Source: a virus
Length of the DNA: 64,000 bases
Virus record (IMG/VR): IMGVR_UViG_3300030331_006142
Location: 32,001-96,000 of that record
Reading direction: 5' to 3' (one strand)
The position numbers and the translations under genes are program-made. This document shows positions 1-64,000 of the stretch, piece by piece. Each line of letters starts with the position of its first letter. Within the stretch, counting starts at the first letter, position 1. Below the pieces are notes generated by a model. That model had not been told where the DNA came from. It ran no database searches and saw only the letters and a program-made list of their open reading frames with translations.

Positions 1-508
1 TTGGGCTTGGTAACCCTGCTGCAACAATTGCTGCGCGTAGTACTAAATCCATTGAGTTTTGTATATCTTGGTCTGTTCCAAACTGTTCCATGACAGCTAA
101 TAATTTTAAAGCACTACCCGATTTTAACCAACTGGGTGTATCCTCTCCATCATATATTCCTGAAAGTTTCGATGGAAGTGCTTCTTTTTTATTAGTTTGT
201 TTTTTTGGCTTTTCTGGCTCCTCTGGAGGCTTTGGTTCCTCTGCGGGCTTTGGCATTTTTGCCAATTCCTTTTCTGAGTCTATATACATTTGGGCAATTT
301 CACGCTCTTCTGCATCTAGCTGACTTTGGAGTTTTTTTAATTTTTCTAGTTTTTCTTCTGGAGTTAGATTTTCAACATCTGAGCCTAGCAGGTCTTCCAT
401 TCCCTTGTTGTAAGTTTCCATATCTTTTGGTCTTACAAGTTTCTTAGACTCGTTGCAAGACAACTTCCATTTTTTCACTATCTTAACAAATTCTCTTAAA
501 TTAATCAT
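1..508 (-). CDS. Hypothetical protein, runs off left edge (MINLREFVKIVKKWKL...), charged, Pro/Glu/Lys-rich linker
   Basis: Read manually from ATG at 508; frame open to the edge; absent from ORF track. Confidence 0.7.
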   Translation of the reverse strand, partial: MINLREFVKIVKKWKLSCNESKKLVRPKDMETYNKGMEDLLGSDVENLTPEEKLEKLKKLQSQLDAEEREIAQMYIDSEKELAKMPKPAEEPKPPEEPEKPKKQTNKKEALPSKLSGIYDGEDTPSWLKSGSALKLLAVMEQFGTDQDIQNSMDLVLRAAIVAAGLPSP

Positions 509-605
509 ATTGTAATCCTGTTGTTATGTGCCTCCCATTTTATAAAGGCTTATTGTACGGCAGAAATCTATCCCATATTATGTTGCCCCTTAGAAATCTT
601 ATTTA

Positions 606-1520
606 TTAAAGGGAGTCTCTAGTTTTAAGCACCTCTTCTCTACTTCCAGCTTTATAAAAGCCCGCGGGGGCTTTAGTTATCTCCTCAAAGCGTGGCACAT
701 GTTGGCCTTTTGGTAAACCTGTCTTATTAATTATTATAATTTTATCTAAATGTACCTCTCCAATCATTGCAACTTCTGCGTAGTCTGATACTGCATCAAC
801 ATGCTTAGTATCCTCAGCTATTTTGGTAATTTGTATTCCCGGATTAGAGCCTCCAGCTCTTGTTACATATAAAACCTCTATTTGACCTGCTCCTTGTCCC
901 TTCGTCCCATGCTGAGCATAATATGAAGCTTCATTGAATTCTGTCGACCATGATGAGGTCTTTTTGGTGCCGCCGCGTGGGACAAACTTAGACGGCGGCT
1001 TAATTACATGAACTCCAGGACCTTTTTGAAGCAAAAAATCTATAGGCAACGAGGGAAACAATTCTTTAAGCTTTTTGGCCGAAACGTGCATTCCTCTGAA
1101 TACTTTCCCGCGAGCCTTATATTTAGGCATATGTTTTGTTATTAAAGCTGCTGACCGGGAACTCATCGGTATATTAGACCTTATGTGTCTTCTTAGTTCT
1201 ATAGCCAAAGTGTCCATTTGTTTATTAATCGATTTGAGACTAGATAGCGTCGCGCGAGCAAAATTAGCCTTGCCGGTAACTCTTCCAGCTTTGCTAGATT
1301 TAGACAGCCTTGCGGCCCTGTTAGCGTGCCTGGCTACAACCAAAGGGCCTCCGAAAAGCTCAAGGCCGCTGCTAGGTATGTTTGGGTCGGAATCAACAAG
1401 GCTAAGCCATATTTTTTTATACCACGGAGCTTTGCGCCAGCGTCGGCTTCTGGCTAAGGTCTCAGCGCTCAGGCTCTCAACTTGTAAAAATCTACGCCAA
1501 TTTTCCATTATAAGCTTCAT
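606..1520 (-). CDS. MKLIMENW-leader protein with putative ADP-ribosyltransferase (R-S-E type) domain
   Basis: Start reassigned to leader ATG at 1520; motifs VFRGM, TSSWST, DYAEVAMIG in ART order. Confidence 0.6.
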   Translation of the reverse strand: MKLIMENWRRFLQVESLSAETLARSRRWRKAPWYKKIWLSLVDSDPNIPSSGLELFGGPLVVARHANRAARLSKSSKAGRVTGKANFARATLSSLKSINKQMDTLAIELRRHIRSNIPMSSRSAALITKHMPKYKARGKVFRGMHVSAKKLKELFPSLPIDFLLQKGPGVHVIKPPSKFVPRGGTKKTSSWSTEFNEASYYAQHGTKGQGAGQIEVLYVTRAGGSNPGIQITKIAEDTKHVDAVSDYAEVAMIGEVHLDKIIIINKTGLPKGQHVPRFEEITKAPAGFYKAGSREEVLKTRDSL

Positions 1521-1524
1521 AACC

Positions 1525-2073
1525 CTACATATTTCCTTGGTACATACCCAACCGGGCAGTTGTACTGGTGCGCCTTTTTCTCTTTGCGAGTCTGAGCTGC
1601 TTTCTCGCATCGAAAAATTTTCGATGACCCACATGGATTTTTTCTTTCGAGCGCACTTTTATTTTTCCGTCTTTAGAGTCATAAATAATTGAAAAAACAC
1701 CATCTGGGTCTTTATACATTACACTCGTTTTTAATTTCTTATCTCCCTTGCAATTACTATATTTAGAATTTTTCCCACTGTCATACGCGGTTGGCGAGCA
1801 GGGAACACATGTGCGCGTTATATTGCAGCGTTTTCCAGGTGGACACCACTTTTCATTATCAAACTCCCCTACTTGAGGGCCGCATTCTGGGGTTTTATAT
1901 CCTCTCGCTGCACAGGGCGATGCCTTTCCATATACTGGTTCTGTTTGTGTCATAACGCTGATTCCCGCTTTCTTGCAGGCATCTATTTGACCTTGGTCTA
2001 ACCTAGGGTCAAGCATAGGATGCTTTTCTTCTTCTTTTAAGAATTTTCTCCAGTTTTCCATTATAAGTTTCAT
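1525..2073 (-). CDS. MKLIMENW-leader protein, Cys-rich payload
   Basis: ORF begins MKLIMENWRKFLKEE; multiple Cys. Confidence 0.8.
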   Translation of the reverse strand: MKLIMENWRKFLKEEEKHPMLDPRLDQGQIDACKKAGISVMTQTEPVYGKASPCAARGYKTPECGPQVGEFDNEKWCPPGKRCNITRTCVPCSPTAYDSGKNSKYSNCKGDKKLKTSVMYKDPDGVFSIIYDSKDGKIKVRSKEKIHVGHRKFFDARKQLRLAKRKRRTSTTARLGMYQGNM

Positions 2074-2327
2074 TTTTTAATAACACTTATTGCTCGTTTA
2101 ACTGTACTAATTAAATGTTTACGAGATATGCCAATCGGTTGTCCGGCACCTTTCGGGGTTAAAATATCTATAATATCATTAAATATTTTACTAGCATCGG
2201 CAGAATTAATCTTACCGGAGGCCTCTTTTTTTATTATTCTTATAAGTTCCGTGCCTACATTTTTACTTGAGATGTAATCTTGCTGTTCTGTTAAGAACGG
2301 CTTCCAATTTTCCATTATAAGTTTCAT
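2070..2327 (-). CDS. MKLIMENW-leader small protein
   Basis: Start reassigned to 2327 after AAGGAG RBS; ATGA overlap with next gene. Confidence 0.8.
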   Translation of the reverse strand: MKLIMENWKPFLTEQQDYISSKNVGTELIRIIKKEASGKINSADASKIFNDIIDILTPKGAGQPIGISRKHLISTVKRAISVIKK

Positions 2328-2346
2328 TGTATAAATCTCCTTATAA

Positions 2347-2391
2347 TAAATAGCCTTTAAGATAAGAAAAGTTGAAAGGAATGTCGGACTG
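2347..2391 (-). repeat. Decayed copy of tmRNA 3' end plus downstream promoter motif
   Basis: About 29/45 identical to 4461-4505, ungapped manual alignment. Confidence 0.65.
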
Positions 2392-3048
2392 TTATTTTTG
2401 TCCAATAGAATTTAATAATTCTGAATCTAGGTTCATCCAGTTTAGGCTCGTTGAAGTAAAGAAGTTTTCTATTCTGTCTGGTTTAACAGCCCAGCTTGAA
2501 TCTGGATGCCAATCTTCAACAAGTGAACAAGGGGCAATTTTTAAATTTGCCACTATATACATTGAATTCTCATCTAATCCTACGCTAATGTTACCTGCCT
2601 TAAGGGCACGGCGAGACTCTGTGTGAAGAAAGACCTTGAAAGCATTTACGCCATAGGTTGCTACGATTTGGGTTATTTTGTCTTCTTTTTTTGGATTCTT
2701 TTTAATTAAGGCTTCATAGGATGCGAATCCGTTATCCAGAACTCCGGTAGTAGTAAGTCCATTGTTTTTTAAAAAATTAAATCTTATATCTTTTTTACTA
2801 CCACCAAATGAAACTGAATGGAGTACACTTTTAACATCATTGCTTACATGCGTCCCCTGATTGGGCGTTTTTACAAATGTGCAATTATATTTTTTTTGCA
2901 TTGCAATCGATGCAGACCTCACACTTTTTTTGCATGAATCTAAGAAATTCGAGGCGATGGCCATCGTCAACTGGACATCCTCAGGGTCTCTCTTAGTGAA
3001 CTCCACTTCGTTTACAAATTCTCGCCAGTTTTCCATTATAAGCTTCAT
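2392..3048 (-). CDS. MKLIMENW-leader protein, unknown payload
   Basis: 218 aa ORF starting MKLIMENWREFVNE. Confidence 0.85.
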   Translation of the reverse strand: MKLIMENWREFVNEVEFTKRDPEDVQLTMAIASNFLDSCKKSVRSASIAMQKKYNCTFVKTPNQGTHVSNDVKSVLHSVSFGGSKKDIRFNFLKNNGLTTTGVLDNGFASYEALIKKNPKKEDKITQIVATYGVNAFKVFLHTESRRALKAGNISVGLDENSMYIVANLKIAPCSLVEDWHPDSSWAVKPDRIENFFTSTSLNWMNLDSELLNSIGQK

Positions 3049-3053
3049 AATAT

Positions 3054-3098
3054 TAAATAGTCTTCAAAATAAAAAAAGTTGGTGGAGGTGGCGGGAGT
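3054..3098 (-). repeat. Near-perfect copy of tmRNA 3' end plus downstream promoter motif
   Basis: 42/45 identical to 4461-4505; includes ACTCCCGCCACCTCCACCA. Confidence 0.95.
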
Positions 3099-3099
3099 A

Positions 3100-3585
3100 T
3101 TATTCAAACTTGATTGTGCGTACCCAGGCGTCATCTTCAGGTTTGGCATAGAGCGTGGAACCAAAGGCGTCGAGGATTTCAGATTTTTTCAAAGCAGGCA
3201 AGACTATCGGTTGTTTAATTTCACTGAATGCCATAACAATATGTGGTATATATTCTCTTAACTTGTTTTTGACTCTTCCTAAGCGCGGGGAATAATGACC
3301 TCGACCTGTCGTATTTCCATGGTCGAATGTGGACTCTATGCGGCCGGCAGCTTCAACGAAAGCCAAAATCTTAAGCTGTACTTCTTCTCGCATATCGGCA
3401 ACCTGGTCTATTTGTCCCATTCTGGCATAACCATGGACATCGGCCAGGCCAGCTGCAACGCGTTCCAATTTTTTGACAGGGTCTGATTTATCGATGGTTG
3501 AATGTACTGCGCTGACCGCAGTTGATAAAGGAGATTCTTTTAATAGTTTTCTCCAGTTTTCCATTATAAGCTTCATTTCAGACAT
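3100..3585 (-). CDS. MKLIMENW-leader protein, unknown payload
   Basis: MSEMKLIMENWRKLLKE; AAGGA RBS. Confidence 0.85.
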   Translation of the reverse strand: MSEMKLIMENWRKLLKESPLSTAVSAVHSTIDKSDPVKKLERVAAGLADVHGYARMGQIDQVADMREEVQLKILAFVEAAGRIESTFDHGNTTGRGHYSPRLGRVKNKLREYIPHIVMAFSEIKQPIVLPALKKSEILDAFGSTLYAKPEDDAWVRTIKFE

Positions 3586-3606
3586 AATAAAATTTCCTTA
3601 TAGTAA

Positions 3607-3651
3607 TAAGTAGTCTGCAAAATAAGAAAAGTTGGTGGGAGTGACGGAAGT
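3607..3651 (-). repeat. Decayed copy of tmRNA 3' end plus downstream promoter motif
   Basis: 39/45 identical to 4461-4505. Confidence 0.9.
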
Positions 3652-4031
3652 CAATTATTCTTCTTCTTGTAATCTTCAATAGCAGATTTTATGGCACCCT
3701 CTGCTAACACTGAGCAGTGAATTTTTACAGGGGGCAGTGCTAAGTGAGTTGCGATATCCTTATTTTTTATTTCTTTGGCTTCCTCAAGTGTTCTACCTTT
3801 TATCCATTCAGTTATCAAGGATGATGATGCTATGGCAGAACCACAGCCGTATGTTTTGAATTTTGCATCTTCAATTATACCATCATTATTTACTTTAATT
3901 TGAAGCTTCATAACATCCCCACAAGCTGGGGCCCCAACAATGCCTGTTCCTACCGAGTCGTCATTATTATCTAGAGACCCTACGTTTCTAGGGTTTTCAA
4001 AGTGGTCTATTACTTTTTTTGAATATGTCAT
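3651..4031 (-). CDS. iscU: Fe-S cluster scaffold IscU
   Basis: YSKKVIDHFENPRNVG, GAPACGDVM, GCGSAIASSS, LPPVKIHCS motifs. Confidence 0.97.
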   Translation of the reverse strand: MTYSKKVIDHFENPRNVGSLDNNDDSVGTGIVGAPACGDVMKLQIKVNNDGIIEDAKFKTYGCGSAIASSSLITEWIKGRTLEEAKEIKNKDIATHLALPPVKIHCSVLAEGAIKSAIEDYKKKNN

Positions 4032-4456
4032 GATTTTTTTTCAAATTTATTTTTATCTTGCCATTTATGAGACTCTTTGTCAATTTTTATTGGGCCGCCT
4101 TTGGCCCAGGTGTGGCAAGAACGCGCGGAGTGGCATTTAAAATGATGCATCCAACAATATCCAAGTTGACCATCTTTATCAAAAGTATCTCCGGGTAGGC
4201 ACTCCTTCATTCTTGGTGATATATCAAAAGCTACACAATTGCCACAGTTAGACTTCTTAGCAGCTTTTTCACTAGTTTTCCAATACTTACCTATCTTTTT
4301 CCAATAATCTCCAGGTTCATCTACGTTTAACGGTCCATAGTTGTACTCTTTTATTGTTGCATCTCTGTTTTTGGTGTTGAGGGCAAGGTCTTTTGTGGCA
4401 GGAGGACATATATAATCTTTTATAGATTTAACTATTCTTATTATTATTCTGCGCAT
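4028..4456 (-). CDS. Cys-cluster protein (CxxC...C...C), possible metal/Fe-S binding
   Basis: Start reassigned to 4456 (longer ORF overlaps tmRNA); CGNC...GYCWMHHFKCHSARSCHTW. Confidence 0.7.
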   Translation of the reverse strand: MRRIIIRIVKSIKDYICPPATKDLALNTKNRDATIKEYNYGPLNVDEPGDYWKKIGKYWKTSEKAAKKSNCGNCVAFDISPRMKECLPGDTFDKDGQLGYCWMHHFKCHSARSCHTWAKGGPIKIDKESHKWQDKNKFEKKS

Positions 4457-4486
4457 GTTATAAGTAGTCCTCAAAATAAGAAAAGT

Positions 4487-4797
<311 letters not shown>

Positions 4798-5277
4798 TTA
4801 GCCTAAACCTGGAAATTCAAGTTGTCCACTTTTCTTTCCACCTCTCGTACCATACCCACTTGGAATCTTTTTCTGGAGGGGGATACTGTCATCATCTTGC
4901 ATTACTGCTGATGTCATTTTATAATTATCTCTGCTCATAGATGACCGCTCATCATCAAAATCATCTCTGGCCATTTGATGGTCGTTCATCTCGGCCCAAT
5001 CTTTTACAGCCTCCATGAAGTTACCACCGGCCATAAACCTATCTTGTTCTTCTGGGTCTGTTATATTGTCCATCCACCCAGACCACTGTTCATGCCTTTC
5101 ATGTAGTTCTTTAAAAATTTGCCTAACTGACACTTGCTCTCCATCAACCGAAACTATAAGCTCGTCCGGAGATTGGTTATCGTCATGCCACTTATACCCG
5201 TCGACATTGACCATTCCTTCATTTAAAAAGTAACGAGGGTTTCTTCTTTTTTTGTTTTGTCTATAAAATTTTGGCAT
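4798..5277 (-). CDS. Hypothetical protein, basic N-terminus ending in FLNE
   Basis: 159 aa ORF with AAGGAG RBS; stop abuts tmRNA 5' end. Confidence 0.8.
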   Translation of the reverse strand: MPKFYRQNKKRRNPRYFLNEGMVNVDGYKWHDDNQSPDELIVSVDGEQVSVRQIFKELHERHEQWSGWMDNITDPEEQDRFMAGGNFMEAVKDWAEMNDHQMARDDFDDERSSMSRDNYKMTSAVMQDDDSIPLQKKIPSGYGTRGGKKSGQLEFPGLG

Positions 5278-5289
5278 TTTTTTTTCTCC

Positions 5290-5385
5290 TTAACAACAGC
5301 CACTCTCACAAGAACAACAACCACAACAGCAGCAGCAATGCTTTGAGTCAAATAATGTAACTAATCTATGTAAAAACTTTTTCAT
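5290..5385 (-). CDS. 31-aa Cys-rich metallothionein-like peptide
   Basis: MKKFLHRLVTLFDSKHCCCCCGCCSCESGCC; GGAGG RBS; ACTAATTA motif at 5415-5422. Confidence 0.7.
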   Translation of the reverse strand: MKKFLHRLVTLFDSKHCCCCCGCCSCESGCC

Positions 5386-5424
5386 TGGCTTTTCCTCCGT
5401 TTTGCCATTTATATTAATTAGTCC

Positions 5425-5769
5425 CTATCTTCCATAATCATCTTCCAGTCTGACAACATCGTCTAGTTCTGGAGTGCTGACCTCGAAAAGAATCACATCA
5501 CCGTGAGGTGCACAGAAGCGATGAACAGTATTTGGAGCAATATGATATGATTGTCCAGAATTCAAGTTTAAGGTTGTTTTATATTCTTTTGCTCCAATTT
5601 CTAGCGCTAGAATTCCTGTTTGAACAAAAATTGTTTCTTCTTTCTTTTTATGAAATTGGCGAGATAGTTGATTTCCTTTTTTAATGTATAGTATTTTTCC
5701 TGCATACTTTTTAGTATTTGCCCATATCAATTCATGGCCCCATGGTTTTTCAACTTTTTTTATTTTCAT
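5425..5769 (-). CDS. Cupin (mannose-6-phosphate isomerase type II C-terminal-like)
   Basis: VEKPWG, LSRQFHKKKEET, HRF, EVSTPELDDVVRLEDDYGR. Confidence 0.9.
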   Translation of the reverse strand: MKIKKVEKPWGHELIWANTKKYAGKILYIKKGNQLSRQFHKKKEETIFVQTGILALEIGAKEYKTTLNLNSGQSYHIAPNTVHRFCAPHGDVILFEVSTPELDDVVRLEDDYGR

Positions 5770-6124
5770 TGTTTTCCTCTTTTATATTAATTTTGTACTT
5801 TTTCATCTGCCTGTTTAAATATGACTTATTTATTCCTAGCATGACGCATGCATCTCTTCTGTTTTTGCAGACAGAAATCGCATATCTTACAAATGCTTCT
5901 TTGCATATTTCATCTAAAAATTTGTATACAGGTATGCCTAACAATTTCCCTCTTAATGAATTAGACATAGTTTGCAGTTTAATATAAAGTAAATCTTCTA
6001 TTGTTAGTAACTTTACTTTATTTATAAATTCTTTATCTACTTTTTTTTGCTTTAAAAGATTATTTATATAATTAAAATCTTTTATATCTGAAGTGTATTT
6101 ATTTTTTCTAAAAAAGCTATTCAA
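5750..6124 (-). CDS. Fis-type helix-turn-helix protein
   Basis: C-terminal NRRDACVMLGINKSYLNRQMKKY resembles Fis/NtrC HTH. Confidence 0.65.
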   Translation of the reverse strand: MNSFFRKNKYTSDIKDFNYINNLLKQKKVDKEFINKVKLLTIEDLLYIKLQTMSNSLRGKLLGIPVYKFLDEICKEAFVRYAISVCKNRRDACVMLGINKSYLNRQMKKYKINIKEENNENKKS

Positions 6125-6188
6125 CTTTGCTACCTTTAACGGCCAAACCCAACCACCTCAACTAAAATAGCATATTTATTTTTTTTAA

Positions 6189-9100
6189 TCAAGTACTTTG
6201 TTCTGAACTTTCTGTACCCTGAGCTGCTTTTTCGTATTCATCATTGGTAGGTTCTTCAATGTTTTTAGCCATTTCTCTGTCCCATTTATCGTGGTAAAGC
6301 TTTAAATTTGCTATTAAATAATCATAAAACATTTCTTGGTCTTCTGCGTTGTCAAGCTCTCCATAATAATCAATAATAGACTTTTCTATAGAAGGATAGA
6401 CTCTTTCAGCTTTGTTTCTCCCGGTGGTATCTTCACCTGAAATGGATGTTAAACCTTCTTTCTCTTCTTTATCGTTGGTTGGCGTTTCTTTTTCTGAGCC
6501 GTCATTAGCATCAATAAATTTTTCTGCATCAACGCCCTCTATATCTACTCCAACTTCTTCTGAAAGTTGTGCAACTGCATCAGGTGAGCCAATAGAATCT
6601 GTGTCGTTTAGCTTAACGGGCGCTAGAGTATCTTGAACCCATTGTATCATATGTGCTCTAAAGGACTTTCTTTGGTCATCAGAGGTTGTTAGAGTCTTGT
6701 AAACCTGTCTAATTGTAGAAAGGACGTTTGTATTTTTAAGTAAGTCCTTAAGAGTATTGATGCCGGTATTATCATGAATATCTGTATTTGGGTCTTCTGC
6801 AGCGGCCTCTAATATTAGCTCTCTTAGTGATAATCGCAACATATGCTCTTGAATAACATAATCGATGATTTCATTATTTTCTTTTGCTTTTAAATCAAAA
6901 AACTCTTTAATACCGATTCTTAAAGTTTTTCTAAGTTTTCTTTCTTCTTTCATATCTTCATCCTTTTTATATATTTTTCCAAAAGGCCCAGCAAAACCAG
7001 CTAAATTTCCACCAGCATTTGAACTCATCTCTTCTAATTCATCCTGCTCTTCTGCTAAGAATGCATTTGAAATATTTTTTGGCCGGCCGTGCTTGAAGGC
7101 TCCGCCATGTTTTGTTAAATCTTTTCTACCCATATCTAAATAGGTCCTGTGAGCTTTCGCAAGCCTTTTTCTCATTCGTTTCTGAAATGCGCTCGAAGAG
7201 GGCTTTGCTTTTGGGGCATGCTGTGCTTTAAAACCCTCTTGTAGCATTTTCCTTAGCGAGTCTTCAATAATTTCTCGAAGGCCGCCAGCGTCAATTTCCG
7301 GTTCCTCAACTTGGTCTTCTTCTGGTTGGTTTTTATCTGCCGCATTTATTCCTAAGATTCCCATTACTGCGATGGCGTCTTCTGGGCGAGGAACAAAATC
7401 TTTTAACATTTGAAGACCTACTGGGTCACTAGCTGCAACATCAACTATAAACCTCATATCTGAAGCGTGGAAATCAGAAGAATCTACACTAGATTTTGTA
7501 GCTGACGGAATTCGAGAGTTTATATGAGGATGAGAAGATAATGTATTCATATATTCTTCACTATGCTTAGCTGATAAGTCACAAACATGGATTTTTATTT
7601 TTAAATCATTTCGGGCCTTGCTAATTATTGTTTGGTAACGAGACTGGTCGTCCTCTTTATCGCCGCAGCCCAATATTACAGTGCTGCCTTTCGGGGCAAC
7701 CAAATCATTACCCGGTTGCGGTTCCTTCATTACAAAATCATAAGTTACGCCAACAGGACTAGCAGCAGGAGATTGAATTATCTCGGTTTTTGAACCAGCT
7801 GGTGATTTATCTAGGAAAGCTCGCCATATTTGCTCAGCATGATTTGAATCAACAATTTTTCCTGAGAGCGGCAAAGTGCGGCCGCCTTTAGTTGGTTGAG
7901 AGATAATTATGATTACCTTATCGGCAATTTCGGCTAATTGTTCAACCATATTTAAGTGGCCTTTATGAGGAGGCTTGAATGCCCCAGGCACGACAGCTAC
8001 TCTAGAAGGCCCAGAATTGTCTTTTAACGCCTCTTCTTCTTCATCTTGAGCATCGATAGGACCAAAGCGCTGAAAGCGCTCCATACCTAAAATTTGATTG
8101 GTAGGAGCAAAGTTTCCAGTAAACTTATACGTCACTCCATTAAAATCGAACACAAAACCCTCTGATGGAGTATTAATGCCTCCAACATCTTTGAGTTTTA
8201 TCATTTGCTTTTCCAGTTCGGCTTGGGCTCTTTCATTGTTCCCATTTTTTATTCTAGATATTGTACTCTCTACCTCATCTTGAAGAAACTTAATTTGCTT
8301 TTCATTATCGTTTATAAAAGAAGAATCTATTGTGCCAACCATAGCAACAGAAAAGTCATGAAGAACTCTTTGTAAATCCAGAGTGTAACTAGCATAATTA
8401 AATGCCCTCACATAAGAAGAGACACTCTGCTTAATATTAGTGGGCATGCCCCGAGTTACATCATTGACACCAGGTACCTTACCAGATGCTGCAGGAATTC
8501 TCATAACTCTTTGTAATAACAATCTACTAGTTGCATCATCAAGATTAAATTGGTCTATTTCTGGTTTTACCTGTCCAATTACATAATCGTTTATTGTGTC
8601 CCCATCAGACACACCAATATCAGACATTAAATTACTGACTTTTTCCATTGTGCTTCGTAAAACAGATTTATCCTGGAGGGGTGGTAATTTTCTAACGGGG
8701 TTTGTCTCTACGGAAAAAATACTTGGGTCCTCTGTGGCAGAATCAACAAAGGCCCTATCAAGAAGTTCAAAATTCGCGGTAATATCTAAATCTGTCTTTT
8801 TGCCAGTTTGTTTATCAAACTGGGCATGCCCAACTCTGTGAATAAGCAAAGTTTTTTTATCATAGGGGATGACGTTTGTTGTACCCGCCCCGCGCGGGTC
8901 TCCCTCTTCGGTGTCCGGGTTTCCTGGATTCATAACCTCAGTATTAAAAAACACACTAGCATCGGGCCCAAATATTTTTTCTTGAGTATCAATATCTAGC
9001 TTTTTTACTTCTTCTTCAAAGGCTCCCAACGCCTCAACGAAACTATATCGCAGCGCTTGGCTTGGGTGATTCGCGAAGAAAGAATCCAATTCGTCAGCAT

Positions 9101-9332
9101 CAAGGCCACCTTGCTTCAATTGGCCTTTATTTCTTGCAGCAACTGCTCTTCCAGTCTTTACATTAAAGGAGAGAAAAATGTTTTGACCATCAGTCTTTTC
9201 AGTTCCTGAAAGCTTTCCATCTGCCGCCATTTGTAGGAGCTGCTTTAATTCACCAAAAGTCATTTCACCATTATCGTAGATATGGTTCATGTGACCAGCA
9301 ACAGCCCCCTCTAATAGGAGTTCTTTATTCAC
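6189..9332 (-). CDS. Large fusion: ligase-like nucleotidyltransferase domain + HIGH-type (cytidylyltransferase-like) domain + acidic C-terminus
   Basis: EKTDG, FNTEV, EGFV, YKF motifs; VVPGAFKPPHKGH. Confidence 0.65.
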   Translation of the reverse strand: MNKELLLEGAVAGHMNHIYDNGEMTFGELKQLLQMAADGKLSGTEKTDGQNIFLSFNVKTGRAVAARNKGQLKQGGLDADELDSFFANHPSQALRYSFVEALGAFEEEVKKLDIDTQEKIFGPDASVFFNTEVMNPGNPDTEEGDPRGAGTTNVIPYDKKTLLIHRVGHAQFDKQTGKKTDLDITANFELLDRAFVDSATEDPSIFSVETNPVRKLPPLQDKSVLRSTMEKVSNLMSDIGVSDGDTINDYVIGQVKPEIDQFNLDDATSRLLLQRVMRIPAASGKVPGVNDVTRGMPTNIKQSVSSYVRAFNYASYTLDLQRVLHDFSVAMVGTIDSSFINDNEKQIKFLQDEVESTISRIKNGNNERAQAELEKQMIKLKDVGGINTPSEGFVFDFNGVTYKFTGNFAPTNQILGMERFQRFGPIDAQDEEEEALKDNSGPSRVAVVPGAFKPPHKGHLNMVEQLAEIADKVIIIISQPTKGGRTLPLSGKIVDSNHAEQIWRAFLDKSPAGSKTEIIQSPAASPVGVTYDFVMKEPQPGNDLVAPKGSTVILGCGDKEDDQSRYQTIISKARNDLKIKIHVCDLSAKHSEEYMNTLSSHPHINSRIPSATKSSVDSSDFHASDMRFIVDVAASDPVGLQMLKDFVPRPEDAIAVMGILGINAADKNQPEEDQVEEPEIDAGGLREIIEDSLRKMLQEGFKAQHAPKAKPSSSAFQKRMRKRLAKAHRTYLDMGRKDLTKHGGAFKHGRPKNISNAFLAEEQDELEEMSSNAGGNLAGFAGPFGKIYKKDEDMKEERKLRKTLRIGIKEFFDLKAKENNEIIDYVIQEHMLRLSLRELILEAAAEDPNTDIHDNTGINTLKDLLKNTNVLSTIRQVYKTLTTSDDQRKSFRAHMIQWVQDTLAPVKLNDTDSIGSPDAVAQLSEEVGVDIEGVDAEKFIDANDGSEKETPTNDKEEKEGLTSISGEDTTGRNKAERVYPSIEKSIIDYYGELDNAEDQEMFYDYLIANLKLYHDKWDREMAKNIEEPTNDEYEKAAQGTESSEQST

Positions 9333-9342
9333 GTTTTAGCCC

Positions 9343-10689
9343 TTACTTAGTCCAGAGCTTAGTTAGTTTGCTAAAAACCTCTTCGTCTCTTTTTCCAAAG
9401 CGAGACTCATAAAGCATTTCTTCTTGTTCTGGTGTTTGAATCTTGGATTCATTCTTTGGTGCCTTACCGTCAGGACCTGCTCTGTCTGCAGCAGTGGCTT
9501 TGTCATAAGGTGGTCGGTTTTTAGCAAACTCTTCTTGTGACTGGTCAGCCTCTTCGAGTTCTTCAGTCTCTTCTAGGTGGTCTCGCTTGTACGCTTTATG
9601 GTCATCTCTCTTGTGTTTTTCAGCTAAAGAAGCGTTTGTAACTTGTATATCTTCTGCTGCAACATTTTCAAGAATGGTGCCGTCAGCCAGCTTCATGTCG
9701 TAGTGACTAATAAACCCGTTAGCGTCTGGTGCCACATGTTGGATTGCTTCTGCCATGGCAATGCTTCCGTTATGATTAACTCCGCCATGATGAATGCAGT
9801 AATGGCTTGCACCAAAAGCATCGTCTTCTTCTTTTACGGTTTTTTGCATGGGTGCTGCTGGGGCCACAGTATCGCTCGCGGCATCGAGACCACCTTTAGG
9901 AAGCGTCGTTTTGGGCTTGGTTCGGTCTTGCGCAAAACGCTGTGCTTGTTTGGCTGAAACAACAGCTCTGAGTGCCATCTCTGTGGCTTTATCATGTGCA
10001 GCCGCATGGTCCATAGCCGGCTTTCCGTCAGTACCCTTTCTATATTTTGCATATTTGCTAGCATAAATTTTATCGAATTGGGCTTCTTGTTTTTTAGTCA
10101 TACCAGTTGGAATTGGAACGTGCTTCGGTTTCCTGGCATTTATTCTTTTCGACCTCTCGTCTTCATTTATCACTTGGTTTTTGAGCCTTTCAGAAACTAA
10201 TTTTTTAATTAGATTCTTTAAAGTACTTTTGTTTATTTTTACAGACATATTTTTGTTCTCCTTTAAAAATTTTCTTTCTGCAACTGTAATTCTATATTGT
10301 AGTTTGTTATCTAGACTATCTTCCCAGTCCCGAAAACACATATTACCTTCTAAATAGGCTTCTTTCTCCATATTTCTCATATGTTGGTTATCTTGAGCAT
10401 AATTTTTTGTCATCATTCCTATTTTGTCTTGTGAGAGGTCACCTCGCTGGTTTTGACAGTGATGAACCAATTCATGTGATAATGACCTAAGAATATCTTT
10501 TGGGTGCCTCTTATGAGTAAATACAGTTACACTTTCGTTTTCAGGGTCGTAGTGGGCAGTCTTTCCTAAGATACAATCTGAATTTTCTTTTGAATCATCC
10601 AAAAATAAACTAGGTGGACTTCGGAATCCTAATCTTTTTTTGGAAAAAGACATCAAACTATTAATTAGTGGATTTAAATCAGATAACAT
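9343..10689 (-). CDS. HExxH metallopeptidase-domain protein with additional domains
   Basis: LRSLSHELVHHCQ...EKEA. Confidence 0.65.
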   Translation of the reverse strand: MLSDLNPLINSLMSFSKKRLGFRSPPSLFLDDSKENSDCILGKTAHYDPENESVTVFTHKRHPKDILRSLSHELVHHCQNQRGDLSQDKIGMMTKNYAQDNQHMRNMEKEAYLEGNMCFRDWEDSLDNKLQYRITVAERKFLKENKNMSVKINKSTLKNLIKKLVSERLKNQVINEDERSKRINARKPKHVPIPTGMTKKQEAQFDKIYASKYAKYRKGTDGKPAMDHAAAHDKATEMALRAVVSAKQAQRFAQDRTKPKTTLPKGGLDAASDTVAPAAPMQKTVKEEDDAFGASHYCIHHGGVNHNGSIAMAEAIQHVAPDANGFISHYDMKLADGTILENVAAEDIQVTNASLAEKHKRDDHKAYKRDHLEETEELEEADQSQEEFAKNRPPYDKATAADRAGPDGKAPKNESKIQTPEQEEMLYESRFGKRDEEVFSKLTKLWTK

Positions 10690-10715
10690 AAAAAATCTCC
10701 TACTAATATATAGTT

Positions 10716-11303
10716 TTAATCTTTTTGAATACCAATGAAAGTATTATAGTAGTTTTCTTCATTCTGTCCCCTGATGTTTTGAATTGTCCTCAAAGAAAAT
10801 CTAAAAGGAAGGTGTTCTGGCTTGGAGCCATTTGTTCCCCCTGTAAAATTGCTTTTCGACATTAGGGTTCCCATTGTGCCCCCTAATGATATATTCTTAT
10901 CTCCATCGGTGCCCCCAATAAGCTGCTTTAAGTTTACAACTTTTGAAGTGCCGATAATTGTTGGTACAATTGTGCCATTATGGCCATTGGCACTCTCAAT
11001 AGCTGTTTTGATTTCTGATGCAGCTTGGCTTTCATTAGTTAGGCTGTCAAGGTTGATTATAATTTCACTACCTTCCAAGCCCCCAGTCGCCAAGGAGGGG
11101 TCGTTTTTGAATACATACGTTTTAGATATACCTCTAGTATTTGTTAGGGTAAACGTTTTATTTTTAAGCGCAGATATAGAGCTCGGACTTGTTGAGACTG
11201 TTAAGCTACCTAAAGACTGAACAGGGTTTACTGTATATTCGTTTAGAGAGCCTGAGTGGAAATTTATAGTGTAATCATTTTCTATTATGTTGTCGTAACT
11301 CAT
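10716..11303 (-). CDS. Hypothetical Ser/Thr/Gly-rich protein, possibly structural
   Basis: 195 aa ORF; TAAATAGG motif on + strand upstream at 11311. Confidence 0.7.
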   Translation of the reverse strand: MSYDNIIENDYTINFHSGSLNEYTVNPVQSLGSLTVSTSPSSISALKNKTFTLTNTRGISKTYVFKNDPSLATGGLEGSEIIINLDSLTNESQAASEIKTAIESANGHNGTIVPTIIGTSKVVNLKQLIGGTDGDKNISLGGTMGTLMSKSNFTGGTNGSKPEHLPFRFSLRTIQNIRGQNEENYYNTFIGIQKD

Positions 11304-11328
11304 CGTAAGTTAAATAGGTAAAAATAAT

Positions 11329-12336
11329 TTAAATATGTTCTTTATCACCAGAAAAATATGTATCTAAATCTTCATTTACTTCTATATTCAACTTCGACTC
11401 AATCCAAAATTCCATATCATCCCGGGATGAAAACTCTAAAACATGAGGGCCATTGAACGCTCTCCACATGCCTATTTCATCTAATATATCCATTTTATTT
11501 ACAACGAGTTTATTTATTCCGTTAATTCGAGAAGCCATTTTTAACATATCGAAATCAAGCCAGTTAACTTGTCTTGGCCGGCCAGTCGTGGCACCGAACT
11601 CTTGACCTAATTCTCTAATCTCTTCAAAAACCGCATCAGGGCCTTCAAAATCCTTGGCACCAACATAGGTTTCATAAATCTTAGCAACACCCCAAACATC
11701 TCTAATACATTTTGGCGGAACTCCATTTAATATTGCTGAACCGACAGTACAATGAGAAGATGTTACGTAAGGGTAATCACCCCAGTCAACATCCAGCCCG
11801 AAGCCCTGGGCGCCTTCAAAGAGTATTTCGACGTCATCAAACTCATCATTTTCATAAAGCTCATGATATAAACTTATAATATAATCACTCAAGCGTGGGT
11901 CTTCAACTGCTCGAACCCCTCTTCTTCCGTATTTGTCCCGATAAGCCGGCCCGTTACCCCTTTTGGTTGTCCCGATATCTTTATCCTTTTTATCCTCTAT
12001 TCTATGAAAATCAGTAATAATATGAGCATTTGAAGACACATAAACTAAATTAGAAGCAGGGATTCCTGCTCTTTCTAATTGCTCTATTTCTTCCAAAAAA
12101 GTGTCAACATGCACAACGCAGCCGGGACCAATTATAGATTTGATTCCAAAAAAAACACCACATGGAATATGGTGTGTAATAAATTTTTTTCCTTCATGGT
12201 AGATTGTATGACCTGCATTACAACCACCGTTATATCTTATTACATGTGTATAATCATTTTTTCTACAAAGAGCGTGCGCGACTTTTCCCTTGCCGCAGTC
12301 TCCATACTGGAGGTCGACTACTATATCCGCTAACAT
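11329..12336 (-). CDS. purA: Adenylosuccinate synthetase (short form)
   Basis: QYGDCGKGK, GGCNAGHT, GTTKRGNGPAY, FEGAQG, YPYVTSS, GATTGRPR. Confidence 0.96.
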   Translation of the reverse strand: MLADIVVDLQYGDCGKGKVAHALCRKNDYTHVIRYNGGCNAGHTIYHEGKKFITHHIPCGVFFGIKSIIGPGCVVHVDTFLEEIEQLERAGIPASNLVYVSSNAHIITDFHRIEDKKDKDIGTTKRGNGPAYRDKYGRRGVRAVEDPRLSDYIISLYHELYENDEFDDVEILFEGAQGFGLDVDWGDYPYVTSSHCTVGSAILNGVPPKCIRDVWGVAKIYETYVGAKDFEGPDAVFEEIRELGQEFGATTGRPRQVNWLDFDMLKMASRINGINKLVVNKMDILDEIGMWRAFNGPHVLEFSSRDDMEFWIESKLNIEVNEDLDTYFSGDKEHI

Positions 12337-12548
12337 GTTTTTTCCTTTTGTTGGGGTTTAAAATTATTATACTTTAATCAAGTATTTCATTTAACAATTT
12401 TCTGGCTAGTTTTGGATTTTTTATATTTGATTTTATTAGATTTTCTAACCTATCTGTTCTATCTTTTAATTTGTTTGTTCGATGCAGCAATAAGCCACTG
12501 AAAAGCAAGTTAATCAGTATCAAACCTAAATCAAAAAATTCGTACATG

Positions 12549-14564
12549 CTACTGAACCTTACCCAATAGCTTTAAGCTTGGCCCTGTACCATCAATGACA
12601 GCAACTACATTTGCATCATTCCATGGTATATAAGTATCAAATGAAATCGGCTCAGGTGAGAGAAATTTCGCACGTCGCATTCTTATATCTCCAGGCATAC
12701 CCGGGGACCCATCTGGCAATGGTTTTCGAAAATCTGTGGGTTTTTTTCCTTTTGGCATTTGTAATATGTTAACAACAAAGCTGCCTTTTTTTGGAGCATA
12801 TGTTGTAGCAGAAAGAATAGAGTTTGAAATTTCATCCGCGGTTTTTCCTGGTATTCGACCAAAAGATGTTCGAATCATATTAGTGCCTGGTTTAATTGGC
12901 TCATCTTTGCCGGTAAGTTTGCTTTTTCTATGTGTAGATGTATACCTGCCTACCAAAAAACCAGTATCTTGAATATGTTTTTGTCGACCTGCTGCAGCGG
13001 CGCCGACCGACTTCCCGGTAAACGGACTTGTCATGCCAGAACTTCGCGCAGAAGTAACTATATGAATGTAATAATCATATTTTTCCGGATTTAACCTTTT
13101 TGATAAGCCCTTTACAAAAGCAGGGTTATTTAACGCTTCACTAAATTTAAGCTTTGTTAAGACTTCTGGAATCTTTTTTTGAAACTCTTGAGTTGCCTTT
13201 GCTCTGCTGCCTTTTGACGCTTTTCCGATAGCACTAGAAAGTTTTTTAATCTTTGCTGAAAGCTTGGTTGATAATTTGCCAACTCCCCCTATGATTGGCA
13301 CCATGGAGACACCTAAAATAACAAGAGTGGTCGCTTTGGCCAATCTAGTCAAAAATGATGCTTCTTCGGGTGTAGCTTTCCAATCATTGTAAGCTTTTTC
13401 GTATTCCGTCCAAGTTGAATCCTTTAGTTTGCCGGTTTCATAATCGGTTCCCATATATTGGCCTGTAATATCAACTAATACTGCTGCAAGGTCGAAGATT
13501 TCGAAGCTGGCTTTTTTAAAAATTTCAAAATCAAACTTTCCAAAACCTTCTAGTCTAAATTGCCCGGCAAAAGCCGCTCGTTCGTATGCAGGGTCACCAG
13601 ACATATCTTCTGGATTAAATTCTTCTTCTGGTTCTTCATATGGTACTTCTCTATCAATAGAAAAGCCGCCTTCTTGTTCATTTAGATTATTTTTTTTCTT
13701 TTCGATTTTACCCCACGGGGCCGGCCCGTTTGGGTCCAAAAGGTCCTCTAAATTATATTTCCCTTCAAACTCCATGTAATCTGATTCACTTTTTTCATTA
13801 AAGTAATCTTTTATGTACATCTCATTAAGGGACAGCATTTTATCATATGAGTTAATTTTTATATTTGATAGCCTTTTAAGATAATTCGAATTTCTAAGCA
13901 TCTTAAAAGCTAAATTCTCTGGAGAGTATACTCCCTCTCTCGAAAGGCCGGCAGAACGCATTTCTGATACCTTATTTTTAATTTTAGAGGCGTATTTATA
14001 TGTTCCCTCTGGGTCTTCTTCTAGGTGCTCTTCTAGGTGCTCTATTGCTTTCGCTAATGTTTCTGCTTTCTTTTCTGCATTTCTTAAATCAATATCAACA
14101 TCTTTCTGAGGCACTGGTTCAACGTTCCAGAGGTTTTTGGTTAAGGACCATATACCTTTTGATTCATGAGGCTCACTCGCGTCTTGAAAATAAAGCTCAA
14201 CTTCGTGACCTTTTATTTTAATATCGTGTGCTTTGTTCCAGTTAATTCTAGACTGGTCTAGCATTCTTTTTACTAATTCAAAGTTTTCATCAATTTCTTG
14301 AAAATCAAAAACAATATGAAGGTCTATATCTGAAAGTGGGTGCCAATTATACCCAGCAATCGAGCCAGTCACTATTATATCTTTAATTTTAGCATCTATT
14401 TCCATATTTTTAAGAATACTATCAGCTATTCTTAATAACGCTTCGGAAATCTCTGGCAAAAGCACTTTTTCATCCCAAAAATCTCTATGCATAAATTCTT
14501 TTGGCTTTAAAAAGCATTTATTTTTAATATTGTCTTTTTTTATGGAAACATTAATCATTTTCAA
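12549..14564 (-). CDS. Pol-beta-family nucleotidyltransferase fused to unknown C-terminal domains
   Basis: TGSIAGYNW..SDIDLH, VELY, ENLAFKMLR. Confidence 0.75.
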   Translation of the reverse strand: MKMINVSIKKDNIKNKCFLKPKEFMHRDFWDEKVLLPEISEALLRIADSILKNMEIDAKIKDIIVTGSIAGYNWHPLSDIDLHIVFDFQEIDENFELVKRMLDQSRINWNKAHDIKIKGHEVELYFQDASEPHESKGIWSLTKNLWNVEPVPQKDVDIDLRNAEKKAETLAKAIEHLEEHLEEDPEGTYKYASKIKNKVSEMRSAGLSREGVYSPENLAFKMLRNSNYLKRLSNIKINSYDKMLSLNEMYIKDYFNEKSESDYMEFEGKYNLEDLLDPNGPAPWGKIEKKKNNLNEQEGGFSIDREVPYEEPEEEFNPEDMSGDPAYERAAFAGQFRLEGFGKFDFEIFKKASFEIFDLAAVLVDITGQYMGTDYETGKLKDSTWTEYEKAYNDWKATPEEASFLTRLAKATTLVILGVSMVPIIGGVGKLSTKLSAKIKKLSSAIGKASKGSRAKATQEFQKKIPEVLTKLKFSEALNNPAFVKGLSKRLNPEKYDYYIHIVTSARSSGMTSPFTGKSVGAAAAGRQKHIQDTGFLVGRYTSTHRKSKLTGKDEPIKPGTNMIRTSFGRIPGKTADEISNSILSATTYAPKKGSFVVNILQMPKGKKPTDFRKPLPDGSPGMPGDIRMRRAKFLSPEPISFDTYIPWNDANVVAVIDGTGPSLKLLGKVQ

Positions 14565-14955
14565 GCTTCTCCAATACTTTTATAGCAATTTTTTCAAATT
14601 TTTTGCTTTGGTCCATCTCGCTCTTGCTATAAAAGCCATATTCTATATGCTCATCGCTTAATTTAATTTTTTTGTTGTTATATTTTGCAAAAAAGTAATA
14701 TCTATCTTTTTGTTTCTCAAAAAAAACAGGATTTTTAATTTTCAAACCAGTTTCTTCAAGAACTTCTCTTTTCAGGCCAGATATTAGATTTTCTCCCTCT
14801 TTTAAATGTCCGCCTGGCAAATCTAGTTCACCAGCAAACTTTTTGTGATAATCAGAGCGCCTTAAAAGTAAAACATCGTTGTTTTTGTCGATAATTACGA
14901 CCTTAGCAACAACATCAATATCTTTTTTGTCTTTGATTATTTGAACCCTCAGCAT
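14551..14955 (-). CDS. NUDIX hydrolase
   Basis: Nudix box PGGHLKEGENLISGLKREVLEETGL. Confidence 0.93.
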   Translation of the reverse strand: MLRVQIIKDKKDIDVVAKVVIIDKNNDVLLLRRSDYHKKFAGELDLPGGHLKEGENLISGLKREVLEETGLKIKNPVFFEKQKDRYYFFAKYNNKKIKLSDEHIEYGFYSKSEMDQSKKFEKIAIKVLEKLEND

Positions 14956-14966
14956 ACTTTAAATAG

Positions 14967-15305
14967 TTAGTTAATATCAGTTCTTAAATTTTCTAAATTA
15001 TCAGTTAAGAGCCTTCCTTCAGAGTAAACCTGCACAAAAGGGTGGTTTTCCCTAGAAGATATAACATCCATAATGTAAAAACACTCCATTACATCATCCA
15101 AAGAGACTGTTAGAATTTTATTGTTGTACAAAACTTCATAATCAAGCCTGAAGCCGCAATTATCTAGTAATTCAAAGTGATTTAGGGCATCCCAAATAAC
15201 CAAAAGATGGTCATCAGGGTGAAAAGAGTCGACCCACAAATCAAGTAAATCTTGGTGCGAAACATTATAAATAATTGGATTTATTGCTTTTGTTTTTTTG
15301 TTCAC
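14967..15305 (-). CDS. Hypothetical protein
   Basis: 112 aa ORF coupled to neighbours. Confidence 0.7.
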   Translation of the reverse strand: MNKKTKAINPIIYNVSHQDLLDLWVDSFHPDDHLLVIWDALNHFELLDNCGFRLDYEVLYNNKILTVSLDDVMECFYIMDVISSRENHPFVQVYSEGRLLTDNLENLRTDIN

Positions 15306-15787
15306 TTCGAATGCCTATCTGCAACAGATTGAGATGCCCATGCGTTAGGTTTTACCTTGCAAGAGAAACCATAACCTTGAACATACCCTGTTAACATATC
15401 TGAGAATTTAGAGGTTTTATGACTACTTCCAAACGGGGAAACGTCTAAATGTAACTCAATATTATTGGGTGAGATAGATAAGTCTTCTGACAATATTTCT
15501 GCTGTCTCTATAGAACGCCGCACTTCTTCTGTTATCCTAGAAGATAAAGTATGATATTTTTTTGAGGGTGTATATTCTCTATAGAAAAAGTATTTTGCTG
15601 GCACACCGGGTGATACAAGACACACAGCAGTTACAAAGCATATTCTTTTTTTTGAGGCGAAAGAATCTGAGCCTATGAAAATTTTATTTTCAGTTTTTAA
15701 ATAATTTGAAATAATATTGGCAATTTCTTTAAAGGAAAGTTGCTTTCCAGAACCAGTAATCCATCTTTTATTGCAAAGGGCCGTCAT
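15302..15787 (-). CDS. RNase H-like YkuK (DUF458) family protein
   Basis: IFIGSDS, RITEEVRRS, ELHLDV, VKPNAWASQSVAD. Confidence 0.85.
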   Translation of the reverse strand: MTALCNKRWITGSGKQLSFKEIANIISNYLKTENKIFIGSDSFASKKRICFVTAVCLVSPGVPAKYFFYREYTPSKKYHTLSSRITEEVRRSIETAEILSEDLSISPNNIELHLDVSPFGSSHKTSKFSDMLTGYVQGYGFSCKVKPNAWASQSVADRHSK

Positions 15788-17837
15788 TTTCTAACATCTT
15801 GTTCATTATAATGACTGCAAGTTCTGGCTTTTGAGCTATTATTTCTAATATATCCTGAAGAAGTTCTGTATCTTTTATTAGTATTTTGCAAAATTGAACC
15901 GCCTGCATTTTTGTTGTGTCGTTTGACATAGTATCACAAAAATGCTTCCATTGTGATAAGTTTTTTTGTTTATCATCTAAAACATCTTCACTCGGCTCTT
16001 GCAAATGGTGCCTTGAGGAGCGATAACTGCCATATATTGAATTAACTTCTTCAAAAGCTTCTTTTATTAACTTTTTGATATCATTTTTTGTCATGTAATT
16101 ACTCTCCTTGGTAGTCTTTGTCGCCGGTGCAGTAGGTGCAACAGCATCAGCTTTTTTTTCCTCTTCTTCTTCTCTCTGGAATAGCTCGGCCCGATTGGCC
16201 TCTTTGCAGAAATTAGGCATCATCATTTGCTCCATAGTCGTGTGCATGCCTCCAGAGCTACTCTTAAATGTGTTGTACACAGCCATGGCCGCCGAGGAAA
16301 TAGTTGGCGTTGTAATGATAAATGCCGGACCTTGTTTAGCGCTGTTGTTGAGGTGACCCAGTTTTTCACCATCGTATAATACCTCCCTATCTGTGGTGAC
16401 CTGGGCCTTGTAACCTTTAATAGCACTTTCATATGAGTCTTGCATTTTCTCAATGGTATTACTCGCTATCTTAAATTCCTCACTTTCCGGGTCGCCATTA
16501 TCTCTTATTGATAAAAGTTCCTGAAATCTCTGGTCAATATTGTAAGCAACTTTAATATACTCTTTGGTTAACCTGTAAAGCTCACTTGGGTGGGACTCTT
16601 TCTTTTCCTTGTTATCATTTCCTATGCTCACATATTCTATTTTCTTTTTTATTTTAAGGCTATTATTACTATATCGACCTGAAAATGGTCTTTGCTTATC
16701 TGGCTTTCTTTTGGATTCAACTCGACTATCAACACGACGGTAAAGGTCTATTGCTTCGTGCAAGGACCAAATATTGTAGAATGCCGCAGTAGCAATATTT
16801 CCACTATCACCAGCTCCTTTAGTCTGTTCTGATGATAAAATCTCGTCGCGTATGCCCGTACGCTGCAGCCTAACGTTTTTGATATTTCTGAACATGTGTC
16901 TGTATCTTTTATGGAAAATTATCTGGTATTCTACCCAATCACCAAATGTATCTTGGTTACCATAATCGTTTGTAAATTTGGCTTTTAAATTGAAAGACCG
17001 GTCTTTTGTTAGACAGTGCCCAGGAGGACAGTGACGAGAGTTGTAAAACAGATATTTATAAAACCGGCTTATATCTTCGTCTTTGGCGTTATCTTTAAGC
17101 ATAAGGTTTTGGAAAATACTGCGCGAGGTGAATTCTCTTGCCTGGCCAGGCGTCATGTTTTCAGAACCATCGGGATTTCCAAACGTAGGCACCCCAGGAG
17201 GGTTCCTCCAGACGGTTTTAAAAGATTTAAGTAATTCATCTTCCCCGAACCATCCATCTTTTTTGATTCTCGCGCGTGTTTTTTCCACCTGCCTTCGCCC
17301 ATCAATGCCGGAGAGTAAACTGAATAGGATTTCCATCTGGCGGTTTTTGTCTCCCTTCCATCTTGCAATGGAGTCCGAGGGAACTCTGGCATAATCTATC
17401 TTTTGAATCATGATTCCTGGTAAATTTACTGCATCAACGAGAAGGTTTCTCATTTTTGGGTCGAAATCACCTTCGCCTTCAGCGCTGCCTTCGCCTTCGC
17501 CTTCGCCTTCAGCTTCGCCTTCGCCTTCGCCTTCGCCTTCAGCTTCGCCTTCGCCTTCAGCTTCTCCTTCGGGTGGCTTCGGTTTTTTCTGCTGGGGTCT
17601 CTCTCCCGGTTTCGAGTCAGTTACAGGTGGCTTTTTTTCAGTGCCACCTTCAACACCTTCGCCATCTTCCGAGCCGGTGGTTCCGGAACCGCCAGAACCT
17701 TCTCCTTTGCGGCCTCTCCATCGCAGCCCATCCCCGCCACGTTCTTTTTCAGGATTTGAGCCGCGCCGGATACCTTTCGCTCTGCCTCTTTTGCCTGGCA
17801 GCCCTCTTTCATTTAGTAGGTTTTTAAATGCATCCAT
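15768..17837 (-). CDS. Large hypothetical protein with (EG/EA)n low-complexity tract
   Basis: 689 aa ORF; hexanucleotide tandem repeats near 17470-17570. Confidence 0.8.
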   Translation of the reverse strand: MDAFKNLLNERGLPGKRGRAKGIRRGSNPEKERGGDGLRWRGRKGEGSGGSGTTGSEDGEGVEGGTEKKPPVTDSKPGERPQQKKPKPPEGEAEGEGEAEGEGEGEGEAEGEGEGEGSAEGEGDFDPKMRNLLVDAVNLPGIMIQKIDYARVPSDSIARWKGDKNRQMEILFSLLSGIDGRRQVEKTRARIKKDGWFGEDELLKSFKTVWRNPPGVPTFGNPDGSENMTPGQAREFTSRSIFQNLMLKDNAKDEDISRFYKYLFYNSRHCPPGHCLTKDRSFNLKAKFTNDYGNQDTFGDWVEYQIIFHKRYRHMFRNIKNVRLQRTGIRDEILSSEQTKGAGDSGNIATAAFYNIWSLHEAIDLYRRVDSRVESKRKPDKQRPFSGRYSNNSLKIKKKIEYVSIGNDNKEKKESHPSELYRLTKEYIKVAYNIDQRFQELLSIRDNGDPESEEFKIASNTIEKMQDSYESAIKGYKAQVTTDREVLYDGEKLGHLNNSAKQGPAFIITTPTISSAAMAVYNTFKSSSGGMHTTMEQMMMPNFCKEANRAELFQREEEEEKKADAVAPTAPATKTTKESNYMTKNDIKKLIKEAFEEVNSIYGSYRSSRHHLQEPSEDVLDDKQKNLSQWKHFCDTMSNDTTKMQAVQFCKILIKDTELLQDILEIIAQKPELAVIIMNKMLENDGPLQ

Positions 17838-17858
17838 GATTAAAATTTCCTCTTTTCA

Positions 17859-19403
17859 TTATTTTTGCGCGCCAGGCCAAAGAGCTTTTTGTGCATCGCT
17901 TACAATTCCTCCATAATTTATAAGAGGTACCCAGTGCATGGCCATATCGGCATAATTTCGCGTCGTTGAGCTAAGAAATACTGTATGCTTCCTTAGTTCT
18001 GAAAGGTATTTCACATAATTATTTACAATCTTAGTACAATCTGAAACAACTTGTTTATCTGCAATTGATTTATTAAGGTGCTTTATGAAATTATTTAGCA
18101 ATGCTATGTGACCATCAATTTTTTTATTTATAATACTAGATTGGTTTGCCATAACAGAAAATTCGCCCGGGCGATTTGTCATTGCATTAAATTTGTTTTC
18201 ATCCCCTTTTTGAATTGTTTTGACACTCAATCTTGTGCCGGCCGGCCCTAAGTCCCCAAAACCTTCAGCCCATGTCCAGTTATAAAATGCCGCGCCAATC
18301 CCTAACGCTATGCTTTGTCTTGTTCTAAATGGTATCGCTCGAACTACTACATAATCCTTGCTTGCATACTTATCACTAGCAAACATGGGATAAAGGCAAA
18401 TTACAGCAAATTCACTATTAGTTGTCACGGGCGCGCCGACTGATGAGCCATAATTAGGCCAATAAAAATAAGGTATACCAATAACAAACTCTCCGCCTTC
18501 TTTCGCCGGAGCCAATGAACGTTCTATAGTTTTTACAACTAGTTTTTTATTTTTGGCATCATTTAATGGGTGCTTGTGAAAAAATTTTTGTTTTGGCGCT
18601 ACAGTCGCGCCCGGGGCCATACCACTCGAAATGTGAGAACTCTTGTTCGAGTCAGATACTCTTTTTGAGTGCATATTGTGAGAGACGTTAATAAAATAAG
18701 GTATTCTAGGTTTAATCAGACTTGCTTGTTGAACTAGATTCTCAGCAGCCGCTGATTGATAGTCGACTGCGCCCGGGCGCATTAGCACTCTTCTCACATT
18801 TTGGTAAACTTGGGAATATCCTTGTCTGCGGTACATATCTTCATAGGGTTCCGCGGCTGTTGTATCATAATCAAGCTTGGCGTTTGTCAGGCCGCTTGTA
18901 TCCTTATCTCTCGCGCTGAATGTTTCAGTTTCTTCATAATACTCATCATCCCAGTCGACCGGCTTCTCCCACCAATTTCTATTTTGAAGCGCCATAACTG
19001 TTTTTACTTTAACTTCATATTCACCATCAAGTCGAGCCCAAAACTTGGCGCCGCCTAGGCCTGTGATTCTCTGTGCAACGGCATCTGCCTTTGCTTTCTC
19101 TTTTTTGGTTCTTTCTGCTTTCTCTTTTGCTGCTTTCTCTTTTGCTGCTTTCTCTTTTGCTGCTTTCTCTTTTGTTGCTTTTGCGGCATCTGACTTAGCT
19201 GTGGTCTTGCTGGCGCCGGAACTTGAAGTGCCTGTCTTTTCCACCGCGGTACTGGTCGGCCCAGTACGTTTTGGCGTCTTCAAAGGCTTCTTATCGCGTG
19301 CTTTGCGCGCGCGCCTATCCAAATCGCTGGCCGTTGTGTCCGATGGGCTTTGTTCAAAGATTTTTTTTATTTCTTCTATAATATCTTTTCTTGAGTACTG
19401 CAT
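17859..19403 (-). CDS. Large hypothetical protein with KEKAA repeats
   Basis: 514 aa ORF; ACTAATTA motif at 19434-19441. Confidence 0.8.
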   Translation of the reverse strand: MQYSRKDIIEEIKKIFEQSPSDTTASDLDRRARKARDKKPLKTPKRTGPTSTAVEKTGTSSSGASKTTAKSDAAKATKEKAAKEKAAKEKAAKEKAERTKKEKAKADAVAQRITGLGGAKFWARLDGEYEVKVKTVMALQNRNWWEKPVDWDDEYYEETETFSARDKDTSGLTNAKLDYDTTAAEPYEDMYRRQGYSQVYQNVRRVLMRPGAVDYQSAAAENLVQQASLIKPRIPYFINVSHNMHSKRVSDSNKSSHISSGMAPGATVAPKQKFFHKHPLNDAKNKKLVVKTIERSLAPAKEGGEFVIGIPYFYWPNYGSSVGAPVTTNSEFAVICLYPMFASDKYASKDYVVVRAIPFRTRQSIALGIGAAFYNWTWAEGFGDLGPAGTRLSVKTIQKGDENKFNAMTNRPGEFSVMANQSSIINKKIDGHIALLNNFIKHLNKSIADKQVVSDCTKIVNNYVKYLSELRKHTVFLSSTTRNYADMAMHWVPLINYGGIVSDAQKALWPGAQK

Positions 19404-19445
19404 AAATTCCTCTTTTAGTAATTTTATACTAAATAATTAGTTTTC

Positions 19446-19739
19446 TTAACGCAAAGTAGGGTCTTTTTGAGTATTTTTTAGTTTTGGAAGAAAATCTTTT
19501 TTCAATTTCAATAATCTTTCAAATTTTACTTTTTGTTTCACATCAGTATATAAAACTTGGGGCTTTTTGTACTGCCCGTTGATTAAAAGGTCATCAAAAT
19601 TATAAAATTTCGTTTTAGGAGGGACTTTGTTTGAAGCTTTTATGTAAATTGGGTTAAATTCATAAAATTTCTTTTTTTCTTGCCCTACAGCCGCGGCTGC
19701 CCACATAAAAAACATCAAAAATAGTATAAAATTTTTCAT
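19446..19739 (-). CDS. Secreted protein resembling myxobacterial gliding protein CglF/GltF
   Basis: Signal peptide + FDDLLINGQYKKPQVLY...KFERLLKLKKDFLPKL pattern. Confidence 0.6.
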   Translation of the reverse strand: MKNFILFLMFFMWAAAAVGQEKKKFYEFNPIYIKASNKVPPKTKFYNFDDLLINGQYKKPQVLYTDVKQKVKFERLLKLKKDFLPKLKNTQKDPTLR

Positions 19740-19758
19740 TTTTTTATTTTTTTTCCTT

Positions 19759-20097
19759 TTAAAATATTTTAACTTTGCTCAAAACACCTTGAACCAGAGA
19801 GTCTGGGTCTTCATTGGTTTCAAAGTTGTTATTCTTTAAAATTTCATAGATTTTTCGCAAAATAATATTAGCGGACCTTGAATTTTTGTGCTGATGGCCA
19901 TCGGGAAGCTCAGAAAGGACAGAATTAACAGAATCAATAATTATTTGTGGGTCAAAATCAAAATTTTCTTTTAATGAATGTAGTTTTTTTAAATATTTTT
20001 TGGCTTTTGGCACGGATTTTGAACATCCGACCTTTTTACCTTTTGTTTTATTCTTTTTTTTCTTAAAAACACACTTTTTTATTCGAATATACGGCAC
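19759..20097 (-). CDS. Basic hypothetical protein
   Basis: Probable GTG start at 20097 (MPYIRIKKCV...). Confidence 0.65.
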   Translation of the reverse strand: MPYIRIKKCVFKKKKNKTKGKKVGCSKSVPKAKKYLKKLHSLKENFDFDPQIIIDSVNSVLSELPDGHQHKNSRSANIILRKIYEILKNNNFETNEDPDSLVQGVLSKVKIF

Positions 20098-20099
20098 AT

Positions 20100-20336
20100 T
20101 TAGCACCCCCATCCGCAATCGCAAGGATAAGAATCGCAACAATCATATAACTCTTCATCATCATGGATAGTATCACCATACTCTAGATTGATATTCTCAA
20201 AAATCATATCTGAAATCTTCTTATCGACCTCCAAGGCGTGCTCTTCTCCAATCTTTTCGACCATTTCTGTTAAGTTTCTCCTTGCTTCCCATGGAGTTAA
20301 CTTGTTTTTATCTAATTCAACGCAAATTATACACAT
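20100..20336 (-). CDS. Small Cys-containing hypothetical protein
   Basis: MCIIC start; C-terminal CCDSYPCDCGWGC. Confidence 0.7.
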   Translation of the reverse strand: MCIICVELDKNKLTPWEARRNLTEMVEKIGEEHALEVDKKISDMIFENINLEYGDTIHDDEELYDCCDSYPCDCGWGC

Positions 20337-20339
20337 ATT

Positions 20340-20828
20340 TTACCTTATAAATCCAAAATGACTGTAAATTTTATTAATAATTATGGTGGGGCCATAATAT
20401 ATCATATCTCTTTGCTTACCTTTGTTGTGTACAATGATTAAAGCAGGCACCCCACGCAGACCCAATTGGCCAGCTATAAAGTTTACCCACTTTTCATCCA
20501 AATTTAAAACAATAATTTTGTTTTTCCAGCCAAAATCTTGAATTTTCTTTTCAACATGGCGACATGATTGGCACCATTGAGACGAAAACAAAACAAAATC
20601 AGGCATTTTTTCATCATTAAGCTTATTTATGAATTCTTTTTCGCCAGTATATCTTGAACCAGCCCGGTGGACAACTTTACCTTGATAGGTTACGACAAGT
20701 TCAGAGTTTCTTTTTTGCTCAGCAACGCAGGAAGGAGTTAAAAAACAGAGGGAAAAAGCCAAAAATACCCATGAAGCGCGAAAATTTTTTTTTCGAATTT
20801 TTTTTGCGGTATTTTTTTTCTGCTTCAT
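20340..20828 (-). CDS. Thioredoxin-fold protein, probable lipoprotein
   Basis: WCQSC active site, GVPAL cis-Pro loop, hydrophobic N-region ending TPSC. Confidence 0.8.
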   Translation of the reverse strand: MKQKKNTAKKIRKKNFRASWVFLAFSLCFLTPSCVAEQKRNSELVVTYQGKVVHRAGSRYTGEKEFINKLNDEKMPDFVLFSSQWCQSCRHVEKKIQDFGWKNKIIVLNLDEKWVNFIAGQLGLRGVPALIIVHNKGKQRDMIYYGPTIIINKIYSHFGFIR

Positions 20829-20865
20829 AGTGCTTATAACTACCTTTTATCCAATTAGCTACCTG

Positions 20866-21381
20866 CTATCTAGGAATGTCTTCGTCATTAGGAGCATCTT
20901 CGTCATCTAATACCGGTTCATCTCCATCACCAGAGTCATCGGAAGGTTTAAGCATATCTCTAACTCTATCAATAGCGTTCTTTTCACCTGCTAATGAGTT
21001 AGCAGCTTGTCGATTAACTGTAAGTCGATTAGCACCAAGCTCATATTCTATATAATCGTAATTTACACCATAACTGTTGGCAGCTAAATTAACAGCTTTA
21101 ATAAATTGATTCATTGCGCCATCGACAACTTCGCTTATTAAACCATAGTCAAGTGCTTTTTTACCAGGAACGTCTTGGTCAAAGCCTTGCGCCTCCGAAC
21201 TTAAATGATTTTTGTAAGCTTTGGCGTGTCTTATTAGCTCATTAATGGCAAGCTCTAATCGCTTGGATGAACGGTTGGGATTGACACGGTCAGCTTCATC
21301 AATTGCAACGTTTACTTCTGCTAGAACACTTGCAAGCTCTTCTTTGATTATACGTTGCAAGTTAGATTTTGTCATTTTCAT
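20866..21381 (-). CDS. IIKEE-leader protein
   Basis: MKMTKSNLQRIIKEEL; ACTATTTA at 21441-21448. Confidence 0.8.
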   Translation of the reverse strand: MKMTKSNLQRIIKEELASVLAEVNVAIDEADRVNPNRSSKRLELAINELIRHAKAYKNHLSSEAQGFDQDVPGKKALDYGLISEVVDGAMNQFIKAVNLAANSYGVNYDYIEYELGANRLTVNRQAANSLAGEKNAIDRVRDMLKPSDDSGDGDEPVLDDEDAPNDEDIPR

Positions 21382-21513
21382 TTATAAAATATCTCCTTAA
21401 AAACTGTTAAAAAATTAACGCTTTGTAATGCACTACAAGGTAAATAGTGTTTTAAAGATTGTTTGTTATAAATGATGCGGTATTTTGTCAGCGCCGCGCA
21501 ATATAATCAGCAA

Positions 21514-21825
21514 TTATTTAGTTGTTTTTACTTGCGGAGCAGTGGGAGCAACTGCAGGACTGGATTCTTCTATTTCAGACTTTAAGGTTTCAATATCATC
21601 TTCCATAGCAAGAATCCGTCGGACTATTTCTTTATAACTTTTTTGAAAACTATATTTAACCCAATTAGCTAGCCACTTTGCGGCGGGTTCGGCATTCCAC
21701 TCTTCAGGGGTGAGGTACGGCAAGCTTTCAGGAGGGATGCGCTCATCGCTGCTAGACTCCATTGTAAGGACATGTCCTATCTCTTCTTTAATAATATTTA
21801 TTAATTTTTTTTTGGAAATTTTCAT
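21514..21825 (-). CDS. IIKEE-leader protein
   Basis: MKISKKKLINIIKEEI. Confidence 0.8.
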   Translation of the reverse strand: MKISKKKLINIIKEEIGHVLTMESSSDERIPPESLPYLTPEEWNAEPAAKWLANWVKYSFQKSYKEIVRRILAMEDDIETLKSEIEESSPAVAPTAPQVKTTK

Positions 21826-21846
21826 GAAACCCTCTTTTGCCGCTGG

Positions 21847-22689
21847 TTAATCAATTTTACGTTGTGACAGATACGTGCCCAAAACATCTTGTGCAATAGA
21901 CACTGCTGTTTTCCTAGGGAGGTCTAGCAACATGCATGCTCTTGGTGACCCATCCGAATTCTTTGGCCCGCTTCGATTTGCACAGTCGCGAATTTGTTGT
22001 CCGAATTTATTGTCGTTTTTCATTTTGCACTGGGCCCAGTTATGCCAGGCCTTTCCAAATCTTGGTGCACTATGAGTTTTGTATGCTTCTTCCTTGCATG
22101 GGTCTTCTGATATCTCTTTTATAGCAACTTCTAATTCTTCCTTGATTATTTGGGCTAACTTTTTCTTTGATATTTTTTTATTTTTAGATTCATCTAGGTC
22201 CGGTGGTAGTTCTCTGTCGGAGAATGGGGTTCCACCCGCGCCGCGGATGCCACGCGTTGCGTAATAATTTGCCACAAAAGCGAATATGGTCTCATCGGCC
22301 TGCGCGCCGTCCGAAAACAACAGGTCTACGGCTTTTTTCCACCAAGGCGTTTGTGGATATCCTTTTTGGTTCACCCATTGCGTCCATTCGCGGTATACCG
22401 GGTCTTCTTCGGAAATGACCCGAATGCTTTTTCCGAAAAACATTTCTCTCAATTCGCCGTTATTGGCTATCCCCAACTTGCTGGCTACTATTCTAAGCGC
22501 CTTTTGGGAACGCGGCTTACCCTTAACCCACTTTAACTGCCGAGCCATGGTGGCGCCCGTTTCGCGACGCGCACCGTCAACTGTGACTTTATAGCCCTTC
22601 CGGTAACTGCTGTCGACGGCGTCCTCGTTCATTGCTTTTTTTACTTCTTCTTTGATTAATTTCTCTAAAATTTTTTTCGTGATTTTCAT
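21847..22689 (-). CDS. IIKEE-leader protein with second internal leader copy
   Basis: MKITKKILEKLIKEEV and internal KISKKKLAQIIKEEL; ACTATTTA at 22734-22741. Confidence 0.8.
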   Translation of the reverse strand: MKITKKILEKLIKEEVKKAMNEDAVDSSYRKGYKVTVDGARRETGATMARQLKWVKGKPRSQKALRIVASKLGIANNGELREMFFGKSIRVISEEDPVYREWTQWVNQKGYPQTPWWKKAVDLLFSDGAQADETIFAFVANYYATRGIRGAGGTPFSDRELPPDLDESKNKKISKKKLAQIIKEELEVAIKEISEDPCKEEAYKTHSAPRFGKAWHNWAQCKMKNDNKFGQQIRDCANRSGPKNSDGSPRACMLLDLPRKTAVSIAQDVLGTYLSQRKID

Positions 22690-22799
22690 GGGCCACTCCT
22701 TTTTTAAAACCGTTAAAAAACTAACGTCACAATTAAATAGTATTTTTGTAAGTTAATCGTAAAATCTCCGAAATTTTCTGTGTGGAGAGAACGTGGGCG

Positions 22800-23280
22800 T
22801 AGCTAGCGCATGTAGGTGCATGTAGGTGTAAGACTTACATTCGGCTACCTGTGGGGGGAGGGGGGAGGGGTACCCACACCCTACTACATGTAAGTTTTTT
22901 AAATACATTTAAATAGATTTGTTTACCTTGCCCTACATTGTGCTCGAGTTACTTACGCTTACCCACACCGCCCTACATTGTGCTCGAGTTGCCTACAGCA
23001 ACCTAGGTTGTAGTCGAGTCGCCTACGCTTGCCTACACTGTAGTCGAGTCACCTACGTTTTAGTACAATGTATTCTGGTGTAGGTATAAGTATTATTTTT
23101 TTTACCTCGCACGACATTTTCCTACCGGTAGGGCAAGGTAGTATAGTGTAGGTGGATGTAGTAGAAAAAAAAGTTAAAAAAAAAATAAAAAAAATAAAAA
23201 AACTTGAGATACATGTCGTTTTTTGTCGCGAAAGGTAGGATATATGCCTACACCTACCTACATGTAGGTGCTGTAAGTAG
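22800..23280. repeat. Non-coding CCTAC/GTAGG repeat region with G-tract; 10-bp phased at 22931-23060
   Basis: ccctacattgtgctcgagtt x2, tgtagtcgagtc x2, catgtaggtg x3, G6-A-G6-A-G4 at 22853-22870. Confidence 0.85.
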
Positions 23281-23380
23281 TTGAAATTGTTGAGGTTTTC
23301 ACGGTCACGTTTTTGAAATGGGAAAAAGAAGAAATTGTCGCTCTAAGTGCTTGAAATCATTAAACTTTCGTTCCTGCCGC

Positions 23381-23409
23381 TGGCATGTCACGAGAAAAAA
23401 TGGTATAAT
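23381..23409 (+). promoter_or_regulatory. sigma70-type promoter with extended -10
   Basis: TGGCAT-N17-TATAAT with TGn. Confidence 0.65.
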
Positions 23410-23513
23410 ATATACATAAGCAAGGGGGAGAAAGCCCCGCGCAACTTGAACCGCGCCCCACGCGGGCGCATTTACCCGCACGCTACACGTGCATCTAATG
23501 AAAGGAGCCTCTC

Positions 23514-23750
23514 ATGGCTTTACGACGACAGAAAAACAACATTCAAAACCTTAACCTTATCATCGTCAACGAGGACGAGAAGGCTGGCATGACCATTGAC
23601 CAGACCATTCTCAATGGCAAGTCCGCGGCGGTATCGTTCCGCCTTGTCAACGGTGGGCGCAAGTCCGCGGCCGTCAAGCTGGACCGCCAGGCATGCGTGG
23701 ACCTGCTTGAAGCGGTCACCGAAATCCTCGACACTGAAGGCGACTTCTAG
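23514..23750 (+). CDS. Small early protein, paralog of 25408-25653
   Basis: AAGGAG RBS; shares TIDQT.NG.S..VS.RL.NG...SAAVKLDR. Confidence 0.88.
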   Translation: MALRRQKNNIQNLNLIIVNEDEKAGMTIDQTILNGKSAAVSFRLVNGGRKSAAVKLDRQACVDLLEAVTEILDTEGDF

Positions 23751-23909
23751 TCGCTTGACCTGGACAGGTCAAAAAACTGTCCTTACATTTTGTTAATTAC
23801 TATCGACCGACAAGGGGCTTAGTATGTTTGAATTTGTTATTCCTGTTTTGATTTGTTATATTGTTGAACACATGCCAGTCTATGACTGGTCTTGCTTGGA
23901 GAATTGATT

Positions 23910-24113
23910 ATGTCTGATTATATGCTTGATACTGCTATCGTATACGCCGGGCGGTCTTATATGGCTCGCCCAGGTTCCGCCCGGTATCGTTGGCTCGAAC
24001 GCGCTGCGATTCACCACAACATGCGCGACTATGGGAACGCGCGCGCATGCTTCCGCAAAGCGCTCGACGCTCCGGAGCGTGAAGCGTGGATGTTGTCTGG
24101 AGCTGTCCGATAA
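23910..24113 (+). CDS. Small hypothetical protein
   Basis: GGAG RBS before ATG at 23910. Confidence 0.6.
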   Translation: MSDYMLDTAIVYAGRSYMARPGSARYRWLERAAIHHNMRDYGNARACFRKALDAPEREAWMLSGAVR

Positions 24114-24277
24114 TGGAGAGCTTACATATCAAAATCGCCGGCGACCCTGGCTATCGGACTCGACTAGCCAGGATTAAAACCCCTTGGTACTCGCGCTTGT
24201 ATTGGGCTGTGTGGCACAATATGACCGATGCTATCATCATCGCGGCCGCGGCCGTCGCTGTCTGGAGCTTCGTATAA
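24113..24277 (+). CDS. Small membrane protein
   Basis: TAATG coupling; C-terminal hydrophobic helix. Confidence 0.6.
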   Translation: MESLHIKIAGDPGYRTRLARIKTPWYSRLYWAVWHNMTDAIIIAAAAVAVWSFV

Positions 24278-24399
24278 TGGCAACACGCCGGACGCGAGTG
24301 AGTCGCGCATGGTCTAAGACCAAAAAACGAGGCTGAGTCTCCTACACCATCCCACCACCTGCGCGTCCGGCACCCCGCCGGGCAGCGCACTCGTGTATG

Positions 24400-24650
24400 T
24401 ATTACACTTACATTTCCCTACATTTCCCTACATGTCCTACCTTTGCTCACACCTACCTACAGGTAGGACAAAGTGGGAGGTTTAACTACATTTCCCTACC
24501 TCGACCTACCTTATCCTACCTGTAGGATATTTACTTATATTTCTTACTTTCGCCTACATCACCACACACCTCCCACATTGTGCGCGGCTGCCTACATTGC
24601 CATACGTGGTCATACATGTAGGTCTTTATACTACATCGCCCTACCTCTGC
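24400..24650. repeat. Second CCTAC-rich non-coding region
   Basis: tacatttcccta repeats in 10-bp units, many CCTAC/GTAGG. Confidence 0.75.
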
Positions 24651-24993
24651 GATGGTCCCCGACCGTTAAGAAATTAACAGACAGTTGAAGTGATAATACC
24701 ACAGCGTGGCCTGCTCGAAATTCGCTTGTATATTCACGGCCTTAAACATCTCAATCACTAAATTGATTTTTTCACAGCTCATCATCTTTTTTTTTCCAGG
24801 CGTTAATTTATTTACGTTGACAACGGGGAACGAGTATGTATTAAATCGCTTCCCACGCTGTCACACTTTTTTCCACACCACAACACTTTTTTTTCTGTGA
24901 TGCCCTATGGTATAGGGAGCTGGGCGTTAATGCCCTAACACCACCTAACCTTTTTTCTTTGTTTTATACCAAGAACGATTCACTTTTGATTTT

Positions 24994-25194
24994 TTAGAAG
25001 CCATAATCATCTGACTCCATGCTCATGCCGCTGTTACCAATCAACCGAACCTCACCCAGCAAATCAGATGTTGGCACCCAGCGCTGTTTTCCGTTCTCCC
25101 ACTGTACCAGGGTTTCATTACCGTTTCGGCGTTGCTCCAAGGCTACACCGTTCTTGTTATCATACTGAGTCTCTGTCTTACTTTGAACAAACAT
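24994..25194 (-). CDS. Small SH3-like hypothetical protein
   Basis: AGGAGG RBS; LVQWENGKQRWVP. Confidence 0.7.
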   Translation of the reverse strand: MFVQSKTETQYDNKNGVALEQRRNGNETLVQWENGKQRWVPTSDLLGEVRLIGNSGMSMESDDYGF

Positions 25195-25354
25195 TATTTG
25201 TTTCCTCCTTCTTGAGTGGTTCGCTGGTTAACACGTCTTGTGCTTCTTCGGTTAGCAATATAAGAAACGTCACGGACTCGATTGATAACTGGCTTACTAT
25301 AAAACATATTTATTCTTTTCTTCTCTTCTCGGATTGTTGTTAGTGCAAAAGTGG

Positions 25355-25409
25355 GGGGTTGATTATGAAAGGCAAGGTTCAACCCCTTATGAAAACCTTG
25401 TTACGACTT
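25355..25409 (-). ncRNA. Predicted H-type pseudoknot in intergenic RNA
   Basis: CAAGGT/ACCTTG and GGGGTTGA/TCAACCCC interleaved. Confidence 0.45.
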
Positions 25410-25653
25410 ATACCTCTTCCTTCTCCAGCACTTCACCGAGTGCAGCAACCAAGTCTGTTAGGGCGACTCGGTCCAACTTGACCGCAGCAGAGCGCTGCTT
25501 GCCATTGATAAGGCGGACACTCACGCCCTGTGAGTTGCCGTTGACCAAGGTCTGGTCAATAGTGATACCGGCTGGCTTCTGCTTGGAGTCGTCGCTCTGC
25601 TCGTTCATGATGGTGAAAGCAATGTTTTCGATGTTGCTGATTGTGCGCTTCAT
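25408..25653 (-). CDS. Small early protein, paralog of 23514-23750
   Basis: Shared motifs; own promoter. Confidence 0.88.
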   Translation of the reverse strand: MKRTISNIENIAFTIMNEQSDDSKQKPAGITIDQTLVNGNSQGVSVRLINGKQRSAAVKLDRVALTDLVAALGEVLEKEEV

Positions 25654-25724
25654 AATGTTTGTCCTTTCAAAGACAGTTTGTTTGGTATTGGAATTTGGGC
25701 CCTTCCCTCATTCTCAATATATAT

Positions 25725-25753
25725 ATTATCTCAAATAATCGAGCAAAAGTCAA
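25725..25753 (-). promoter_or_regulatory. sigma70-type promoter
   Basis: TTGACT-N17-GATAAT. Confidence 0.7.
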
Positions 25754-25990
25754 GAACTTTTTTAGTGCTCGGTGCATTTTTATTTCACTTGGTCTCGCGA
25801 CCAAAAGTGTCGAGGTTCCCATCTTCCTCGACGTGGATATAGCCTGCCCTGGAAATCACTTCCACGCTTACGCAACCACGGCGCCAAACTTCGGCCAACT
25901 TGACAACAATGCGCTGCGTTTGGAGCGCTTGACAACAATGCGGGTCCTGAATTGGTACGCCTCTGGTCTATATCCCCCACGGGCTCGCAC

Positions 25991-26251
25991 TCATACCGGG
26001 TCGGCTGAGTACGGTTCAAGTGTGTTAACGTCTGGACGGTCTAGCCATCCCATTTGATAACACACCTCTTTGAAGAAAGTATCTGGATATCCCTTATAAT
26101 TGATGCCTCGACAAGTGGTTTCGCCGTTACTCTCGAAGCCCAACTCGCCACCATCGCCGCCCTTTGCCATGTCTTTGTACTGCCACTTGACCTCTTCATA
26201 CATAAAGACCGAGCTTACACGCGACCCCATGTCTGTATATACTTCAACCAT
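25991..26251 (-). CDS. Hypothetical protein
   Basis: ORF in early operon; start uncertain. Confidence 0.6.
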   Translation of the reverse strand: MVEVYTDMGSRVSSVFMYEEVKWQYKDMAKGGDGGELGFESNGETTCRGINYKGYPDTFFKEVCYQMGWLDRPDVNTLEPYSADPV

Positions 26252-26265
26252 TTGTTCAACTGTTC

Positions 26266-26487
26266 TCACTGTGCATCTCCTCCGCCTGTGCCGGCGCCCT
26301 GACAAACTTCATAACAATGCTCATGCACAAAATAATGACAACTTTCGCCACAGCCAGCATCTGTCTTGTCACAAAGCATTTCAACATCCTCTTCGCATTG
26401 CATTACTTTTCGGCACGATTCACCTTCTTCACTAGGGCAACCGCATAATGCTAAAGCAAGAGATAAAATCAACATTCTTTTAATCAT
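26266..26487 (-). CDS. Cys-rich lipoprotein
   Basis: Lipobox LALCGC followed by several Cys. Confidence 0.7.
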   Translation of the reverse strand: MIKRMLILSLALALCGCPSEEGESCRKVMQCEEDVEMLCDKTDAGCGESCHYFVHEHCYEVCQGAGTGGGDAQ

Positions 26488-26680
26488 TAATCACCTCATA
26501 TCGCCGATGCGGGTTGAGCTGCGAACGATAAACCTCGCTAACTCCACAAGGGCAAACAATCTTTGCTTTATACGAATCCTCGTTGGTCCTTGGCACAAGC
26601 ACCATTGCAACATTACATCGCACAGCGCCTGGTTCGCCAGCACAAGAACCCAATGGATTAACTAAGTCGCCTCGTTTCAC
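26480..26680 (-). CDS. KxGDLV-family mini-protein
   Basis: MKRGDLV...YEVIND. Confidence 0.65.
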   Translation of the reverse strand: MKRGDLVNPLGSCAGEPGAVRCNVAMVLVPRTNEDSYKAKIVCPCGVSEVYRSQLNPHRRYEVIND

Positions 26681-26778
26681 TTCTTCTCTCCAAATTCTCT
26701 CATCTTACGAAGAAGTTTCTCAAGTAGCTTTTTATTGTTCTCGGTCATTTCAAGTCTTCCTCGATTGTTTATGTTACC

Positions 26779-26807
26779 ATTATACCCTATCTTGACCGCT
26801 AGGTCAA
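26779..26807 (-). promoter_or_regulatory. sigma70-type promoter
   Basis: TTGACC-N17-TATAAT. Confidence 0.75.
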
Positions 26808-26982
26808 GAAAAAAATAGCCGCGAATGGAAAAAAAATTCGGCGATTAGCGACGAGCGTCGTACTCGTACAACAGTAACCACACAAGTATTAACATCACAA
26901 TCACGGTCTAAGTGTCACTGTCCAAGTGAGTATTAAACATGTCACCATCGTTATTGCAAACAAGCTAAGTGCATACCACATA

Positions 26983-27189
26983 TTAAAACCAATCAATCTC
27001 GCGCGACTTCGGTCGTGAGAAAAACTCGAACGGGCCGATACGGAGGATGCTGTATGGCGTGGTGGTATCATTCGACAACACAAGGTTATAGCGCTTAAAC
27101 GAGAACCCCCACGACGGAGAGCGACCAACAAAAGTTGTGTATGGGTATCTTAACATCAACTTTCCTTTCAGTGTTCTCCAAATCGACAT
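26983..27189 (-). CDS. Hypothetical protein
   Basis: Coupled ORF. Confidence 0.6.
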   Translation of the reverse strand: MSIWRTLKGKLMLRYPYTTFVGRSPSWGFSFKRYNLVLSNDTTTPYSILRIGPFEFFSRPKSREIDWF

Positions 27190-27521
27190 TATTTCAATCC
27201 AAACTTTTTGAGCAAATCTTCTGCCTGGTCAAATGTCATACCAACGTCCGAAAAGGCTTTCTTCTTGCGCTTGACTGTCGGGGCATCTGCCAATGGTGTT
27301 GTTGCTCCGCGAATTTCGTCCGCAGTCCAGTTACCGAGCTGAAGCTCAAAGTCGGTGACAACCAAAGTCCTGGCTGGGAGTCGTTCGCAGCGCAAGTGCT
27401 TGGCGACCGCTCTGCGGGCCTCTGCCTTTCCTGGCATTAGTGGCACGGTAATCGCGCCGGACCAGAGCAAGTGTTCGTTGTTAGCGTCATCAGATAGTCG
27501 GTAGTAAATTCGGGTTGCCAT
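27189..27521 (-). CDS. Hypothetical protein
   Basis: First ORF after promoter at 27554-27582. Confidence 0.75.
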   Translation of the reverse strand: MATRIYYRLSDDANNEHLLWSGAITVPLMPGKAEARRAVAKHLRCERLPARTLVVTDFELQLGNWTADEIRGATTPLADAPTVKRKKKAFSDVGMTFDQAEDLLKKFGLK

Positions 27522-27553
27522 AATTTGAGCCTTTCCTCATTGTTTGTATATAC

Positions 27554-27582
27554 ATTATGTCAAATTTTTAACCAAATGTCAA
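27554..27582 (-). promoter_or_regulatory. sigma70-type promoter
   Basis: TTGACA-N17-CATAAT. Confidence 0.75.
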
Positions 27583-27620
27583 GAAAAAAATGACCCATTT
27601 CACAAAAAAGTTTCAACCAC

Positions 27621-27884
27621 TCACAACAGTTCCTCGCCGGCGCGGAAGATTCTAAATTTATGACGGTTGTTAATAATATTCATTCCACTAAATCCACAGT
27701 CAGGAATGTACCCTGGTACACTCGGACCTTGCCAGGTCACAAAAACCTTCTCACTATGCCCCCATGCGTTTGGTTCAATAGATGTAACAAGGCAAACATA
27801 ATCAATGTCATTGGTCAAGCCGACAGGCACCATACTCTTGACAATCAACATATCACCAAGCCGTGGAGTTCTGGTTGAGTTCAT
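27621..27884 (-). CDS. Hypothetical SH3-like protein
   Basis: RLGDML...VFVTW. Confidence 0.65.
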   Translation of the reverse strand: MNSTRTPRLGDMLIVKSMVPVGLTNDIDYVCLVTSIEPNAWGHSEKVFVTWQGPSVPGYIPDCGFSGMNIINNRHKFRIFRAGEELL

Positions 27885-28069
27885 GGGCTGTATTCACAGT
27901 CCCAGTCATTGAGGGCGGCTGCTCTCAGCAGCTCGGTTGGCTCGTCATCATAACAAGCAAATCCGCGAGCTTCGAGATAATCAACAAGCATTGAACGAGA
28001 TGCTTCTTCAAGCTCTCTTCGAGTCACGTCGATAAAGTTACCTGTGATGGTTTCAAGCGTTAAATACAT
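27881..28069 (-). CDS. Hypothetical protein
   Basis: Coupled ORF. Confidence 0.65.
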   Translation of the reverse strand: MYLTLETITGNFIDVTRRELEEASRSMLVDYLEARGFACYDDEPTELLRAAALNDWDCEYSP

Positions 28070-28084
28070 TTAATTTACCTTTCT

Positions 28085-28351
28085 TTATTTTTTTCGCGAA
28101 AGGACATCGCCTTTTGTTTCAATTTTTCGCAGCCACGTTGGATGAATATGATATTTCTGGAAATCACTCTCTTCGCCAAAACAGATAACTTCAAAAATAT
28201 TATCTTTTGTTGTTGGGATGCACTTTACAATATATCCGATTTTGCCGTGACCGGGAATGAGGGTGTTAAATTCAGGACTTAAGTCTGAATGGTCCCATAT
28301 CTGAACCATCGCTCCAGGCTTCAACTGCTCGTAGTGTGATTGTCTGGTCAT
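28085..28351 (-). CDS. Hypothetical SH3-like protein
   Basis: LKPGAMV...IGYIV. Confidence 0.65.
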   Translation of the reverse strand: MTRQSHYEQLKPGAMVQIWDHSDLSPEFNTLIPGHGKIGYIVKCIPTTKDNIFEVICFGEESDFQKYHIHPTWLRKIETKGDVLSRKK

Positions 28352-28537
28352 AAATTCTCTTTTGCTAAAGATGAACCATGAGCATCATCATAAGATAAAA
28401 GGCTGCCACGCCGAGTACGCAGGCGGCGTAAATCTTAATAGCAAAAAACAGCGACCAAACTTCGTATTTCTTTTTTTCTTCATAGTGCTCTTTCCAATTT
28501 GGGTCTGCGTTGAAATTCATTTTTAATCAACCTCCTT

Positions 28538-28747
28538 TTATCCTTGGTTCTCGTATGAATCCCAAATGTCAAACGCATCAACCTCGGTATCTTTGATTAC
28601 CTGATTGATTCGTTTAAGCAAATGCGCACAGGCTTCCATTATACCTTCTTGTGTATCGAGTCTATCTTCCCACTGTTTTTTCGTTAAGTCTGAATCAATC
28701 GAGAACGCGATTGATAATGCGTGATTATATTTTTTCTTGTCACTCAC
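28538..28747 (-). CDS. Hypothetical protein
   Basis: ORF in early operon. Confidence 0.65.
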   Translation of the reverse strand: MSDKKKYNHALSIAFSIDSDLTKKQWEDRLDTQEGIMEACAHLLKRINQVIKDTEVDAFDIWDSYENQG

Positions 28748-28959
28748 TTACAACTCCTACACACATGACCGCCAAACTCTGGCTTCTTTACATTCGGGAA
28801 ATACTCGTGACAATAAATGCAGTCAACACCATAAATGTTTGCGCCTGCATAGTGACCACTGTCACGCTCGAAACGAAGTCGATTAGACCTCGCGATAAAT
28901 CTCATTCTTGCTTTGCCAGCCATAGAAAAATAACCTTTCTTGATTGTTTCTACTCTTAT

Positions 28960-28988
28960 AGTATAGCAGCTAAACTAATGAAAGTCAA
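28960..28988 (-). promoter_or_regulatory. sigma70-type promoter
   Basis: TTGACT-N17-TATACT. Confidence 0.7.
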
Positions 28989-29179
28989 GAACTTTTTACA
29001 ATTTTTAAGTCGTAATCCCAAACATTATTTCCAATGGTTCCGTCGCGCCACAAGACTCTGTACTCATTATTGTTATATCTGTGTATCAAAAAACGAGTAC
29101 TAAATCCAAGAATGATTCCATACCTTTCTGCACCGTGGCGACTTGGATGATTGTCTTTAACTAAATCACCGACTTTCAC
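28985..29179 (-). CDS. MKVGDLV mini-protein (array A)
   Basis: GTG start inside junction repeat. Confidence 0.85.
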   Translation of the reverse strand: MKVGDLVKDNHPSRHGAERYGIILGFSTRFLIHRYNNNEYRVLWRDGTIGNNVWDYDLKIVKSS

Positions 29180-29339
29180 TGATTCTCCTGATAACGCTCA
29201 CATGATAAGAGCACCGAATCGGGCTGTTGTCGTCACAGAACTGGACAAGATAACACCTGTTTTGTTCCGCCTTAGCAACGATTATCCCAATACGATTAAC
29301 ATAAGAGTTATCGACCCTCACTAAATCACCGACTTTCAC
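29166..29339 (-). CDS. MKVGDLV mini-protein (array A), 57 aa
   Basis: Manual translation MKVGDLVRVDNSY...RRISESR. Confidence 0.8.
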   Translation of the reverse strand: MKVGDLVRVDNSYVNRIGIIVAKAEQNRCYLVQFCDDNSPIRCSYHVSVIRRISESR

Positions 29340-29502
29340 TGATTAACTCCAAGGAAAAAGTGTAGTGATGAAAGACCTCACTGCCCCTATCGAGCCAAAT
29401 AACATCGCATATGTCGACGTCAACATACGTCTCGACTACAATACCCACTATGCGGTGCTTTTTTGGTATATCAATATGGTGGACCAAATCACCGACTTTC
29501 AC
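29326..29502 (-). CDS. MKVGDLV mini-protein (array A), 58 aa
   Basis: Manual translation MKVGDLVHHID...LELISESR. Confidence 0.8.
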   Translation of the reverse strand: MKVGDLVHHIDIPKKHRIVGIVVETYVDVDICDVIWLDRGSEVFHHYTFSLELISESR

Positions 29503-29638
29503 TGATTAGCTCCAAGTCACATTGCTCGACGCGGAATTCCCCGTCAGGGAATAATACATAAAAACCATGCGGAACAACTTTGGTGATAACTCCAAGACCA
29601 TCCCAGCTAACCTGCTTTACCAAATCACCGACTTTCAT
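29489..29638 (-). CDS. MKVGDLV mini-protein (array A), 49 aa
   Basis: Manual translation MKVGDLVKQVSW...LELISESR. Confidence 0.8.
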   Translation of the reverse strand: MKVGDLVKQVSWDGLGVITKVVPHGFYVLFPDGEFRVEQCDLELISESR

Positions 29639-29844
29639 TCTGGGTGCTTCCTCAACCATCTAAGCAAGCGAACGTCAATAGTTCTGGGGCTTGTCTCCCC
29701 AAGTAACAGAACCTTGTGGTTCTGTATGACCACACCGTCGTCACGATGAATGAAAGCCTCACCCAGATAGACAGCCACTTTATCATTGATATCGCGCGTG
29801 TGCCCGTTAATACGGTCGAACTTTACTAAATCACCGACTTTCAT
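29635..29844 (-). CDS. MKVGDLV mini-protein (array A)
   Basis: ORF track. Confidence 0.85.
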   Translation of the reverse strand: MKVGDLVKFDRINGHTRDINDKVAVYLGEAFIHRDDGVVIQNHKVLLLGETSPRTIDVRLLRWLRKHPE

Positions 29845-30031
29845 TTACCAACTCCAATGTTTGCATCCTATACGTGCGCTGACCATACTTTGTAGCCACA
29901 TGAACATCGGGATTGGGGTTCCATTTAATCTCCTCTGAGTCTTTGAAACTTTCATTCCAACCTAACGACACCACAATCCCGGTCAGGGCCGGGTACGTAC
30001 CGTACACCTTGACCAAGTCACCGATTTTCAC
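29831..30031 (-). CDS. MKIGDLV mini-protein (array A)
   Basis: Start reassigned to GTG 30031; ends LELVNESR. Confidence 0.8.
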   Translation of the reverse strand: MKIGDLVKVYGTYPALTGIVVSLGWNESFKDSEEIKWNPNPDVHVATKYGQRTYRMQTLELVNESR

Positions 30032-30185
30032 TGATGACCTCCAGATTCGCCGCGGGGGCATTTTCGCGTTGACCGGTATCGACAAACATTATCTTAGCAT
30101 AACTCCGATGCAAGGCAACTAATAATGCCAGTCTGCCTGAGTCCCGGCAAAGATGATTGAGTCTTACCAAATCACCGACTTTCAT
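30018..30185 (-). CDS. MKVGDLV mini-protein (array A), 55 aa
   Basis: Manual translation MKVGDLVRLNH...LEVISENR. Confidence 0.8.
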   Translation of the reverse strand: MKVGDLVRLNHLCRDSGRLALLVALHRSYAKIMFVDTGQRENAPAANLEVISENR

Positions 30186-30363
30186 TGACTACAGTTAAAT
30201 CCTTTTTCCTAATTGACAACGTAGCGCCGTTATCTTTGTTCCATCTAACTACTACCAGATAATCAGCATGAGGGTCGGGGCGAATTACCAGGCCATACCA
30301 GTTCTTCCACCTGTCGTGGACTCTTCCCTCTGGGGTATATCTTACCAAGTCCCCGACTTTCAT
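30172..30363 (-). CDS. MKVGDLV mini-protein (array A)
   Basis: ORF track; ends VVNESR. Confidence 0.85.
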   Translation of the reverse strand: MKVGDLVRYTPEGRVHDRWKNWYGLVIRPDPHADYLVVVRWNKDNGATLSIRKKDLTVVNESR

Positions 30364-30450
30364 ATTATTGCCACCGATAGCATCACGGCAAATGCAATAA
30401 CTAGAATTGGAAACATTACAGCTATAATAATTTCCATAATTGCAATCTTA

Positions 30451-30633
30451 TCATCGTCTTTCACTGATTAACTCGCAACCACTTGTGACATACCAAACAA
30501 CTTCTCCTCTGGTGTTGAGGGCTTTGAGTGTTCCACCGTTCTGATTACTATACAGAATCACACCAATATCACTACTGTTCGGTGTGCGATATATGACAAA
30601 GTCGCCAGGCTTAAATTTCACCATTATCTCCAA
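30451..30633 (-). CDS. Diverged member of the mini-protein family
   Basis: FKPGDFV...ELISERR. Confidence 0.7.
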   Translation of the reverse strand: MEIMVKFKPGDFVIYRTPNSSDIGVILYSNQNGGTLKALNTRGEVVWYVTSGCELISERR

Positions 30634-30854
30634 ATAGTCACAAAATGACCAAATTCTCTATCAAAAACCTTCACAAGGCCCTCATAATTACCCATCATCA
30701 TTACCTTACAGATAGCAGCAATCCTTTCTTCTGAGTACCCTAGTTGTCTACCAAACGTATGCACATACGCCATAAGGGCATGGGCGTTACCATCTGGTCC
30801 TGTAAGGTCAATCTCTATTGGCCTGTGTGGCATCTCTTCTTTGCTGCGAATCAT
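30624..30854 (-). CDS. Small phage protein
   Basis: IDLTGPDGNA motif, recalled from other phage proteins. Confidence 0.75.
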   Translation of the reverse strand: MIRSKEEMPHRPIEIDLTGPDGNAHALMAYVHTFGRQLGYSEERIAAICKVMMMGNYEGLVKVFDREFGHFVTIWR

Positions 30855-31051
30855 CTTCCAACGTGCCTCGCGGTCTGCACCGAGCCAACATACTGGTAGG
30901 CTCCCTTGTTATAAGCAGGTGCAGAGCATTTTGCTTTACGGGCCTTTTCGCGGTTGGCAGCGTGGGCGCCACAGTCAAGACAAGTTCTGTAGCCCAGTTC
31001 GAGGCGCCTTGGGTTAAAAGATTCATAACAGATAATGCAAGTAGGATTCAT
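30851..31051 (-). CDS. DksA/TraR-type C4 zinc-finger mini-protein
   Basis: CIICYESFNPRRLELGYRTCLDC. Confidence 0.65.
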   Translation of the reverse strand: MNPTCIICYESFNPRRLELGYRTCLDCGAHAANREKARKAKCSAPAYNKGAYQYVGSVQTARHVGR

Positions 31052-31078
31052 GGTTATCTCCAGATTATTACTATATAT

Positions 31079-31107
31079 AGTATATCAGCTAAGTGCCTAA
31101 AAGTCAA
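31079..31107 (-). promoter_or_regulatory. sigma70-type promoter
   Basis: TTGACT-N17-TATACT. Confidence 0.7.
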
Positions 31108-31358
31108 GGCTTTTTTTTAGCATATTTCAGGTCGCGACGGTCAAAGTATGATTCCCAATAATAATAATTTCCGCGTGTTGCATATTCTCGTTTCTGCGAG
31201 TGATTAAACACAGATTTACACCAAAGAATCTTGTAAGTTCCACAGAAATATGCGCCTCGAACTTCTTTGATAATTCCAACGTCACCATCTCTAATCCAGC
31301 CTGTTCTTTTTATCTTCTTACCATAAGAAGATAATGTAACCAAGTCACCGACTTTCAC
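31104..31358 (-). CDS. MKVGDLV mini-protein (array B)
   Basis: ORF track; similar to 37539-37763. Confidence 0.85.
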   Translation of the reverse strand: MKVGDLVTLSSYGKKIKRTGWIRDGDVGIIKEVRGAYFCGTYKILWCKSVFNHSQKREYATRGNYYYWESYFDRRDLKYAKKKP

Positions 31359-31539
31359 TGATAACCTCCGCTTGTGATTCCCAGAGTGGACCCATCAAAG
31401 TGGGGAATGTTGGAGAACGGGCATCCCATAAGACTTTGAATAGTCTCCTGCGAGATGACAGTGGGCGAGGAACTTCTGCCACGACAATACCAACTCTTTC
31501 CATCCCCCAACTCTCTTTTACCAAATCACCGACTTTCAT
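31345..31539 (-). CDS. MKVGDLV mini-protein (array B)
   Basis: Ends EVISESR overlapping next start. Confidence 0.85.
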   Translation of the reverse strand: MKVGDLVKESWGMERVGIVVAEVPRPLSSRRRLFKVLWDARSPTFPTLMGPLWESQAEVISESR

Positions 31540-31542
31540 CAG

Positions 31543-31833
31543 TTAGCTCCACGGACCTTTAACAACATTCTCTGATTTAATAATCTCTGCCTCCTTTTCA
31601 AGGAAAGCACGATACTCTTCGTTTAGGGTCCAGCCAACTTCCATAGTTTCGTTATTTAGTACGCCTTCGACGCGGCCTTCGCAAATACAGGAAAGCAGCT
31701 CACAAAAAATGGCCTGAGAGTTTGCAGCTTCGAGTACACCTCTATTGTAGGAATCAACAATGAAGTGTAGAACTTTTGTCCCCTGTCGATTGAGATTCTT
31801 TCTTGCTGTAATTGGGTCCACGTAATCAAACAT
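31543..31833 (-). CDS. Hypothetical protein
   Basis: AAGGAG RBS; upstream TTGACA-N17-TATTAT. Confidence 0.75.
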   Translation of the reverse strand: MFDYVDPITARKNLNRQGTKVLHFIVDSYNRGVLEAANSQAIFCELLSCICEGRVEGVLNNETMEVGWTLNEEYRAFLEKEAEIIKSENVVKGPWS

Positions 31834-31890
31834 AAAAAACTCCTTAATTTTCAGTTACTTATAATATAATACACTATCTACGTTGTACTG

Positions 31891-32142
31891 TCAAGATAAA
31901 AATCTATAAAAGTTTAATCCATACTGCGTGGGGCGAATGTCATTTTGCGAGAAAACCACCAAACATTGCTCACTGTGAAGTTGCGAAAGCGATTCTTCAA
32001 AAGCGCGGACACTAAAGGGCATCTTGAAGTCTCCACAATACTGCTTAACGAGGTTGCGCAAAAAAGAGCCGGTAACTGACACACCAGGGTGCTGAGGAAC
32101 AGACTCCATTATCAGCGATTTATATCTAAAGTAGTCTTTCAC
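31891..32142 (-). CDS. Hypothetical protein
   Basis: ORF track. Confidence 0.6.
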   Translation of the reverse strand: MKDYFRYKSLIMESVPQHPGVSVTGSFLRNLVKQYCGDFKMPFSVRAFEESLSQLHSEQCLVVFSQNDIRPTQYGLNFYRFLS

Positions 32143-32234
32143 ATTTTTCTCTTTCTGAAGAAGTCTATCAGAGCCGAGCTGATTACAATTGCCGATACAA
32201 GCAAAAATAAGTCCATAATAAAACTAATCATACA

Positions 32235-32423
32235 TCAGTCCTCCCTGTCTCTTGTTCTGCCGTAGAGTTCATCAATCTTTCTCTGCTTCTCGACTTTAAG
32301 CAATATCTGACGCCAAAGTTCTTCTTTCTGCTTTTGGTAGAGTGCGTGGTGGTAGCGATTCCTCAAAAGCATATAGATACCGGCACATAGAACAACCCAC
32401 AATAAAAATTCAAGCTCTGCCAT
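32235..32423 (-). CDS. Small membrane-anchored protein
   Basis: N-terminal hydrophobic helix. Confidence 0.65.
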   Translation of the reverse strand: MAELEFLLWVVLCAGIYMLLRNRYHHALYQKQKEELWRQILLKVEKQRKIDELYGRTRDRED

Positions 32424-32428
32424 TGAAG

Positions 32429-32650
32429 TTATCCTTCCAGGATTTCATAGCCGTTAATCGCTGGGTCGGTGTTTACAACATAAATTGTAGCTTTGCTGTC
32501 TCCCGGAAACATAACTTTAATTACATGGCTGTAGTGAGTTTCAACATCTGCGTCGTCAATTTCCACCTTTTGCGCTGCAGTGATGATTCCGATTTTGTTA
32601 TCGCTTGTCTTAATGCTCTTGCCTACCATTCTATAGACCTCGTAACCCAT
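32429..32650 (-). CDS. Hypothetical protein
   Basis: Coupled ORF. Confidence 0.6.
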   Translation of the reverse strand: MGYEVYRMVGKSIKTSDNKIGIITAAQKVEIDDADVETHYSHVIKVMFPGDSKATIYVVNTDPAINGYEILEG

Positions 32651-32949
32651 ATTTCAAAGTCGCATGGGCAGCCATATCTCTCAATATCATCTTCACTTTC
32701 TCCTAGTCTAATCATTCCATAGTCTTCATCGTGAAGCTGGTAGAGCATGTCCATGAACGCGGTGATGTCAGGGTAATCTTCGTACCACTTAACATGTTGC
32801 CATCGAAAGCTGCCAGCGTCATAGTCCGCGGTGTCGGCGAACTCTATGAGTTCTTGAATGTTGTTATCCATTTCAGCAAAAATCTTAACCACTTTTGCTG
32901 CCTCCGGCGTAAATCTGACTGCAACGTCTGAACGATAGCCCATTTTCAT
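32623..32949 (-). CDS. Phage hypothetical protein
   Basis: MGYRSDV...VKWY...IRLGE pattern; upstream promoter. Confidence 0.75.
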   Translation of the reverse strand: MKMGYRSDVAVRFTPEAAKVVKIFAEMDNNIQELIEFADTADYDAGSFRWQHVKWYEDYPDITAFMDMLYQLHDEDYGMIRLGESEDDIERYGCPCDFEIWVTRSIEW

Positions 32950-32978
32950 TTTCCTAAACTGTTTAATGTAATACTATT

Positions 32979-33203
32979 TTACGCTAATTTTATTCTTTTG
33001 TCAAGCTTTTTTGCGGTTTTTGTTGAGATTATTTTCCAGCGGTGAGAAGGCCACCATCTAGCATTTCCACTATTATCTAATACCAATATATCATTGACAG
33101 AATCATTGGTCTCCAGCACAAGACCCCATGACATTAGGGATTCCCACTCGTTGGTATTTGTGATATAGCAGGCTACTAAATCGCCGCGGCGCATAAGACT
33201 CAT
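32979..33203 (-). CDS. RxGDLV SH3-like mini-protein
   Basis: MRRGDLV...WGLVL. Confidence 0.65.
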   Translation of the reverse strand: MSLMRRGDLVACYITNTNEWESLMSWGLVLETNDSVNDILVLDNSGNARWWPSHRWKIISTKTAKKLDKRIKLA

Positions 33204-33214
33204 AGTAACTATAA

Positions 33215-33640
33215 CTATCTCTTATCAAGCCATTTTACCCTTGTTCCTAGTAAATGGTCCATCAAGGGACATATTACACACCAATTCGCGTTCTGATTTC
33301 TTCCCATATGATGTTCGTAATGCCAGGGCATCCATTTCTTAAAAAAATCAACGTATGTATGACTCATTCGATGCAAGACCATATAAAGAAACCCATAAGC
33401 AATCGCAGTCAAGGCGAAGCAGGGCCAGACAAAAACAAGTGGAACATGCAATAGTACGGCCACCATAGTTAGATAGGTCTCTTTGTGGAAGAGCTTTTCT
33501 TTGTAGTCGGGGTCGTGGTTTTGGTGTCTTCGAGCTACTCCGTGGTGTTTCCAGTGAAACTTAAAGCGGGACTTTCCTTTAGGCTTATGTAATAATATGT
33601 GAACTCCCCAATCAAGGAAATTTGCATACAAAAAGCCCAA
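33215..33640 (-). CDS. Fatty-acid hydroxylase/sterol desaturase superfamily membrane protein
   Basis: His boxes HILLH, HWKHH, HRMSH, HYEHH, then NW...D; true start may be further upstream. Confidence 0.85.
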   Translation of the reverse strand: MGFLYANFLDWGVHILLHKPKGKSRFKFHWKHHGVARRHQNHDPDYKEKLFHKETYLTMVAVLLHVPLVFVWPCFALTAIAYGFLYMVLHRMSHTYVDFFKKWMPWHYEHHMGRNQNANWCVICPLMDHLLGTRVKWLDKR

Positions 33641-33985
33641 TAATATCCCCGCTACTACCCCAAGTCGGCATCCTCTGTTTGTGAAAGCTGCGTATGAAAT
33701 TACGCACCCTATTTAACTATTCGTCTACTACTAAAATTACCAAAAGAAAAAAGAAAACAACGATAATCGCGACGAAAGCTCGCCAAAGCATGTACCATTC
33801 AAGCTCTGTCATTGATTACCACCAGGGAGGCTGTCCTCATCGCCTTGCCTTCACCAGTCTACTTCTAATTTTATTCTCTTTCACCCACAAGGCATCCTCA
33901 AACGCTTTACTGTGGTCCAGTTGAACGCGGTTATAGACATTCGCGCTGCATACATATATTATAAATTTCTGGTGGTTCTCAAACA

Positions 33986-35224
33986 TTAATCTACAGCCAC
34001 TACCCTCTCTTTGGTTTCAAAGAAAGGGCGGGATGCATGGCGCTGCGTTGTCATCCACATACGCTGGCACTTGCTTCGTTTGGGCTTGGGGGCACACATG
34101 TCTGTTAAAACAATGTGGCCATCGAAGTTACCATTGTTGACGTACTCCGTGGGAGCGTCAAAGCATGTGCCGCCCGAAAGGACACGTTCGGTTTTTCTTT
34201 TCTGGCCCTTTTTCCATGTAAAGACCTTCGATTCGTCAACTCTTGTATCAAAAGGGACGACCACAAATTCTGCAATCTCTGCCAATTTTCCGAGTTCTGC
34301 AAAGAACTTCCCCAGCATCGTGTCGTCAACTGAGCCTGACTGGTCGATGCTGACAGCTATTCGGGCCGTTCTGTTACTTTTCTTGCCTGGATGGATATAC
34401 GCGTATCTACGATTAATTCTCTTTATCGAGCTGGACCTGTTTGCTCGCTGACTGGCTTTGACAAAAAATCTGAGGACCTTTCGCCAATCTACTTTTGTCT
34501 CTAGGGCCTTCATAACTTCACTTCTCACGGAAGCCGAGACGGAACCCCACGAGTTGTTTTTGGAGCACTCCTCGCCGGCCTTCTTGACTATCTCCTTGAG
34601 TCTTTGGTTGGCTACGTCCTTGGCCTCTTGGGGGCATTTGCCCCAGCCGCTATGGTCGTCTAGGGTATCAATCTCGTCAAGCAAATCCTCAAGCGTCTGT
34701 GGTTTTTTCCCGCTTGGCTGGCCTTCTCCTGAACCTGAAGGAACGCCTTGAGCAGAGTCCGGGTCGGAATCTTGGATTTCACCCTCTTCTTTGCTGGTCC
34801 TCTTCTTTGGAAGGTTTGCAAGATACCACTCTGCGCTTTCTCCGCGAGGGAAATCCTTGAAAAGCCCCTCTCCAGGGATGAGTCCACCCTCCGGTAAGTT
34901 GTCCAAGTGCGAGTTTATAGCCAAGTCTGCTGCAATGTTCCACCTCTTCACAGGTACCCCCTCCGGCATGCGACCAGTCACATGAAGAAATACAACGTGA
35001 TAAAATTCATGTTTTAGGACATCTCTCCTCTCTGCGTCTGTTAGCTTTTGGAAGAACTCCGGGTTGTAAAGCATTTCAAATTGGCTGGTGTCGGGATTAA
35101 CCATAACTCCAGCCGTTGGAATTGCAAAGGTGGCGCGCTTATCAATCCGTCGCGAGATTGATGCAAAAAACGGCTCGTCCATAAGCAGCCGTGCGGTGTG
35201 CATGTTAAGGTCAAAGCTAGTCAT
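33986..35224 (-). CDS. Metallopeptidase + VWA-like protein (DUF2201 type)
   Basis: HEFYH, NIAADLAIN, MIDAS-like DQSGS, GGT.F, VLTD. Confidence 0.9.
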   Translation of the reverse strand: MTSFDLNMHTARLLMDEPFFASISRRIDKRATFAIPTAGVMVNPDTSQFEMLYNPEFFQKLTDAERRDVLKHEFYHVVFLHVTGRMPEGVPVKRWNIAADLAINSHLDNLPEGGLIPGEGLFKDFPRGESAEWYLANLPKKRTSKEEGEIQDSDPDSAQGVPSGSGEGQPSGKKPQTLEDLLDEIDTLDDHSGWGKCPQEAKDVANQRLKEIVKKAGEECSKNNSWGSVSASVRSEVMKALETKVDWRKVLRFFVKASQRANRSSSIKRINRRYAYIHPGKKSNRTARIAVSIDQSGSVDDTMLGKFFAELGKLAEIAEFVVVPFDTRVDESKVFTWKKGQKRKTERVLSGGTCFDAPTEYVNNGNFDGHIVLTDMCAPKPKRSKCQRMWMTTQRHASRPFFETKERVVAVD

Positions 35225-35235
35225 AGTATATCCCC

Positions 35236-36294
35236 TTACTTGGAATCGCCTGCAAGAATCTTAACCAAGTAGTCAGAAACAGAATCTCCGTCTACTTCTG
35301 ATTGGTGGAGCTTGATTGTGTTGTTGATTTCTCCATTACCCAATACAGACCACAACTTCATAGCGACCTCAGAGGGCAGCGTAATAAAGTATCTTGCCAG
35401 GTTGTCCACTTGGCCTTGCTCCATCTCTGTCTTGAAAGCATCTGATGCATCGAACTTATCAATCAGCGCAGTGTGGTCATTGATGCCAAAATCAGCAACC
35501 TTACTCAGCTTGCCATGAACAAGAATGTCCTCGACTGTTACCTGTCTATCGTAATTTTGAACAAAGTCGTTGAACGAAACGGCGGCTTCAAAGCCGACGA
35601 ACGCGGACGTCAAAGTATATAGCGCAGGACTAGCCTCCTCCAAAAGGTTGGCTTGCTGCAGGCACTCATCAAGTCGTTCCCAGGAGCGGCGACTAGGATA
35701 GACCTTGTTGGGTTCGTGGTCGTCTGTGTGCTCAAGGTGCGCCCGGTTTTGGTTAATGAAGTCCCAAGTAATATCTGAAACAGAGTTGTCCTTAGCCCAG
35801 GTCAACCAGTCCTCGACACTAGGCTCGACGTCGAACACAGTCCAGCGGTCGAGTTCGGCTGGGTCCATCTCACCAACTTGGTACTGTGAACCGTGTTCAC
35901 CACCATTCACGGCGGCGAATACAAGCGTGTCCTCGTGTAGTGTATGACCATTGAGCTTGCGACTGTCGGTTAACTCGAAGATGCCTTGACGAACTTCGAT
36001 AGTGGCTCGGTCAACTTCGTCGAGAAACAAAACAACAGGCTTGTCGCAAGCAGTCTTGAACCAGTCTGGTGGATTGAAGCGAGTCGAGTTACCTTCGATA
36101 GAAGGTAAACCAACCAAATCACCCTCGGTCATCTGTGATGCGCGGCGTTCTACGACAGGCAAACCCATGTTATCAGCGAACTGATAAACTACTGTAGATT
36201 TACCAATACCATGACGACCTCGTAACAAGACAGGCTTGCGTACATTGGTAACGTGGTGAACGATGTTTGAGAATGTTGCGAAGTCAACTGCCAT
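35236..36294 (-). CDS. MoxR/dynein-related AAA+ ATPase
   Basis: GRHGIGKS, LFLDEVDR, AAVN, DPAELDR, PSRRSW. Confidence 0.92.
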   Translation of the reverse strand: MAVDFATFSNIVHHVTNVRKPVLLRGRHGIGKSTVVYQFADNMGLPVVERRASQMTEGDLVGLPSIEGNSTRFNPPDWFKTACDKPVVLFLDEVDRATIEVRQGIFELTDSRKLNGHTLHEDTLVFAAVNGGEHGSQYQVGEMDPAELDRWTVFDVEPSVEDWLTWAKDNSVSDITWDFINQNRAHLEHTDDHEPNKVYPSRRSWERLDECLQQANLLEEASPALYTLTSAFVGFEAAVSFNDFVQNYDRQVTVEDILVHGKLSKVADFGINDHTALIDKFDASDAFKTEMEQGQVDNLARYFITLPSEVAMKLWSVLGNGEINNTIKLHQSEVDGDSVSDYLVKILAGDSK

Positions 36295-36349
36295 GATGAA
36301 TCTCCTTAGTTGTTAGCAGTTATTGGTTACTCTCTCACTGTATATAAAT

Positions 36350-36378
36350 AGTATATCACAGGTGGCTATCAAGGTCAA
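36350..36378 (-). promoter_or_regulatory. sigma70-type promoter
   Basis: TTGACC-N17-TATACT. Confidence 0.7.
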
Positions 36379-36387
36379 GAACTATTT

Positions 36388-36981
36388 TTATGAAAGTTCT
36401 ACAATTCTCTTAAACGCACTGGAGCGAATATCAGGGTCTAACTCTGTTGAAATCTTTACTGCAAGTTCAGTGTCGCAGCCGGGGGCGCTCAGAATATCAA
36501 TAACATCCGACCTCCTAGACCAAGCCGAATGGTTGCCTGGTGCGCGGCGCTCAGATGCATAAAACCTATCATAAATAGCGTGCAATAAGTCCGTTGGGGT
36601 TCCCTCGGAGCCGTTGCGATTTCCGGTCCAAGAATAGCCGCGGCCGAAGAACGCCCTTTTCATTCGCCAGAATGAGCGATTCCACGAGCTAGGAAACCTG
36701 TTATACAACTGTCGATACCTTTCTGGCTCTTCAATATAATGTCCGTTGGCGACTAGCATTGCTTTGAGGCTGTACCCTTTGTTTACCCTATCCGACCAGA
36801 GCAGGTCTCTTGCCTTCTTGGTCAAGCCGGAGTTTTCTGCCAAGTACCAGTGCGCACGGGCGTAAGGGTGTTCAGCGATTCCGATTTGGATTGCCTCAGG
36901 AAGAAACTGATTTTTGGCCAAACCAATTAATTCTGCAGTAGTCATCCTGTAGATATTGTTTGTTAGTTGCTCAATGGACAT
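36388..36981 (-). CDS. Hypothetical protein
   Basis: 197 aa ORF after promoter. Confidence 0.75.
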   Translation of the reverse strand: MSIEQLTNNIYRMTTAELIGLAKNQFLPEAIQIGIAEHPYARAHWYLAENSGLTKKARDLLWSDRVNKGYSLKAMLVANGHYIEEPERYRQLYNRFPSSWNRSFWRMKRAFFGRGYSWTGNRNGSEGTPTDLLHAIYDRFYASERRAPGNHSAWSRRSDVIDILSAPGCDTELAVKISTELDPDIRSSAFKRIVELS

Positions 36982-37050
36982 TTATAATCCTTCTTAGGAG
37001 TTGAATAGTTATTATATAATATCAGAGAAAGTTCAAGAAGTCAAGCGAAA

Positions 37051-37269
37051 TTAATCAAAATGCTTTAGCCACTTTGCTCTGACCCAGCGGTCGTCGCCGT
37101 TGATAAAGCGAACCATGCAATGGTATTCATCAATATGCCAGAGACACTGTTCAGTGCTGGTGACATAATTGTTTATTAATTCTGCTTTGACGACAATTCC
37201 TGCTGTTTGTTTTTGGTCTTTTTCCAGGGGACAATAAACTAAGTCCCCAATGTCAAACTTCTGCCTCAT
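37051..37269 (-). CDS. IGDLV SH3-like mini-protein
   Basis: FDIGDLV...AGIVV. Confidence 0.7.
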   Translation of the reverse strand: MRQKFDIGDLVYCPLEKDQKQTAGIVVKAELINNYVTSTEQCLWHIDEYHCMVRFINGDDRWVRAKWLKHFD

Positions 37270-37341
37270 GTATTATCTTATACCACATGAGGCAAAAAAA
37301 ATCAAATCTTTTTGAAAGAAATTTTCCTTGTCTGTCAGTTA

Positions 37342-37542
37342 TCATTGCGGGTTGACCGGGCGCAGCTCGGCTAACTGATACCAATCTCTTTGGGAAGTTG
37401 TATGGTTTAGCCATCTGACCCTGTAACCGTATGTGGTCGGGTGGCCAAGGTGGTCTGCCAGGTCAATATTTAGCAGAACTCCAAGCAGAACAGAGCTGTT
37501 GGTAGCTTTGCAGTAGAATCTCACCAAATCTCCAACCTTCAC
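37342..37542 (-). CDS. MKVGDLV mini-protein (array C)
   Basis: ORF track. Confidence 0.8.
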   Translation of the reverse strand: MKVGDLVRFYCKATNSSVLLGVLLNIDLADHLGHPTTYGYRVRWLNHTTSQRDWYQLAELRPVNPQ

Positions 37543-37763
37543 TGTTGCCTCTTTCGCCGGGCGTAAGCCAGTTCTCTTCGTGAGTGATTATCGTTGGGAG
37601 TAAGACCGTTCTGGGGCTTTGACCACCTAACCTGATAGGGGTACATACCTTTGTGGATAGCTATAACTAAGCCTAGCTGGCTTGCATCCCGCAATGTAAT
37701 TCTTTTATTGTAATTGCGCAGCTTTCCATAAGCTGAGAGCTTAACCAGGTCGCCCACCTTCAT
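37539..37763 (-). CDS. MKVGDLV mini-protein (array C)
   Basis: Start reassigned to ATG 37763. Confidence 0.8.
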   Translation of the reverse strand: MKVGDLVKLSAYGKLRNYNKRITLRDASQLGLVIAIHKGMYPYQVRWSKPQNGLTPNDNHSRRELAYARRKRQQ

Positions 37764-37764
37764 G

Positions 37765-38280
37765 TCACTTCCCATTGACAAGTTCAAAGTCTCGCTCCGG
37801 ATATCTAGAACGCCCGCGCCATCCAACTGTCTCATTTAGCCAACTTGAATTCTCTCCCCCTGAGAAATGTATCTCCAAATACTTTCCAGAGCAAGAGAGA
37901 ACAATCCCGACTGCATTGTCGTAGCCGCAGCGGATTGCGCGCTTATTGCTTTTCCCCCTAACCAGGGAGCCAACTGGGTATTTAGGCGGAGGTGACTTAA
38001 GTCTATCAATCAACTGAGTACCGTTACTCCAGAATGTTCCCGGAAAATAATCGGTATGAGGGTCGGACTCTTGGCCGACCGCTTTTGTGTGAAAGCTGCT
38101 AACAGATGGTGCGGAGTTTTCATCTTCCCAATCACTCGGCTCGACATACCATGACGCCACAGTATCTTCATAAATAAGCCACTCTTTTCGACGCTTTTTA
38201 TGAGGGTCGTCAGAAGTGATGGGTAGAACCTTAGTGCCAAGACGCTTAAAGAGTTTATTAAGAAATGATTTGTACTTCAT
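37765..38280 (-). CDS. Hypothetical protein with C-terminal SH3-like module
   Basis: YPVGSLV...VGIVL...FELVN. Confidence 0.75.
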   Translation of the reverse strand: MKYKSFLNKLFKRLGTKVLPITSDDPHKKRRKEWLIYEDTVASWYVEPSDWEDENSAPSVSSFHTKAVGQESDPHTDYFPGTFWSNGTQLIDRLKSPPPKYPVGSLVRGKSNKRAIRCGYDNAVGIVLSCSGKYLEIHFSGGENSSWLNETVGWRGRSRYPERDFELVNGK

Positions 38281-38455
38281 TAGTGGACCTCATCGCTCAC
38301 AACGGGTTGGAACATCAACTTAACATCATTGAGCACTTCGGTTAGTACTTCAGCTTTCTCTGGGTTATCGTAGTTTTCGACAAATTTTACATTTAGTAAG
38401 GCAACCAGAGCTGCAACATTAACCGCTTCTTCTAGTGTATCATTCATGTTCAACC

Positions 38456-38716
38456 TCAATCAACAATGTCTGCTGCAGTGCGAGCGCGGCCGACGTGCTG
38501 GCTTGTGGTCATAGACTGAAAGCCGTGACGGCCTCGTGCTGTGTAATCTCGAAGGACTTTTGCCCCCGTCTTTTCACAAGTGTCACCAATCAATAGGCTG
38601 TAGGAGAACAGCCGCTCTCCATCAGTAGTAAAACAGCCAGTGTGGTTAGATGCTGGTTTGCCTTCTGCCCAAAACTCTGGTACAAGATGGTTGCGAACTT
38701 TCAATACTTTAGTCAT
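38456..38716 (-). CDS. Hypothetical protein
   Basis: Likely start MTKVLKVRN. Confidence 0.65.
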   Translation of the reverse strand: MTKVLKVRNHLVPEFWAEGKPASNHTGCFTTDGERLFSYSLLIGDTCEKTGAKVLRDYTARGRHGFQSMTTSQHVGRARTAADIVD

Positions 38717-38829
38717 TTTGTGTGTCCTTTCACGAACAATGGTGCGACATAGACAGCCGCGATTAAAGCGGCTCCAACCGCCATACAAACAATATCAAGA
38801 ATTTTCATTCTTACTTTTTTCATAATACT

Positions 38830-38858
38830 ATTATACTATGATTCCATAATGATGTCAA
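38830..38858 (-). promoter_or_regulatory. Consensus sigma70 promoter
   Basis: TTGACA-N17-TATAAT. Confidence 0.85.
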
Positions 38859-39508
38859 GTGTCTTTTTTTACAATTTCTTTTCCGAACGATGCACGTAGA
38901 AAGAACGCCATGTACTTATTTTTGAGCTGGGTACCCTTATAAAGTAAGGGAGTGTAAGTTCCATCTGATTTTTTACTAGCCTTGGTGCGAATCTGAAGTA
39001 ATCCATTAGGACCATTGATTGTGTGCAATAGCTCTCGCGATGAGTGGGCGCGCCTGATTTGTGAAGAAATATAATTATAATCTTCTTTGAGCTTTTCATA
39101 GCATTCAGGTGAATTCACTTGGTTAATGGTCTTGGACTTGATGAAGGTGCCGTCTTTCTTGTCAAAACCAGCAAATATTGTTTGCTTTAGTTTTTGGAAT
39201 ACTTTGCTGTCTTTAAACGAAGTCGGATTGTCGACAATATCCGGCAAACAATGACCCAGAGAAGTGATTGCAATAGATTCACCCACTGTAAAAGTCTTCA
39301 ACTCTCCATCGGTCATGTCCGTCAAATCAGAACCGTTTTTAATACCCAGTGCGGACTCTAGGATTTGTCCTCTTTCGCCCTTGTTGGCACCAGGCTTAGG
39401 AAGTTGGTCGAAATCGAATGTGTTCAGCATACCCTCAACTTGAGCAGTTGATAGCTTTGCGGAGTCGATAATATTATTTGCGCTGCTTGTCATTCTTGAT
39501 TCTCTCAA
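38855..39508 (-). CDS. MutH/Sau3AI-family endonuclease
   Basis: NKGERGQILESALG, D...GELKT, GLLQIRTK, AFFLRASF; start may be 39493. Confidence 0.85.
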   Translation of the reverse strand: MRESRMTSSANNIIDSAKLSTAQVEGMLNTFDFDQLPKPGANKGERGQILESALGIKNGSDLTDMTDGELKTFTVGESIAITSLGHCLPDIVDNPTSFKDSKVFQKLKQTIFAGFDKKDGTFIKSKTINQVNSPECYEKLKEDYNYISSQIRRAHSSRELLHTINGPNGLLQIRTKASKKSDGTYTPLLYKGTQLKNKYMAFFLRASFGKEIVKKDT

Positions 39509-39912
39509 TCTCTTCCATGACCCTCACTCTATCATCGCTTGGTAGAGATGTCAAGATTTTTGTTGTCTCCGGTTTTGGAAACTCTACTAAATGACGAGCA
39601 ATACGTCGAATGTGTGCAATTGACCTAATTTCCATGTTAGCCTCCAATTAAAGTTGTCACAAACTGCTTAATGCCGGTGATGCCGATAAAATCTCCGGCC
39701 AAAAATAATGCAACAACAAAAAATAATTTACCAATAAAATCAAACATTTACAATACCGTACCTTCTTATTGAATCAATCTTCCAATCGCTACCAAAGTGC
39801 AGTCGGCGAATGTATGCCCAAGATGCAACTTCCGCAAAGGACTGCCTAGCAACGGTTTCAGTAACAATCTCAGCCGTGTCTGGATTTAAGAACTCTATAA
39901 TGTATGCGTCCA

Positions 39913-40167
39913 TTAGTGATGACCAGGATACATGGTCTGCATCGCATGGTAGCAGTCTGCCGCATCGACTCGGCTTGGGTTTCTCTTTGTGTTGTCAACC
40001 AATCTAAGATTAGCATATACTTTCTTGTTCTTAATATCCAAATCTAGACCCACCACTCGCCCAATATATGAGTAGCCCGACATCCTTACTCTAACCCTGT
40101 CACCCGCCTTGATTTTATTAGGGTTCCATTGGTCAAACAATTTTTCAATGTCTCTGTTTGATACCAT
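39913..40167 (-). CDS. KOW/SH3-like hypothetical protein
   Basis: IKAGDRVRV...IGRVV. Confidence 0.7.
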   Translation of the reverse strand: MVSNRDIEKLFDQWNPNKIKAGDRVRVRMSGYSYIGRVVGLDLDIKNKKVYANLRLVDNTKRNPSRVDAADCYHAMQTMYPGHH

Positions 40168-40194
40168 TTTTTAACCTTTCATAGTTACATTATT

Positions 40195-40223
40195 ATTATA
40201 CATTACCTCGACTAAAAAGTCAA
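40195..40223 (-). promoter_or_regulatory. sigma70-type promoter
   Basis: TTGACT-N17-TATAAT. Confidence 0.75.
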
Positions 40224-40232
40224 GAAAAAAAG

Positions 40233-40314
40233 TAGCTAGGGCGGGACTCGAACCCGCATACCCGGAGGCGGCAGATTTTAAGTCTGCTGTGTATACCAAT
40301 TCCACCACCTAGCC
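40233..40314 (-). tRNA. tRNA-Leu(TAA)
   Basis: Cloverleaf; GCAGA-CT-TAA-AA-TCTGC; long variable arm; CCA not encoded. Confidence 0.93.
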
Positions 40315-40318
40315 ATGT

Positions 40319-40395
<77 letters not shown>

Positions 40396-40404
40396 ATATA
40401 ATTA

Positions 40405-40476
40405 GGCGTGTGGTGAGAATCGAACTCACATCATCAGCTTGGAAGGCTGAGGTAATGGCCGTTATACGACACACGC
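40405..40476 (-). tRNA. tRNA-Gly(TCC)
   Basis: TCAGC-CT-TCC-AA-GCTGA; CCA not encoded. Confidence 0.92.
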
Positions 40477-40483
40477 GTGATTG

Positions 40484-40556
40484 TGGAGCATCTGGGACTC
40501 GAACCCAGAACCAGCGGATTAAAAGTCCGATGCGCTGCCAATTGCGCCAATGCTCC
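40484..40556 (-). tRNA. tRNA-Lys(TTT)
   Basis: CGGA-CT-TTT-AA-TCCG; acceptor GGAGCAT/ATGCTCC. Confidence 0.92.
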
Positions 40557-40705
40557 TCATGCCCTAATTATTCTCCCAAACTTAATCTTCGAGCCATGCA
40601 ACTCCAAGAGCGTCTTCTTCTTTTTCTCACAAATCTTTTTCGTTGCATAAATATGCTCCTTTGGTTCTTTGCCGATTCGATACTCTAAATGATAAATCGC
40701 TGTAC

Positions 40706-40915
40706 TCATACTGATTTCTCTACTTTTCTCAAGGAATGGCCGCCAGTCCAGAAGACACCATAGTCGTCTGCCCAGCGGACCCTATAAGTTGGTTCTGACA
40801 CGGCGCCATCGACGCCCCAGCGCTCCTGAATATCGATGATGATACCAACCCGGAGATAGTGGGGGCTGTCCTCGATAAGCCCATCTCGCTTCATTACTAA
40901 ATCACCGACTTTCAC
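40706..40915 (-). CDS. MKVGDLV mini-protein (array D)
   Basis: ORF track. Confidence 0.85.
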   Translation of the reverse strand: MKVGDLVMKRDGLIEDSPHYLRVGIIIDIQERWGVDGAVSEPTYRVRWADDYGVFWTGGHSLRKVEKSV

Positions 40916-41075
40916 TGATTAGCTCCAATTCTCTTTTGTGCAAGAAAACAATTGTGCCAGAATTCAACAATACATCGTAATACATACCATCTCCACTCAA
41001 CATACTGTAGACTAATCCATATTTGTTGCCATGATATATCTTCGGTAGAATCCTGACTAAATCACCGACTTTCAC
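40902..41075 (-). CDS. MKVGDLV mini-protein (array D), 57 aa
   Basis: Manual translation MKVGDLVRILPK...LELISESR. Confidence 0.8.
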   Translation of the reverse strand: MKVGDLVRILPKIYHGNKYGLVYSMLSGDGMYYDVLLNSGTIVFLHKRELELISESR

Positions 41076-41265
41076 TTATAACTCCTATGCTTGGATGTCC
41101 TTGACTGAACCACCCATTACCATCTCCAGTTTGCCACACAATGAAAACCTGGTCTCCATCCGGATGGGTTATAATCTTCTGGACAAGCCCAAAGTCCACC
41201 TTAACATGGTTTTCTCCCAAATATTTATACTCAGCGTACCACTGAACCAAATCACCGACTTTCAC
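41062..41265 (-). CDS. MKVGDLV mini-protein (array D)
   Basis: Ends GVISESR. Confidence 0.85.
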   Translation of the reverse strand: MKVGDLVQWYAEYKYLGENHVKVDFGLVQKIITHPDGDQVFIVWQTGDGNGWFSQGHPSIGVISESR

Positions 41266-41440
41266 TGATAACCTTCAGTGCTTTGTAACTCCACAATCTT
41301 TTGCCCTGCGCGGTGATGACGTGAACGTCAGGATTCAAGAACGCACTCTCATCATAACTCGGGCACTTACCAGCATAACCTAGGCCGGTCACGATTCCTG
41401 TGTGGCCTTGCCCATTTCTAACTAAATCACCGACCTTCAC
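41252..41440 (-). CDS. MKVGDLV mini-protein (array D)
   Basis: Ends KVISESR; shares NPDVHV core with 29831-30031. Confidence 0.85.
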   Translation of the reverse strand: MKVGDLVRNGQGHTGIVTGLGYAGKCPSYDESAFLNPDVHVITAQGKRLWSYKALKVISESR

Positions 41441-41624
41441 TTATAACCTCCAAGTCCTCGACCCAGTCCCAATCTCTTTGAATCCCGCATGTCCTGCGCT
41501 TTGGTGGCCACAGTACACGAACTCTATCACCAGATGGAATCCTTAAAAACTCTACAGCACATCCAACTAGGCCCTGCAAGCCAGTGTGGTAACTCCTGTA
41601 TTTGACCAAATCACCGACCTTCAC
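41427..41624 (-). CDS. MKVGDLV mini-protein (array D)
   Basis: Ends EVISEGR. Confidence 0.85.
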   Translation of the reverse strand: MKVGDLVKYRSYHTGLQGLVGCAVEFLRIPSGDRVRVLWPPKRRTCGIQRDWDWVEDLEVISEGR

Positions 41625-41811
41625 TTATCACCTCCATCTCTAAATCTCCCCAATCAAAGGATTCTTGTGTATAAGTCTCAACATCTCCGTCGCAGAAGAG
41701 CATTGTCCATTCAAGTCGGCCAGGATACGATGGTGGGTGGTCAGAATCTATCACGAGGGCGTAGTAAACACCTTCTGCGAAGCCTAGTTTTACTAAATCA
41801 CCGACTTTCAT
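41611..41811 (-). CDS. MKVGDLV mini-protein (array D)
   Basis: Start reassigned to ATG 41811 after AGGAG. Confidence 0.85.
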   Translation of the reverse strand: MKVGDLVKLGFAEGVYYALVIDSDHPPSYPGRLEWTMLFCDGDVETYTQESFDWGDLEMEVISEGR

Positions 41812-41832
41812 TTGTCTTCTCCTGAAGCGTAG

Positions 41833-41906
<74 letters not shown>

Positions 41907-42000
41907 TTATTAGGCTCATACTTTACATTAACATAGATAAACAAAATACCTGAGCCGATTATTGAGAAAAGCAAGAACAAGTCTCCAATCATTTCAATAT

Positions 42001-42198
42001 TCATTGTACCACCTTGGTAAGCATATGTCTAGGAAAATCTTGAACTTTTGCATGCTCATCCCATGTAATATATATTCTGAACCAGTCTTCGTCGATTTGA
42101 GAGAAGACGACGCCCTTAGTTTGGTTAGGGAGTGGCTTGATTTGTTTGCTAGACACAACGTAAACCAAATCTCCAACTTTTACAGGCGACATCAACAC
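42001..42198 (-). CDS. VKVGDLV mini-protein
   Basis: ORF track. Confidence 0.7.
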   Translation of the reverse strand: MLMSPVKVGDLVYVVSSKQIKPLPNQTKGVVFSQIDEDWFRIYITWDEHAKVQDFPRHMLTKVVQ

Positions 42199-42581
42199 CA
42201 GTCTCCTATATCTGAAAAAATATCAACACTATTCTTCTTTTCTTGCCTTTCTCTGTGTCTTTTTAGGTTTTCATTTTTTACTTTTTCTTTCTCCTCTTCA
42301 TGAAGGTCCAGAATAGCGGCGCTGTGAGTAATCATATAGCTTGAATCACCGCCCTGATACACTCTTAGTTTCTCTCCCGTAGAGAGAGTTAGTGTCGGGT
42401 CTCTATCTTTTATATATTTGTTAGTCACCACGTCCCACGGATACACCATCTTCTCCACTGTTCTCATCGAACCGCCAGAAACCTGAATGTATGGCACCTT
42501 AAATTTTCCAAAATTATTCGCGTGCAAAAAAACGCGCGTGCCGTCAACCAGAAAGGAAATAGATTTTATTTTATTTTGCAC
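42192..42581 (-). CDS. Hypothetical protein
   Basis: Coupled ORF. Confidence 0.65.
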   Translation of the reverse strand: MQNKIKSISFLVDGTRVFLHANNFGKFKVPYIQVSGGSMRTVEKMVYPWDVVTNKYIKDRDPTLTLSTGEKLRVYQGGDSSYMITHSAAILDLHEEEKEKVKNENLKRHRERQEKKNSVDIFSDIGDWC

Positions 42582-43261
42582 TTTTTTGCCCTCTTTAGGT
42601 CAGACTCATGAGCGTAGATGGGAGCCACCTCTCCTGTAAGTAGTACCTGATACATTCTGGAACCCCTAGCTGCGCGAGTTACTGGTCTTGCATCTGTCTT
42701 AATAACAAAGCCTACCTTGTCAACCATCTTACGACGGACAGACCTGTTGGGATATGAGAAGCCATCATCAGATACATTAGCAATGTCAATCTTGTTGGTT
42801 GCTCTGATTTGCACGGTATCTCCAACATTGAATTTTAACTCTTCTTCATAGTTCTTCAGGACTTTCAAGGAATACTTATTGTTGGTAAACTTTAAGAAAT
42901 CCGATTCGACAAAGAAGAAATTATCTTTGTCCGATAAGGCTTCATCAACAAGAGGTCTATAATAGGGCGGATTGGCTTTGTAGTAGTATGCAACTTTTAG
43001 ACAAAGGTCTCTGTGATAATCTGACCAACATTCTTTCCAGTATTGCTTCTCTGCTATAACCACATCAGTATACTTTGCTTCGATTTTGTCTATTGTCCTG
43101 ATTTGGCTTTCCGAAAGATAATCTCGTTTTTTGCTTTGCTCAAGCACAGACTCAAGAAAGCCCTTTTCCCACATATCTTCTTGTGGTTCCGAGTTCTCAT
43201 ACACTCGGTCGAGTAAACATTCCAGTTGAAATGTGGTCGGAGTGTTCTTGGCCTGGTTCAT
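42566..43261 (-). CDS. Hypothetical protein with C-terminal SH3-like module
   Basis: FNVGDTVQIR...VGFVI...YQV...ESDLK. Confidence 0.75.
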   Translation of the reverse strand: MNQAKNTPTTFQLECLLDRVYENSEPQEDMWEKGFLESVLEQSKKRDYLSESQIRTIDKIEAKYTDVVIAEKQYWKECWSDYHRDLCLKVAYYYKANPPYYRPLVDEALSDKDNFFFVESDFLKFTNNKYSLKVLKNYEEELKFNVGDTVQIRATNKIDIANVSDDGFSYPNRSVRRKMVDKVGFVIKTDARPVTRAARGSRMYQVLLTGEVAPIYAHESDLKRAKKCKIK

Positions 43262-43452
43262 GGGTTCACCTTCTTAAGAGAAGACCTCATGACCTTCAAT
43301 GCTCTACTTTGCCCTGCCCAGAGAACAGTAACAATAGCATCGCCGCTAAAAATATTTGACTCAATAACTTCAACAAGAACACCAGGCTTCGCATTACGAG
43401 TGCTATTGGTGCCAATAACTAAGTCACCAGCTTTCATCCAAAACTCCTTCAT
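43258..43452 (-). CDS. MKAGDLV mini-protein
   Basis: ORF track; upstream TTGACA-N17-TATTAT. Confidence 0.7.
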   Translation of the reverse strand: MKEFWMKAGDLVIGTNSTRNAKPGVLVEVIESNIFSGDAIVTVLWAGQSRALKVMRSSLKKVNP

Positions 43453-43668
43453 TGTTATATTATAATAATATCAGATACTTGTAGGTTTGTCAAGGTTTTA
43501 TTTCAGAAATATCATACACTAATTCTGCACAATGATACCACCCCGGAGGTGCAGTGGGCTTGGTCCAAATCATGTATGCCATAAAGTTATTTATTTGCAG
43601 ACATTGACCGAAGCAAGAAAATCTTGTTGAATAGTAAACTGTGTTTTTCTTCAACGACGCTTTTTTCA

Positions 43669-43917
43669 TCAAGAATATGAGTATTCTAATTTTTTTATTC
43701 GAGCGGCAAAATTGATATTTTTTGCCGGGACATCACCCGGTGAAACAAATTCCACCTCCGAGTCTTTGAGTTCTGCCCATTCTCCGTTTTCTTCAAAGAC
43801 ACAAAGATGTTTTTGCGTATTCATGTCAGTAGCGACATACATTCCAATTTTGCCCTTCAGGTCTAGGCCAAACAAGTCGTAGTGAACCAGAACTTTGACT
43901 TCTTCTCCTCTTTTCAT
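43669..43917 (-). CDS. Hypothetical protein
   Basis: Coupled ORF. Confidence 0.65.
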   Translation of the reverse strand: MKRGEEVKVLVHYDLFGLDLKGKIGMYVATDMNTQKHLCVFEENGEWAELKDSEVEFVSPGDVPAKNINFAARIKKLEYSYS

Positions 43918-44201
43918 TTCGACTCCTTGCGAATGAGGCCAGTTTGCCTAAGCAAGTCAGCGATGCCCTGGGTAAGCGATAATCTAGCTGCTTCGCTACC
44001 AAAGTTACACTGCCCATTTTTTTGCTCCTCAAGAAAATCCCTGATTGCGATAAAGACTTTCTCGTAATTGTTATCTGCCTCTGAAAGGTTTTTCGTATCT
44101 AAATTATCAACTGTAAAACCAGAAGCTGTACGTTCTGTTCCTCCGGGGCCGTGAGTATCTTCTGACCATGAATATCCCTTGCCTTTTCTGATGTTTCTCA
44201 A
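43914..44201 (-). CDS. Hypothetical protein
   Basis: Coupled ORF. Confidence 0.6.
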   Translation of the reverse strand: MRNIRKGKGYSWSEDTHGPGGTERTASGFTVDNLDTKNLSEADNNYEKVFIAIRDFLEEQKNGQCNFGSEAARLSLTQGIADLLRQTGLIRKESK

Positions 44202-44392
44202 CGTGAAAACTCGCTTTCGTTTGCTACCAACAGCAATGAATCAGCCAACTCGAATGCCGAAGCAGCGTCCAAGTCTATTCTGTAGTCCCCTCCGATGAGG
44301 AGAGTGACGCATCTATTTTCTTGGAAAATTTCCGCTAAAATTACATCTCCGTCCGGAGTGTTCAAATAAAATTCATTCTTCTCTGAAGTCAC
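44198..44392 (-). CDS. Hypothetical protein
   Basis: Likely GTG start at 44392. Confidence 0.55.
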   Translation of the reverse strand: MTSEKNEFYLNTPDGDVILAEIFQENRCVTLLIGGDYRIDLDAASAFELADSLLLVANESEFSR

Positions 44393-44607
44393 TTTTCTCT
44401 CTTTTTTGTTACCTGCGCAGGTTCTTCTTGGATTTGTTGCAGCTTCCAATATTTATACTTAACTATGCTGCCCTCCATAAGGCCAGATTCTATAATCACA
44501 TTATAGTGGTCTTCGCCGATTCGGCCGACGATTTTACCCCTTGTTTTCAAGGGCTTGCCAAATGGATAATCCAAAATCCACACTTTTGTATTTCTTTTTA
44601 ATGCCAT
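44389..44607 (-). CDS. SH3-like hypothetical protein
   Basis: Likely start MALKRNTKV. Confidence 0.65.
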   Translation of the reverse strand: MALKRNTKVWILDYPFGKPLKTRGKIVGRIGEDHYNVIIESGLMEGSIVKYKYWKLQQIQEEPAQVTKKREK

Positions 44608-44641
44608 ACTATAAATATGACATAGCAAATAAAATAGCGCT

Positions 44642-45562
44642 CTAAGAATCGCGGAGCTTTAACAGAGCCTTTTCTTTCTTTTTACATTCTAGCATAATAT
44701 CATGCTGCTGTCCATAAGAATTTACTGGCTTTTTGATAAAATCTGAATGAGCTTGTGGGCGAATTTTTGGGTCGCCCTGTTCAACAGCTCTCGACTCTGA
44801 GACGTGAACAACGGGGTCGATTCCTTCTGGCCAGGTTGAGGCTGCGAGTTCGAGGGCTTTTCGCTCTGTGAGTCCTCCTGTGCAGAATCTATGGTGATGG
44901 TAATCGAAAACAATCGGGATTCCAGTTTCGTGATAAATCTTTTCATAAATTTCCTTTACAGACCACATGCTCGCTTTGTCGTCATTCTCCAATGTAAAGC
45001 GCATCTTAGTGTTTTTGTCCAAACCTCCTGGCTTGTGGAAATTTTCAATGAAACGCTTTGCTGTCGCTTCTTTGTCTCCATATGTGCCGCCGACGTGGAT
45101 GTTGATTTTGTTGTAGTGACTAGGAAAGAAGCCCATCATGTCAAAAATGCGAGAATGGTTGTTCAGTTCCTTATACGTTTTTTCCACAACACCTTGCTTT
45201 GGCGATGCCAGGCAGCAGAACGGCCCGGGATGAAAAGTTAAGCGGTGACCGTTAGAGACTGCGTACTCGCCAATCCTAGCTAGGGTCCTACGGATAATGG
45301 AAATGTCCGGCAAATCGTCGTACTCGTACTCTGAGGCCCAAGGGAAGATGTCTGACGACATGCGATAGAATCTAATGTCTTGTTGTTCGTTCCAATCGAG
45401 AATCTTTTCAAGGTCGAGCACGTTTTGCAATGCTAGTTCACTCGCACGATGGAGACCCTCCTTGAGGAAAGTTCGCTTAATCATTGAGCGGTTGGTTGTA
45501 ATACGCTTAGATTTAGGCACATCAGATAGGGTCATGTTGATACAGGCGTATCCGTAGTTCAT
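44642..45562 (-). CDS. uvsE: UV damage endonuclease
   Basis: GYACIN, FYRMSS..FP, RLTFHP, NIHVGG, LENDD, VFDYHHH, HVSES, AHSD, MLECK.KE. Confidence 0.95.
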   Translation of the reverse strand: MNYGYACINMTLSDVPKSKRITTNRSMIKRTFLKEGLHRASELALQNVLDLEKILDWNEQQDIRFYRMSSDIFPWASEYEYDDLPDISIIRRTLARIGEYAVSNGHRLTFHPGPFCCLASPKQGVVEKTYKELNNHSRIFDMMGFFPSHYNKINIHVGGTYGDKEATAKRFIENFHKPGGLDKNTKMRFTLENDDKASMWSVKEIYEKIYHETGIPIVFDYHHHRFCTGGLTERKALELAASTWPEGIDPVVHVSESRAVEQGDPKIRPQAHSDFIKKPVNSYGQQHDIMLECKKKEKALLKLRDS

Positions 45563-45593
45563 GATTGTTCCTTGTTGTTATGGTTGTTTATAA

Positions 45594-45622
45594 AGTATAA
45601 CTTATTTGTTTATGAATGTCAA
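45594..45622 (-). promoter_or_regulatory. sigma70-type promoter
   Basis: TTGACA-N17-TATACT. Confidence 0.8.
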
Positions 45623-45918
45623 TCAAAAAAATAACAGTTTTCTCGCTGCCACTCTAGATTTCTTTCTGCGCAATCTGAACTTCTAAGGAGCCAACAAAAA
45701 TCAGTCTCAAAACCTGTGGAACATTGATGAGTACAGCTTTCCGCAGAAGGACTCATCAATCCATGAATCTCCGTGTCAACGCTGTAGCAGACCCAGACAC
45801 TATCCGGGCGACTTGGGGATGATGGGCTACCAGCACTTAAAGTGGATTCATATGTCGGCTGAGTTTGCTCTAGACAGGAGACAATCAAAATGGAAAAAAT
45901 GATAATAACCCGACTCAT
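45619..45918 (-). CDS. Cys-rich putative lipoprotein
   Basis: Hydrophobic N-region, LIVSC lipobox. Confidence 0.65.
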   Translation of the reverse strand: MSRVIIIFSILIVSCLEQTQPTYESTLSAGSPSSPSRPDSVWVCYSVDTEIHGLMSPSAESCTHQCSTGFETDFCWLLRSSDCAERNLEWQRENCYFFD

Positions 45919-46349
45919 TCTTCAGATATTTCCAAGGCGCCAAAATTGTTCGCGGTGTCGGTCAGGCGCCATCCGTATTCTTCTACAATTTTTTCTACAA
46001 TTTTTCTCATTTTGTCTGACTTTCCTGTCACTATCTTGCATGGAAGCTCAACAAAGTTCAAGAATTCTCTCACTTTTTCATCCACCTTGTCGTGCTGAGT
46101 ACCGTGCAAATCTAACATGCGGTCTGTTCTTTTTTTTCTTCTTCTTTTTGTGTTCGCATATCTTACATCAACGTCTGGGAGCTTTTTGCTGTCAATTGAG
46201 TTCCAGACATGTGCTTTTGAAGTTCTACAAACCCTTTCGCGAAAAAAATAATATACGTAACCCTTTGTTACCTTAGTCACGACCCCAGCATTTTCGCCTG
46301 CTACTAAAAGGTCTCCTTTTTTTAATTTATACAGTTTCATCACTCTCAC
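45915..46349 (-). CDS. Smr-domain protein with N-terminal SH3-like module
   Basis: LDLHG...KIVTGKS...NFGAL. Confidence 0.75.
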   Translation of the reverse strand: MRVMKLYKLKKGDLLVAGENAGVVTKVTKGYVYYFFRERVCRTSKAHVWNSIDSKKLPDVDVRYANTKRRRKKRTDRMLDLHGTQHDKVDEKVREFLNFVELPCKIVTGKSDKMRKIVEKIVEEYGWRLTDTANNFGALEISEE

Positions 46350-46638
46350 CTATTTTTGGAAGCTCCAACTTGAAAAGCCAGTTTGTAGAAACTAGCCCCG
46401 ATGTATCACTAATTTTATTTTTCTTTGAAACCATCTTCTTAAAAAAAAATTCATGGGCTGTGTTTGGCAACATCTGCACTACTGCCACTTCGCGGTGGTT
46501 TCTGTTTTTTCCACTTTCATTATACCCATAAACATCAACTATGTCAAGAAGAATCCCAATCCAAACTTTTCCGTAAAGAACGTGATATACAAGGTCACCT
46601 ACCTTGAGTTCTCTGATTTTCGATTTCTTGCTCTGCAT
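46327..46638 (-). CDS. LKVGDLV SH3-like protein
   Basis: ORF track. Confidence 0.7.
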   Translation of the reverse strand: MQSKKSKIRELKVGDLVYHVLYGKVWIGILLDIVDVYGYNESGKNRNHREVAVVQMLPNTAHEFFFKKMVSKKNKISDTSGLVSTNWLFKLELPKIGESDETV

Positions 46639-46788
46639 AGTGTGCCACGACCCCCAAAGTAATTAAGGAGGTAATCCACAGAACAATCAAAATAGGCATA
46701 ATTTTATCCAAAATTTTCAAAATAATAAAAAATATAAGCAGTAATCAAGGCTGATGCAATCGCGCAGGGCCAATCGATGCCCCTCCCA

Positions 46789-47382
46789 TTAAACATAAGT
46801 ATTTACACTTGTTAATGCAGCCAAGTCATTTAGTATACCCTGCACAACGTCGTACCTATTCCTCTTCTTCGCGTCGTCTAGAAAGAGCCTCAAAGAGCGA
46901 AATGTCCTATCGCAATTTACATAAAACTCAAAAGACTTGATTATAGACTCAAAACTTGCATTGACTATTGACTTCGAAGTTGTGGTGAAGTCCGCTCTAT
47001 CATTCTGAGCAGTTTTGAGAGAAAAGGTCACACAAACTTTAGCATCTGAGGCCGAGGTCTTGCTCGAATAGGAAAACGCTGGGAGGACATTCAACCCAAC
47101 CAAACTAATGCTCCCAAGAGACGGATATTGTGGCGTAAGCAATCGACTACAACAGGAGAATACTGCGTCCACGAAGCCACAGCCCTCTGCAGAGGAAAAA
47201 GAATGCTGGTACACCTGTTTGCCGCGGCGCTCTTCAAAGGAAAAATCTACATTTGTTTTTTCGCAGTCAGCGGTCTCGGTGATGCAAATTTGACCTGGGA
47301 CAAAGCATGTCTTTTCTGATTTCAGAATTTTGTCAAAAATAGCTTTTATGTTCTCTCTTTTGAAATCACCGGGGGTTTTCAT
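46789..47382 (-). CDS. Stand-alone LeuA allosteric-domain-like protein
   Basis: EGCGFVDAVF...SDAKVCV...SIVNASFES resembles G.GPVDA...DA...DIV.AS. Confidence 0.55.
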   Translation of the reverse strand: MKTPGDFKRENIKAIFDKILKSEKTCFVPGQICITETADCEKTNVDFSFEERRGKQVYQHSFSSAEGCGFVDAVFSCCSRLLTPQYPSLGSISLVGLNVLPAFSYSSKTSASDAKVCVTFSLKTAQNDRADFTTTSKSIVNASFESIIKSFEFYVNCDRTFRSLRLFLDDAKKRNRYDVVQGILNDLAALTSVNTYV

Positions 47383-47383
47383 T

Positions 47384-49900
47384 TTATTCTAGTCTTTCTA
47401 AACCTGCTGAAACTTTGAATACACTTTGGACGTTTGTCAGCCTCTTTGTGTCTCTTATGATTCTTGACTTTACATCTTCTGGAGCATTCATCTGCCCGGG
47501 GACAGATGGTATAAACTTTACTGAGAGACCTGCTATGTATCTTCCTTCTGATATTTTCTGGTTTTTAATAACAACAGTAACAATTGTCACATTTGGAAGT
47601 GCGCGAAGGTCTGCCAGTATATCATCAAGGCCGCGGGAGCGATTCTCTTCAAGAGTGAGGCCGTAAGACAACATACAATAGAATTTGTAAATACCTCGCT
47701 GGCGGCTTCTTCCTTTTTCTTCGTTTATTGTTTCTTCTATCTTACTATAAAATTGATTCTTTGTCAAGCGTTCTCTGCCAAAATATTTCTGTATTTGCTC
47801 TTGAAGCTTTTCTTTTTCTTTTCTTGCTTCTATATTTATGTTGCGTTGAATATTTTTCCTCTGCCTTTTAATAGAATATTTTAGCTCTCTTTCTTGTTCA
47901 GAATTAAGCGTTGCCGTGTCAACCACTCGGCCTGTATTTCTTATTTCGGAGCCTGCCCATTTTTCTACAAAAAGAGGGTCTAGTAACTCGTTGTCTAGTA
48001 TCCATTGGGCCAACTCTGTGTCGAGGTTAAACAAAATCTGTCTCAATCTTCTTGCGAAAATCTTAGCGTATGCGGTATAGCGGTATCCTTGTGTCGGCAT
48101 ATGCCGGTCGTCTTTCATGTAAGAATTGTAGATTAGTTTCTTTTTAATATCAATATCAACCCCAGGATACGCTATTACTTTGTTTGTTATCTTGGAACTG
48201 TTTGTTCCAGATGTTTTTGACGTGTATTCTACAAAATAATCAACAACTTCTTGTGGGAGCTTTGGTAATTCCGAAAGAGCAACAAGAAGTCGGTCTTGTG
48301 CAGTTTTTACTAAAATCTTTTTCCCTTCTTTTGATTTTTGGAAATCAAATATCCTTTTGACTGTGGCTTGGTTTGCAACGATGACGTCAGACCTAAAATT
48401 ATCATTTGCCCTTGTAATTTTTGCATATTCTGGGCTGGCCGTGTGCAGATAGTGTGCAAGAGTAGTTATGTATACATTGTTGGTGGGCCGACTACTTGAT
48501 GCTTGCCTTTGAACCATCTCTGGTGACAATAAGAAATCTACTATCTCTTGCCTTGCTTTCGGGTCTTGGCGAGCGATTGTGGATAAAAAGAAGACCTGCT
48601 GCTTTCGCAAAGAGTTCCTATCATTTTCATCATCCCTAGGTGTTGGGTCAAGCAACTCATCTTTCATCTCTTCATACACTGCTCTGGCAAGGATGTGGTT
48701 TGTTTCTTTACCGTAGTGCTCTAAATAATTTTGCTGTGAGCCCGGGCTTAACATGGGTTCTATGTGAGCGCCAATGCCAGCACGGTACCCCAACTTTGCT
48801 ATTCGTACTATATCTGGTAGCTCTAGATATCTATTTTCTGATAACCTGTCGATAATATTATGAAGATGTCGCTGGTCTTTTTCTTCGCCCCAAAGACGCA
48901 TTTCATCAAGATACTCATTGCCGCCCCTCTCTGCCACTATTCCCTCAAACCTATCTAATATGTACCGAACCACCTCGGGGTCGTTGTGGCTGGCTCCTTC
49001 CTTCGCCATATAAGCGTTTTCAAAAAACTTGTCACCCTCCAGCTCAGCCTGAAAATCCTCTACTCCAAGGATAGCCTGGTAATCGCCGTTGGTAATATAG
49101 TCGAAGTCTGTGGTCTTTAACCACTGTTTTATCATTGGGCGATACTTTGGAACTGGTGGTTCGTTCTGTTTTCCTTTTATTTGGTCCACTCTTCCACCAC
49201 TCACAACCTCTATTGTTGCATGAGGCGTGTTACTGCGATTGCGGAGAGAATAAATAGTGACTCTGCCTGATGCGACTGAGTCACAATACCCTCCGACACA
49301 GTGGCCCATGTTGTCACCTTCAGTCCCCAAATCTTCTGGGGGGACTTTGACAATAGTAAAACCGTTTCCAAAGTCATACACAACGTCTTTAGTTTTGTAC
49401 GGGCCTGCGTCGTCCTCTTTACCCTTGAACTGTTCGTGCCACTCTTCAGACAAATCAAATACTTGTTGAAAAGTCATTTCCCAGATATTCTGTGGGATAT
49501 TTTGAGCCCCGTTAAAGTAATCTGCAATGTACCTTACATCATTGTTGTATACCCTTAGTTCTTCAGGGCGGTCAATAGTGTCCACGAACCCATTAACTTC
49601 AGTTTCATTATAGCGGATTGCATTGCCGAGCCATTTAGCAAACCTTTTTCTGCCAATATTCGGAAAATGATTATCTGGTAGCGACTCCATCCAGTCTACA
49701 ATTCCTGTCGGAAATATTGGATTTAGATATTTAGGGTCACGTTCCAAGCCTTGGATGCGAGCAAAGTAATCTCGTATCTCTTCGTCTTGAAACTTGGGCA
49801 TCTCTTTCTGTATTGCCTTTATGTTTATGTTTCGCAGAATTTTTGCGTCTTGCTGCGCTTCTTGAAGATATTGCTTCCACTTGCTGTAAAAATTTGACAT
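47384..49900 (-). CDS. Large protein with PcfJ-like domain
   Basis: LGTEGDNMGHCVGGY...IYSLR...HATIEV...QIKGKQN; ACTATTTA at 49925-49932. Confidence 0.75.
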   Translation of the reverse strand: MSNFYSKWKQYLQEAQQDAKILRNINIKAIQKEMPKFQDEEIRDYFARIQGLERDPKYLNPIFPTGIVDWMESLPDNHFPNIGRKRFAKWLGNAIRYNETEVNGFVDTIDRPEELRVYNNDVRYIADYFNGAQNIPQNIWEMTFQQVFDLSEEWHEQFKGKEDDAGPYKTKDVVYDFGNGFTIVKVPPEDLGTEGDNMGHCVGGYCDSVASGRVTIYSLRNRSNTPHATIEVVSGGRVDQIKGKQNEPPVPKYRPMIKQWLKTTDFDYITNGDYQAILGVEDFQAELEGDKFFENAYMAKEGASHNDPEVVRYILDRFEGIVAERGGNEYLDEMRLWGEEKDQRHLHNIIDRLSENRYLELPDIVRIAKLGYRAGIGAHIEPMLSPGSQQNYLEHYGKETNHILARAVYEEMKDELLDPTPRDDENDRNSLRKQQVFFLSTIARQDPKARQEIVDFLLSPEMVQRQASSSRPTNNVYITTLAHYLHTASPEYAKITRANDNFRSDVIVANQATVKRIFDFQKSKEGKKILVKTAQDRLLVALSELPKLPQEVVDYFVEYTSKTSGTNSSKITNKVIAYPGVDIDIKKKLIYNSYMKDDRHMPTQGYRYTAYAKIFARRLRQILFNLDTELAQWILDNELLDPLFVEKWAGSEIRNTGRVVDTATLNSEQERELKYSIKRQRKNIQRNINIEARKEKEKLQEQIQKYFGRERLTKNQFYSKIEETINEEKGRSRQRGIYKFYCMLSYGLTLEENRSRGLDDILADLRALPNVTIVTVVIKNQKISEGRYIAGLSVKFIPSVPGQMNAPEDVKSRIIRDTKRLTNVQSVFKVSAGLERLE

Positions 49901-49956
49901 AGTAATACTATAACCTTTTTACTATAAATAGTCAAGTGGAAGCTAAGGTGTTTGTT

Positions 49957-50385
49957 TTATTCGATATCAATCGAAACTGGCTTTGCTTCAGGTCTTTGTG
50001 GGACCCTCACCGTCAAGAGGCCGTTCTCAAAGGATGCTTTAGCGTTTGATAAATCTAAGTTATCATCGTAGTTTACATAGGTCCTAGTAAAGTTCCTACG
50101 AGCAATTCTTTTCCTTTTCAAATTTTCCTCATTGGCGTTGCCAGTAATTGTTATCGTCCTTTTACCGGGCTGTATATCAATAGCCAACTCTTTCTTCTTG
50201 AAACCAGCCAAAGCAAACTCCAACACTGTTGAGCCATCGTCATCTCGATAAATGTCGGCAACTGGATAGCCCTGTGTTGATGCCTTTAGGTGAGTTGGAA
50301 AGTCACTAAAAAAGTTGTCAAAAACCTCATTAATGACTTTATGTCCCAGTAGACCCGGGCGGTATGTGGTAGTAATTGCATTCAT
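49957..50385 (-). CDS. Small heat-shock protein (Hsp20)
   Basis: GYPVADI, ALAGF, IARRNFTR, ASFENGLLTV; AAGGAGG RBS. Confidence 0.93.
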   Translation of the reverse strand: MNAITTTYRPGLLGHKVINEVFDNFFSDFPTHLKASTQGYPVADIYRDDDGSTVLEFALAGFKKKELAIDIQPGKRTITITGNANEENLKRKRIARRNFTRTYVNYDDNLDLSNAKASFENGLLTVRVPQRPEAKPVSIDIE

Positions 50386-50393
50386 TATTGTTT

Positions 50394-50411
50394 CCTCCTT
50401 ATTAAGCAAGT
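50394..50411 (-). promoter_or_regulatory. ROSE-like RNA thermometer hairpin
   Basis: CUUGCUU-AAU-AAGGAG pairs the RBS with a bulged G. Confidence 0.55.
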
Positions 50412-50462
50412 TACTTTTTGTTGTTTATGGTCAGTTCCTTTCGGCAACCGTCCCATAAGTAT

Positions 50463-50490
50463 ATTATAATCACAAATTAAAAGATGTCAA
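50463..50490 (-). promoter_or_regulatory. sigma70-type promoter for hsp20
   Basis: TTGACA-N16-TATAAT. Confidence 0.75.
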
Positions 50491-50831
50491 TAAAAAAGTT
50501 GAATTAAAATTATAAGAATCGCTAAAGACAAGCAAATCATAGTTTTTGCGGTGAACATCGACTCAGATAAAAGAAACCAAGTCAAAATTGGAAATATTAT
50601 TATTCCCGTTGAAGAGCCTATAAATCTGGCGGACCAAACAGAGCCTGTAGATTCAACAACTATACGCCAGGCGTACCAAAAAGCTATAGATGTTGGCGCG
50701 CCAATCAAAAACGCAGCCTCAATGGGTCTATCTTTCCACCACTCTGAAACATATTGTGCGTTCAGTTGAAACCACCCCAACACCTGTCCCACTAAAAAAA
50801 GAAATATTCCAATATAAATCATGGGCGTCAA
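50487..50831 (-). CDS. Four-helix membrane protein (SMR/EamA-like)
   Basis: Four hydrophobic segments in 114 aa. Confidence 0.7.
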   Translation of the reverse strand: MTPMIYIGIFLFLVGQVLGWFQLNAQYVSEWWKDRPIEAAFLIGAPTSIAFWYAWRIVVESTGSVWSARFIGSSTGIIIFPILTWFLLSESMFTAKTMICLSLAILIILIQLFY

Positions 50832-51196
50832 TTTTCCAAAAAACGTATGTTTCCAATTCCAAGCTCAAAAGATGTCATAAGGGAGTGAGCGATAGTAGCT
50901 ATGACTTTCACTTCTGCGCCTGGCAGGAAGACAGACTCTACATACGCTTCCTTAGCTTGTTCTATCAAATCTGATAAAGTTGACATTAGGGCCCTGCACG
51001 AAACATTCAATTCCATTAAAATCATAACATCGGGATTGGATAGACGATACTGTCCCATGTAATGGCCTTCCATTAAGGAATCAATCTTTTCTAGATTCTT
51101 TGCTACCGGACCATACAAGCCTTTTAGTGTGGTCACACCAATCTCGGCTAAAGGCTCCTTGACATCACTCAATTTAGCCTCCTTGGCCGTCATCAA
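50828..51196 (-). CDS. Hypothetical protein
   Basis: Coupled ORF. Confidence 0.65.
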   Translation of the reverse strand: MMTAKEAKLSDVKEPLAEIGVTTLKGLYGPVAKNLEKIDSLMEGHYMGQYRLSNPDVMILMELNVSCRALMSTLSDLIEQAKEAYVESVFLPGAEVKVIATIAHSLMTSFELGIGNIRFLEN

Positions 51197-51443
51197 GATA
51201 GTCTAAAAGGTCAGTGTAGCCACCAACCTTTTTGGTATATCCAGTCTCTAAATCGTTAGACAATATAATTGGAACAGTTTCCTGATTATGAAAAGACTTG
51301 TAGTCATCTAAGATTTCAGACCTATCGCAATAATCTAAAAAAACATATTGCTTTCTTTGGGCGGACAAGAAATTTTGTGCCATGATACAAAAACTACAAC
51401 TGGACCTTCCAATAATTATATACCTCTGTTTTTTGTTATCCAT
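51174..51443 (-). CDS. Glutaredoxin
   Basis: CSFC, TVP, GGYTDL. Confidence 0.9.
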   Translation of the reverse strand: MDNKKQRYIIIGRSSCSFCIMAQNFLSAQRKQYVFLDYCDRSEILDDYKSFHNQETVPIILSNDLETGYTKKVGGYTDLLDYLDDGQGG

Positions 51444-51726
51444 TCAGCAAAATCCTTTTTCCTATTTGCGATTCCTCGATTTGAGAAAAAAGTTCTTCAC
51501 TTGAGCCGAAAACAACAATTTCTTCTGTTTTGTGGCCATGGGATAACCTAACTACACAAAACCTTTTATCAGAGTGCTCTAATCCCTCTGACTTCAGAAA
51601 GTCTTCCACTCCAGAGTGGTCTGATATAGATACGATATTAGAAGGATTTACATATAAAGGTTTTGAGGTGACCTCTCTTTTATATCCTTGGTTTTCAACC
51701 GAAAGTGTTAATAATTTTAATAACAT
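51436..51726 (-). CDS. Hypothetical protein
   Basis: Coupled ORF. Confidence 0.7.
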   Translation of the reverse strand: MLLKLLTLSVENQGYKREVTSKPLYVNPSNIVSISDHSGVEDFLKSEGLEHSDKRFCVVRLSHGHKTEEIVVFGSSEELFSQIEESQIGKRILLNG

Positions 51727-51733
51727 ATAAACC

Positions 51734-52009
51734 CTAGGGCCCTCCTATACTCTTTAGAACAAAAGCCCCAATAAGGCCAATCACAGTGGTGAACAGCGTC
51801 CAAATCATTCTGGAGCTGGTCCTCTTCCAGGATTCCAGCTCTCTTAATCTGGCATAAAGACCCTGGTCGGGGTTATATACTGCTTCTTTTATTTTTGCAA
51901 TGTGGTCTGACATTTCTTCCTGTTTGTCTTGCATGACGTCCATACCTGAGCAAATTTTATCTAACTTGCTCTGCATTGACATCATACACACTTTGTTATC
52001 TTCTGTCAT
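51734..52009 (-). CDS. Coiled-coil protein with C-terminal TM helix (XhlA/holin-like architecture)
   Basis: Heptads then hydrophobic helix; ACTACTTA at 52038-52045. Confidence 0.6.
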   Translation of the reverse strand: MTEDNKVCMMSMQSKLDKICSGMDVMQDKQEEMSDHIAKIKEAVYNPDQGLYARLRELESWKRTSSRMIWTLFTTVIGLIGAFVLKSIGGP

Positions 52010-52051
52010 AGTGGCGCCCTCCTTGTGACTACACTATTAAGTAGTGCCAGT

Positions 52052-53617
52052 CTAGTGGACTATGCTGTGATTAGTCAACAAAAGGGTACCGGCAACAGAG
52101 ACTGCATTCTTTAATGCACATCTCGTAACCTTGGCAGGGTCAATAATGCCTGACTCGAAAAGATTTTCTTTTTTTCCTGTTAGAAAATTGAACCCCTCCA
52201 TATCTCCGCACTCACCAATTGTGATGCTTAAGACTTCTGGATTGTGCCCTGCGTTTTGAGCCATTGTGCTAAAGGGGGACTGCAAGGCCTTTTTGAAGAT
52301 TCCCAAGGAAGCTGCCTGCTCTTCGTTATCAAAATCTATATCCATAGCCTGCGAAATGTGAAGCAATGTCATGCCTCCTCCCAATACAATGCCCTCTTGT
52401 TGTGCAGAGTTGACTGCCTCGAGGGCGTCCTCAATCCGATGCTTTTTTTCAATGAGCTCTACCTCAGAATTTGCTCCAACCCTAATAATAGCAACGCCAG
52501 AAGAGAGACGAGTGATTCTGTCTTGCAGCCGTTGAGCTGCATGTAGGTCGTCAGTATCATTGATTTCATTTTTAATCTCCTCAATTCTATTCTCGACAAG
52601 TTCGTAGTCACCCTCGCCATCGACAACAGTTGTTCTGTTCTTGGCAATCTCGATAGATGCTGCCTGGCCGAAGTCAGTAAGTGACACCTCTGTTACTTTG
52701 TGACCTAGAGACTGCTGAAAGAATTTTGCCCCTGTTGCTGTTGCAAGGTCTGACAGGATACCTCTGCGGTCTTCTCCATAACTTGGAGCCTTGACTGCTG
52801 CCACCTTCATCGAGCCACGAATAGTGTTCATGATAAGGGCGGCGAGAGCTTGTCCCTCAATCTCATCTGCGATAATAATAAATGGTCTGCCTTCCCTTGC
52901 TGCTATCTCTAGGGCTGGGAGGATATCGTTTACTTGGTCAATCTTACTATCTGTGATAAGAAACATAGGATTGTCATACTTTGCCAAGCCTCTACGCTCA
53001 TCAGTCACGAATGCTCTAGCGGCATAGCCAGACTGAAACTTGAAACCCTCAACAAGTTCAAGCTTTGTTTCATGAGACTTTGCGTCCTCAACAGACACAG
53101 AGCCGTTCTTACCAATCTTATCTACCGCTGTTGCGATTAGGTCTCCGATAACTTTATCATTGTTGGCAGAGATAGTAGCAACGTGTCGGATATCCTCGAC
53201 AGATGAGATAGGCTTTGCTAAATCAGCAATGCCCTCACAGGCGACCTCACAGCACTTCTCCAGCCCACGTTTAATTTCGATAGGACTAACGCCACTCTCG
53301 ATGTGTTTGTGAGCCTGTCGTAGCAGTTCTCGGGCTAGAATAGTGCTTGTGGTCGTGCCGTCGCCTGCTTCGGCGTTAGTCATGGCAGAAACCTGCTTTA
53401 CAACTTCTGCCCCAGCATTCATAAACGGGTCTTCGAAACTCATATTCTGAGCAACTGTGACTCCGTCTTTTGTAATGAAGGGTCTCTTATCTTTTTGCTG
53501 GATAAGAACATTTTGTCCCTTGGGGCCAAGGGTAGCCGCAACATAATCGGCAAGGGTGTTCACCCCTTCTAGGACTTTGTTGCGCAAAGCCCAGCCGTTC
53601 TCTAGTTTAGTAGTCAT
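52052..53617 (-). CDS. groEL: Chaperonin GroEL
   Basis: TLGPKG, TKDGVTVA, GDGTTT, KAPSYG, GIIDPAKV; lacks GGM tail. Confidence 0.97.
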   Translation of the reverse strand: MTTKLENGWALRNKVLEGVNTLADYVAATLGPKGQNVLIQQKDKRPFITKDGVTVAQNMSFEDPFMNAGAEVVKQVSAMTNAEAGDGTTTSTILARELLRQAHKHIESGVSPIEIKRGLEKCCEVACEGIADLAKPISSVEDIRHVATISANNDKVIGDLIATAVDKIGKNGSVSVEDAKSHETKLELVEGFKFQSGYAARAFVTDERRGLAKYDNPMFLITDSKIDQVNDILPALEIAAREGRPFIIIADEIEGQALAALIMNTIRGSMKVAAVKAPSYGEDRRGILSDLATATGAKFFQQSLGHKVTEVSLTDFGQAASIEIAKNRTTVVDGEGDYELVENRIEEIKNEINDTDDLHAAQRLQDRITRLSSGVAIIRVGANSEVELIEKKHRIEDALEAVNSAQQEGIVLGGGMTLLHISQAMDIDFDNEEQAASLGIFKKALQSPFSTMAQNAGHNPEVLSITIGECGDMEGFNFLTGKKENLFESGIIDPAKVTRCALKNAVSVAGTLLLTNHSIVH

Positions 53618-53641
53618 GCAACCTCTCTTTGTTATACTACT

Positions 53642-53669
53642 ATTATAATCTATTTTGAAAAAATGTCAA
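53642..53669 (-). promoter_or_regulatory. sigma70-type promoter for groEL
   Basis: TTGACA-N16-TATAAT. Confidence 0.75.
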
Positions 53670-53676
53670 GCGTTTT

Positions 53677-55173
53677 TTATTCAGCTGCTGACTTTTCTTC
53701 CACAGCTGATATCGCTTCGTCGGTTGCCTCTTTTAAGGATGCCAAGTCTGACCTAGCTGAGAGGGCATACTCTTTCCGGGCGTCGCCATCTGCGGTACCG
53801 ATAAAGTATTTTGAAACATTTTCATTAAATCTAGCAAGAAAAGTATAAACAGGGGTTATGGTCTTTCTCATTATATCTCCATAAATAAGCCATGTTTTTT
53901 TGAGCTGCTCTTCGCCCAAGAGAACAAACGCAATCTCTCGTTCATTAGCTATATTCTTTGCTTGCTGTGGTGTGAATTCGAATTGGGCTTGGTTTTTATA
54001 TCCCGCTGTTTGACGCAAGGCATTTAAAATGTTTTCTTTATTTCCTGCCTCTATTGCCGCCTGTACTGCGTTAAACTGCGCGGCGGACCCAAACAGCCTG
54101 GTTGCTTTTACGCTCTTTGCATAGTCCTCTTCAGAGAACCCTACTAGTGCTGTTGGTAGCTTTTCAGATGACTCTATCGCGTTCATCAGCCTTTCTCGGT
54201 CAGTACGCAGAGAATAGTTCGCTTTGCCAAGCACCTTTTCAGAAAACTTGACCTGGAAGGCTCTTTCACCTAAGTCCTCTAGGGCAGCGAGTAGCTCCTC
54301 TTTGTTTTTTACTGGTTTTGAAGTCTTTACGAACTTTTTAAACGGGTCGTAAAAAACTTGTATATAATTTTGTAGCGTGATTTCAAATTCACTGAATAAG
54401 AGACTATCAGATGCGCCAGAACCAGAGCGGCGGGCATCTAAATAAACTACGTGGTCTCTACCTCCGGCAAAGTGCTCAACCATGTTTCTCCATGAACCCT
54501 TAACAGCTGTAGTTGGATTGAGTAGCTTTAGAGAATATTCTTTATCTCCAAGCTTTACATCGGTTATTGGCTTGCCTGTTGCTTCATCATCTTCTTCCAC
54601 GTCTGTAATCTGAACTGAGCCCTCACCAAACAAGCCAGCCAAAAAACCTTCGAAGATGAAGCCGCCGGCTGCTTCTGTGAACTGGGCCAAGATTGTGCTC
54701 AAAACTTCTAGGACAACCATTGTAGAAAGTATATCCCCAACAGATGCAAGTTGAACCTTACCAGTCGCGACGTTGTTGATGTGAGATAATTTCTCTTCGA
54801 GAGTGCCACCCGGGATGCCCCTTGTGAAACCCTCTATGATTTTTCTATCTTTAGATTCTGGAACGCCCCAGTCCTCTGATATTCTAAGCTTTGGTAAGCC
54901 TAGCCTTATTTCGTCAGCGGATATTTCTTCCTCTTCTTTTAGAAGCTGCTGAACGCTTTTATTTTCATTCATGCTTCTTGAGACTTTTGAGTAATCAATT
55001 CCCGAAAATATCTCTGTAAGAGTGTTACTAAAGAAGTCGTCAGATATCAAACTTCTCTCTTTCTCTGTTAAAGTTTCATTGTATACTTCTTCAATAAGCT
55101 TAAAAAGATTGCTCTTGTTAGAGAGTATTGGTTTCTTGTTGTTTTCAGATAAGAATTCTTTGTGCCAGGTCAT
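53677..55173 (-). CDS. Hypothetical protein, possible PD-(D/E)xK-like nuclease core
   Basis: FIFEGFLA...ITDV...EYSLKL; N-terminus MTWHKEFLSE. Confidence 0.6.
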   Translation of the reverse strand: MTWHKEFLSENNKKPILSNKSNLFKLIEEVYNETLTEKERSLISDDFFSNTLTEIFSGIDYSKVSRSMNENKSVQQLLKEEEEISADEIRLGLPKLRISEDWGVPESKDRKIIEGFTRGIPGGTLEEKLSHINNVATGKVQLASVGDILSTMVVLEVLSTILAQFTEAAGGFIFEGFLAGLFGEGSVQITDVEEDDEATGKPITDVKLGDKEYSLKLLNPTTAVKGSWRNMVEHFAGGRDHVVYLDARRSGSGASDSLLFSEFEITLQNYIQVFYDPFKKFVKTSKPVKNKEELLAALEDLGERAFQVKFSEKVLGKANYSLRTDRERLMNAIESSEKLPTALVGFSEEDYAKSVKATRLFGSAAQFNAVQAAIEAGNKENILNALRQTAGYKNQAQFEFTPQQAKNIANEREIAFVLLGEEQLKKTWLIYGDIMRKTITPVYTFLARFNENVSKYFIGTADGDARKEYALSARSDLASLKEATDEAISAVEEKSAAE

Positions 55174-55193
55174 AATATATCTCCTCTATATAA

Positions 55194-55859
55194 TTAGATT
55201 ATTTCGTCCGCAATACCCAAGTTTATTGCTTCTTCTGCGGAGATGTATACATCACGTTGGGTCTTGAGCATTTTCTTGATTTTGGCTTTTGTCATTTTAG
55301 TGTAGCTGGCCAACACTTCAATATACCTGTCCTGAATCCATTTAATTTCCTCTAGTTCGTTCTCCATATTGAAGATTGTGCCTCCAGCACCGGCCATTAC
55401 ACTGTGGAGCATAATGCGGCAATTTTTGCCGATTTTTCTCTTTCCCTTCGTGCCGGCAGCGAGAATCGGGACGCCGGCGGACATCACTTTTCCGATGCCA
55501 TGAGTGGATATATCGCAAGTGCTTTTCTTGATGGACGCCATAACATCTAAAATGGAGAACATATCAGATGCACAACCCCCATGAGTGGAGACATACATGT
55601 TAATTGGCCTAGAAACAACAATTTCTCTACTCTCTAGGTCAGAGGGGTCTTCAAGGGTGCTGACATGCGACGTACCTTCGAGATATAGCAAGCTTGCTAC
55701 CACCTCAGAGCCCTTTTGTTCGGTTATATCCCCATACAAACTTATAGTTCTAAGTTCGTGTGTTTCGGGCACGGGGGGCTGAATATTATTTATAATAACA
55801 ATCTGCTCTTCTTTACTTATGCTTTTCGTTTTCTTTTTTTCTTTTGTTTTTTTGCTCAT
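55194..55859 (-). CDS. clpP: ClpP-family protease subunit
   Basis: STHGG, VMSAG (Ser), IMLH (His), RDVY (Asp), AEEAINLGIADEI. Confidence 0.9.
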   Translation of the reverse strand: MSKKTKEKKKTKSISKEEQIVIINNIQPPVPETHELRTISLYGDITEQKGSEVVASLLYLEGTSHVSTLEDPSDLESREIVVSRPINMYVSTHGGCASDMFSILDVMASIKKSTCDISTHGIGKVMSAGVPILAAGTKGKRKIGKNCRIMLHSVMAGAGGTIFNMENELEEIKWIQDRYIEVLASYTKMTKAKIKKMLKTQRDVYISAEEAINLGIADEII

Positions 55860-56155
55860 GAAGCCTCTGTTGTGTTAAAGCCTTCCGCTTGGAAATGGGA
55901 AAGCAGGTTGTCTATCTCTTTTTCTGTTGTGTTTTTTTTTGCAAATATTAAAATTTTGCTTTTTTTTCTTAAATCTACGCCCTCTGCGGATAGCAGCCAA
56001 TCTCTTGTGATAAAATATTTTTCAAGCAAATCTTTGTCTTTTTTTGCTGGAAAGTCTAATTGAACCTTGCAGGATGTGGTTGATTCATCAAACCAATAGC
56101 TCAATTTTTTATTTTTAGGAACCATAACAAATGCCCTCCGGTAAATCAAAAGCAC
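55856..56155 (-). CDS. Hypothetical protein
   Basis: ORF track; start likely 56125. Confidence 0.55.
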   Translation of the reverse strand: MLLIYRRAFVMVPKNKKLSYWFDESTTSCKVQLDFPAKKDKDLLEKYFITRDWLLSAEGVDLRKKSKILIFAKKNTTEKEIDNLLSHFQAEGFNTTEAS

Positions 56156-56197
56156 TTGTTAATAACTATATTATCAAACTTTGTTTGGAAAATCTAT

Positions 56198-56224
56198 AAA
56201 AAAAAGCCCCATTAGGGGCTTTTT
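56198..56224 (-). terminator. Intrinsic terminator
   Basis: AAAAAGCCCC-TAAT-GGGGCTTTTTTTT on minus strand. Confidence 0.85.
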
Positions 56225-56245
56225 AAAATGAGTGTGTGTTTTGCC

Positions 56246-56779
56246 TTATCTTACTCTTTCTCTGATAAGCCTTTTTGCTACTCTCTTTAAAACTTCTTGA
56301 ACTATATCATCCTGCATATCGTCACTCATTTCTTCCCCTTCAGGTTCGTCCATATCGAGGTCCATATCCTCTTCAGCATCGAGGTCATCCTCCATATCCT
56401 CTGAGGCCATCGCCTCTTTTAGACGCTCGCCGAGGTCGATTAACAGTTGAGCTTCCTCTTCTGTTAGGCTCATATCTGCCTCCCCCAAATCCATTTCCAT
56501 ATCTTCGGGCTCTTCATCCTCTGGCATATCGTCCATGTCTTCGAGCTCTTCACCGCCTTCTTCATCTTCTTCCTCTTCTTCAAAGAGGTATTCGTCGGTC
56601 GCTTCTGTGACTTCTTCTTCGACTGCTTCTGTGACTTCTTCTTCGACTGCTTCTTCGAGGTCTTTGTCTTTCTTGTTTGCTATTTCGCCAATGAAGTTGT
56701 CCGTCAGTGGGCCAACGTTTGCAAGCTTCATGAACCGGCGGATTGTATTTTCATTTAGTAGGCTTTTATTGTCACTCAT
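56246..56779 (-). CDS. Very acidic protein, scaffold/internal-head-like
   Basis: E/D-rich with EAVEEEVT repeats; ACTATTTA at 56832-56839; own terminator. Confidence 0.7.
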   Translation of the reverse strand: MSDNKSLLNENTIRRFMKLANVGPLTDNFIGEIANKKDKDLEEAVEEEVTEAVEEEVTEATDEYLFEEEEEDEEGGEELEDMDDMPEDEEPEDMEMDLGEADMSLTEEEAQLLIDLGERLKEAMASEDMEDDLDAEEDMDLDMDEPEGEEMSDDMQDDIVQEVLKRVAKRLIRERVR

Positions 56780-56855
56780 TTTCTAGATAATCTCCTTGTT
56801 TTCTGTAGAAAAGCATTGTAAAACACAGTAGTAAATAGTTGTGGCAAATACAAAA

Positions 56856-57062
56856 TCACTTTTTTATTCTTTTTGATAATTTCTTCAAAGCAAGCTTCTC
56901 TATTTGAGAAACCCTTACCAAGGATATGCCCAATCTTTTTGCAATCTGGTCCAATGTCATCGAGCCGTTTTTTCTTATGGATTCGTAGATACAATTATTA
57001 TCTTCTGGGTAATCTATCCAGCACCTTTCTTTGTCTTTGCAGTCGCAATGTTTATCACTCAT
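56856..57062 (-). CDS. Stand-alone sigma-70 region 4 HTH protein
   Basis: MTLDQIAKRLGISLVRVSQIEKLALKKL. Confidence 0.8.
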   Translation of the reverse strand: MSDKHCDCKDKERCWIDYPEDNNCIYESIRKNGSMTLDQIAKRLGISLVRVSQIEKLALKKLSKRIKK

Positions 57063-57067
57063 AATCT

Positions 57068-57403
57068 TTATTCAAAATCCTCCTCAATTATATCATATAA
57101 AAAGCTTTCTTCTTCAGTAGACAAAGCTAAATCTGAAAGAATCTCTTGGCCAAGGTTATAATCCCTTTGTGTGGCTTTGCGTTTTCTCTTCCCCATTGTG
57201 CTGCATTTTTGTTTAATTTTGTTTACAGCTAACAAAACATTTTCATCTTTCTCCAAGTAAAGCTTAACAATTCCTCGAAAAAAATCACCTTGCGTAATGG
57301 AGTCGTATCGCAAGCGAACAATCATTCTTGCGTGATTCTCGTCATCACTCTCAAAAACAATTTTTTTACTTTTCATTTCTGAGGATGTGAGTACTACTTT
57401 CAA
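57068..57403 (-). CDS. Hypothetical protein
   Basis: ORF track; start likely 57376. Confidence 0.65.
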   Translation of the reverse strand: MKVVLTSSEMKSKKIVFESDDENHARMIVRLRYDSITQGDFFRGIVKLYLEKDENVLLAVNKIKQKCSTMGKRKRKATQRDYNLGQEILSDLALSTEEESFLYDIIEEDFE

Positions 57404-58412
57404 CCTGGCCGGCGTTGCTCTGCTTTATGAACCGAGCTCGGACTTGGAGCTCTCGAATACTCCTAGCTCCAGAGTAAGAAAGCCCAGATTTCACATTTCT
57501 GGCCACCTTGTCCAACAACTCCTCTATGGGACCCTTGTATTGTACAGTTGTTGATACACCTTCTAAAGAACGCGCATTTCCCCTCCAAGCAATCTGAGCT
57601 TCTGGTGAGGCCATTCCTCTGTAGACCTTATATTTATTACTCTCTGAAGTGTTCAGCACTTCACCCGGGGTTGCATCTGTGCCTGCTAACATTGAACCCA
57701 GCATTACGAAGTCGGCGCCGGCGCCAAGGGCCTTGACGATGTCCCCGGAATTCTTTATGCCGCCGTCGGCAATAATGGTCGCACCATCAACCAATGAGCA
57801 ATCCAAAATGGATTGGAAGGTAGGCACTCCGTGCCCTGTCTGAATTCTGGTTGAGCATATGGAGCCTCCGCCGATTCCAATCCGAACTGCATCGGCGCCC
57901 CAAGATGACAGTTCCATGTATGCTTCGGGTGTTGCAACGTTGCCCGCCATAATAAGCACGTCTTCGCCGTAGGAGTCCTTAAGAGTTTTTAGTGCTGACT
58001 CTACCAATGTGTGGTGACCATGCGCGACGTCAATACACAAGATTCTTACACCGGCAGAAATTAGGAGTTTAGCTCTTTTAAGGTAATCGTCAGTGGTACC
58101 AATAGCTGCCGATAGTCGCTCTGAGTAAGGATGTGACTCTTCTTCAAGTCTCATCTTGACGGATGCGAACGTACTTGCTTGAGATACCGGCAAGTTGTAC
58201 CTATGCAATATGCCTAGGCCATTAAGTTTGGCCATGGCGTACATCATCTCCGATTCTGTCACGGTGTCCATTGGGCTAGATATAATTGGCAAGGCGAATT
58301 CGCAGTCTCCAATACTAGATGCCAAAGACACTTCTTCTCTTGTATTTATCGAGCTTTTCTGTGGCTCAAGCAACACATCATCAAAACAATGAGCCTGTTT
58401 AATTTTTAACAT
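57366..58412 (-). CDS. guaB: IMP dehydrogenase/GMP reductase family, no CBS domains
   Basis: FDDVLL.P, SPMDTV, DVAHGH, GIGGGSICSTR, IIADGG, YRGMAS. Confidence 0.88.
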   Translation of the reverse strand: MLKIKQAHCFDDVLLEPQKSSINTREEVSLASSIGDCEFALPIISSPMDTVTESEMMYAMAKLNGLGILHRYNLPVSQASTFASVKMRLEEESHPYSERLSAAIGTTDDYLKRAKLLISAGVRILCIDVAHGHHTLVESALKTLKDSYGEDVLIMAGNVATPEAYMELSSWGADAVRIGIGGGSICSTRIQTGHGVPTFQSILDCSLVDGATIIADGGIKNSGDIVKALGAGADFVMLGSMLAGTDATPGEVLNTSESNKYKVYRGMASPEAQIAWRGNARSLEGVSTTVQYKGPIEELLDKVARNVKSGLSYSGARSIRELQVRARFIKQSNAGQVESSTHILRNEK

Positions 58413-58413
58413 T

Positions 58414-58644
58414 TTAGGATTCTCCCTCTGTTCCATCTAAGCAATTAAGGCACTTCAAAAGTATACTGTCATCTTTTTTTGTCATGTGCCATTCATCTAT
58501 ATTCTCTCCGGGTAAGGGCTGATATCCACAATAAGCACACTGAACCCTGTCTTTGTACTCTTTCATTCTTTTTTTGAATTCTTTCATAAAAGCTTTTTTC
58601 GCAAAAAGAAGCTGCTTTCTCTTAACTTTTCTCGCAATACCCAT
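58414..58644 (-). CDS. Small zinc-ribbon protein
   Basis: CAYC...CLNC. Confidence 0.7.
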   Translation of the reverse strand: MGIARKVKRKQLLFAKKAFMKEFKKRMKEYKDRVQCAYCGYQPLPGENIDEWHMTKKDDSILLKCLNCLDGTEGES

Positions 58645-59099
58645 TATGTGTTCCCTGTTGAGCCCAAGGCGCCCGCGCCCCTATCAGTGGCTCCGCCGTA
58701 TAGTTCTTCGGCCGTGGTGACCTCCAATAAAGCAGGACTCTCTATCTTAATAAATACTCCTTGGGCCACTTTATGTCCCGGATGAATAATTTGTATCTCT
58801 GAGCCAATGTTATGGAGGTTAACAAATATCTCCCCTGTATAGCCTTCGTCCACAACGCAGGCGCCTGCGATGAGCGAGCGTTTCGAAGCAATTCCAGACT
58901 TATTCATAACCTGCAGCATGCAGCCCCGGGGGACCTCCATTTTTAACCCTGTTGGAAGTAGTCGCGACTCTCCAGGGGAAATTGTCACACTATCTTCAGA
59001 ATCTGGACAATAAAAAAAGTCCATGCCTGCATCTGTCCTATGAGCCCGGGTGGGTAACTTGGCTGTCGCTCGAACCCTGTAAACCTTAACTTTATTCAC
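58644..59099 (-). CDS. dut: dUTPase
   Basis: DAGMD, KSG, VVDEGYTGE, KVAQ, RGAGALGSTG. Confidence 0.95.
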   Translation of the reverse strand: MNKVKVYRVRATAKLPTRAHRTDAGMDFFYCPDSEDSVTISPGESRLLPTGLKMEVPRGCMLQVMNKSGIASKRSLIAGACVVDEGYTGEIFVNLHNIGSEIQIIHPGHKVAQGVFIKIESPALLEVTTAEELYGGATDRGAGALGSTGNT

Positions 59100-59100
59100 T

Positions 59101-59745
59101 TTAACACACCTCTCTATTAATTAAATCACTTTCTTTTATAAGGGTGTAAGTAAAACTGTTCCCCCACTTGTCTGCGGCCTTTTCACAGGTTTCCATAAAT
59201 TCATAAAAATCCCGACTGCTTTGAAACACTTGGCAGCCAGCTGAGACGCCCCCAGTGTTAATTCTGGCATCTGAGCCAAACTGCCTATGAATATTAATAC
59301 CAAACCAACCTTCTTCTTCCGGGGCGTGATAATCTGGGACTGCGTCTCTGTTATTATCTCTTACAACCCTGACCTTTGCACCGCGCTGAATGAGTGCTGT
59401 ATATTTTCTCTTGCCGTTGTGAAGGCCAATCTTGTACGTTGAACGATACTGGTCTGGTACGAGTATTGCTGTGCCTTTGTGCCGGACTGATTTGATTGGG
59501 TTCTTCAGGATGCTTGTCCCCGGCTCAGTAGTTGCTGGATATATATCACACACCCAATTGCCATTCACTTTATAGAAAACATTCAGGAAGTCGTCAAACT
59601 TTGAAGCATCTCCTGATTCATTCCTGACTCCTACGATATTCAGGTTATAATTTCCATTCTCAAAAAAAGCATACCCCTTTTGAGAGAAAGCTTTCTTATA
59701 TTGTTCTACCATAACTTTGGCAGAAAGTCCAGTTAATTTAGCCAT
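59101..59745 (-). CDS. YkuD/L,D-transpeptidase-like protein, candidate cell-wall hydrolase
   Basis: GINIH...SAGCQV His/Cys motif. Confidence 0.65.
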   Translation of the reverse strand: MAKLTGLSAKVMVEQYKKAFSQKGYAFFENGNYNLNIVGVRNESGDASKFDDFLNVFYKVNGNWVCDIYPATTEPGTSILKNPIKSVRHKGTAILVPDQYRSTYKIGLHNGKRKYTALIQRGAKVRVVRDNNRDAVPDYHAPEEEGWFGINIHRQFGSDARINTGGVSAGCQVFQSSRDFYEFMETCEKAADKWGNSFTYTLIKESDLINREVC

Positions 59746-59755
59746 TTTTATTCTC

Positions 59756-62700
59756 CTATGCTAAAAGCTTAAACATTTTTCTGACACTGAAGGTGGAAAA
59801 CCCCCAATTTGGGTCATACTTCAACCTTGCCATGTATGGTCGGTTAATATGTATGATATCCCTCTCCGGGTCAACGCCCCAGCATCTAATTGTATTAGTT
59901 TCATTGTTGTCATCAATAACCTTGACGACAAAAAAGTTTTTACCGTTCTTTGACTTCTTTAGTTTACACTCCCTTGGAATGAACCAAGTCACACCCAGCT
60001 CTGGGTCATATTCTGAAATGGGGGGGATATAAAGTTCGTTAAGTTTGTTTCTTACCGTTTCAGTTATGACAGAGCTAATCGGGAAAACACCGGTTAGATT
60101 AACTAAGGATTCGAGCTTCTCTTCTTCACTGAAGTCCCCCTCTGGTTCGTACTTTGCGATATTTTCCTCTAGGTTTTTCAGCTTCCTTGGGCGGTCGACG
60201 CAAACTGCCGACCAAAAATGGCGGAGGCCCGAGAACCTCTCGTCAACCAAGTCGTTGAGTGCTTGTGCGCGACATAGAGCATCTAGAGCCTTTTTATTGA
60301 GCTTTGAATATTTAACCTTGTCGTGAAACAAAAAGTCTTCAACCGTGTTAAATGGCCTGTGTTCAATAATCTGCTGAATAGCGACTGCGCCGAGGCCCTT
60401 GATAGATGTTAGGGGTTGGACCAATGTCTTACTATCTTCGCTAATCTCCCAATTCACACCCGAAGTGTTTATGTTCAGAGGCTCAACGATATATCCCATT
60501 GATTTTGCGGTGGCAATAGCTCTCTCTTTTCTGGTTTCGGGCTCCTTATCCAAGAAGGCAGCTAGCCATTCGGCTGGATAGTAGTTGAGTAACCAAGCGC
60601 ACTGATAGGACAAGATACAGTAAGAAACTGCATGAGATTTATTGAAGCCATAGCCTGAAAAGTATTCAAACTTGTTCCAAAGCTCTCTTGCCTCGTGCGA
60701 GGCCATACCCTTCTCGAGGCAGCCCTTATGAAATTTGTCAAAGATTTTATCTTTCTCTTCTGCAACTACCCCTGTACCTTTCTTGGTTAAGAGTTTGCGG
60801 AGCTTGTTGCCTTCATCTAGGGTCAGGTTCTTGCCAAGCTTGTGAGCCAGAAGCGCGATTTGCTCTTGAAAAATAAGAAAACCATACGTTTCCTGAGTTA
60901 CATCACGAACAGTTTGGTTCTGATACTCTACCTCATCCGGCTCTTGTTTTGCTCCGATGAACATCTTGTCAACGCCGGCTGACAGTGGGCCGGGTCGGTA
61001 GATAGAGGTAATCGCCGCAAGGTCTGTAATATTGTCTGGCTTTGCATTTTTGCAGAACGATTGTGCTCCGGGTTCTGTAAATTGGAAGATACCAGCCCAT
61101 TTGCCTTTGTGGAATACATTTCGCCAGACCTGACTGTCATCTAGGTCAATCTTGTCTGGGTGCAGATGCTCATTGTAAAAGTTCCTGACCTGTTCAAATG
61201 TTGGGTTATCGATTCCATGGTGTCTCTTTAGGATACGCTCAACGGCGCCTTCTACCATTCTAAGAGAAGCCAAACCAAGAATATCAAACTTAATAAAACC
61301 CATGGGCTCAAGATGTCTAACATTTTGTCCTTCACTCCAAGGTGTCTGACGGACACCACCACTATTAATTAGTGGCATCCACTCATCTAGTCTCTCGCCA
61401 ATCACCACACCACCGGCATGACGACTAGCAGAACGAGTCTGGCCATAGAGCGTTTCGACATGGGTCTTGATGTGTGGATATTTCTCCAAGAATTTTTGAA
61501 GCGTTTCAGAATACATCATTAGTTCTTCGAATGTCGGAGCATAAACACCAGCTGTAATGCCGTGTGCTTTCTTCGCAGGCGGCGTAGCTTCATGAACCAT
61601 CTTACTGGTCACATTGTTCACCTCTGTAAACTCAATACCATAGAACTTTGAAATGTCCTTGATAAGAGAACGAAGCTGTAATGTGTTCCAGTTAGTGATA
61701 GGCACAACTGTATCATCACCCCACTCATCAATCAGATATTCCTTCAGAACCATCGGGTCGGATACATCATAGTCAATATCTGGATAGCCTGAGCCGCCCT
61801 TGGTTAAAAACCGCTCAAACTGAAGACCATACTTGATTGGGTCAACCTGCGTAATGCCAAGAACATAAGACACCAAGGAGCCGGCGGCAGAGCCGCGCCC
61901 AGGACCAACAAGCTGTTTCTCGACAGCCATATCAGAAATAGCTTTCATTGTCAAGAAGTATTTAGAGAAGCCTCGACCATCAATGATATCGACCTCGTAC
62001 TTCAACCTCTCGGCATATTCTTTGTTCTCTGCGAGACCAAGGCTCCTAGCTCCCTCAACACATAAAGCAGCAAGAGTTTGCCCTGCCGTACTACCTTCTG
62101 GCACAACAAAGTCTGGAAGGCGAACCTCATTGTCTGGTAGAAAGTTTGCGATACGCTCGTGGGCAATATAGTAAGTTCTCTTGATGGACTCAAGAACAAG
62201 CTTGTCGTCATACTCTACTCCAACTGACTTGGAGTAATTCTTGTATGCTTCCCACATCTGGTCTCCGTTCTTGGGATACAACTCGTATCCAATCTCCTCG
62301 ACAGAAATAGGCAATTCCTCAGATAAATAATCTGGTCTGCCTTTGCCCAACCAGCCGAGGCGCTTGTATAACTCTCTGTCTTTCCAGACATTCTCATTGT
62401 AGTAGTGAGAATCCGCAGTTGATATCAAGTCGATGCCAAACTCATAGTGCATCTGAATGATATACTGGTTTAGTTCGTGCTGTTCTGGAATGTTGTTCCA
62501 CTGTAACTCGCCATACCATCGGTCACCAAAGATAGACTGCATCTTTTGTGTCGTGCTTCTCATTGCATCAAGGACAGCATCCGGGCCTTCGTCACGATTT
62601 TCCCAATAGTTTCCAGCGTATACACCACCAAGACAGGCACTGGCTGCAATGACGCCCTTGTTGTATTTCTTCAGCAAAGCATAGTCAACTCGTGGATAGC

Positions 62701-63184
62701 GATAGAAGTTATCGCCAACATAACTGGTTGAAATCATTTTGAAAATGTTTTGTAAACCTTCTTGGTCTTGCGCAAGGAGAATAAGGTGTCGTCTACGATT
62801 TAGGACAGACTTCATCTTTTTCTTTGAAGCTTCGTTCTCGACGGTTGTACCCGATGAGCCATCTTCATACTCTGACTTCTTCTTCGCTGCTGCTTTGATT
62901 TGTTCGTATTCTTTCTTCCACTTTGCAACAGATGGAATGAAATATGCCTCAACACCAAAGATTGGTTTGAAGTCTTTTCCTGACTTCTTCATTTTCTTGG
63001 CATGAAGAACTTGTCCTGCGAGACCATTAGCATTCCCATGGTCAGTAAGTGCAAGGGCGTCCATGCCATTTTCATAAGCAAAGTCCATATGTTCTGCTGG
63101 GTACCCGAGGGCGTCAAAGGGTGAGCCCGCGACGGAATGGGCATGAAGCCCGACAAAAGGAATACTAGGCTTATTTCTGGACAT
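59756..63184 (-). CDS. dnaE: DNA polymerase III alpha subunit
   Basis: PHP (LHAHS, TDHGN, ADSHY), GRGSAAGS, FERFL, PDIDYD, HAGGV, KFDILGL, YGFNKSHA. Confidence 0.97.
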   Translation of the reverse strand: MSRNKPSIPFVGLHAHSVAGSPFDALGYPAEHMDFAYENGMDALALTDHGNANGLAGQVLHAKKMKKSGKDFKPIFGVEAYFIPSVAKWKKEYEQIKAAAKKKSEYEDGSSGTTVENEASKKKMKSVLNRRRHLILLAQDQEGLQNIFKMISTSYVGDNFYRYPRVDYALLKKYNKGVIAASACLGGVYAGNYWENRDEGPDAVLDAMRSTTQKMQSIFGDRWYGELQWNNIPEQHELNQYIIQMHYEFGIDLISTADSHYYNENVWKDRELYKRLGWLGKGRPDYLSEELPISVEEIGYELYPKNGDQMWEAYKNYSKSVGVEYDDKLVLESIKRTYYIAHERIANFLPDNEVRLPDFVVPEGSTAGQTLAALCVEGARSLGLAENKEYAERLKYEVDIIDGRGFSKYFLTMKAISDMAVEKQLVGPGRGSAAGSLVSYVLGITQVDPIKYGLQFERFLTKGGSGYPDIDYDVSDPMVLKEYLIDEWGDDTVVPITNWNTLQLRSLIKDISKFYGIEFTEVNNVTSKMVHEATPPAKKAHGITAGVYAPTFEELMMYSETLQKFLEKYPHIKTHVETLYGQTRSASRHAGGVVIGERLDEWMPLINSGGVRQTPWSEGQNVRHLEPMGFIKFDILGLASLRMVEGAVERILKRHHGIDNPTFEQVRNFYNEHLHPDKIDLDDSQVWRNVFHKGKWAGIFQFTEPGAQSFCKNAKPDNITDLAAITSIYRPGPLSAGVDKMFIGAKQEPDEVEYQNQTVRDVTQETYGFLIFQEQIALLAHKLGKNLTLDEGNKLRKLLTKKGTGVVAEEKDKIFDKFHKGCLEKGMASHEARELWNKFEYFSGYGFNKSHAVSYCILSYQCAWLLNYYPAEWLAAFLDKEPETRKERAIATAKSMGYIVEPLNINTSGVNWEISEDSKTLVQPLTSIKGLGAVAIQQIIEHRPFNTVEDFLFHDKVKYSKLNKKALDALCRAQALNDLVDERFSGLRHFWSAVCVDRPRKLKNLEENIAKYEPEGDFSEEEKLESLVNLTGVFPISSVITETVRNKLNELYIPPISEYDPELGVTWFIPRECKLKKSKNGKNFFVVKVIDDNNETNTIRCWGVDPERDIIHINRPYMARLKYDPNWGFSTFSVRKMFKLLA

Positions 63185-63425
63185 TTGCAATTACGGCCTC
63201 CAAATCAGACTTAATCAAATTAAGGTCTTCTAGAATTTCTTCTTGTTTTTGTTTGTTTTGCACAATTCCACCAAACAAGTCACGAAAAAATAACTGCTGG
63301 TCTGTGCTCATTGTAGCAAAAGTAAGTGGCAGCTTGGCTGCTTCCTTCGTGTGATATGCCAAGTCATCGTAGACTTGCTCTAATGTTTCTCTATCTTTCA
63401 TTTTTTTCCTTTCAGGATTTTTCAA
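63171..63425 (-). CDS. Hypothetical protein
   Basis: Coupled ORF. Confidence 0.65.
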   Translation of the reverse strand: MKNPERKKMKDRETLEQVYDDLAYHTKEAAKLPLTFATMSTDQQLFFRDLFGGIVQNKQKQEEILEDLNLIKSDLEAVIANVQK

Positions 63426-64000
63426 ATAAAATAAGGCTTTCTCATGTTTTTGGACATGCCCTTAAAGATTAAATTACTAGCATAGAAGCTCCTCAAGGAG
63501 TCCCAACTGTCAAGTGTATAATATTTTTCTATCTCTATCATTTCTTGTACATCTATTTTATCATGTTTAAATATTTTGTCAAGTGTAAAATGCCTAGCTG
63601 ACCAACGTTCTTCGATGGGTAAGCCTTTATCCCCGCCAGTGTTACTCTCATTGAGTTGCCTGCGAAAAAGCAACCAGTCCTCAGGCGTGAAGCTGAAGGG
63701 GAGATATAAGCCATCCCTAACTGACTTTCCTTTATGAAAGCCGTATATCTTTTTGCCGGCCCTTATATCTGCGCGGTGTTTTTTCATTGCCAATGGAGAA
63801 TATATTGCACAAGGGAATGATACAAAGTAGCTGCTTGGTATTGCCCATTTTGATATTTTTTTTGAAACCACAAAAGATGTTAAAGCGCCGTGCAAAACAG
63901 ACCACCCTAAGCTATCTATCCTGTTTCTATGCTTCTGTAGAATAGGAGTATAAAATATTGAAATGTATTCTTTTTTGTAGTCGGGATATTTTTTAAAGTT
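63422..64000 (-). CDS. Hypothetical protein, 5' end beyond window
   Basis: Frame stays open from 63895 to the right edge. Confidence 0.65.
   Translation of the reverse strand, partial: NFKKYPDYKKEYISIFYTPILQKHRNRIDSLGWSVLHGALTSFVVSKKISKWAIPSSYFVSFPCAIYSPLAMKKHRADIRAGKKIYGFHKGKSVRDGLYLPFSFTPEDWLLFRRQLNESNTGGDKGLPIEERWSARHFTLDKIFKHDKIDVQEMIEIEKYYTLDSWDSLRSFYASNLIFKGMSKNMRKPYFI

Follow-up and report, generated by a model that had tools for sequence, protein, structure and literature searches.

Arrays of SH3-like mini-genes in an uncultured marine phage are joined by a conserved coding junction that may double as homology for cassette shuffling

The genome of an uncultured marine, myovirus-like phage carries arrays of very small genes joined by a repeated junction, in which the end of one gene, an element resembling a ribosome-binding site (RBS) and the beginning of the next gene overlap, and among related phages these gene cassettes vary in content and order, with block ends at the junction. 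Our best explanation as a whole, with a probability of roughly 0.7, is that the mini-genes are genuine and translated separately, each into a small SH3-like beta-barrel protein, that they are translationally coupled and probably early, and that their functionally conserved junction doubles as short homology for the shuffling of cassettes.

The window, i.e. the 64,000-nt stretch of DNA analyzed here, is part of a 130.6-kb viral contig that also encodes a UvsX-like recombinase and a tail sheath and comprises about 72% of a genome of approximately 180 kb. Profile (HMM) searches matched 22 members of the family in the window, all 22 on the minus strand, of 49-84 aa and with the N-terminus (M)KVGDLV. 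They are grouped in two tight arrays (28985-31539 and 40706-41811) plus singles outside the arrays (37342-37763, 42001-42183, 43258-43437 and 46327-46638). The 20-mer GTGAAAGTCGGTGATTTRGT, with at most 3 mismatches, occurs 18 times in the window, always on the minus strand (0.01 expected from shuffles). A sequence-only reading had described an array of eight genes at 28985..30363, and eight starts are located there (30363, 30185, 30031, 29844, 29638, 29502, 29339 and 29179; start-to-start spacing 136-206 nt), but the span was drawn too narrowly, as the array continues to 31539 and the window holds a six-member second array and the singles as well.

The first member of array A (31345..31539, minus strand like all members below; 64 aa) has an ATG start, keeps the codons GTC GGT GAT with the TGA unused, and ends in EVISESR. 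It is followed by an 84-aa member (31104..31358) with a GTG start in a 14-nt overlap and a tail, KYAKKKP, that is not of the junction type. A sigma-70-like promoter match on the same strand (31079..31107; TTGACT-17-TATACT with TG), a match to consensus only, precedes both the main block of array A and an ORF at 30851-31051 that is zinc-ribbon-like. Further along are a divergent member (KPGDFV..., 30451..30633) ending in ELISERR-TGA and a 34-aa mini-ORF outside the family (MKDDDK..., 30360..30464, minus strand), hydrophobic as judged by eye. The start of this mini-ORF lies in a hybrid junction, ..TTAATCAGTGAAAG followed by unrelated sequence, and has the 14-nt overlap seen elsewhere. A contig from an RNA library lies on 30543-30701 with zero differences, which does not show transcription.

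The member at 30172..30363 (63 aa, ATG), the one whose structure was modelled, has GGG in place of GGT and an ATGA overlap with the mini-ORF. Next come members of 55 aa (30018..30185; ATG, upstream tail VVNESR), 66 aa (29831..30031; GTG, KIGDLV, upstream tail EVISENR) and 69 aa (29635..29844; ATG, own tail deviant, RKHPE), all with 14-nt overlaps, then a 49-aa member (29489..29638) with ATG in an ATGA overlap, which retains GTC GGT GAT in an unused frame, and members of 58 aa (29326..29502) and 57 aa (29166..29339), both with GTG and a 14-nt overlap. The last of these cassettes has 94.7% identity over 190 nt to a cassette of the related locus L116, where it is differently ordered. The terminal member (28985..29179, 64 aa) has the tail KIVKSS and no downstream junction, and its type also ends the arrays in L111, L117 and L120. 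In the public sequencing run X8 the three terminal cassettes (~28989-29485) have no or little cover, and a 525-nt contig fits 28700-28988 with one difference and then diverges, which hints at another terminal cassette but does not prove it.

Array B (40706..41811) has six members, the first starting with ATG at 41811 and the others at 41624, 41440, 41265, 41075 and 40915, all with GTG in 14-nt overlaps. It is flanked by a tRNA-Arg gene (41832-41906) and a four-tRNA cluster (40232-40556). Related single members lie at 42001..42183 (KVGDLV with GTT GGA codons; start uncertain) and 43258..43437 (KAGDLV), and the two adjacent members at 37342..37763 (37539-37763 and 37342-37542) share a GTGA overlap and use synonymous codons unlike the junction type (GTG GGC GAC; GTT GGA GAT). 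Between the arrays are a conserved AAA-type ATPase gene outside the family (35236..36294, minus strand), which serves as synteny anchor, and, adjoining it, a conserved HNH endonuclease gene (33986-35224). Near-consensus sigma-70-like promoters are found, as consensus matches, upstream of both arrays, and the region in which the arrays lie is variable and probably early-transcribed.

On the minus strand the junction reads ..TTG GAG NTN ATC AGT GAA AGT CGG TGA, encoding LE.ISESR-stop, and in the overlapping frame GTG/ATG AAA GTC GGT GAT TTR GT, encoding MKVGDLV, with GGAG 7 nt before the start. At 12 junctions of the window the upstream gene ends in ...LE(V/L)ISESR-TGA 14 nt into the next gene; within 28985-30363 this overlap is used by six of the eight starts, and the ATGA overlap is found at 30363 and 29638. 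The junction had been credited with three functions (C-terminus and stop of the upstream gene; RBS; start and N-terminus of the next gene), which agrees with our analysis, as does the persistence of GTC GGT GAT where the overlap is unused, at 29638 and 31539 and additionally at 41811. The sequence between repeats is unique, as that reading also held: different types share 70% identity over the 40-nt junction vs. 28% over the next 40 nt. In 81 related loci, described below, 302 family-family junctions were counted. Runs of identity between junctions have a median of 15 nt and a 95th percentile of 25 (mostly 11-19, maximum 35). Junctions within the same locus are no more alike than those of different loci (0.707 vs. 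0.699), so there is no sign of within-genome homogenisation or gene conversion. No terminator-like site was found to coincide with the junction, and the strong promoter matches lie outside junctions.

The RBS-like GGAG(G) sits in the Leu-Glu codons at the end of the upstream gene and occupies positions -12..-7 in 193 of 227 overlapped junctions of the related loci, copies that share descent; the consensus at -12..-1 is TGGAGGTNATCA. GTG is used by 163/227 overlapped and 26/148 non-overlapped starts; this enrichment at internal positions is indirect evidence for coupling, and the P values of the comparison are inflated by descent among the copies. The arrangement, with the start inside the end of the upstream gene and the RBS within that gene, is that of coupled genes. 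Internal genes start 11 nt upstream of the TGA that ends the preceding gene, usually at GTG, a weak start codon. Because the internal starts overlap the upstream stop and are preceded, within the last codons of the upstream gene, by the RBS-like GGAGGTNATCA, which resembles an extended Shine-Dalgarno sequence, the array is most likely translated by termination-reinitiation coupling from its ATG-led first gene. Programmed +1 frameshifting, yielding poly-domain proteins, was rejected on reasoning, as the RBS-like element is ~14 nt from CGG-TGA and tRNA re-pairing would be poor; natural in-frame fusions of members do exist elsewhere (P0243, P0225 and P0150).

The AlphaFold2 model of the member at 30172..30363 (pLDDT 87) is a five-stranded SH3-like barrel of ~60 residues with antiparallel strands predicted at residues 6-9, 23-29, 36-41, 48-52 and 56-58 and a low-confidence, disordered tail. 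The best Foldseek matches are Spt5 KOW, PWWP, PsaE and L21e, with E from 3e-3 upward (3e-3 being the best against PDB) and TM ~0.65-0.72 to KOW, PsaE and L21e. The SH3/KOW-like fold proposed from the sequence is thus borne out by the model of one member and its matches, as a resemblance of fold only. Like the KOW domains of Spt5/NusG, PsaE, ribosomal L21e/L24 and PWWP/Tudor domains, members appear to form five-stranded barrels of ~60 residues, and there is a likeness to the KOW signature in their N-terminal strand, G-D-x-V, and the G-x-V after it, but no significant profile match places them in any of these families. Searches of 21 members against Pfam gave nothing above cut-off and no KOW match at E<=1; PHROGs gave nothing above cut-off and one weak match (E 0.007) to a PHROG without known function; and in a PDB sequence profile search the best E was 0.15, with NusG appearing at E 0.78. 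The ESM Atlas provided leads only (SH3-C_UBE2O and DUF4314, scores 0.88-0.90).

The family is large: 2624 representatives at 50% identity reach E<=1e-3, and a 21-kb locus may hold up to ~25 copies. Each cassette type is under purifying selection, with a median dN/dS of 0.20 for cassette interiors (214 pairs, 76 types) and no pair above 1. GenBank phages gave no DNA match for the window, and a tblastn search with one member found nothing in them; with 46 nt of junction as query, the identities were no longer than 17-18 nt (E 3-10) and belonged mostly to a single Salmonella/Escherichia phage group, which we take as chance. No Rfam family was found in the arrays, the motif MKVGDLV was not found in the literature searched, and keyword searches yielded nothing relevant. 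As to the role of the proteins, binding of host proteins in takeover, or counter-defence, is our guess.

Related loci were found with a 21-mer and the neighbouring ATPase gene, and 81 syntenic loci, all from metagenome assemblies, were anchored on the ATPase; their 729 members fall into 499 types at 60% identity. Blocks of at least 80% blastn identity end mostly at the junction: relative to its start codon, the range -20..+9 takes in 115 of 141 left ends, and +10..+29 takes in 89 of 114 right ends. Compared with other genes, for which crude ORF calls were used (174 of 2217 control ORFs resembled missed members and their clusters were dropped), the same-type downstream neighbour is kept in 65/434 family pairs vs. 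2100/6307 control pairs, and order is discordant in 77/450 family pairs (17%) vs. 369/6759 controls and 19/831 small-ORF controls (2-5%), about three times the discordance of other genes. Members of one type are found on different sides of the anchor in 97 of 363 family pairs (27%) vs. 357 of 4082 pairs of other genes; cassette f36, for example, is upstream in L132 and L147, but in L135 it lies downstream of the anchor. Loci L133 and L134 match at 97.6% identity over 5177 nt; the match stops 11 nt short of the start codon of a junction, past which the cassettes are unrelated. L134 and L135 (97.5% identity over 5190 nt) are distinguished by a single inserted cassette, at both edges of which ~30 nt of the junction is shared. 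Turnover is not rapid everywhere, since four pairs of near-identical phages have identical arrays (L186/L187, L162/L164, L144/L145 and L149/L150) and the discordant close pairs (9/9) all belong to a single set of five short contigs (L132-L135 and L137). Apparent tandem copies of one type (L129 '66-66' and L186 '28-28') proved to be one ORF with two candidate starts. In public runs (Logan contigs) many 'joints' with sides of 20-33 letters are the repeat matching itself and are no proof of rearrangement.

Recombination between repeats, changing cassette order and copy number, had been the central proposal of the sequence-only reading, which would fail if array content were fixed among relatives and protein constraint explained the repeat. 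The comparison favours it in that content varies and blocks end at the junction; much of the conservation of the repeat, on the other hand, is explained by dual coding plus translation signals. In the explanation that we prefer, the constancy of the junction would come mainly from function: it encodes KVGDLV as the N-terminal strand, supplies the gene upstream with its last strand and stop, and contains the RBS. As every gene boundary has these 15-35 nt in common, we infer that homologous recombination from junction to junction, whether inside a single genome or between relatives infecting the same cell, may delete, insert, move or swap complete cassettes without loss of frame, and the UvsX-like recombinase could be the available machinery. 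As a result, the clade as a whole would share thousands of cassette types, each phage carrying a selection of its own. The architecture and the shuffling among relatives are shown by the comparisons above; coupling, the way in which junctions recombine and early expression are inferred. This model has its limits: identical runs with a median of 15 nt are marginal for RecA-type recombination, and selection for intact genes puts surviving breakpoints at gene borders under any mechanism. A stronger version, in which the junction is an evolved plug-and-play adaptor through which a shared SH3-like pool is exchanged in frame, recombinants being translated at once as early binders against host defence or takeover targets, is tentative and on balance rather doubtful.

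We consider it unlikely that the arrays reflect only an ordinary lineage-specific expansion of paralogs, with tandem duplication and loss, a junction kept merely as dual coding plus RBS, and old differential loss. Several positions are forced: the TGA dictates GGT, the start codon together with Lys dictates GAA, and the RBS dictates GGAG. Non-overlapped copies without the TGA have background-like codons (GTC 17/60, GTT 16/60; AAA 34, AAG 26), and both the identical arrays of the four near-identical pairs and the lack of junction homogenisation fit this account. Differential loss preserves order, however, yet cassette order is discordant and types switch sides of the anchor at the frequencies given above, and a one-cassette indel and a whole-array replacement, with edges inside the junction, separate phages that are 97.5% identical over 5 kb. 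Nor do coding needs explain a GTC:GTA ratio of 181:19, both codons keeping Val and Arg, or TTR Leu codons, situated outside the overlap, at 91% vs. 39% in the background, counts that both come from copies related by descent.

Each otherwise unexplained synonymous preference would be explained by a small RNA hairpin, AAUCA-G-UGA-AAG-UCG-G-UGAUU, that hides the start until the upstream ribosome melts it and so enforces strict coupling, with recombination as a by-product. It addresses the extra conservation of the ATCA spacer, GTC, GAT and TTR, and it appears in the minimum-energy fold of 5/8 junctions, but we find it improbable, as fold energies are weak (z-scores -2.1 to +0.5) and there is no convincing covariation among junctions. 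Most stem pairs are invariant for coding reasons and thus uninformative; pair -4/15 does not covary (A-C 49 and A-T 128 vs. G-C 17 and G-T 56), pair -2/13 is an A-G mismatch in 69 of 282 junctions (A at -2, G at 13), and only pair -5/16 shows a slight association. First-of-array copies, moreover, keep GTC in 62 of 90 cases without the upstream arm.

It is very improbable that the shuffling is an artefact of short-read assemblers misjoining cassettes at the repeat. In favour of this, the related loci all come from metagenome contigs, those of the most variable set (L132-L137) are short, at 4-8 kb, and contigs of other runs break or branch at junctions. Against it, runs of identity as short as those between junctions fall below the k-mer sizes with which common assemblers finish, separate assemblies (L186/L187 and L162/L164) yielded identical arrays with up to 16 cassettes, and order differs also among long contigs (60-190 kb). 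A dedicated site-specific recombinase or nuclease acting on the junction in place of general homologous recombination, integron-like or the HNH enzyme next to the anchor, would suit the very precise breakpoints but is hardly credible, since that precision is also expected from homology and selection for intact genes, the junction has neither attC-like structure (imperfect inverted repeats) nor a clear inverted-repeat core, and no integrase, tyrosine integrase included, or recombinase besides the UvsX-like protein was found among 36 large ORFs of the 130.6-kb contig scanned against PHROGs.

Conserved gene borders as points of exchange have parallels. In lambdoid phages, boundary or 'linker' sequences were reportedly proposed as crossover points, in Susskind and Botstein's module theory and by Clark et al. 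in 2001 for HK620. These too are short conserved gene-border sequences, but they are sporadic and lie between unrelated modules, whereas here there are regular joints of 15-35 nt every 135-205 nt. In the orphan toxin/immunity cassette arrays of CDI and Rhs systems a conserved coding motif is the recombination point. There also a conserved peptide-coding motif borders variable cassettes and gives homology for swaps, but the cassette replaces the tip of one large expressed gene, whereas each cassette here is a complete expressed gene, and the present arrays lack a toxin or immunity signature.

The shuffling also parallels that mediated by the PeSLs (promoter-early stem-loops), mobile regulatory cassettes of T4-type phages, for which mini-circles have been shown (Arbiol et al. 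2010, PMC2839356; Comeau et al. 2014, PMC4122927). There, copies of a short, functional and conserved motif flank small non-essential genes of hyperplastic regions, the motif delimits the indels and replacements that distinguish close relatives, and homologous recombination between copies is the proposed mechanism. In the present loci, too, variable small genes of a hyperplastic region are bordered by a conserved short motif, and indels and replacements in close relatives are delimited by it (L133/L134, L134/L135 and the block ends). The PeSL motif, however, is intergenic, a sigma-70-like early promoter plus a stem-loop terminator, so that every cassette is transcribed as a unit by itself, and the ORFs that are shuffled have no relation to each other; our junction consists of RBS, start and stop, lies inside coding sequence, formats translation and keeps frames, and all cassettes are paralogs of one fold.

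A translation-coupling signal in coding sequence can act as a recombination joint that keeps shuffled genes in frame and expressed, if our preferred explanation is correct, which would extend the PeSL idea from transcription units to translation units. If the adaptor version were true, the arrays could be seen as the phage equivalent of the cassettes of integrons or of antigenic variation, with a translation signal replacing the recombinase site. The analysis also defines a very large, wholly uncharacterised family of mini-proteins, with at least 2624 clusters at 50% identity, whose host phages recur in marine viral metagenomes and many of whose members are of a size that automatic annotation tends to miss. 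Should these proteins bind host factors, the arrays would amount to a natural library built on a stable scaffold of 60 residues and would offer a view of the arms races between phages and their hosts in the ocean.

The repeat that the sequence-only reading placed between successive small genes is real: a 20-mer with at most 3 mismatches occurs 18 times against 0.01 copies expected, 18/18 on the minus strand, and every copy on the contig lies within the window. On that strand the junction reads ..TTG GAG NTN ATC AGT GAA AGT CGG TGA (LE.ISESR-stop) in the frame of the upstream gene and GTG/ATG AAA GTC GGT GAT TTR GT. (MKVGDLV) in the overlapping frame of the next one; the 14-nt overlap is present at 12 of the window's junctions. 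Searched with a family HMM, the window yields 22 members, without exception minus-strand: eleven in array A (31539-28985), where a promoter-like site, a 34-aa hydrophobic mini-ORF and two unrelated small ORFs come in between, six in array B (41811-40706), which is flanked by tRNA genes, and single or paired members at 37342-37763, 42001-42183, 43258-43437 and 46327-46638.

The hydrophobic mini-ORF (30360-30464, minus strand; beginning MKDDDKIAIMEIII...) is outside the family and starts at a hybrid junction, the first half of which (TTAATCAGTGAAAG) is the family repeat; it has the same 14-nt overlap as the members, with the upstream tail ELISERR, and looks like a foreign gene captured in array format. 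Two small Cys-rich, zinc-ribbon-like ORFs (CxxC...CxxC; 28744-28923 and 30851-31051, both minus strand) are each placed at the edge of an array block and preceded by very similar promoter-like sites (TTGACT-17-TATACT with TG; 28988-28960 and 31107-31079). Array B is bracketed by tRNA genes Leu-taa, Pro-tgg, Gly-tcc, Lys-ttt and Arg-tct (40232-40556 and 41832-41906, minus strand), with which it may be co-transcribed from a promoter-like site at 42031-42003. Five further minus-strand small ORFs outside the arrays carry a looser G-D/A-x-V N-terminal motif (27621-27884, RLGDML; 28085-28351, KPGAMV; 32979-33203, RRGDLV; 37051-37269, DIGDLV; 39913-40167, KAGDRV); they have no match to the family HMM at E<=10 and may be more distant SH3-like relatives.

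No member reaches the cut-off of any Pfam model, and the single weak PHROG match, from one member, is to a PHROG of unknown function. An AlphaFold2 model of member 30172-30363, built on a 133-sequence alignment, has five strands and a pLDDT of 87, with low confidence (55) in the last residue block, which holds the tail NESR. Its Foldseek neighbours are SH3-like barrels (Spt5 KOW, PWWP, PsaE, L21e, PetP, HspQ), none matching at E<=1e-3, and a viral structure library returned solely uncharacterised phage proteins. The positions conserved in the family (K2, G4, D5 and V7, together with a strand 2 Gly, a strand 3 Trp and the final strand) are the barrel core, and the others vary freely. Interior dN/dS between same-type cassettes of different phages (a type being a cluster of members at 60% identity) has a median of 0.20 over 214 pairs and 76 types, with no pair above 1, which marks the members as genuine genes under purifying selection. 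The family has no name and many members: a word-indexed search found 632 proteins at E<=1e-3, the 120 listed of which have no Pfam domain and no name except "hypothetical protein", and an exhaustive search found 2624 representatives of 50%-identity clusters. Three natural homologues (P0243, P0225 and P0150) have two domains, one cassette running in frame across a junction into the next, as in ...LEVVKQVKVGDLV...; mutation can thus turn the joint into a linker. Others (P0171, P0182 and P0226; 654-1156 aa) have at least four KVGD.V-type SH3-like repeats each, P0226 additionally with a GW domain and a metallopeptidase motif, and the domain is thus related to repeats of larger proteins in other organisms.

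A search for an exact 21-mer of the repeat hit IMG/VR contigs in 102 stretches; many of these contigs measure 150-235 kb. Orthologues (64-88% amino acid identity) of the AAA ATPase gene between the arrays (35236-36294), our synteny anchor, occur in 80 loci, among them at least a dozen of the 21-mer contigs. These 80 loci and the window formed the comparison set; like everything else compared here, they are metagenome assemblies. Members are present in 76/81 loci, number 0 to 25 per locus within 10 kb either side of the anchor, and their 729 genes fall into 499 types. The neighbours of a shared type change from phage to phage almost without exception; one type occurs in eleven loci with different flanks in each. 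Family pairs agree in the type of their downstream neighbour in 15% of cases vs 33% for all control ORFs and 25% for small ones, and 17% of pairs of shared types are in discordant order vs 5.5% and 2.3%, the controls being crude calls. Shared types lie on opposite sides of the anchor in 27% of cases, compared with 9% for other genes. Window cassette 29166-29339 has a 94.7% identical counterpart in another locus (L116), in which it and the 29326-29502 type stand in the opposite order.

Blocks of at least 80% nucleotide identity end at the junctions: 115/141 left ends lie at -20..+9 of the junction start codon and 89/114 right ends at +10..+29. Breakpoints at the borders of genes are what selection by itself would favour, and identical runs between junctions are short (median 15 nt). 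Variation between close pairs is confined to one group of five short contigs; arrays in the other four close pairs are identical. Across 5177 nt, loci L133 and L134 share 97.6% identity, and their anchor genes are 100% identical; the match stops 11 nt short of a junction start codon, and upstream of this breakpoint the cassettes are unrelated. L134 and L135 are set apart by one inserted cassette; about 30 nt of junction is common to its two edges, and in L132 and L147 a cassette of that type is found across the anchor. L134 also carries one cassette type in both arrays flanking the anchor (57-258 and 6304-6499; 83% nucleotide identity). In L129, a member at 5629-5827 has a duplicated N-terminus (MKVGDLVVKVGDLV...), the coding half of the junction being repeated in tandem (21 nt), perhaps as a recombination scar.

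Dual coding accounts for much of the junction's conservation: GAA is there because of the start codon and Lys, and the Gly codon is GGT because TGA is needed as a stop in the other frame. The Leu-Glu codons hold GGAG, and the consensus at -12..-1 of 226 overlapped junctions, TGGAGGTNATCA, resembles the extended Shine-Dalgarno complement of the 16S rRNA 3' end, GGAGGTGATC, which may not be that of this phage's host. The codon usage analysis used 442 starts, an unbiased set drawn from loci picked via a neighbouring gene. Non-overlapped copies without TGA have background-like codons; the 90 that still have TGA mostly keep GTC (62) and AAA (77), and 76 have adopted an ATG start. GTG starts 163/227 overlapped genes vs 26/148 non-overlapped ones, as reinitiation coupling predicts (strong leader start, weak internal starts). 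Coding in either frame does not explain the preference for GTC over GTA (181 vs 19), although both encode Val and Arg, CGG being the rarest Arg codon, nor the TTR Leu codon past the overlap (91% vs 39% background). Both preferences would follow from a small hairpin in which UGAUU pairs with the spacer and UCG with the start codon; such a hairpin has weak folding energies and little or no covariation. Junctions are as alike between loci (0.699) as within one (0.707), and therefore no within-genome gene conversion is seen; the junction is uniform clade-wide.

The source contig (130,653 bases, the window being bases 32001-96000; CheckV completeness 72%) carries nearly all long ORFs on the minus strand. 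It encodes a DnaE-like polymerase, GroEL, the AAA ATPase, an HNH endonuclease, tail sheath, UvsX-like recombinase, DnaB helicase, ribonucleotide reductase and PhoH, and its RNA genes are one-piece tmRNA and five tRNAs. No close GenBank phage was found, the polymerase being at most about 31% identical to any. The phage combines a GroEL-type chaperonin (52052-53617, minus strand) with a DnaE-like Pol III alpha (59756-63190, minus strand; about 28-31% identical to the nearest GenBank phage polymerases), and its tmRNA (4487-4797, minus strand; RF00023, 128 bits) has the tag peptide ANDDVENFEDFALAA.

Searching the literature by motif and keyword, which is weak evidence of absence, found no prior description of the family or arrangement. 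The nearest known parallel to this arrangement is the PeSL-mediated modular shuffling of T4-type phages (PMC2839356, PMC4122927), which follows the same logic: a functional motif recurs at the borders of genes and would also serve there as a site of recombination. The two differ in the element, an intergenic promoter-terminator in PeSL and a coding, dual-frame translation joint here, and in the cargo, unrelated ORFans in PeSL and paralogs of one fold here. Near-consensus sigma-70-like promoters lie upstream of both arrays on the coding strand (31894-31866, 31107-31079 and 42031-42003), and the region has 49 promoter-like sites vs 31.7 +/- 5.6 in shuffles. With these sites, the tRNAs and the many small ORFs, the array region looks like an early, hyperplastic region, and we infer that the member proteins act early, by binding host components.
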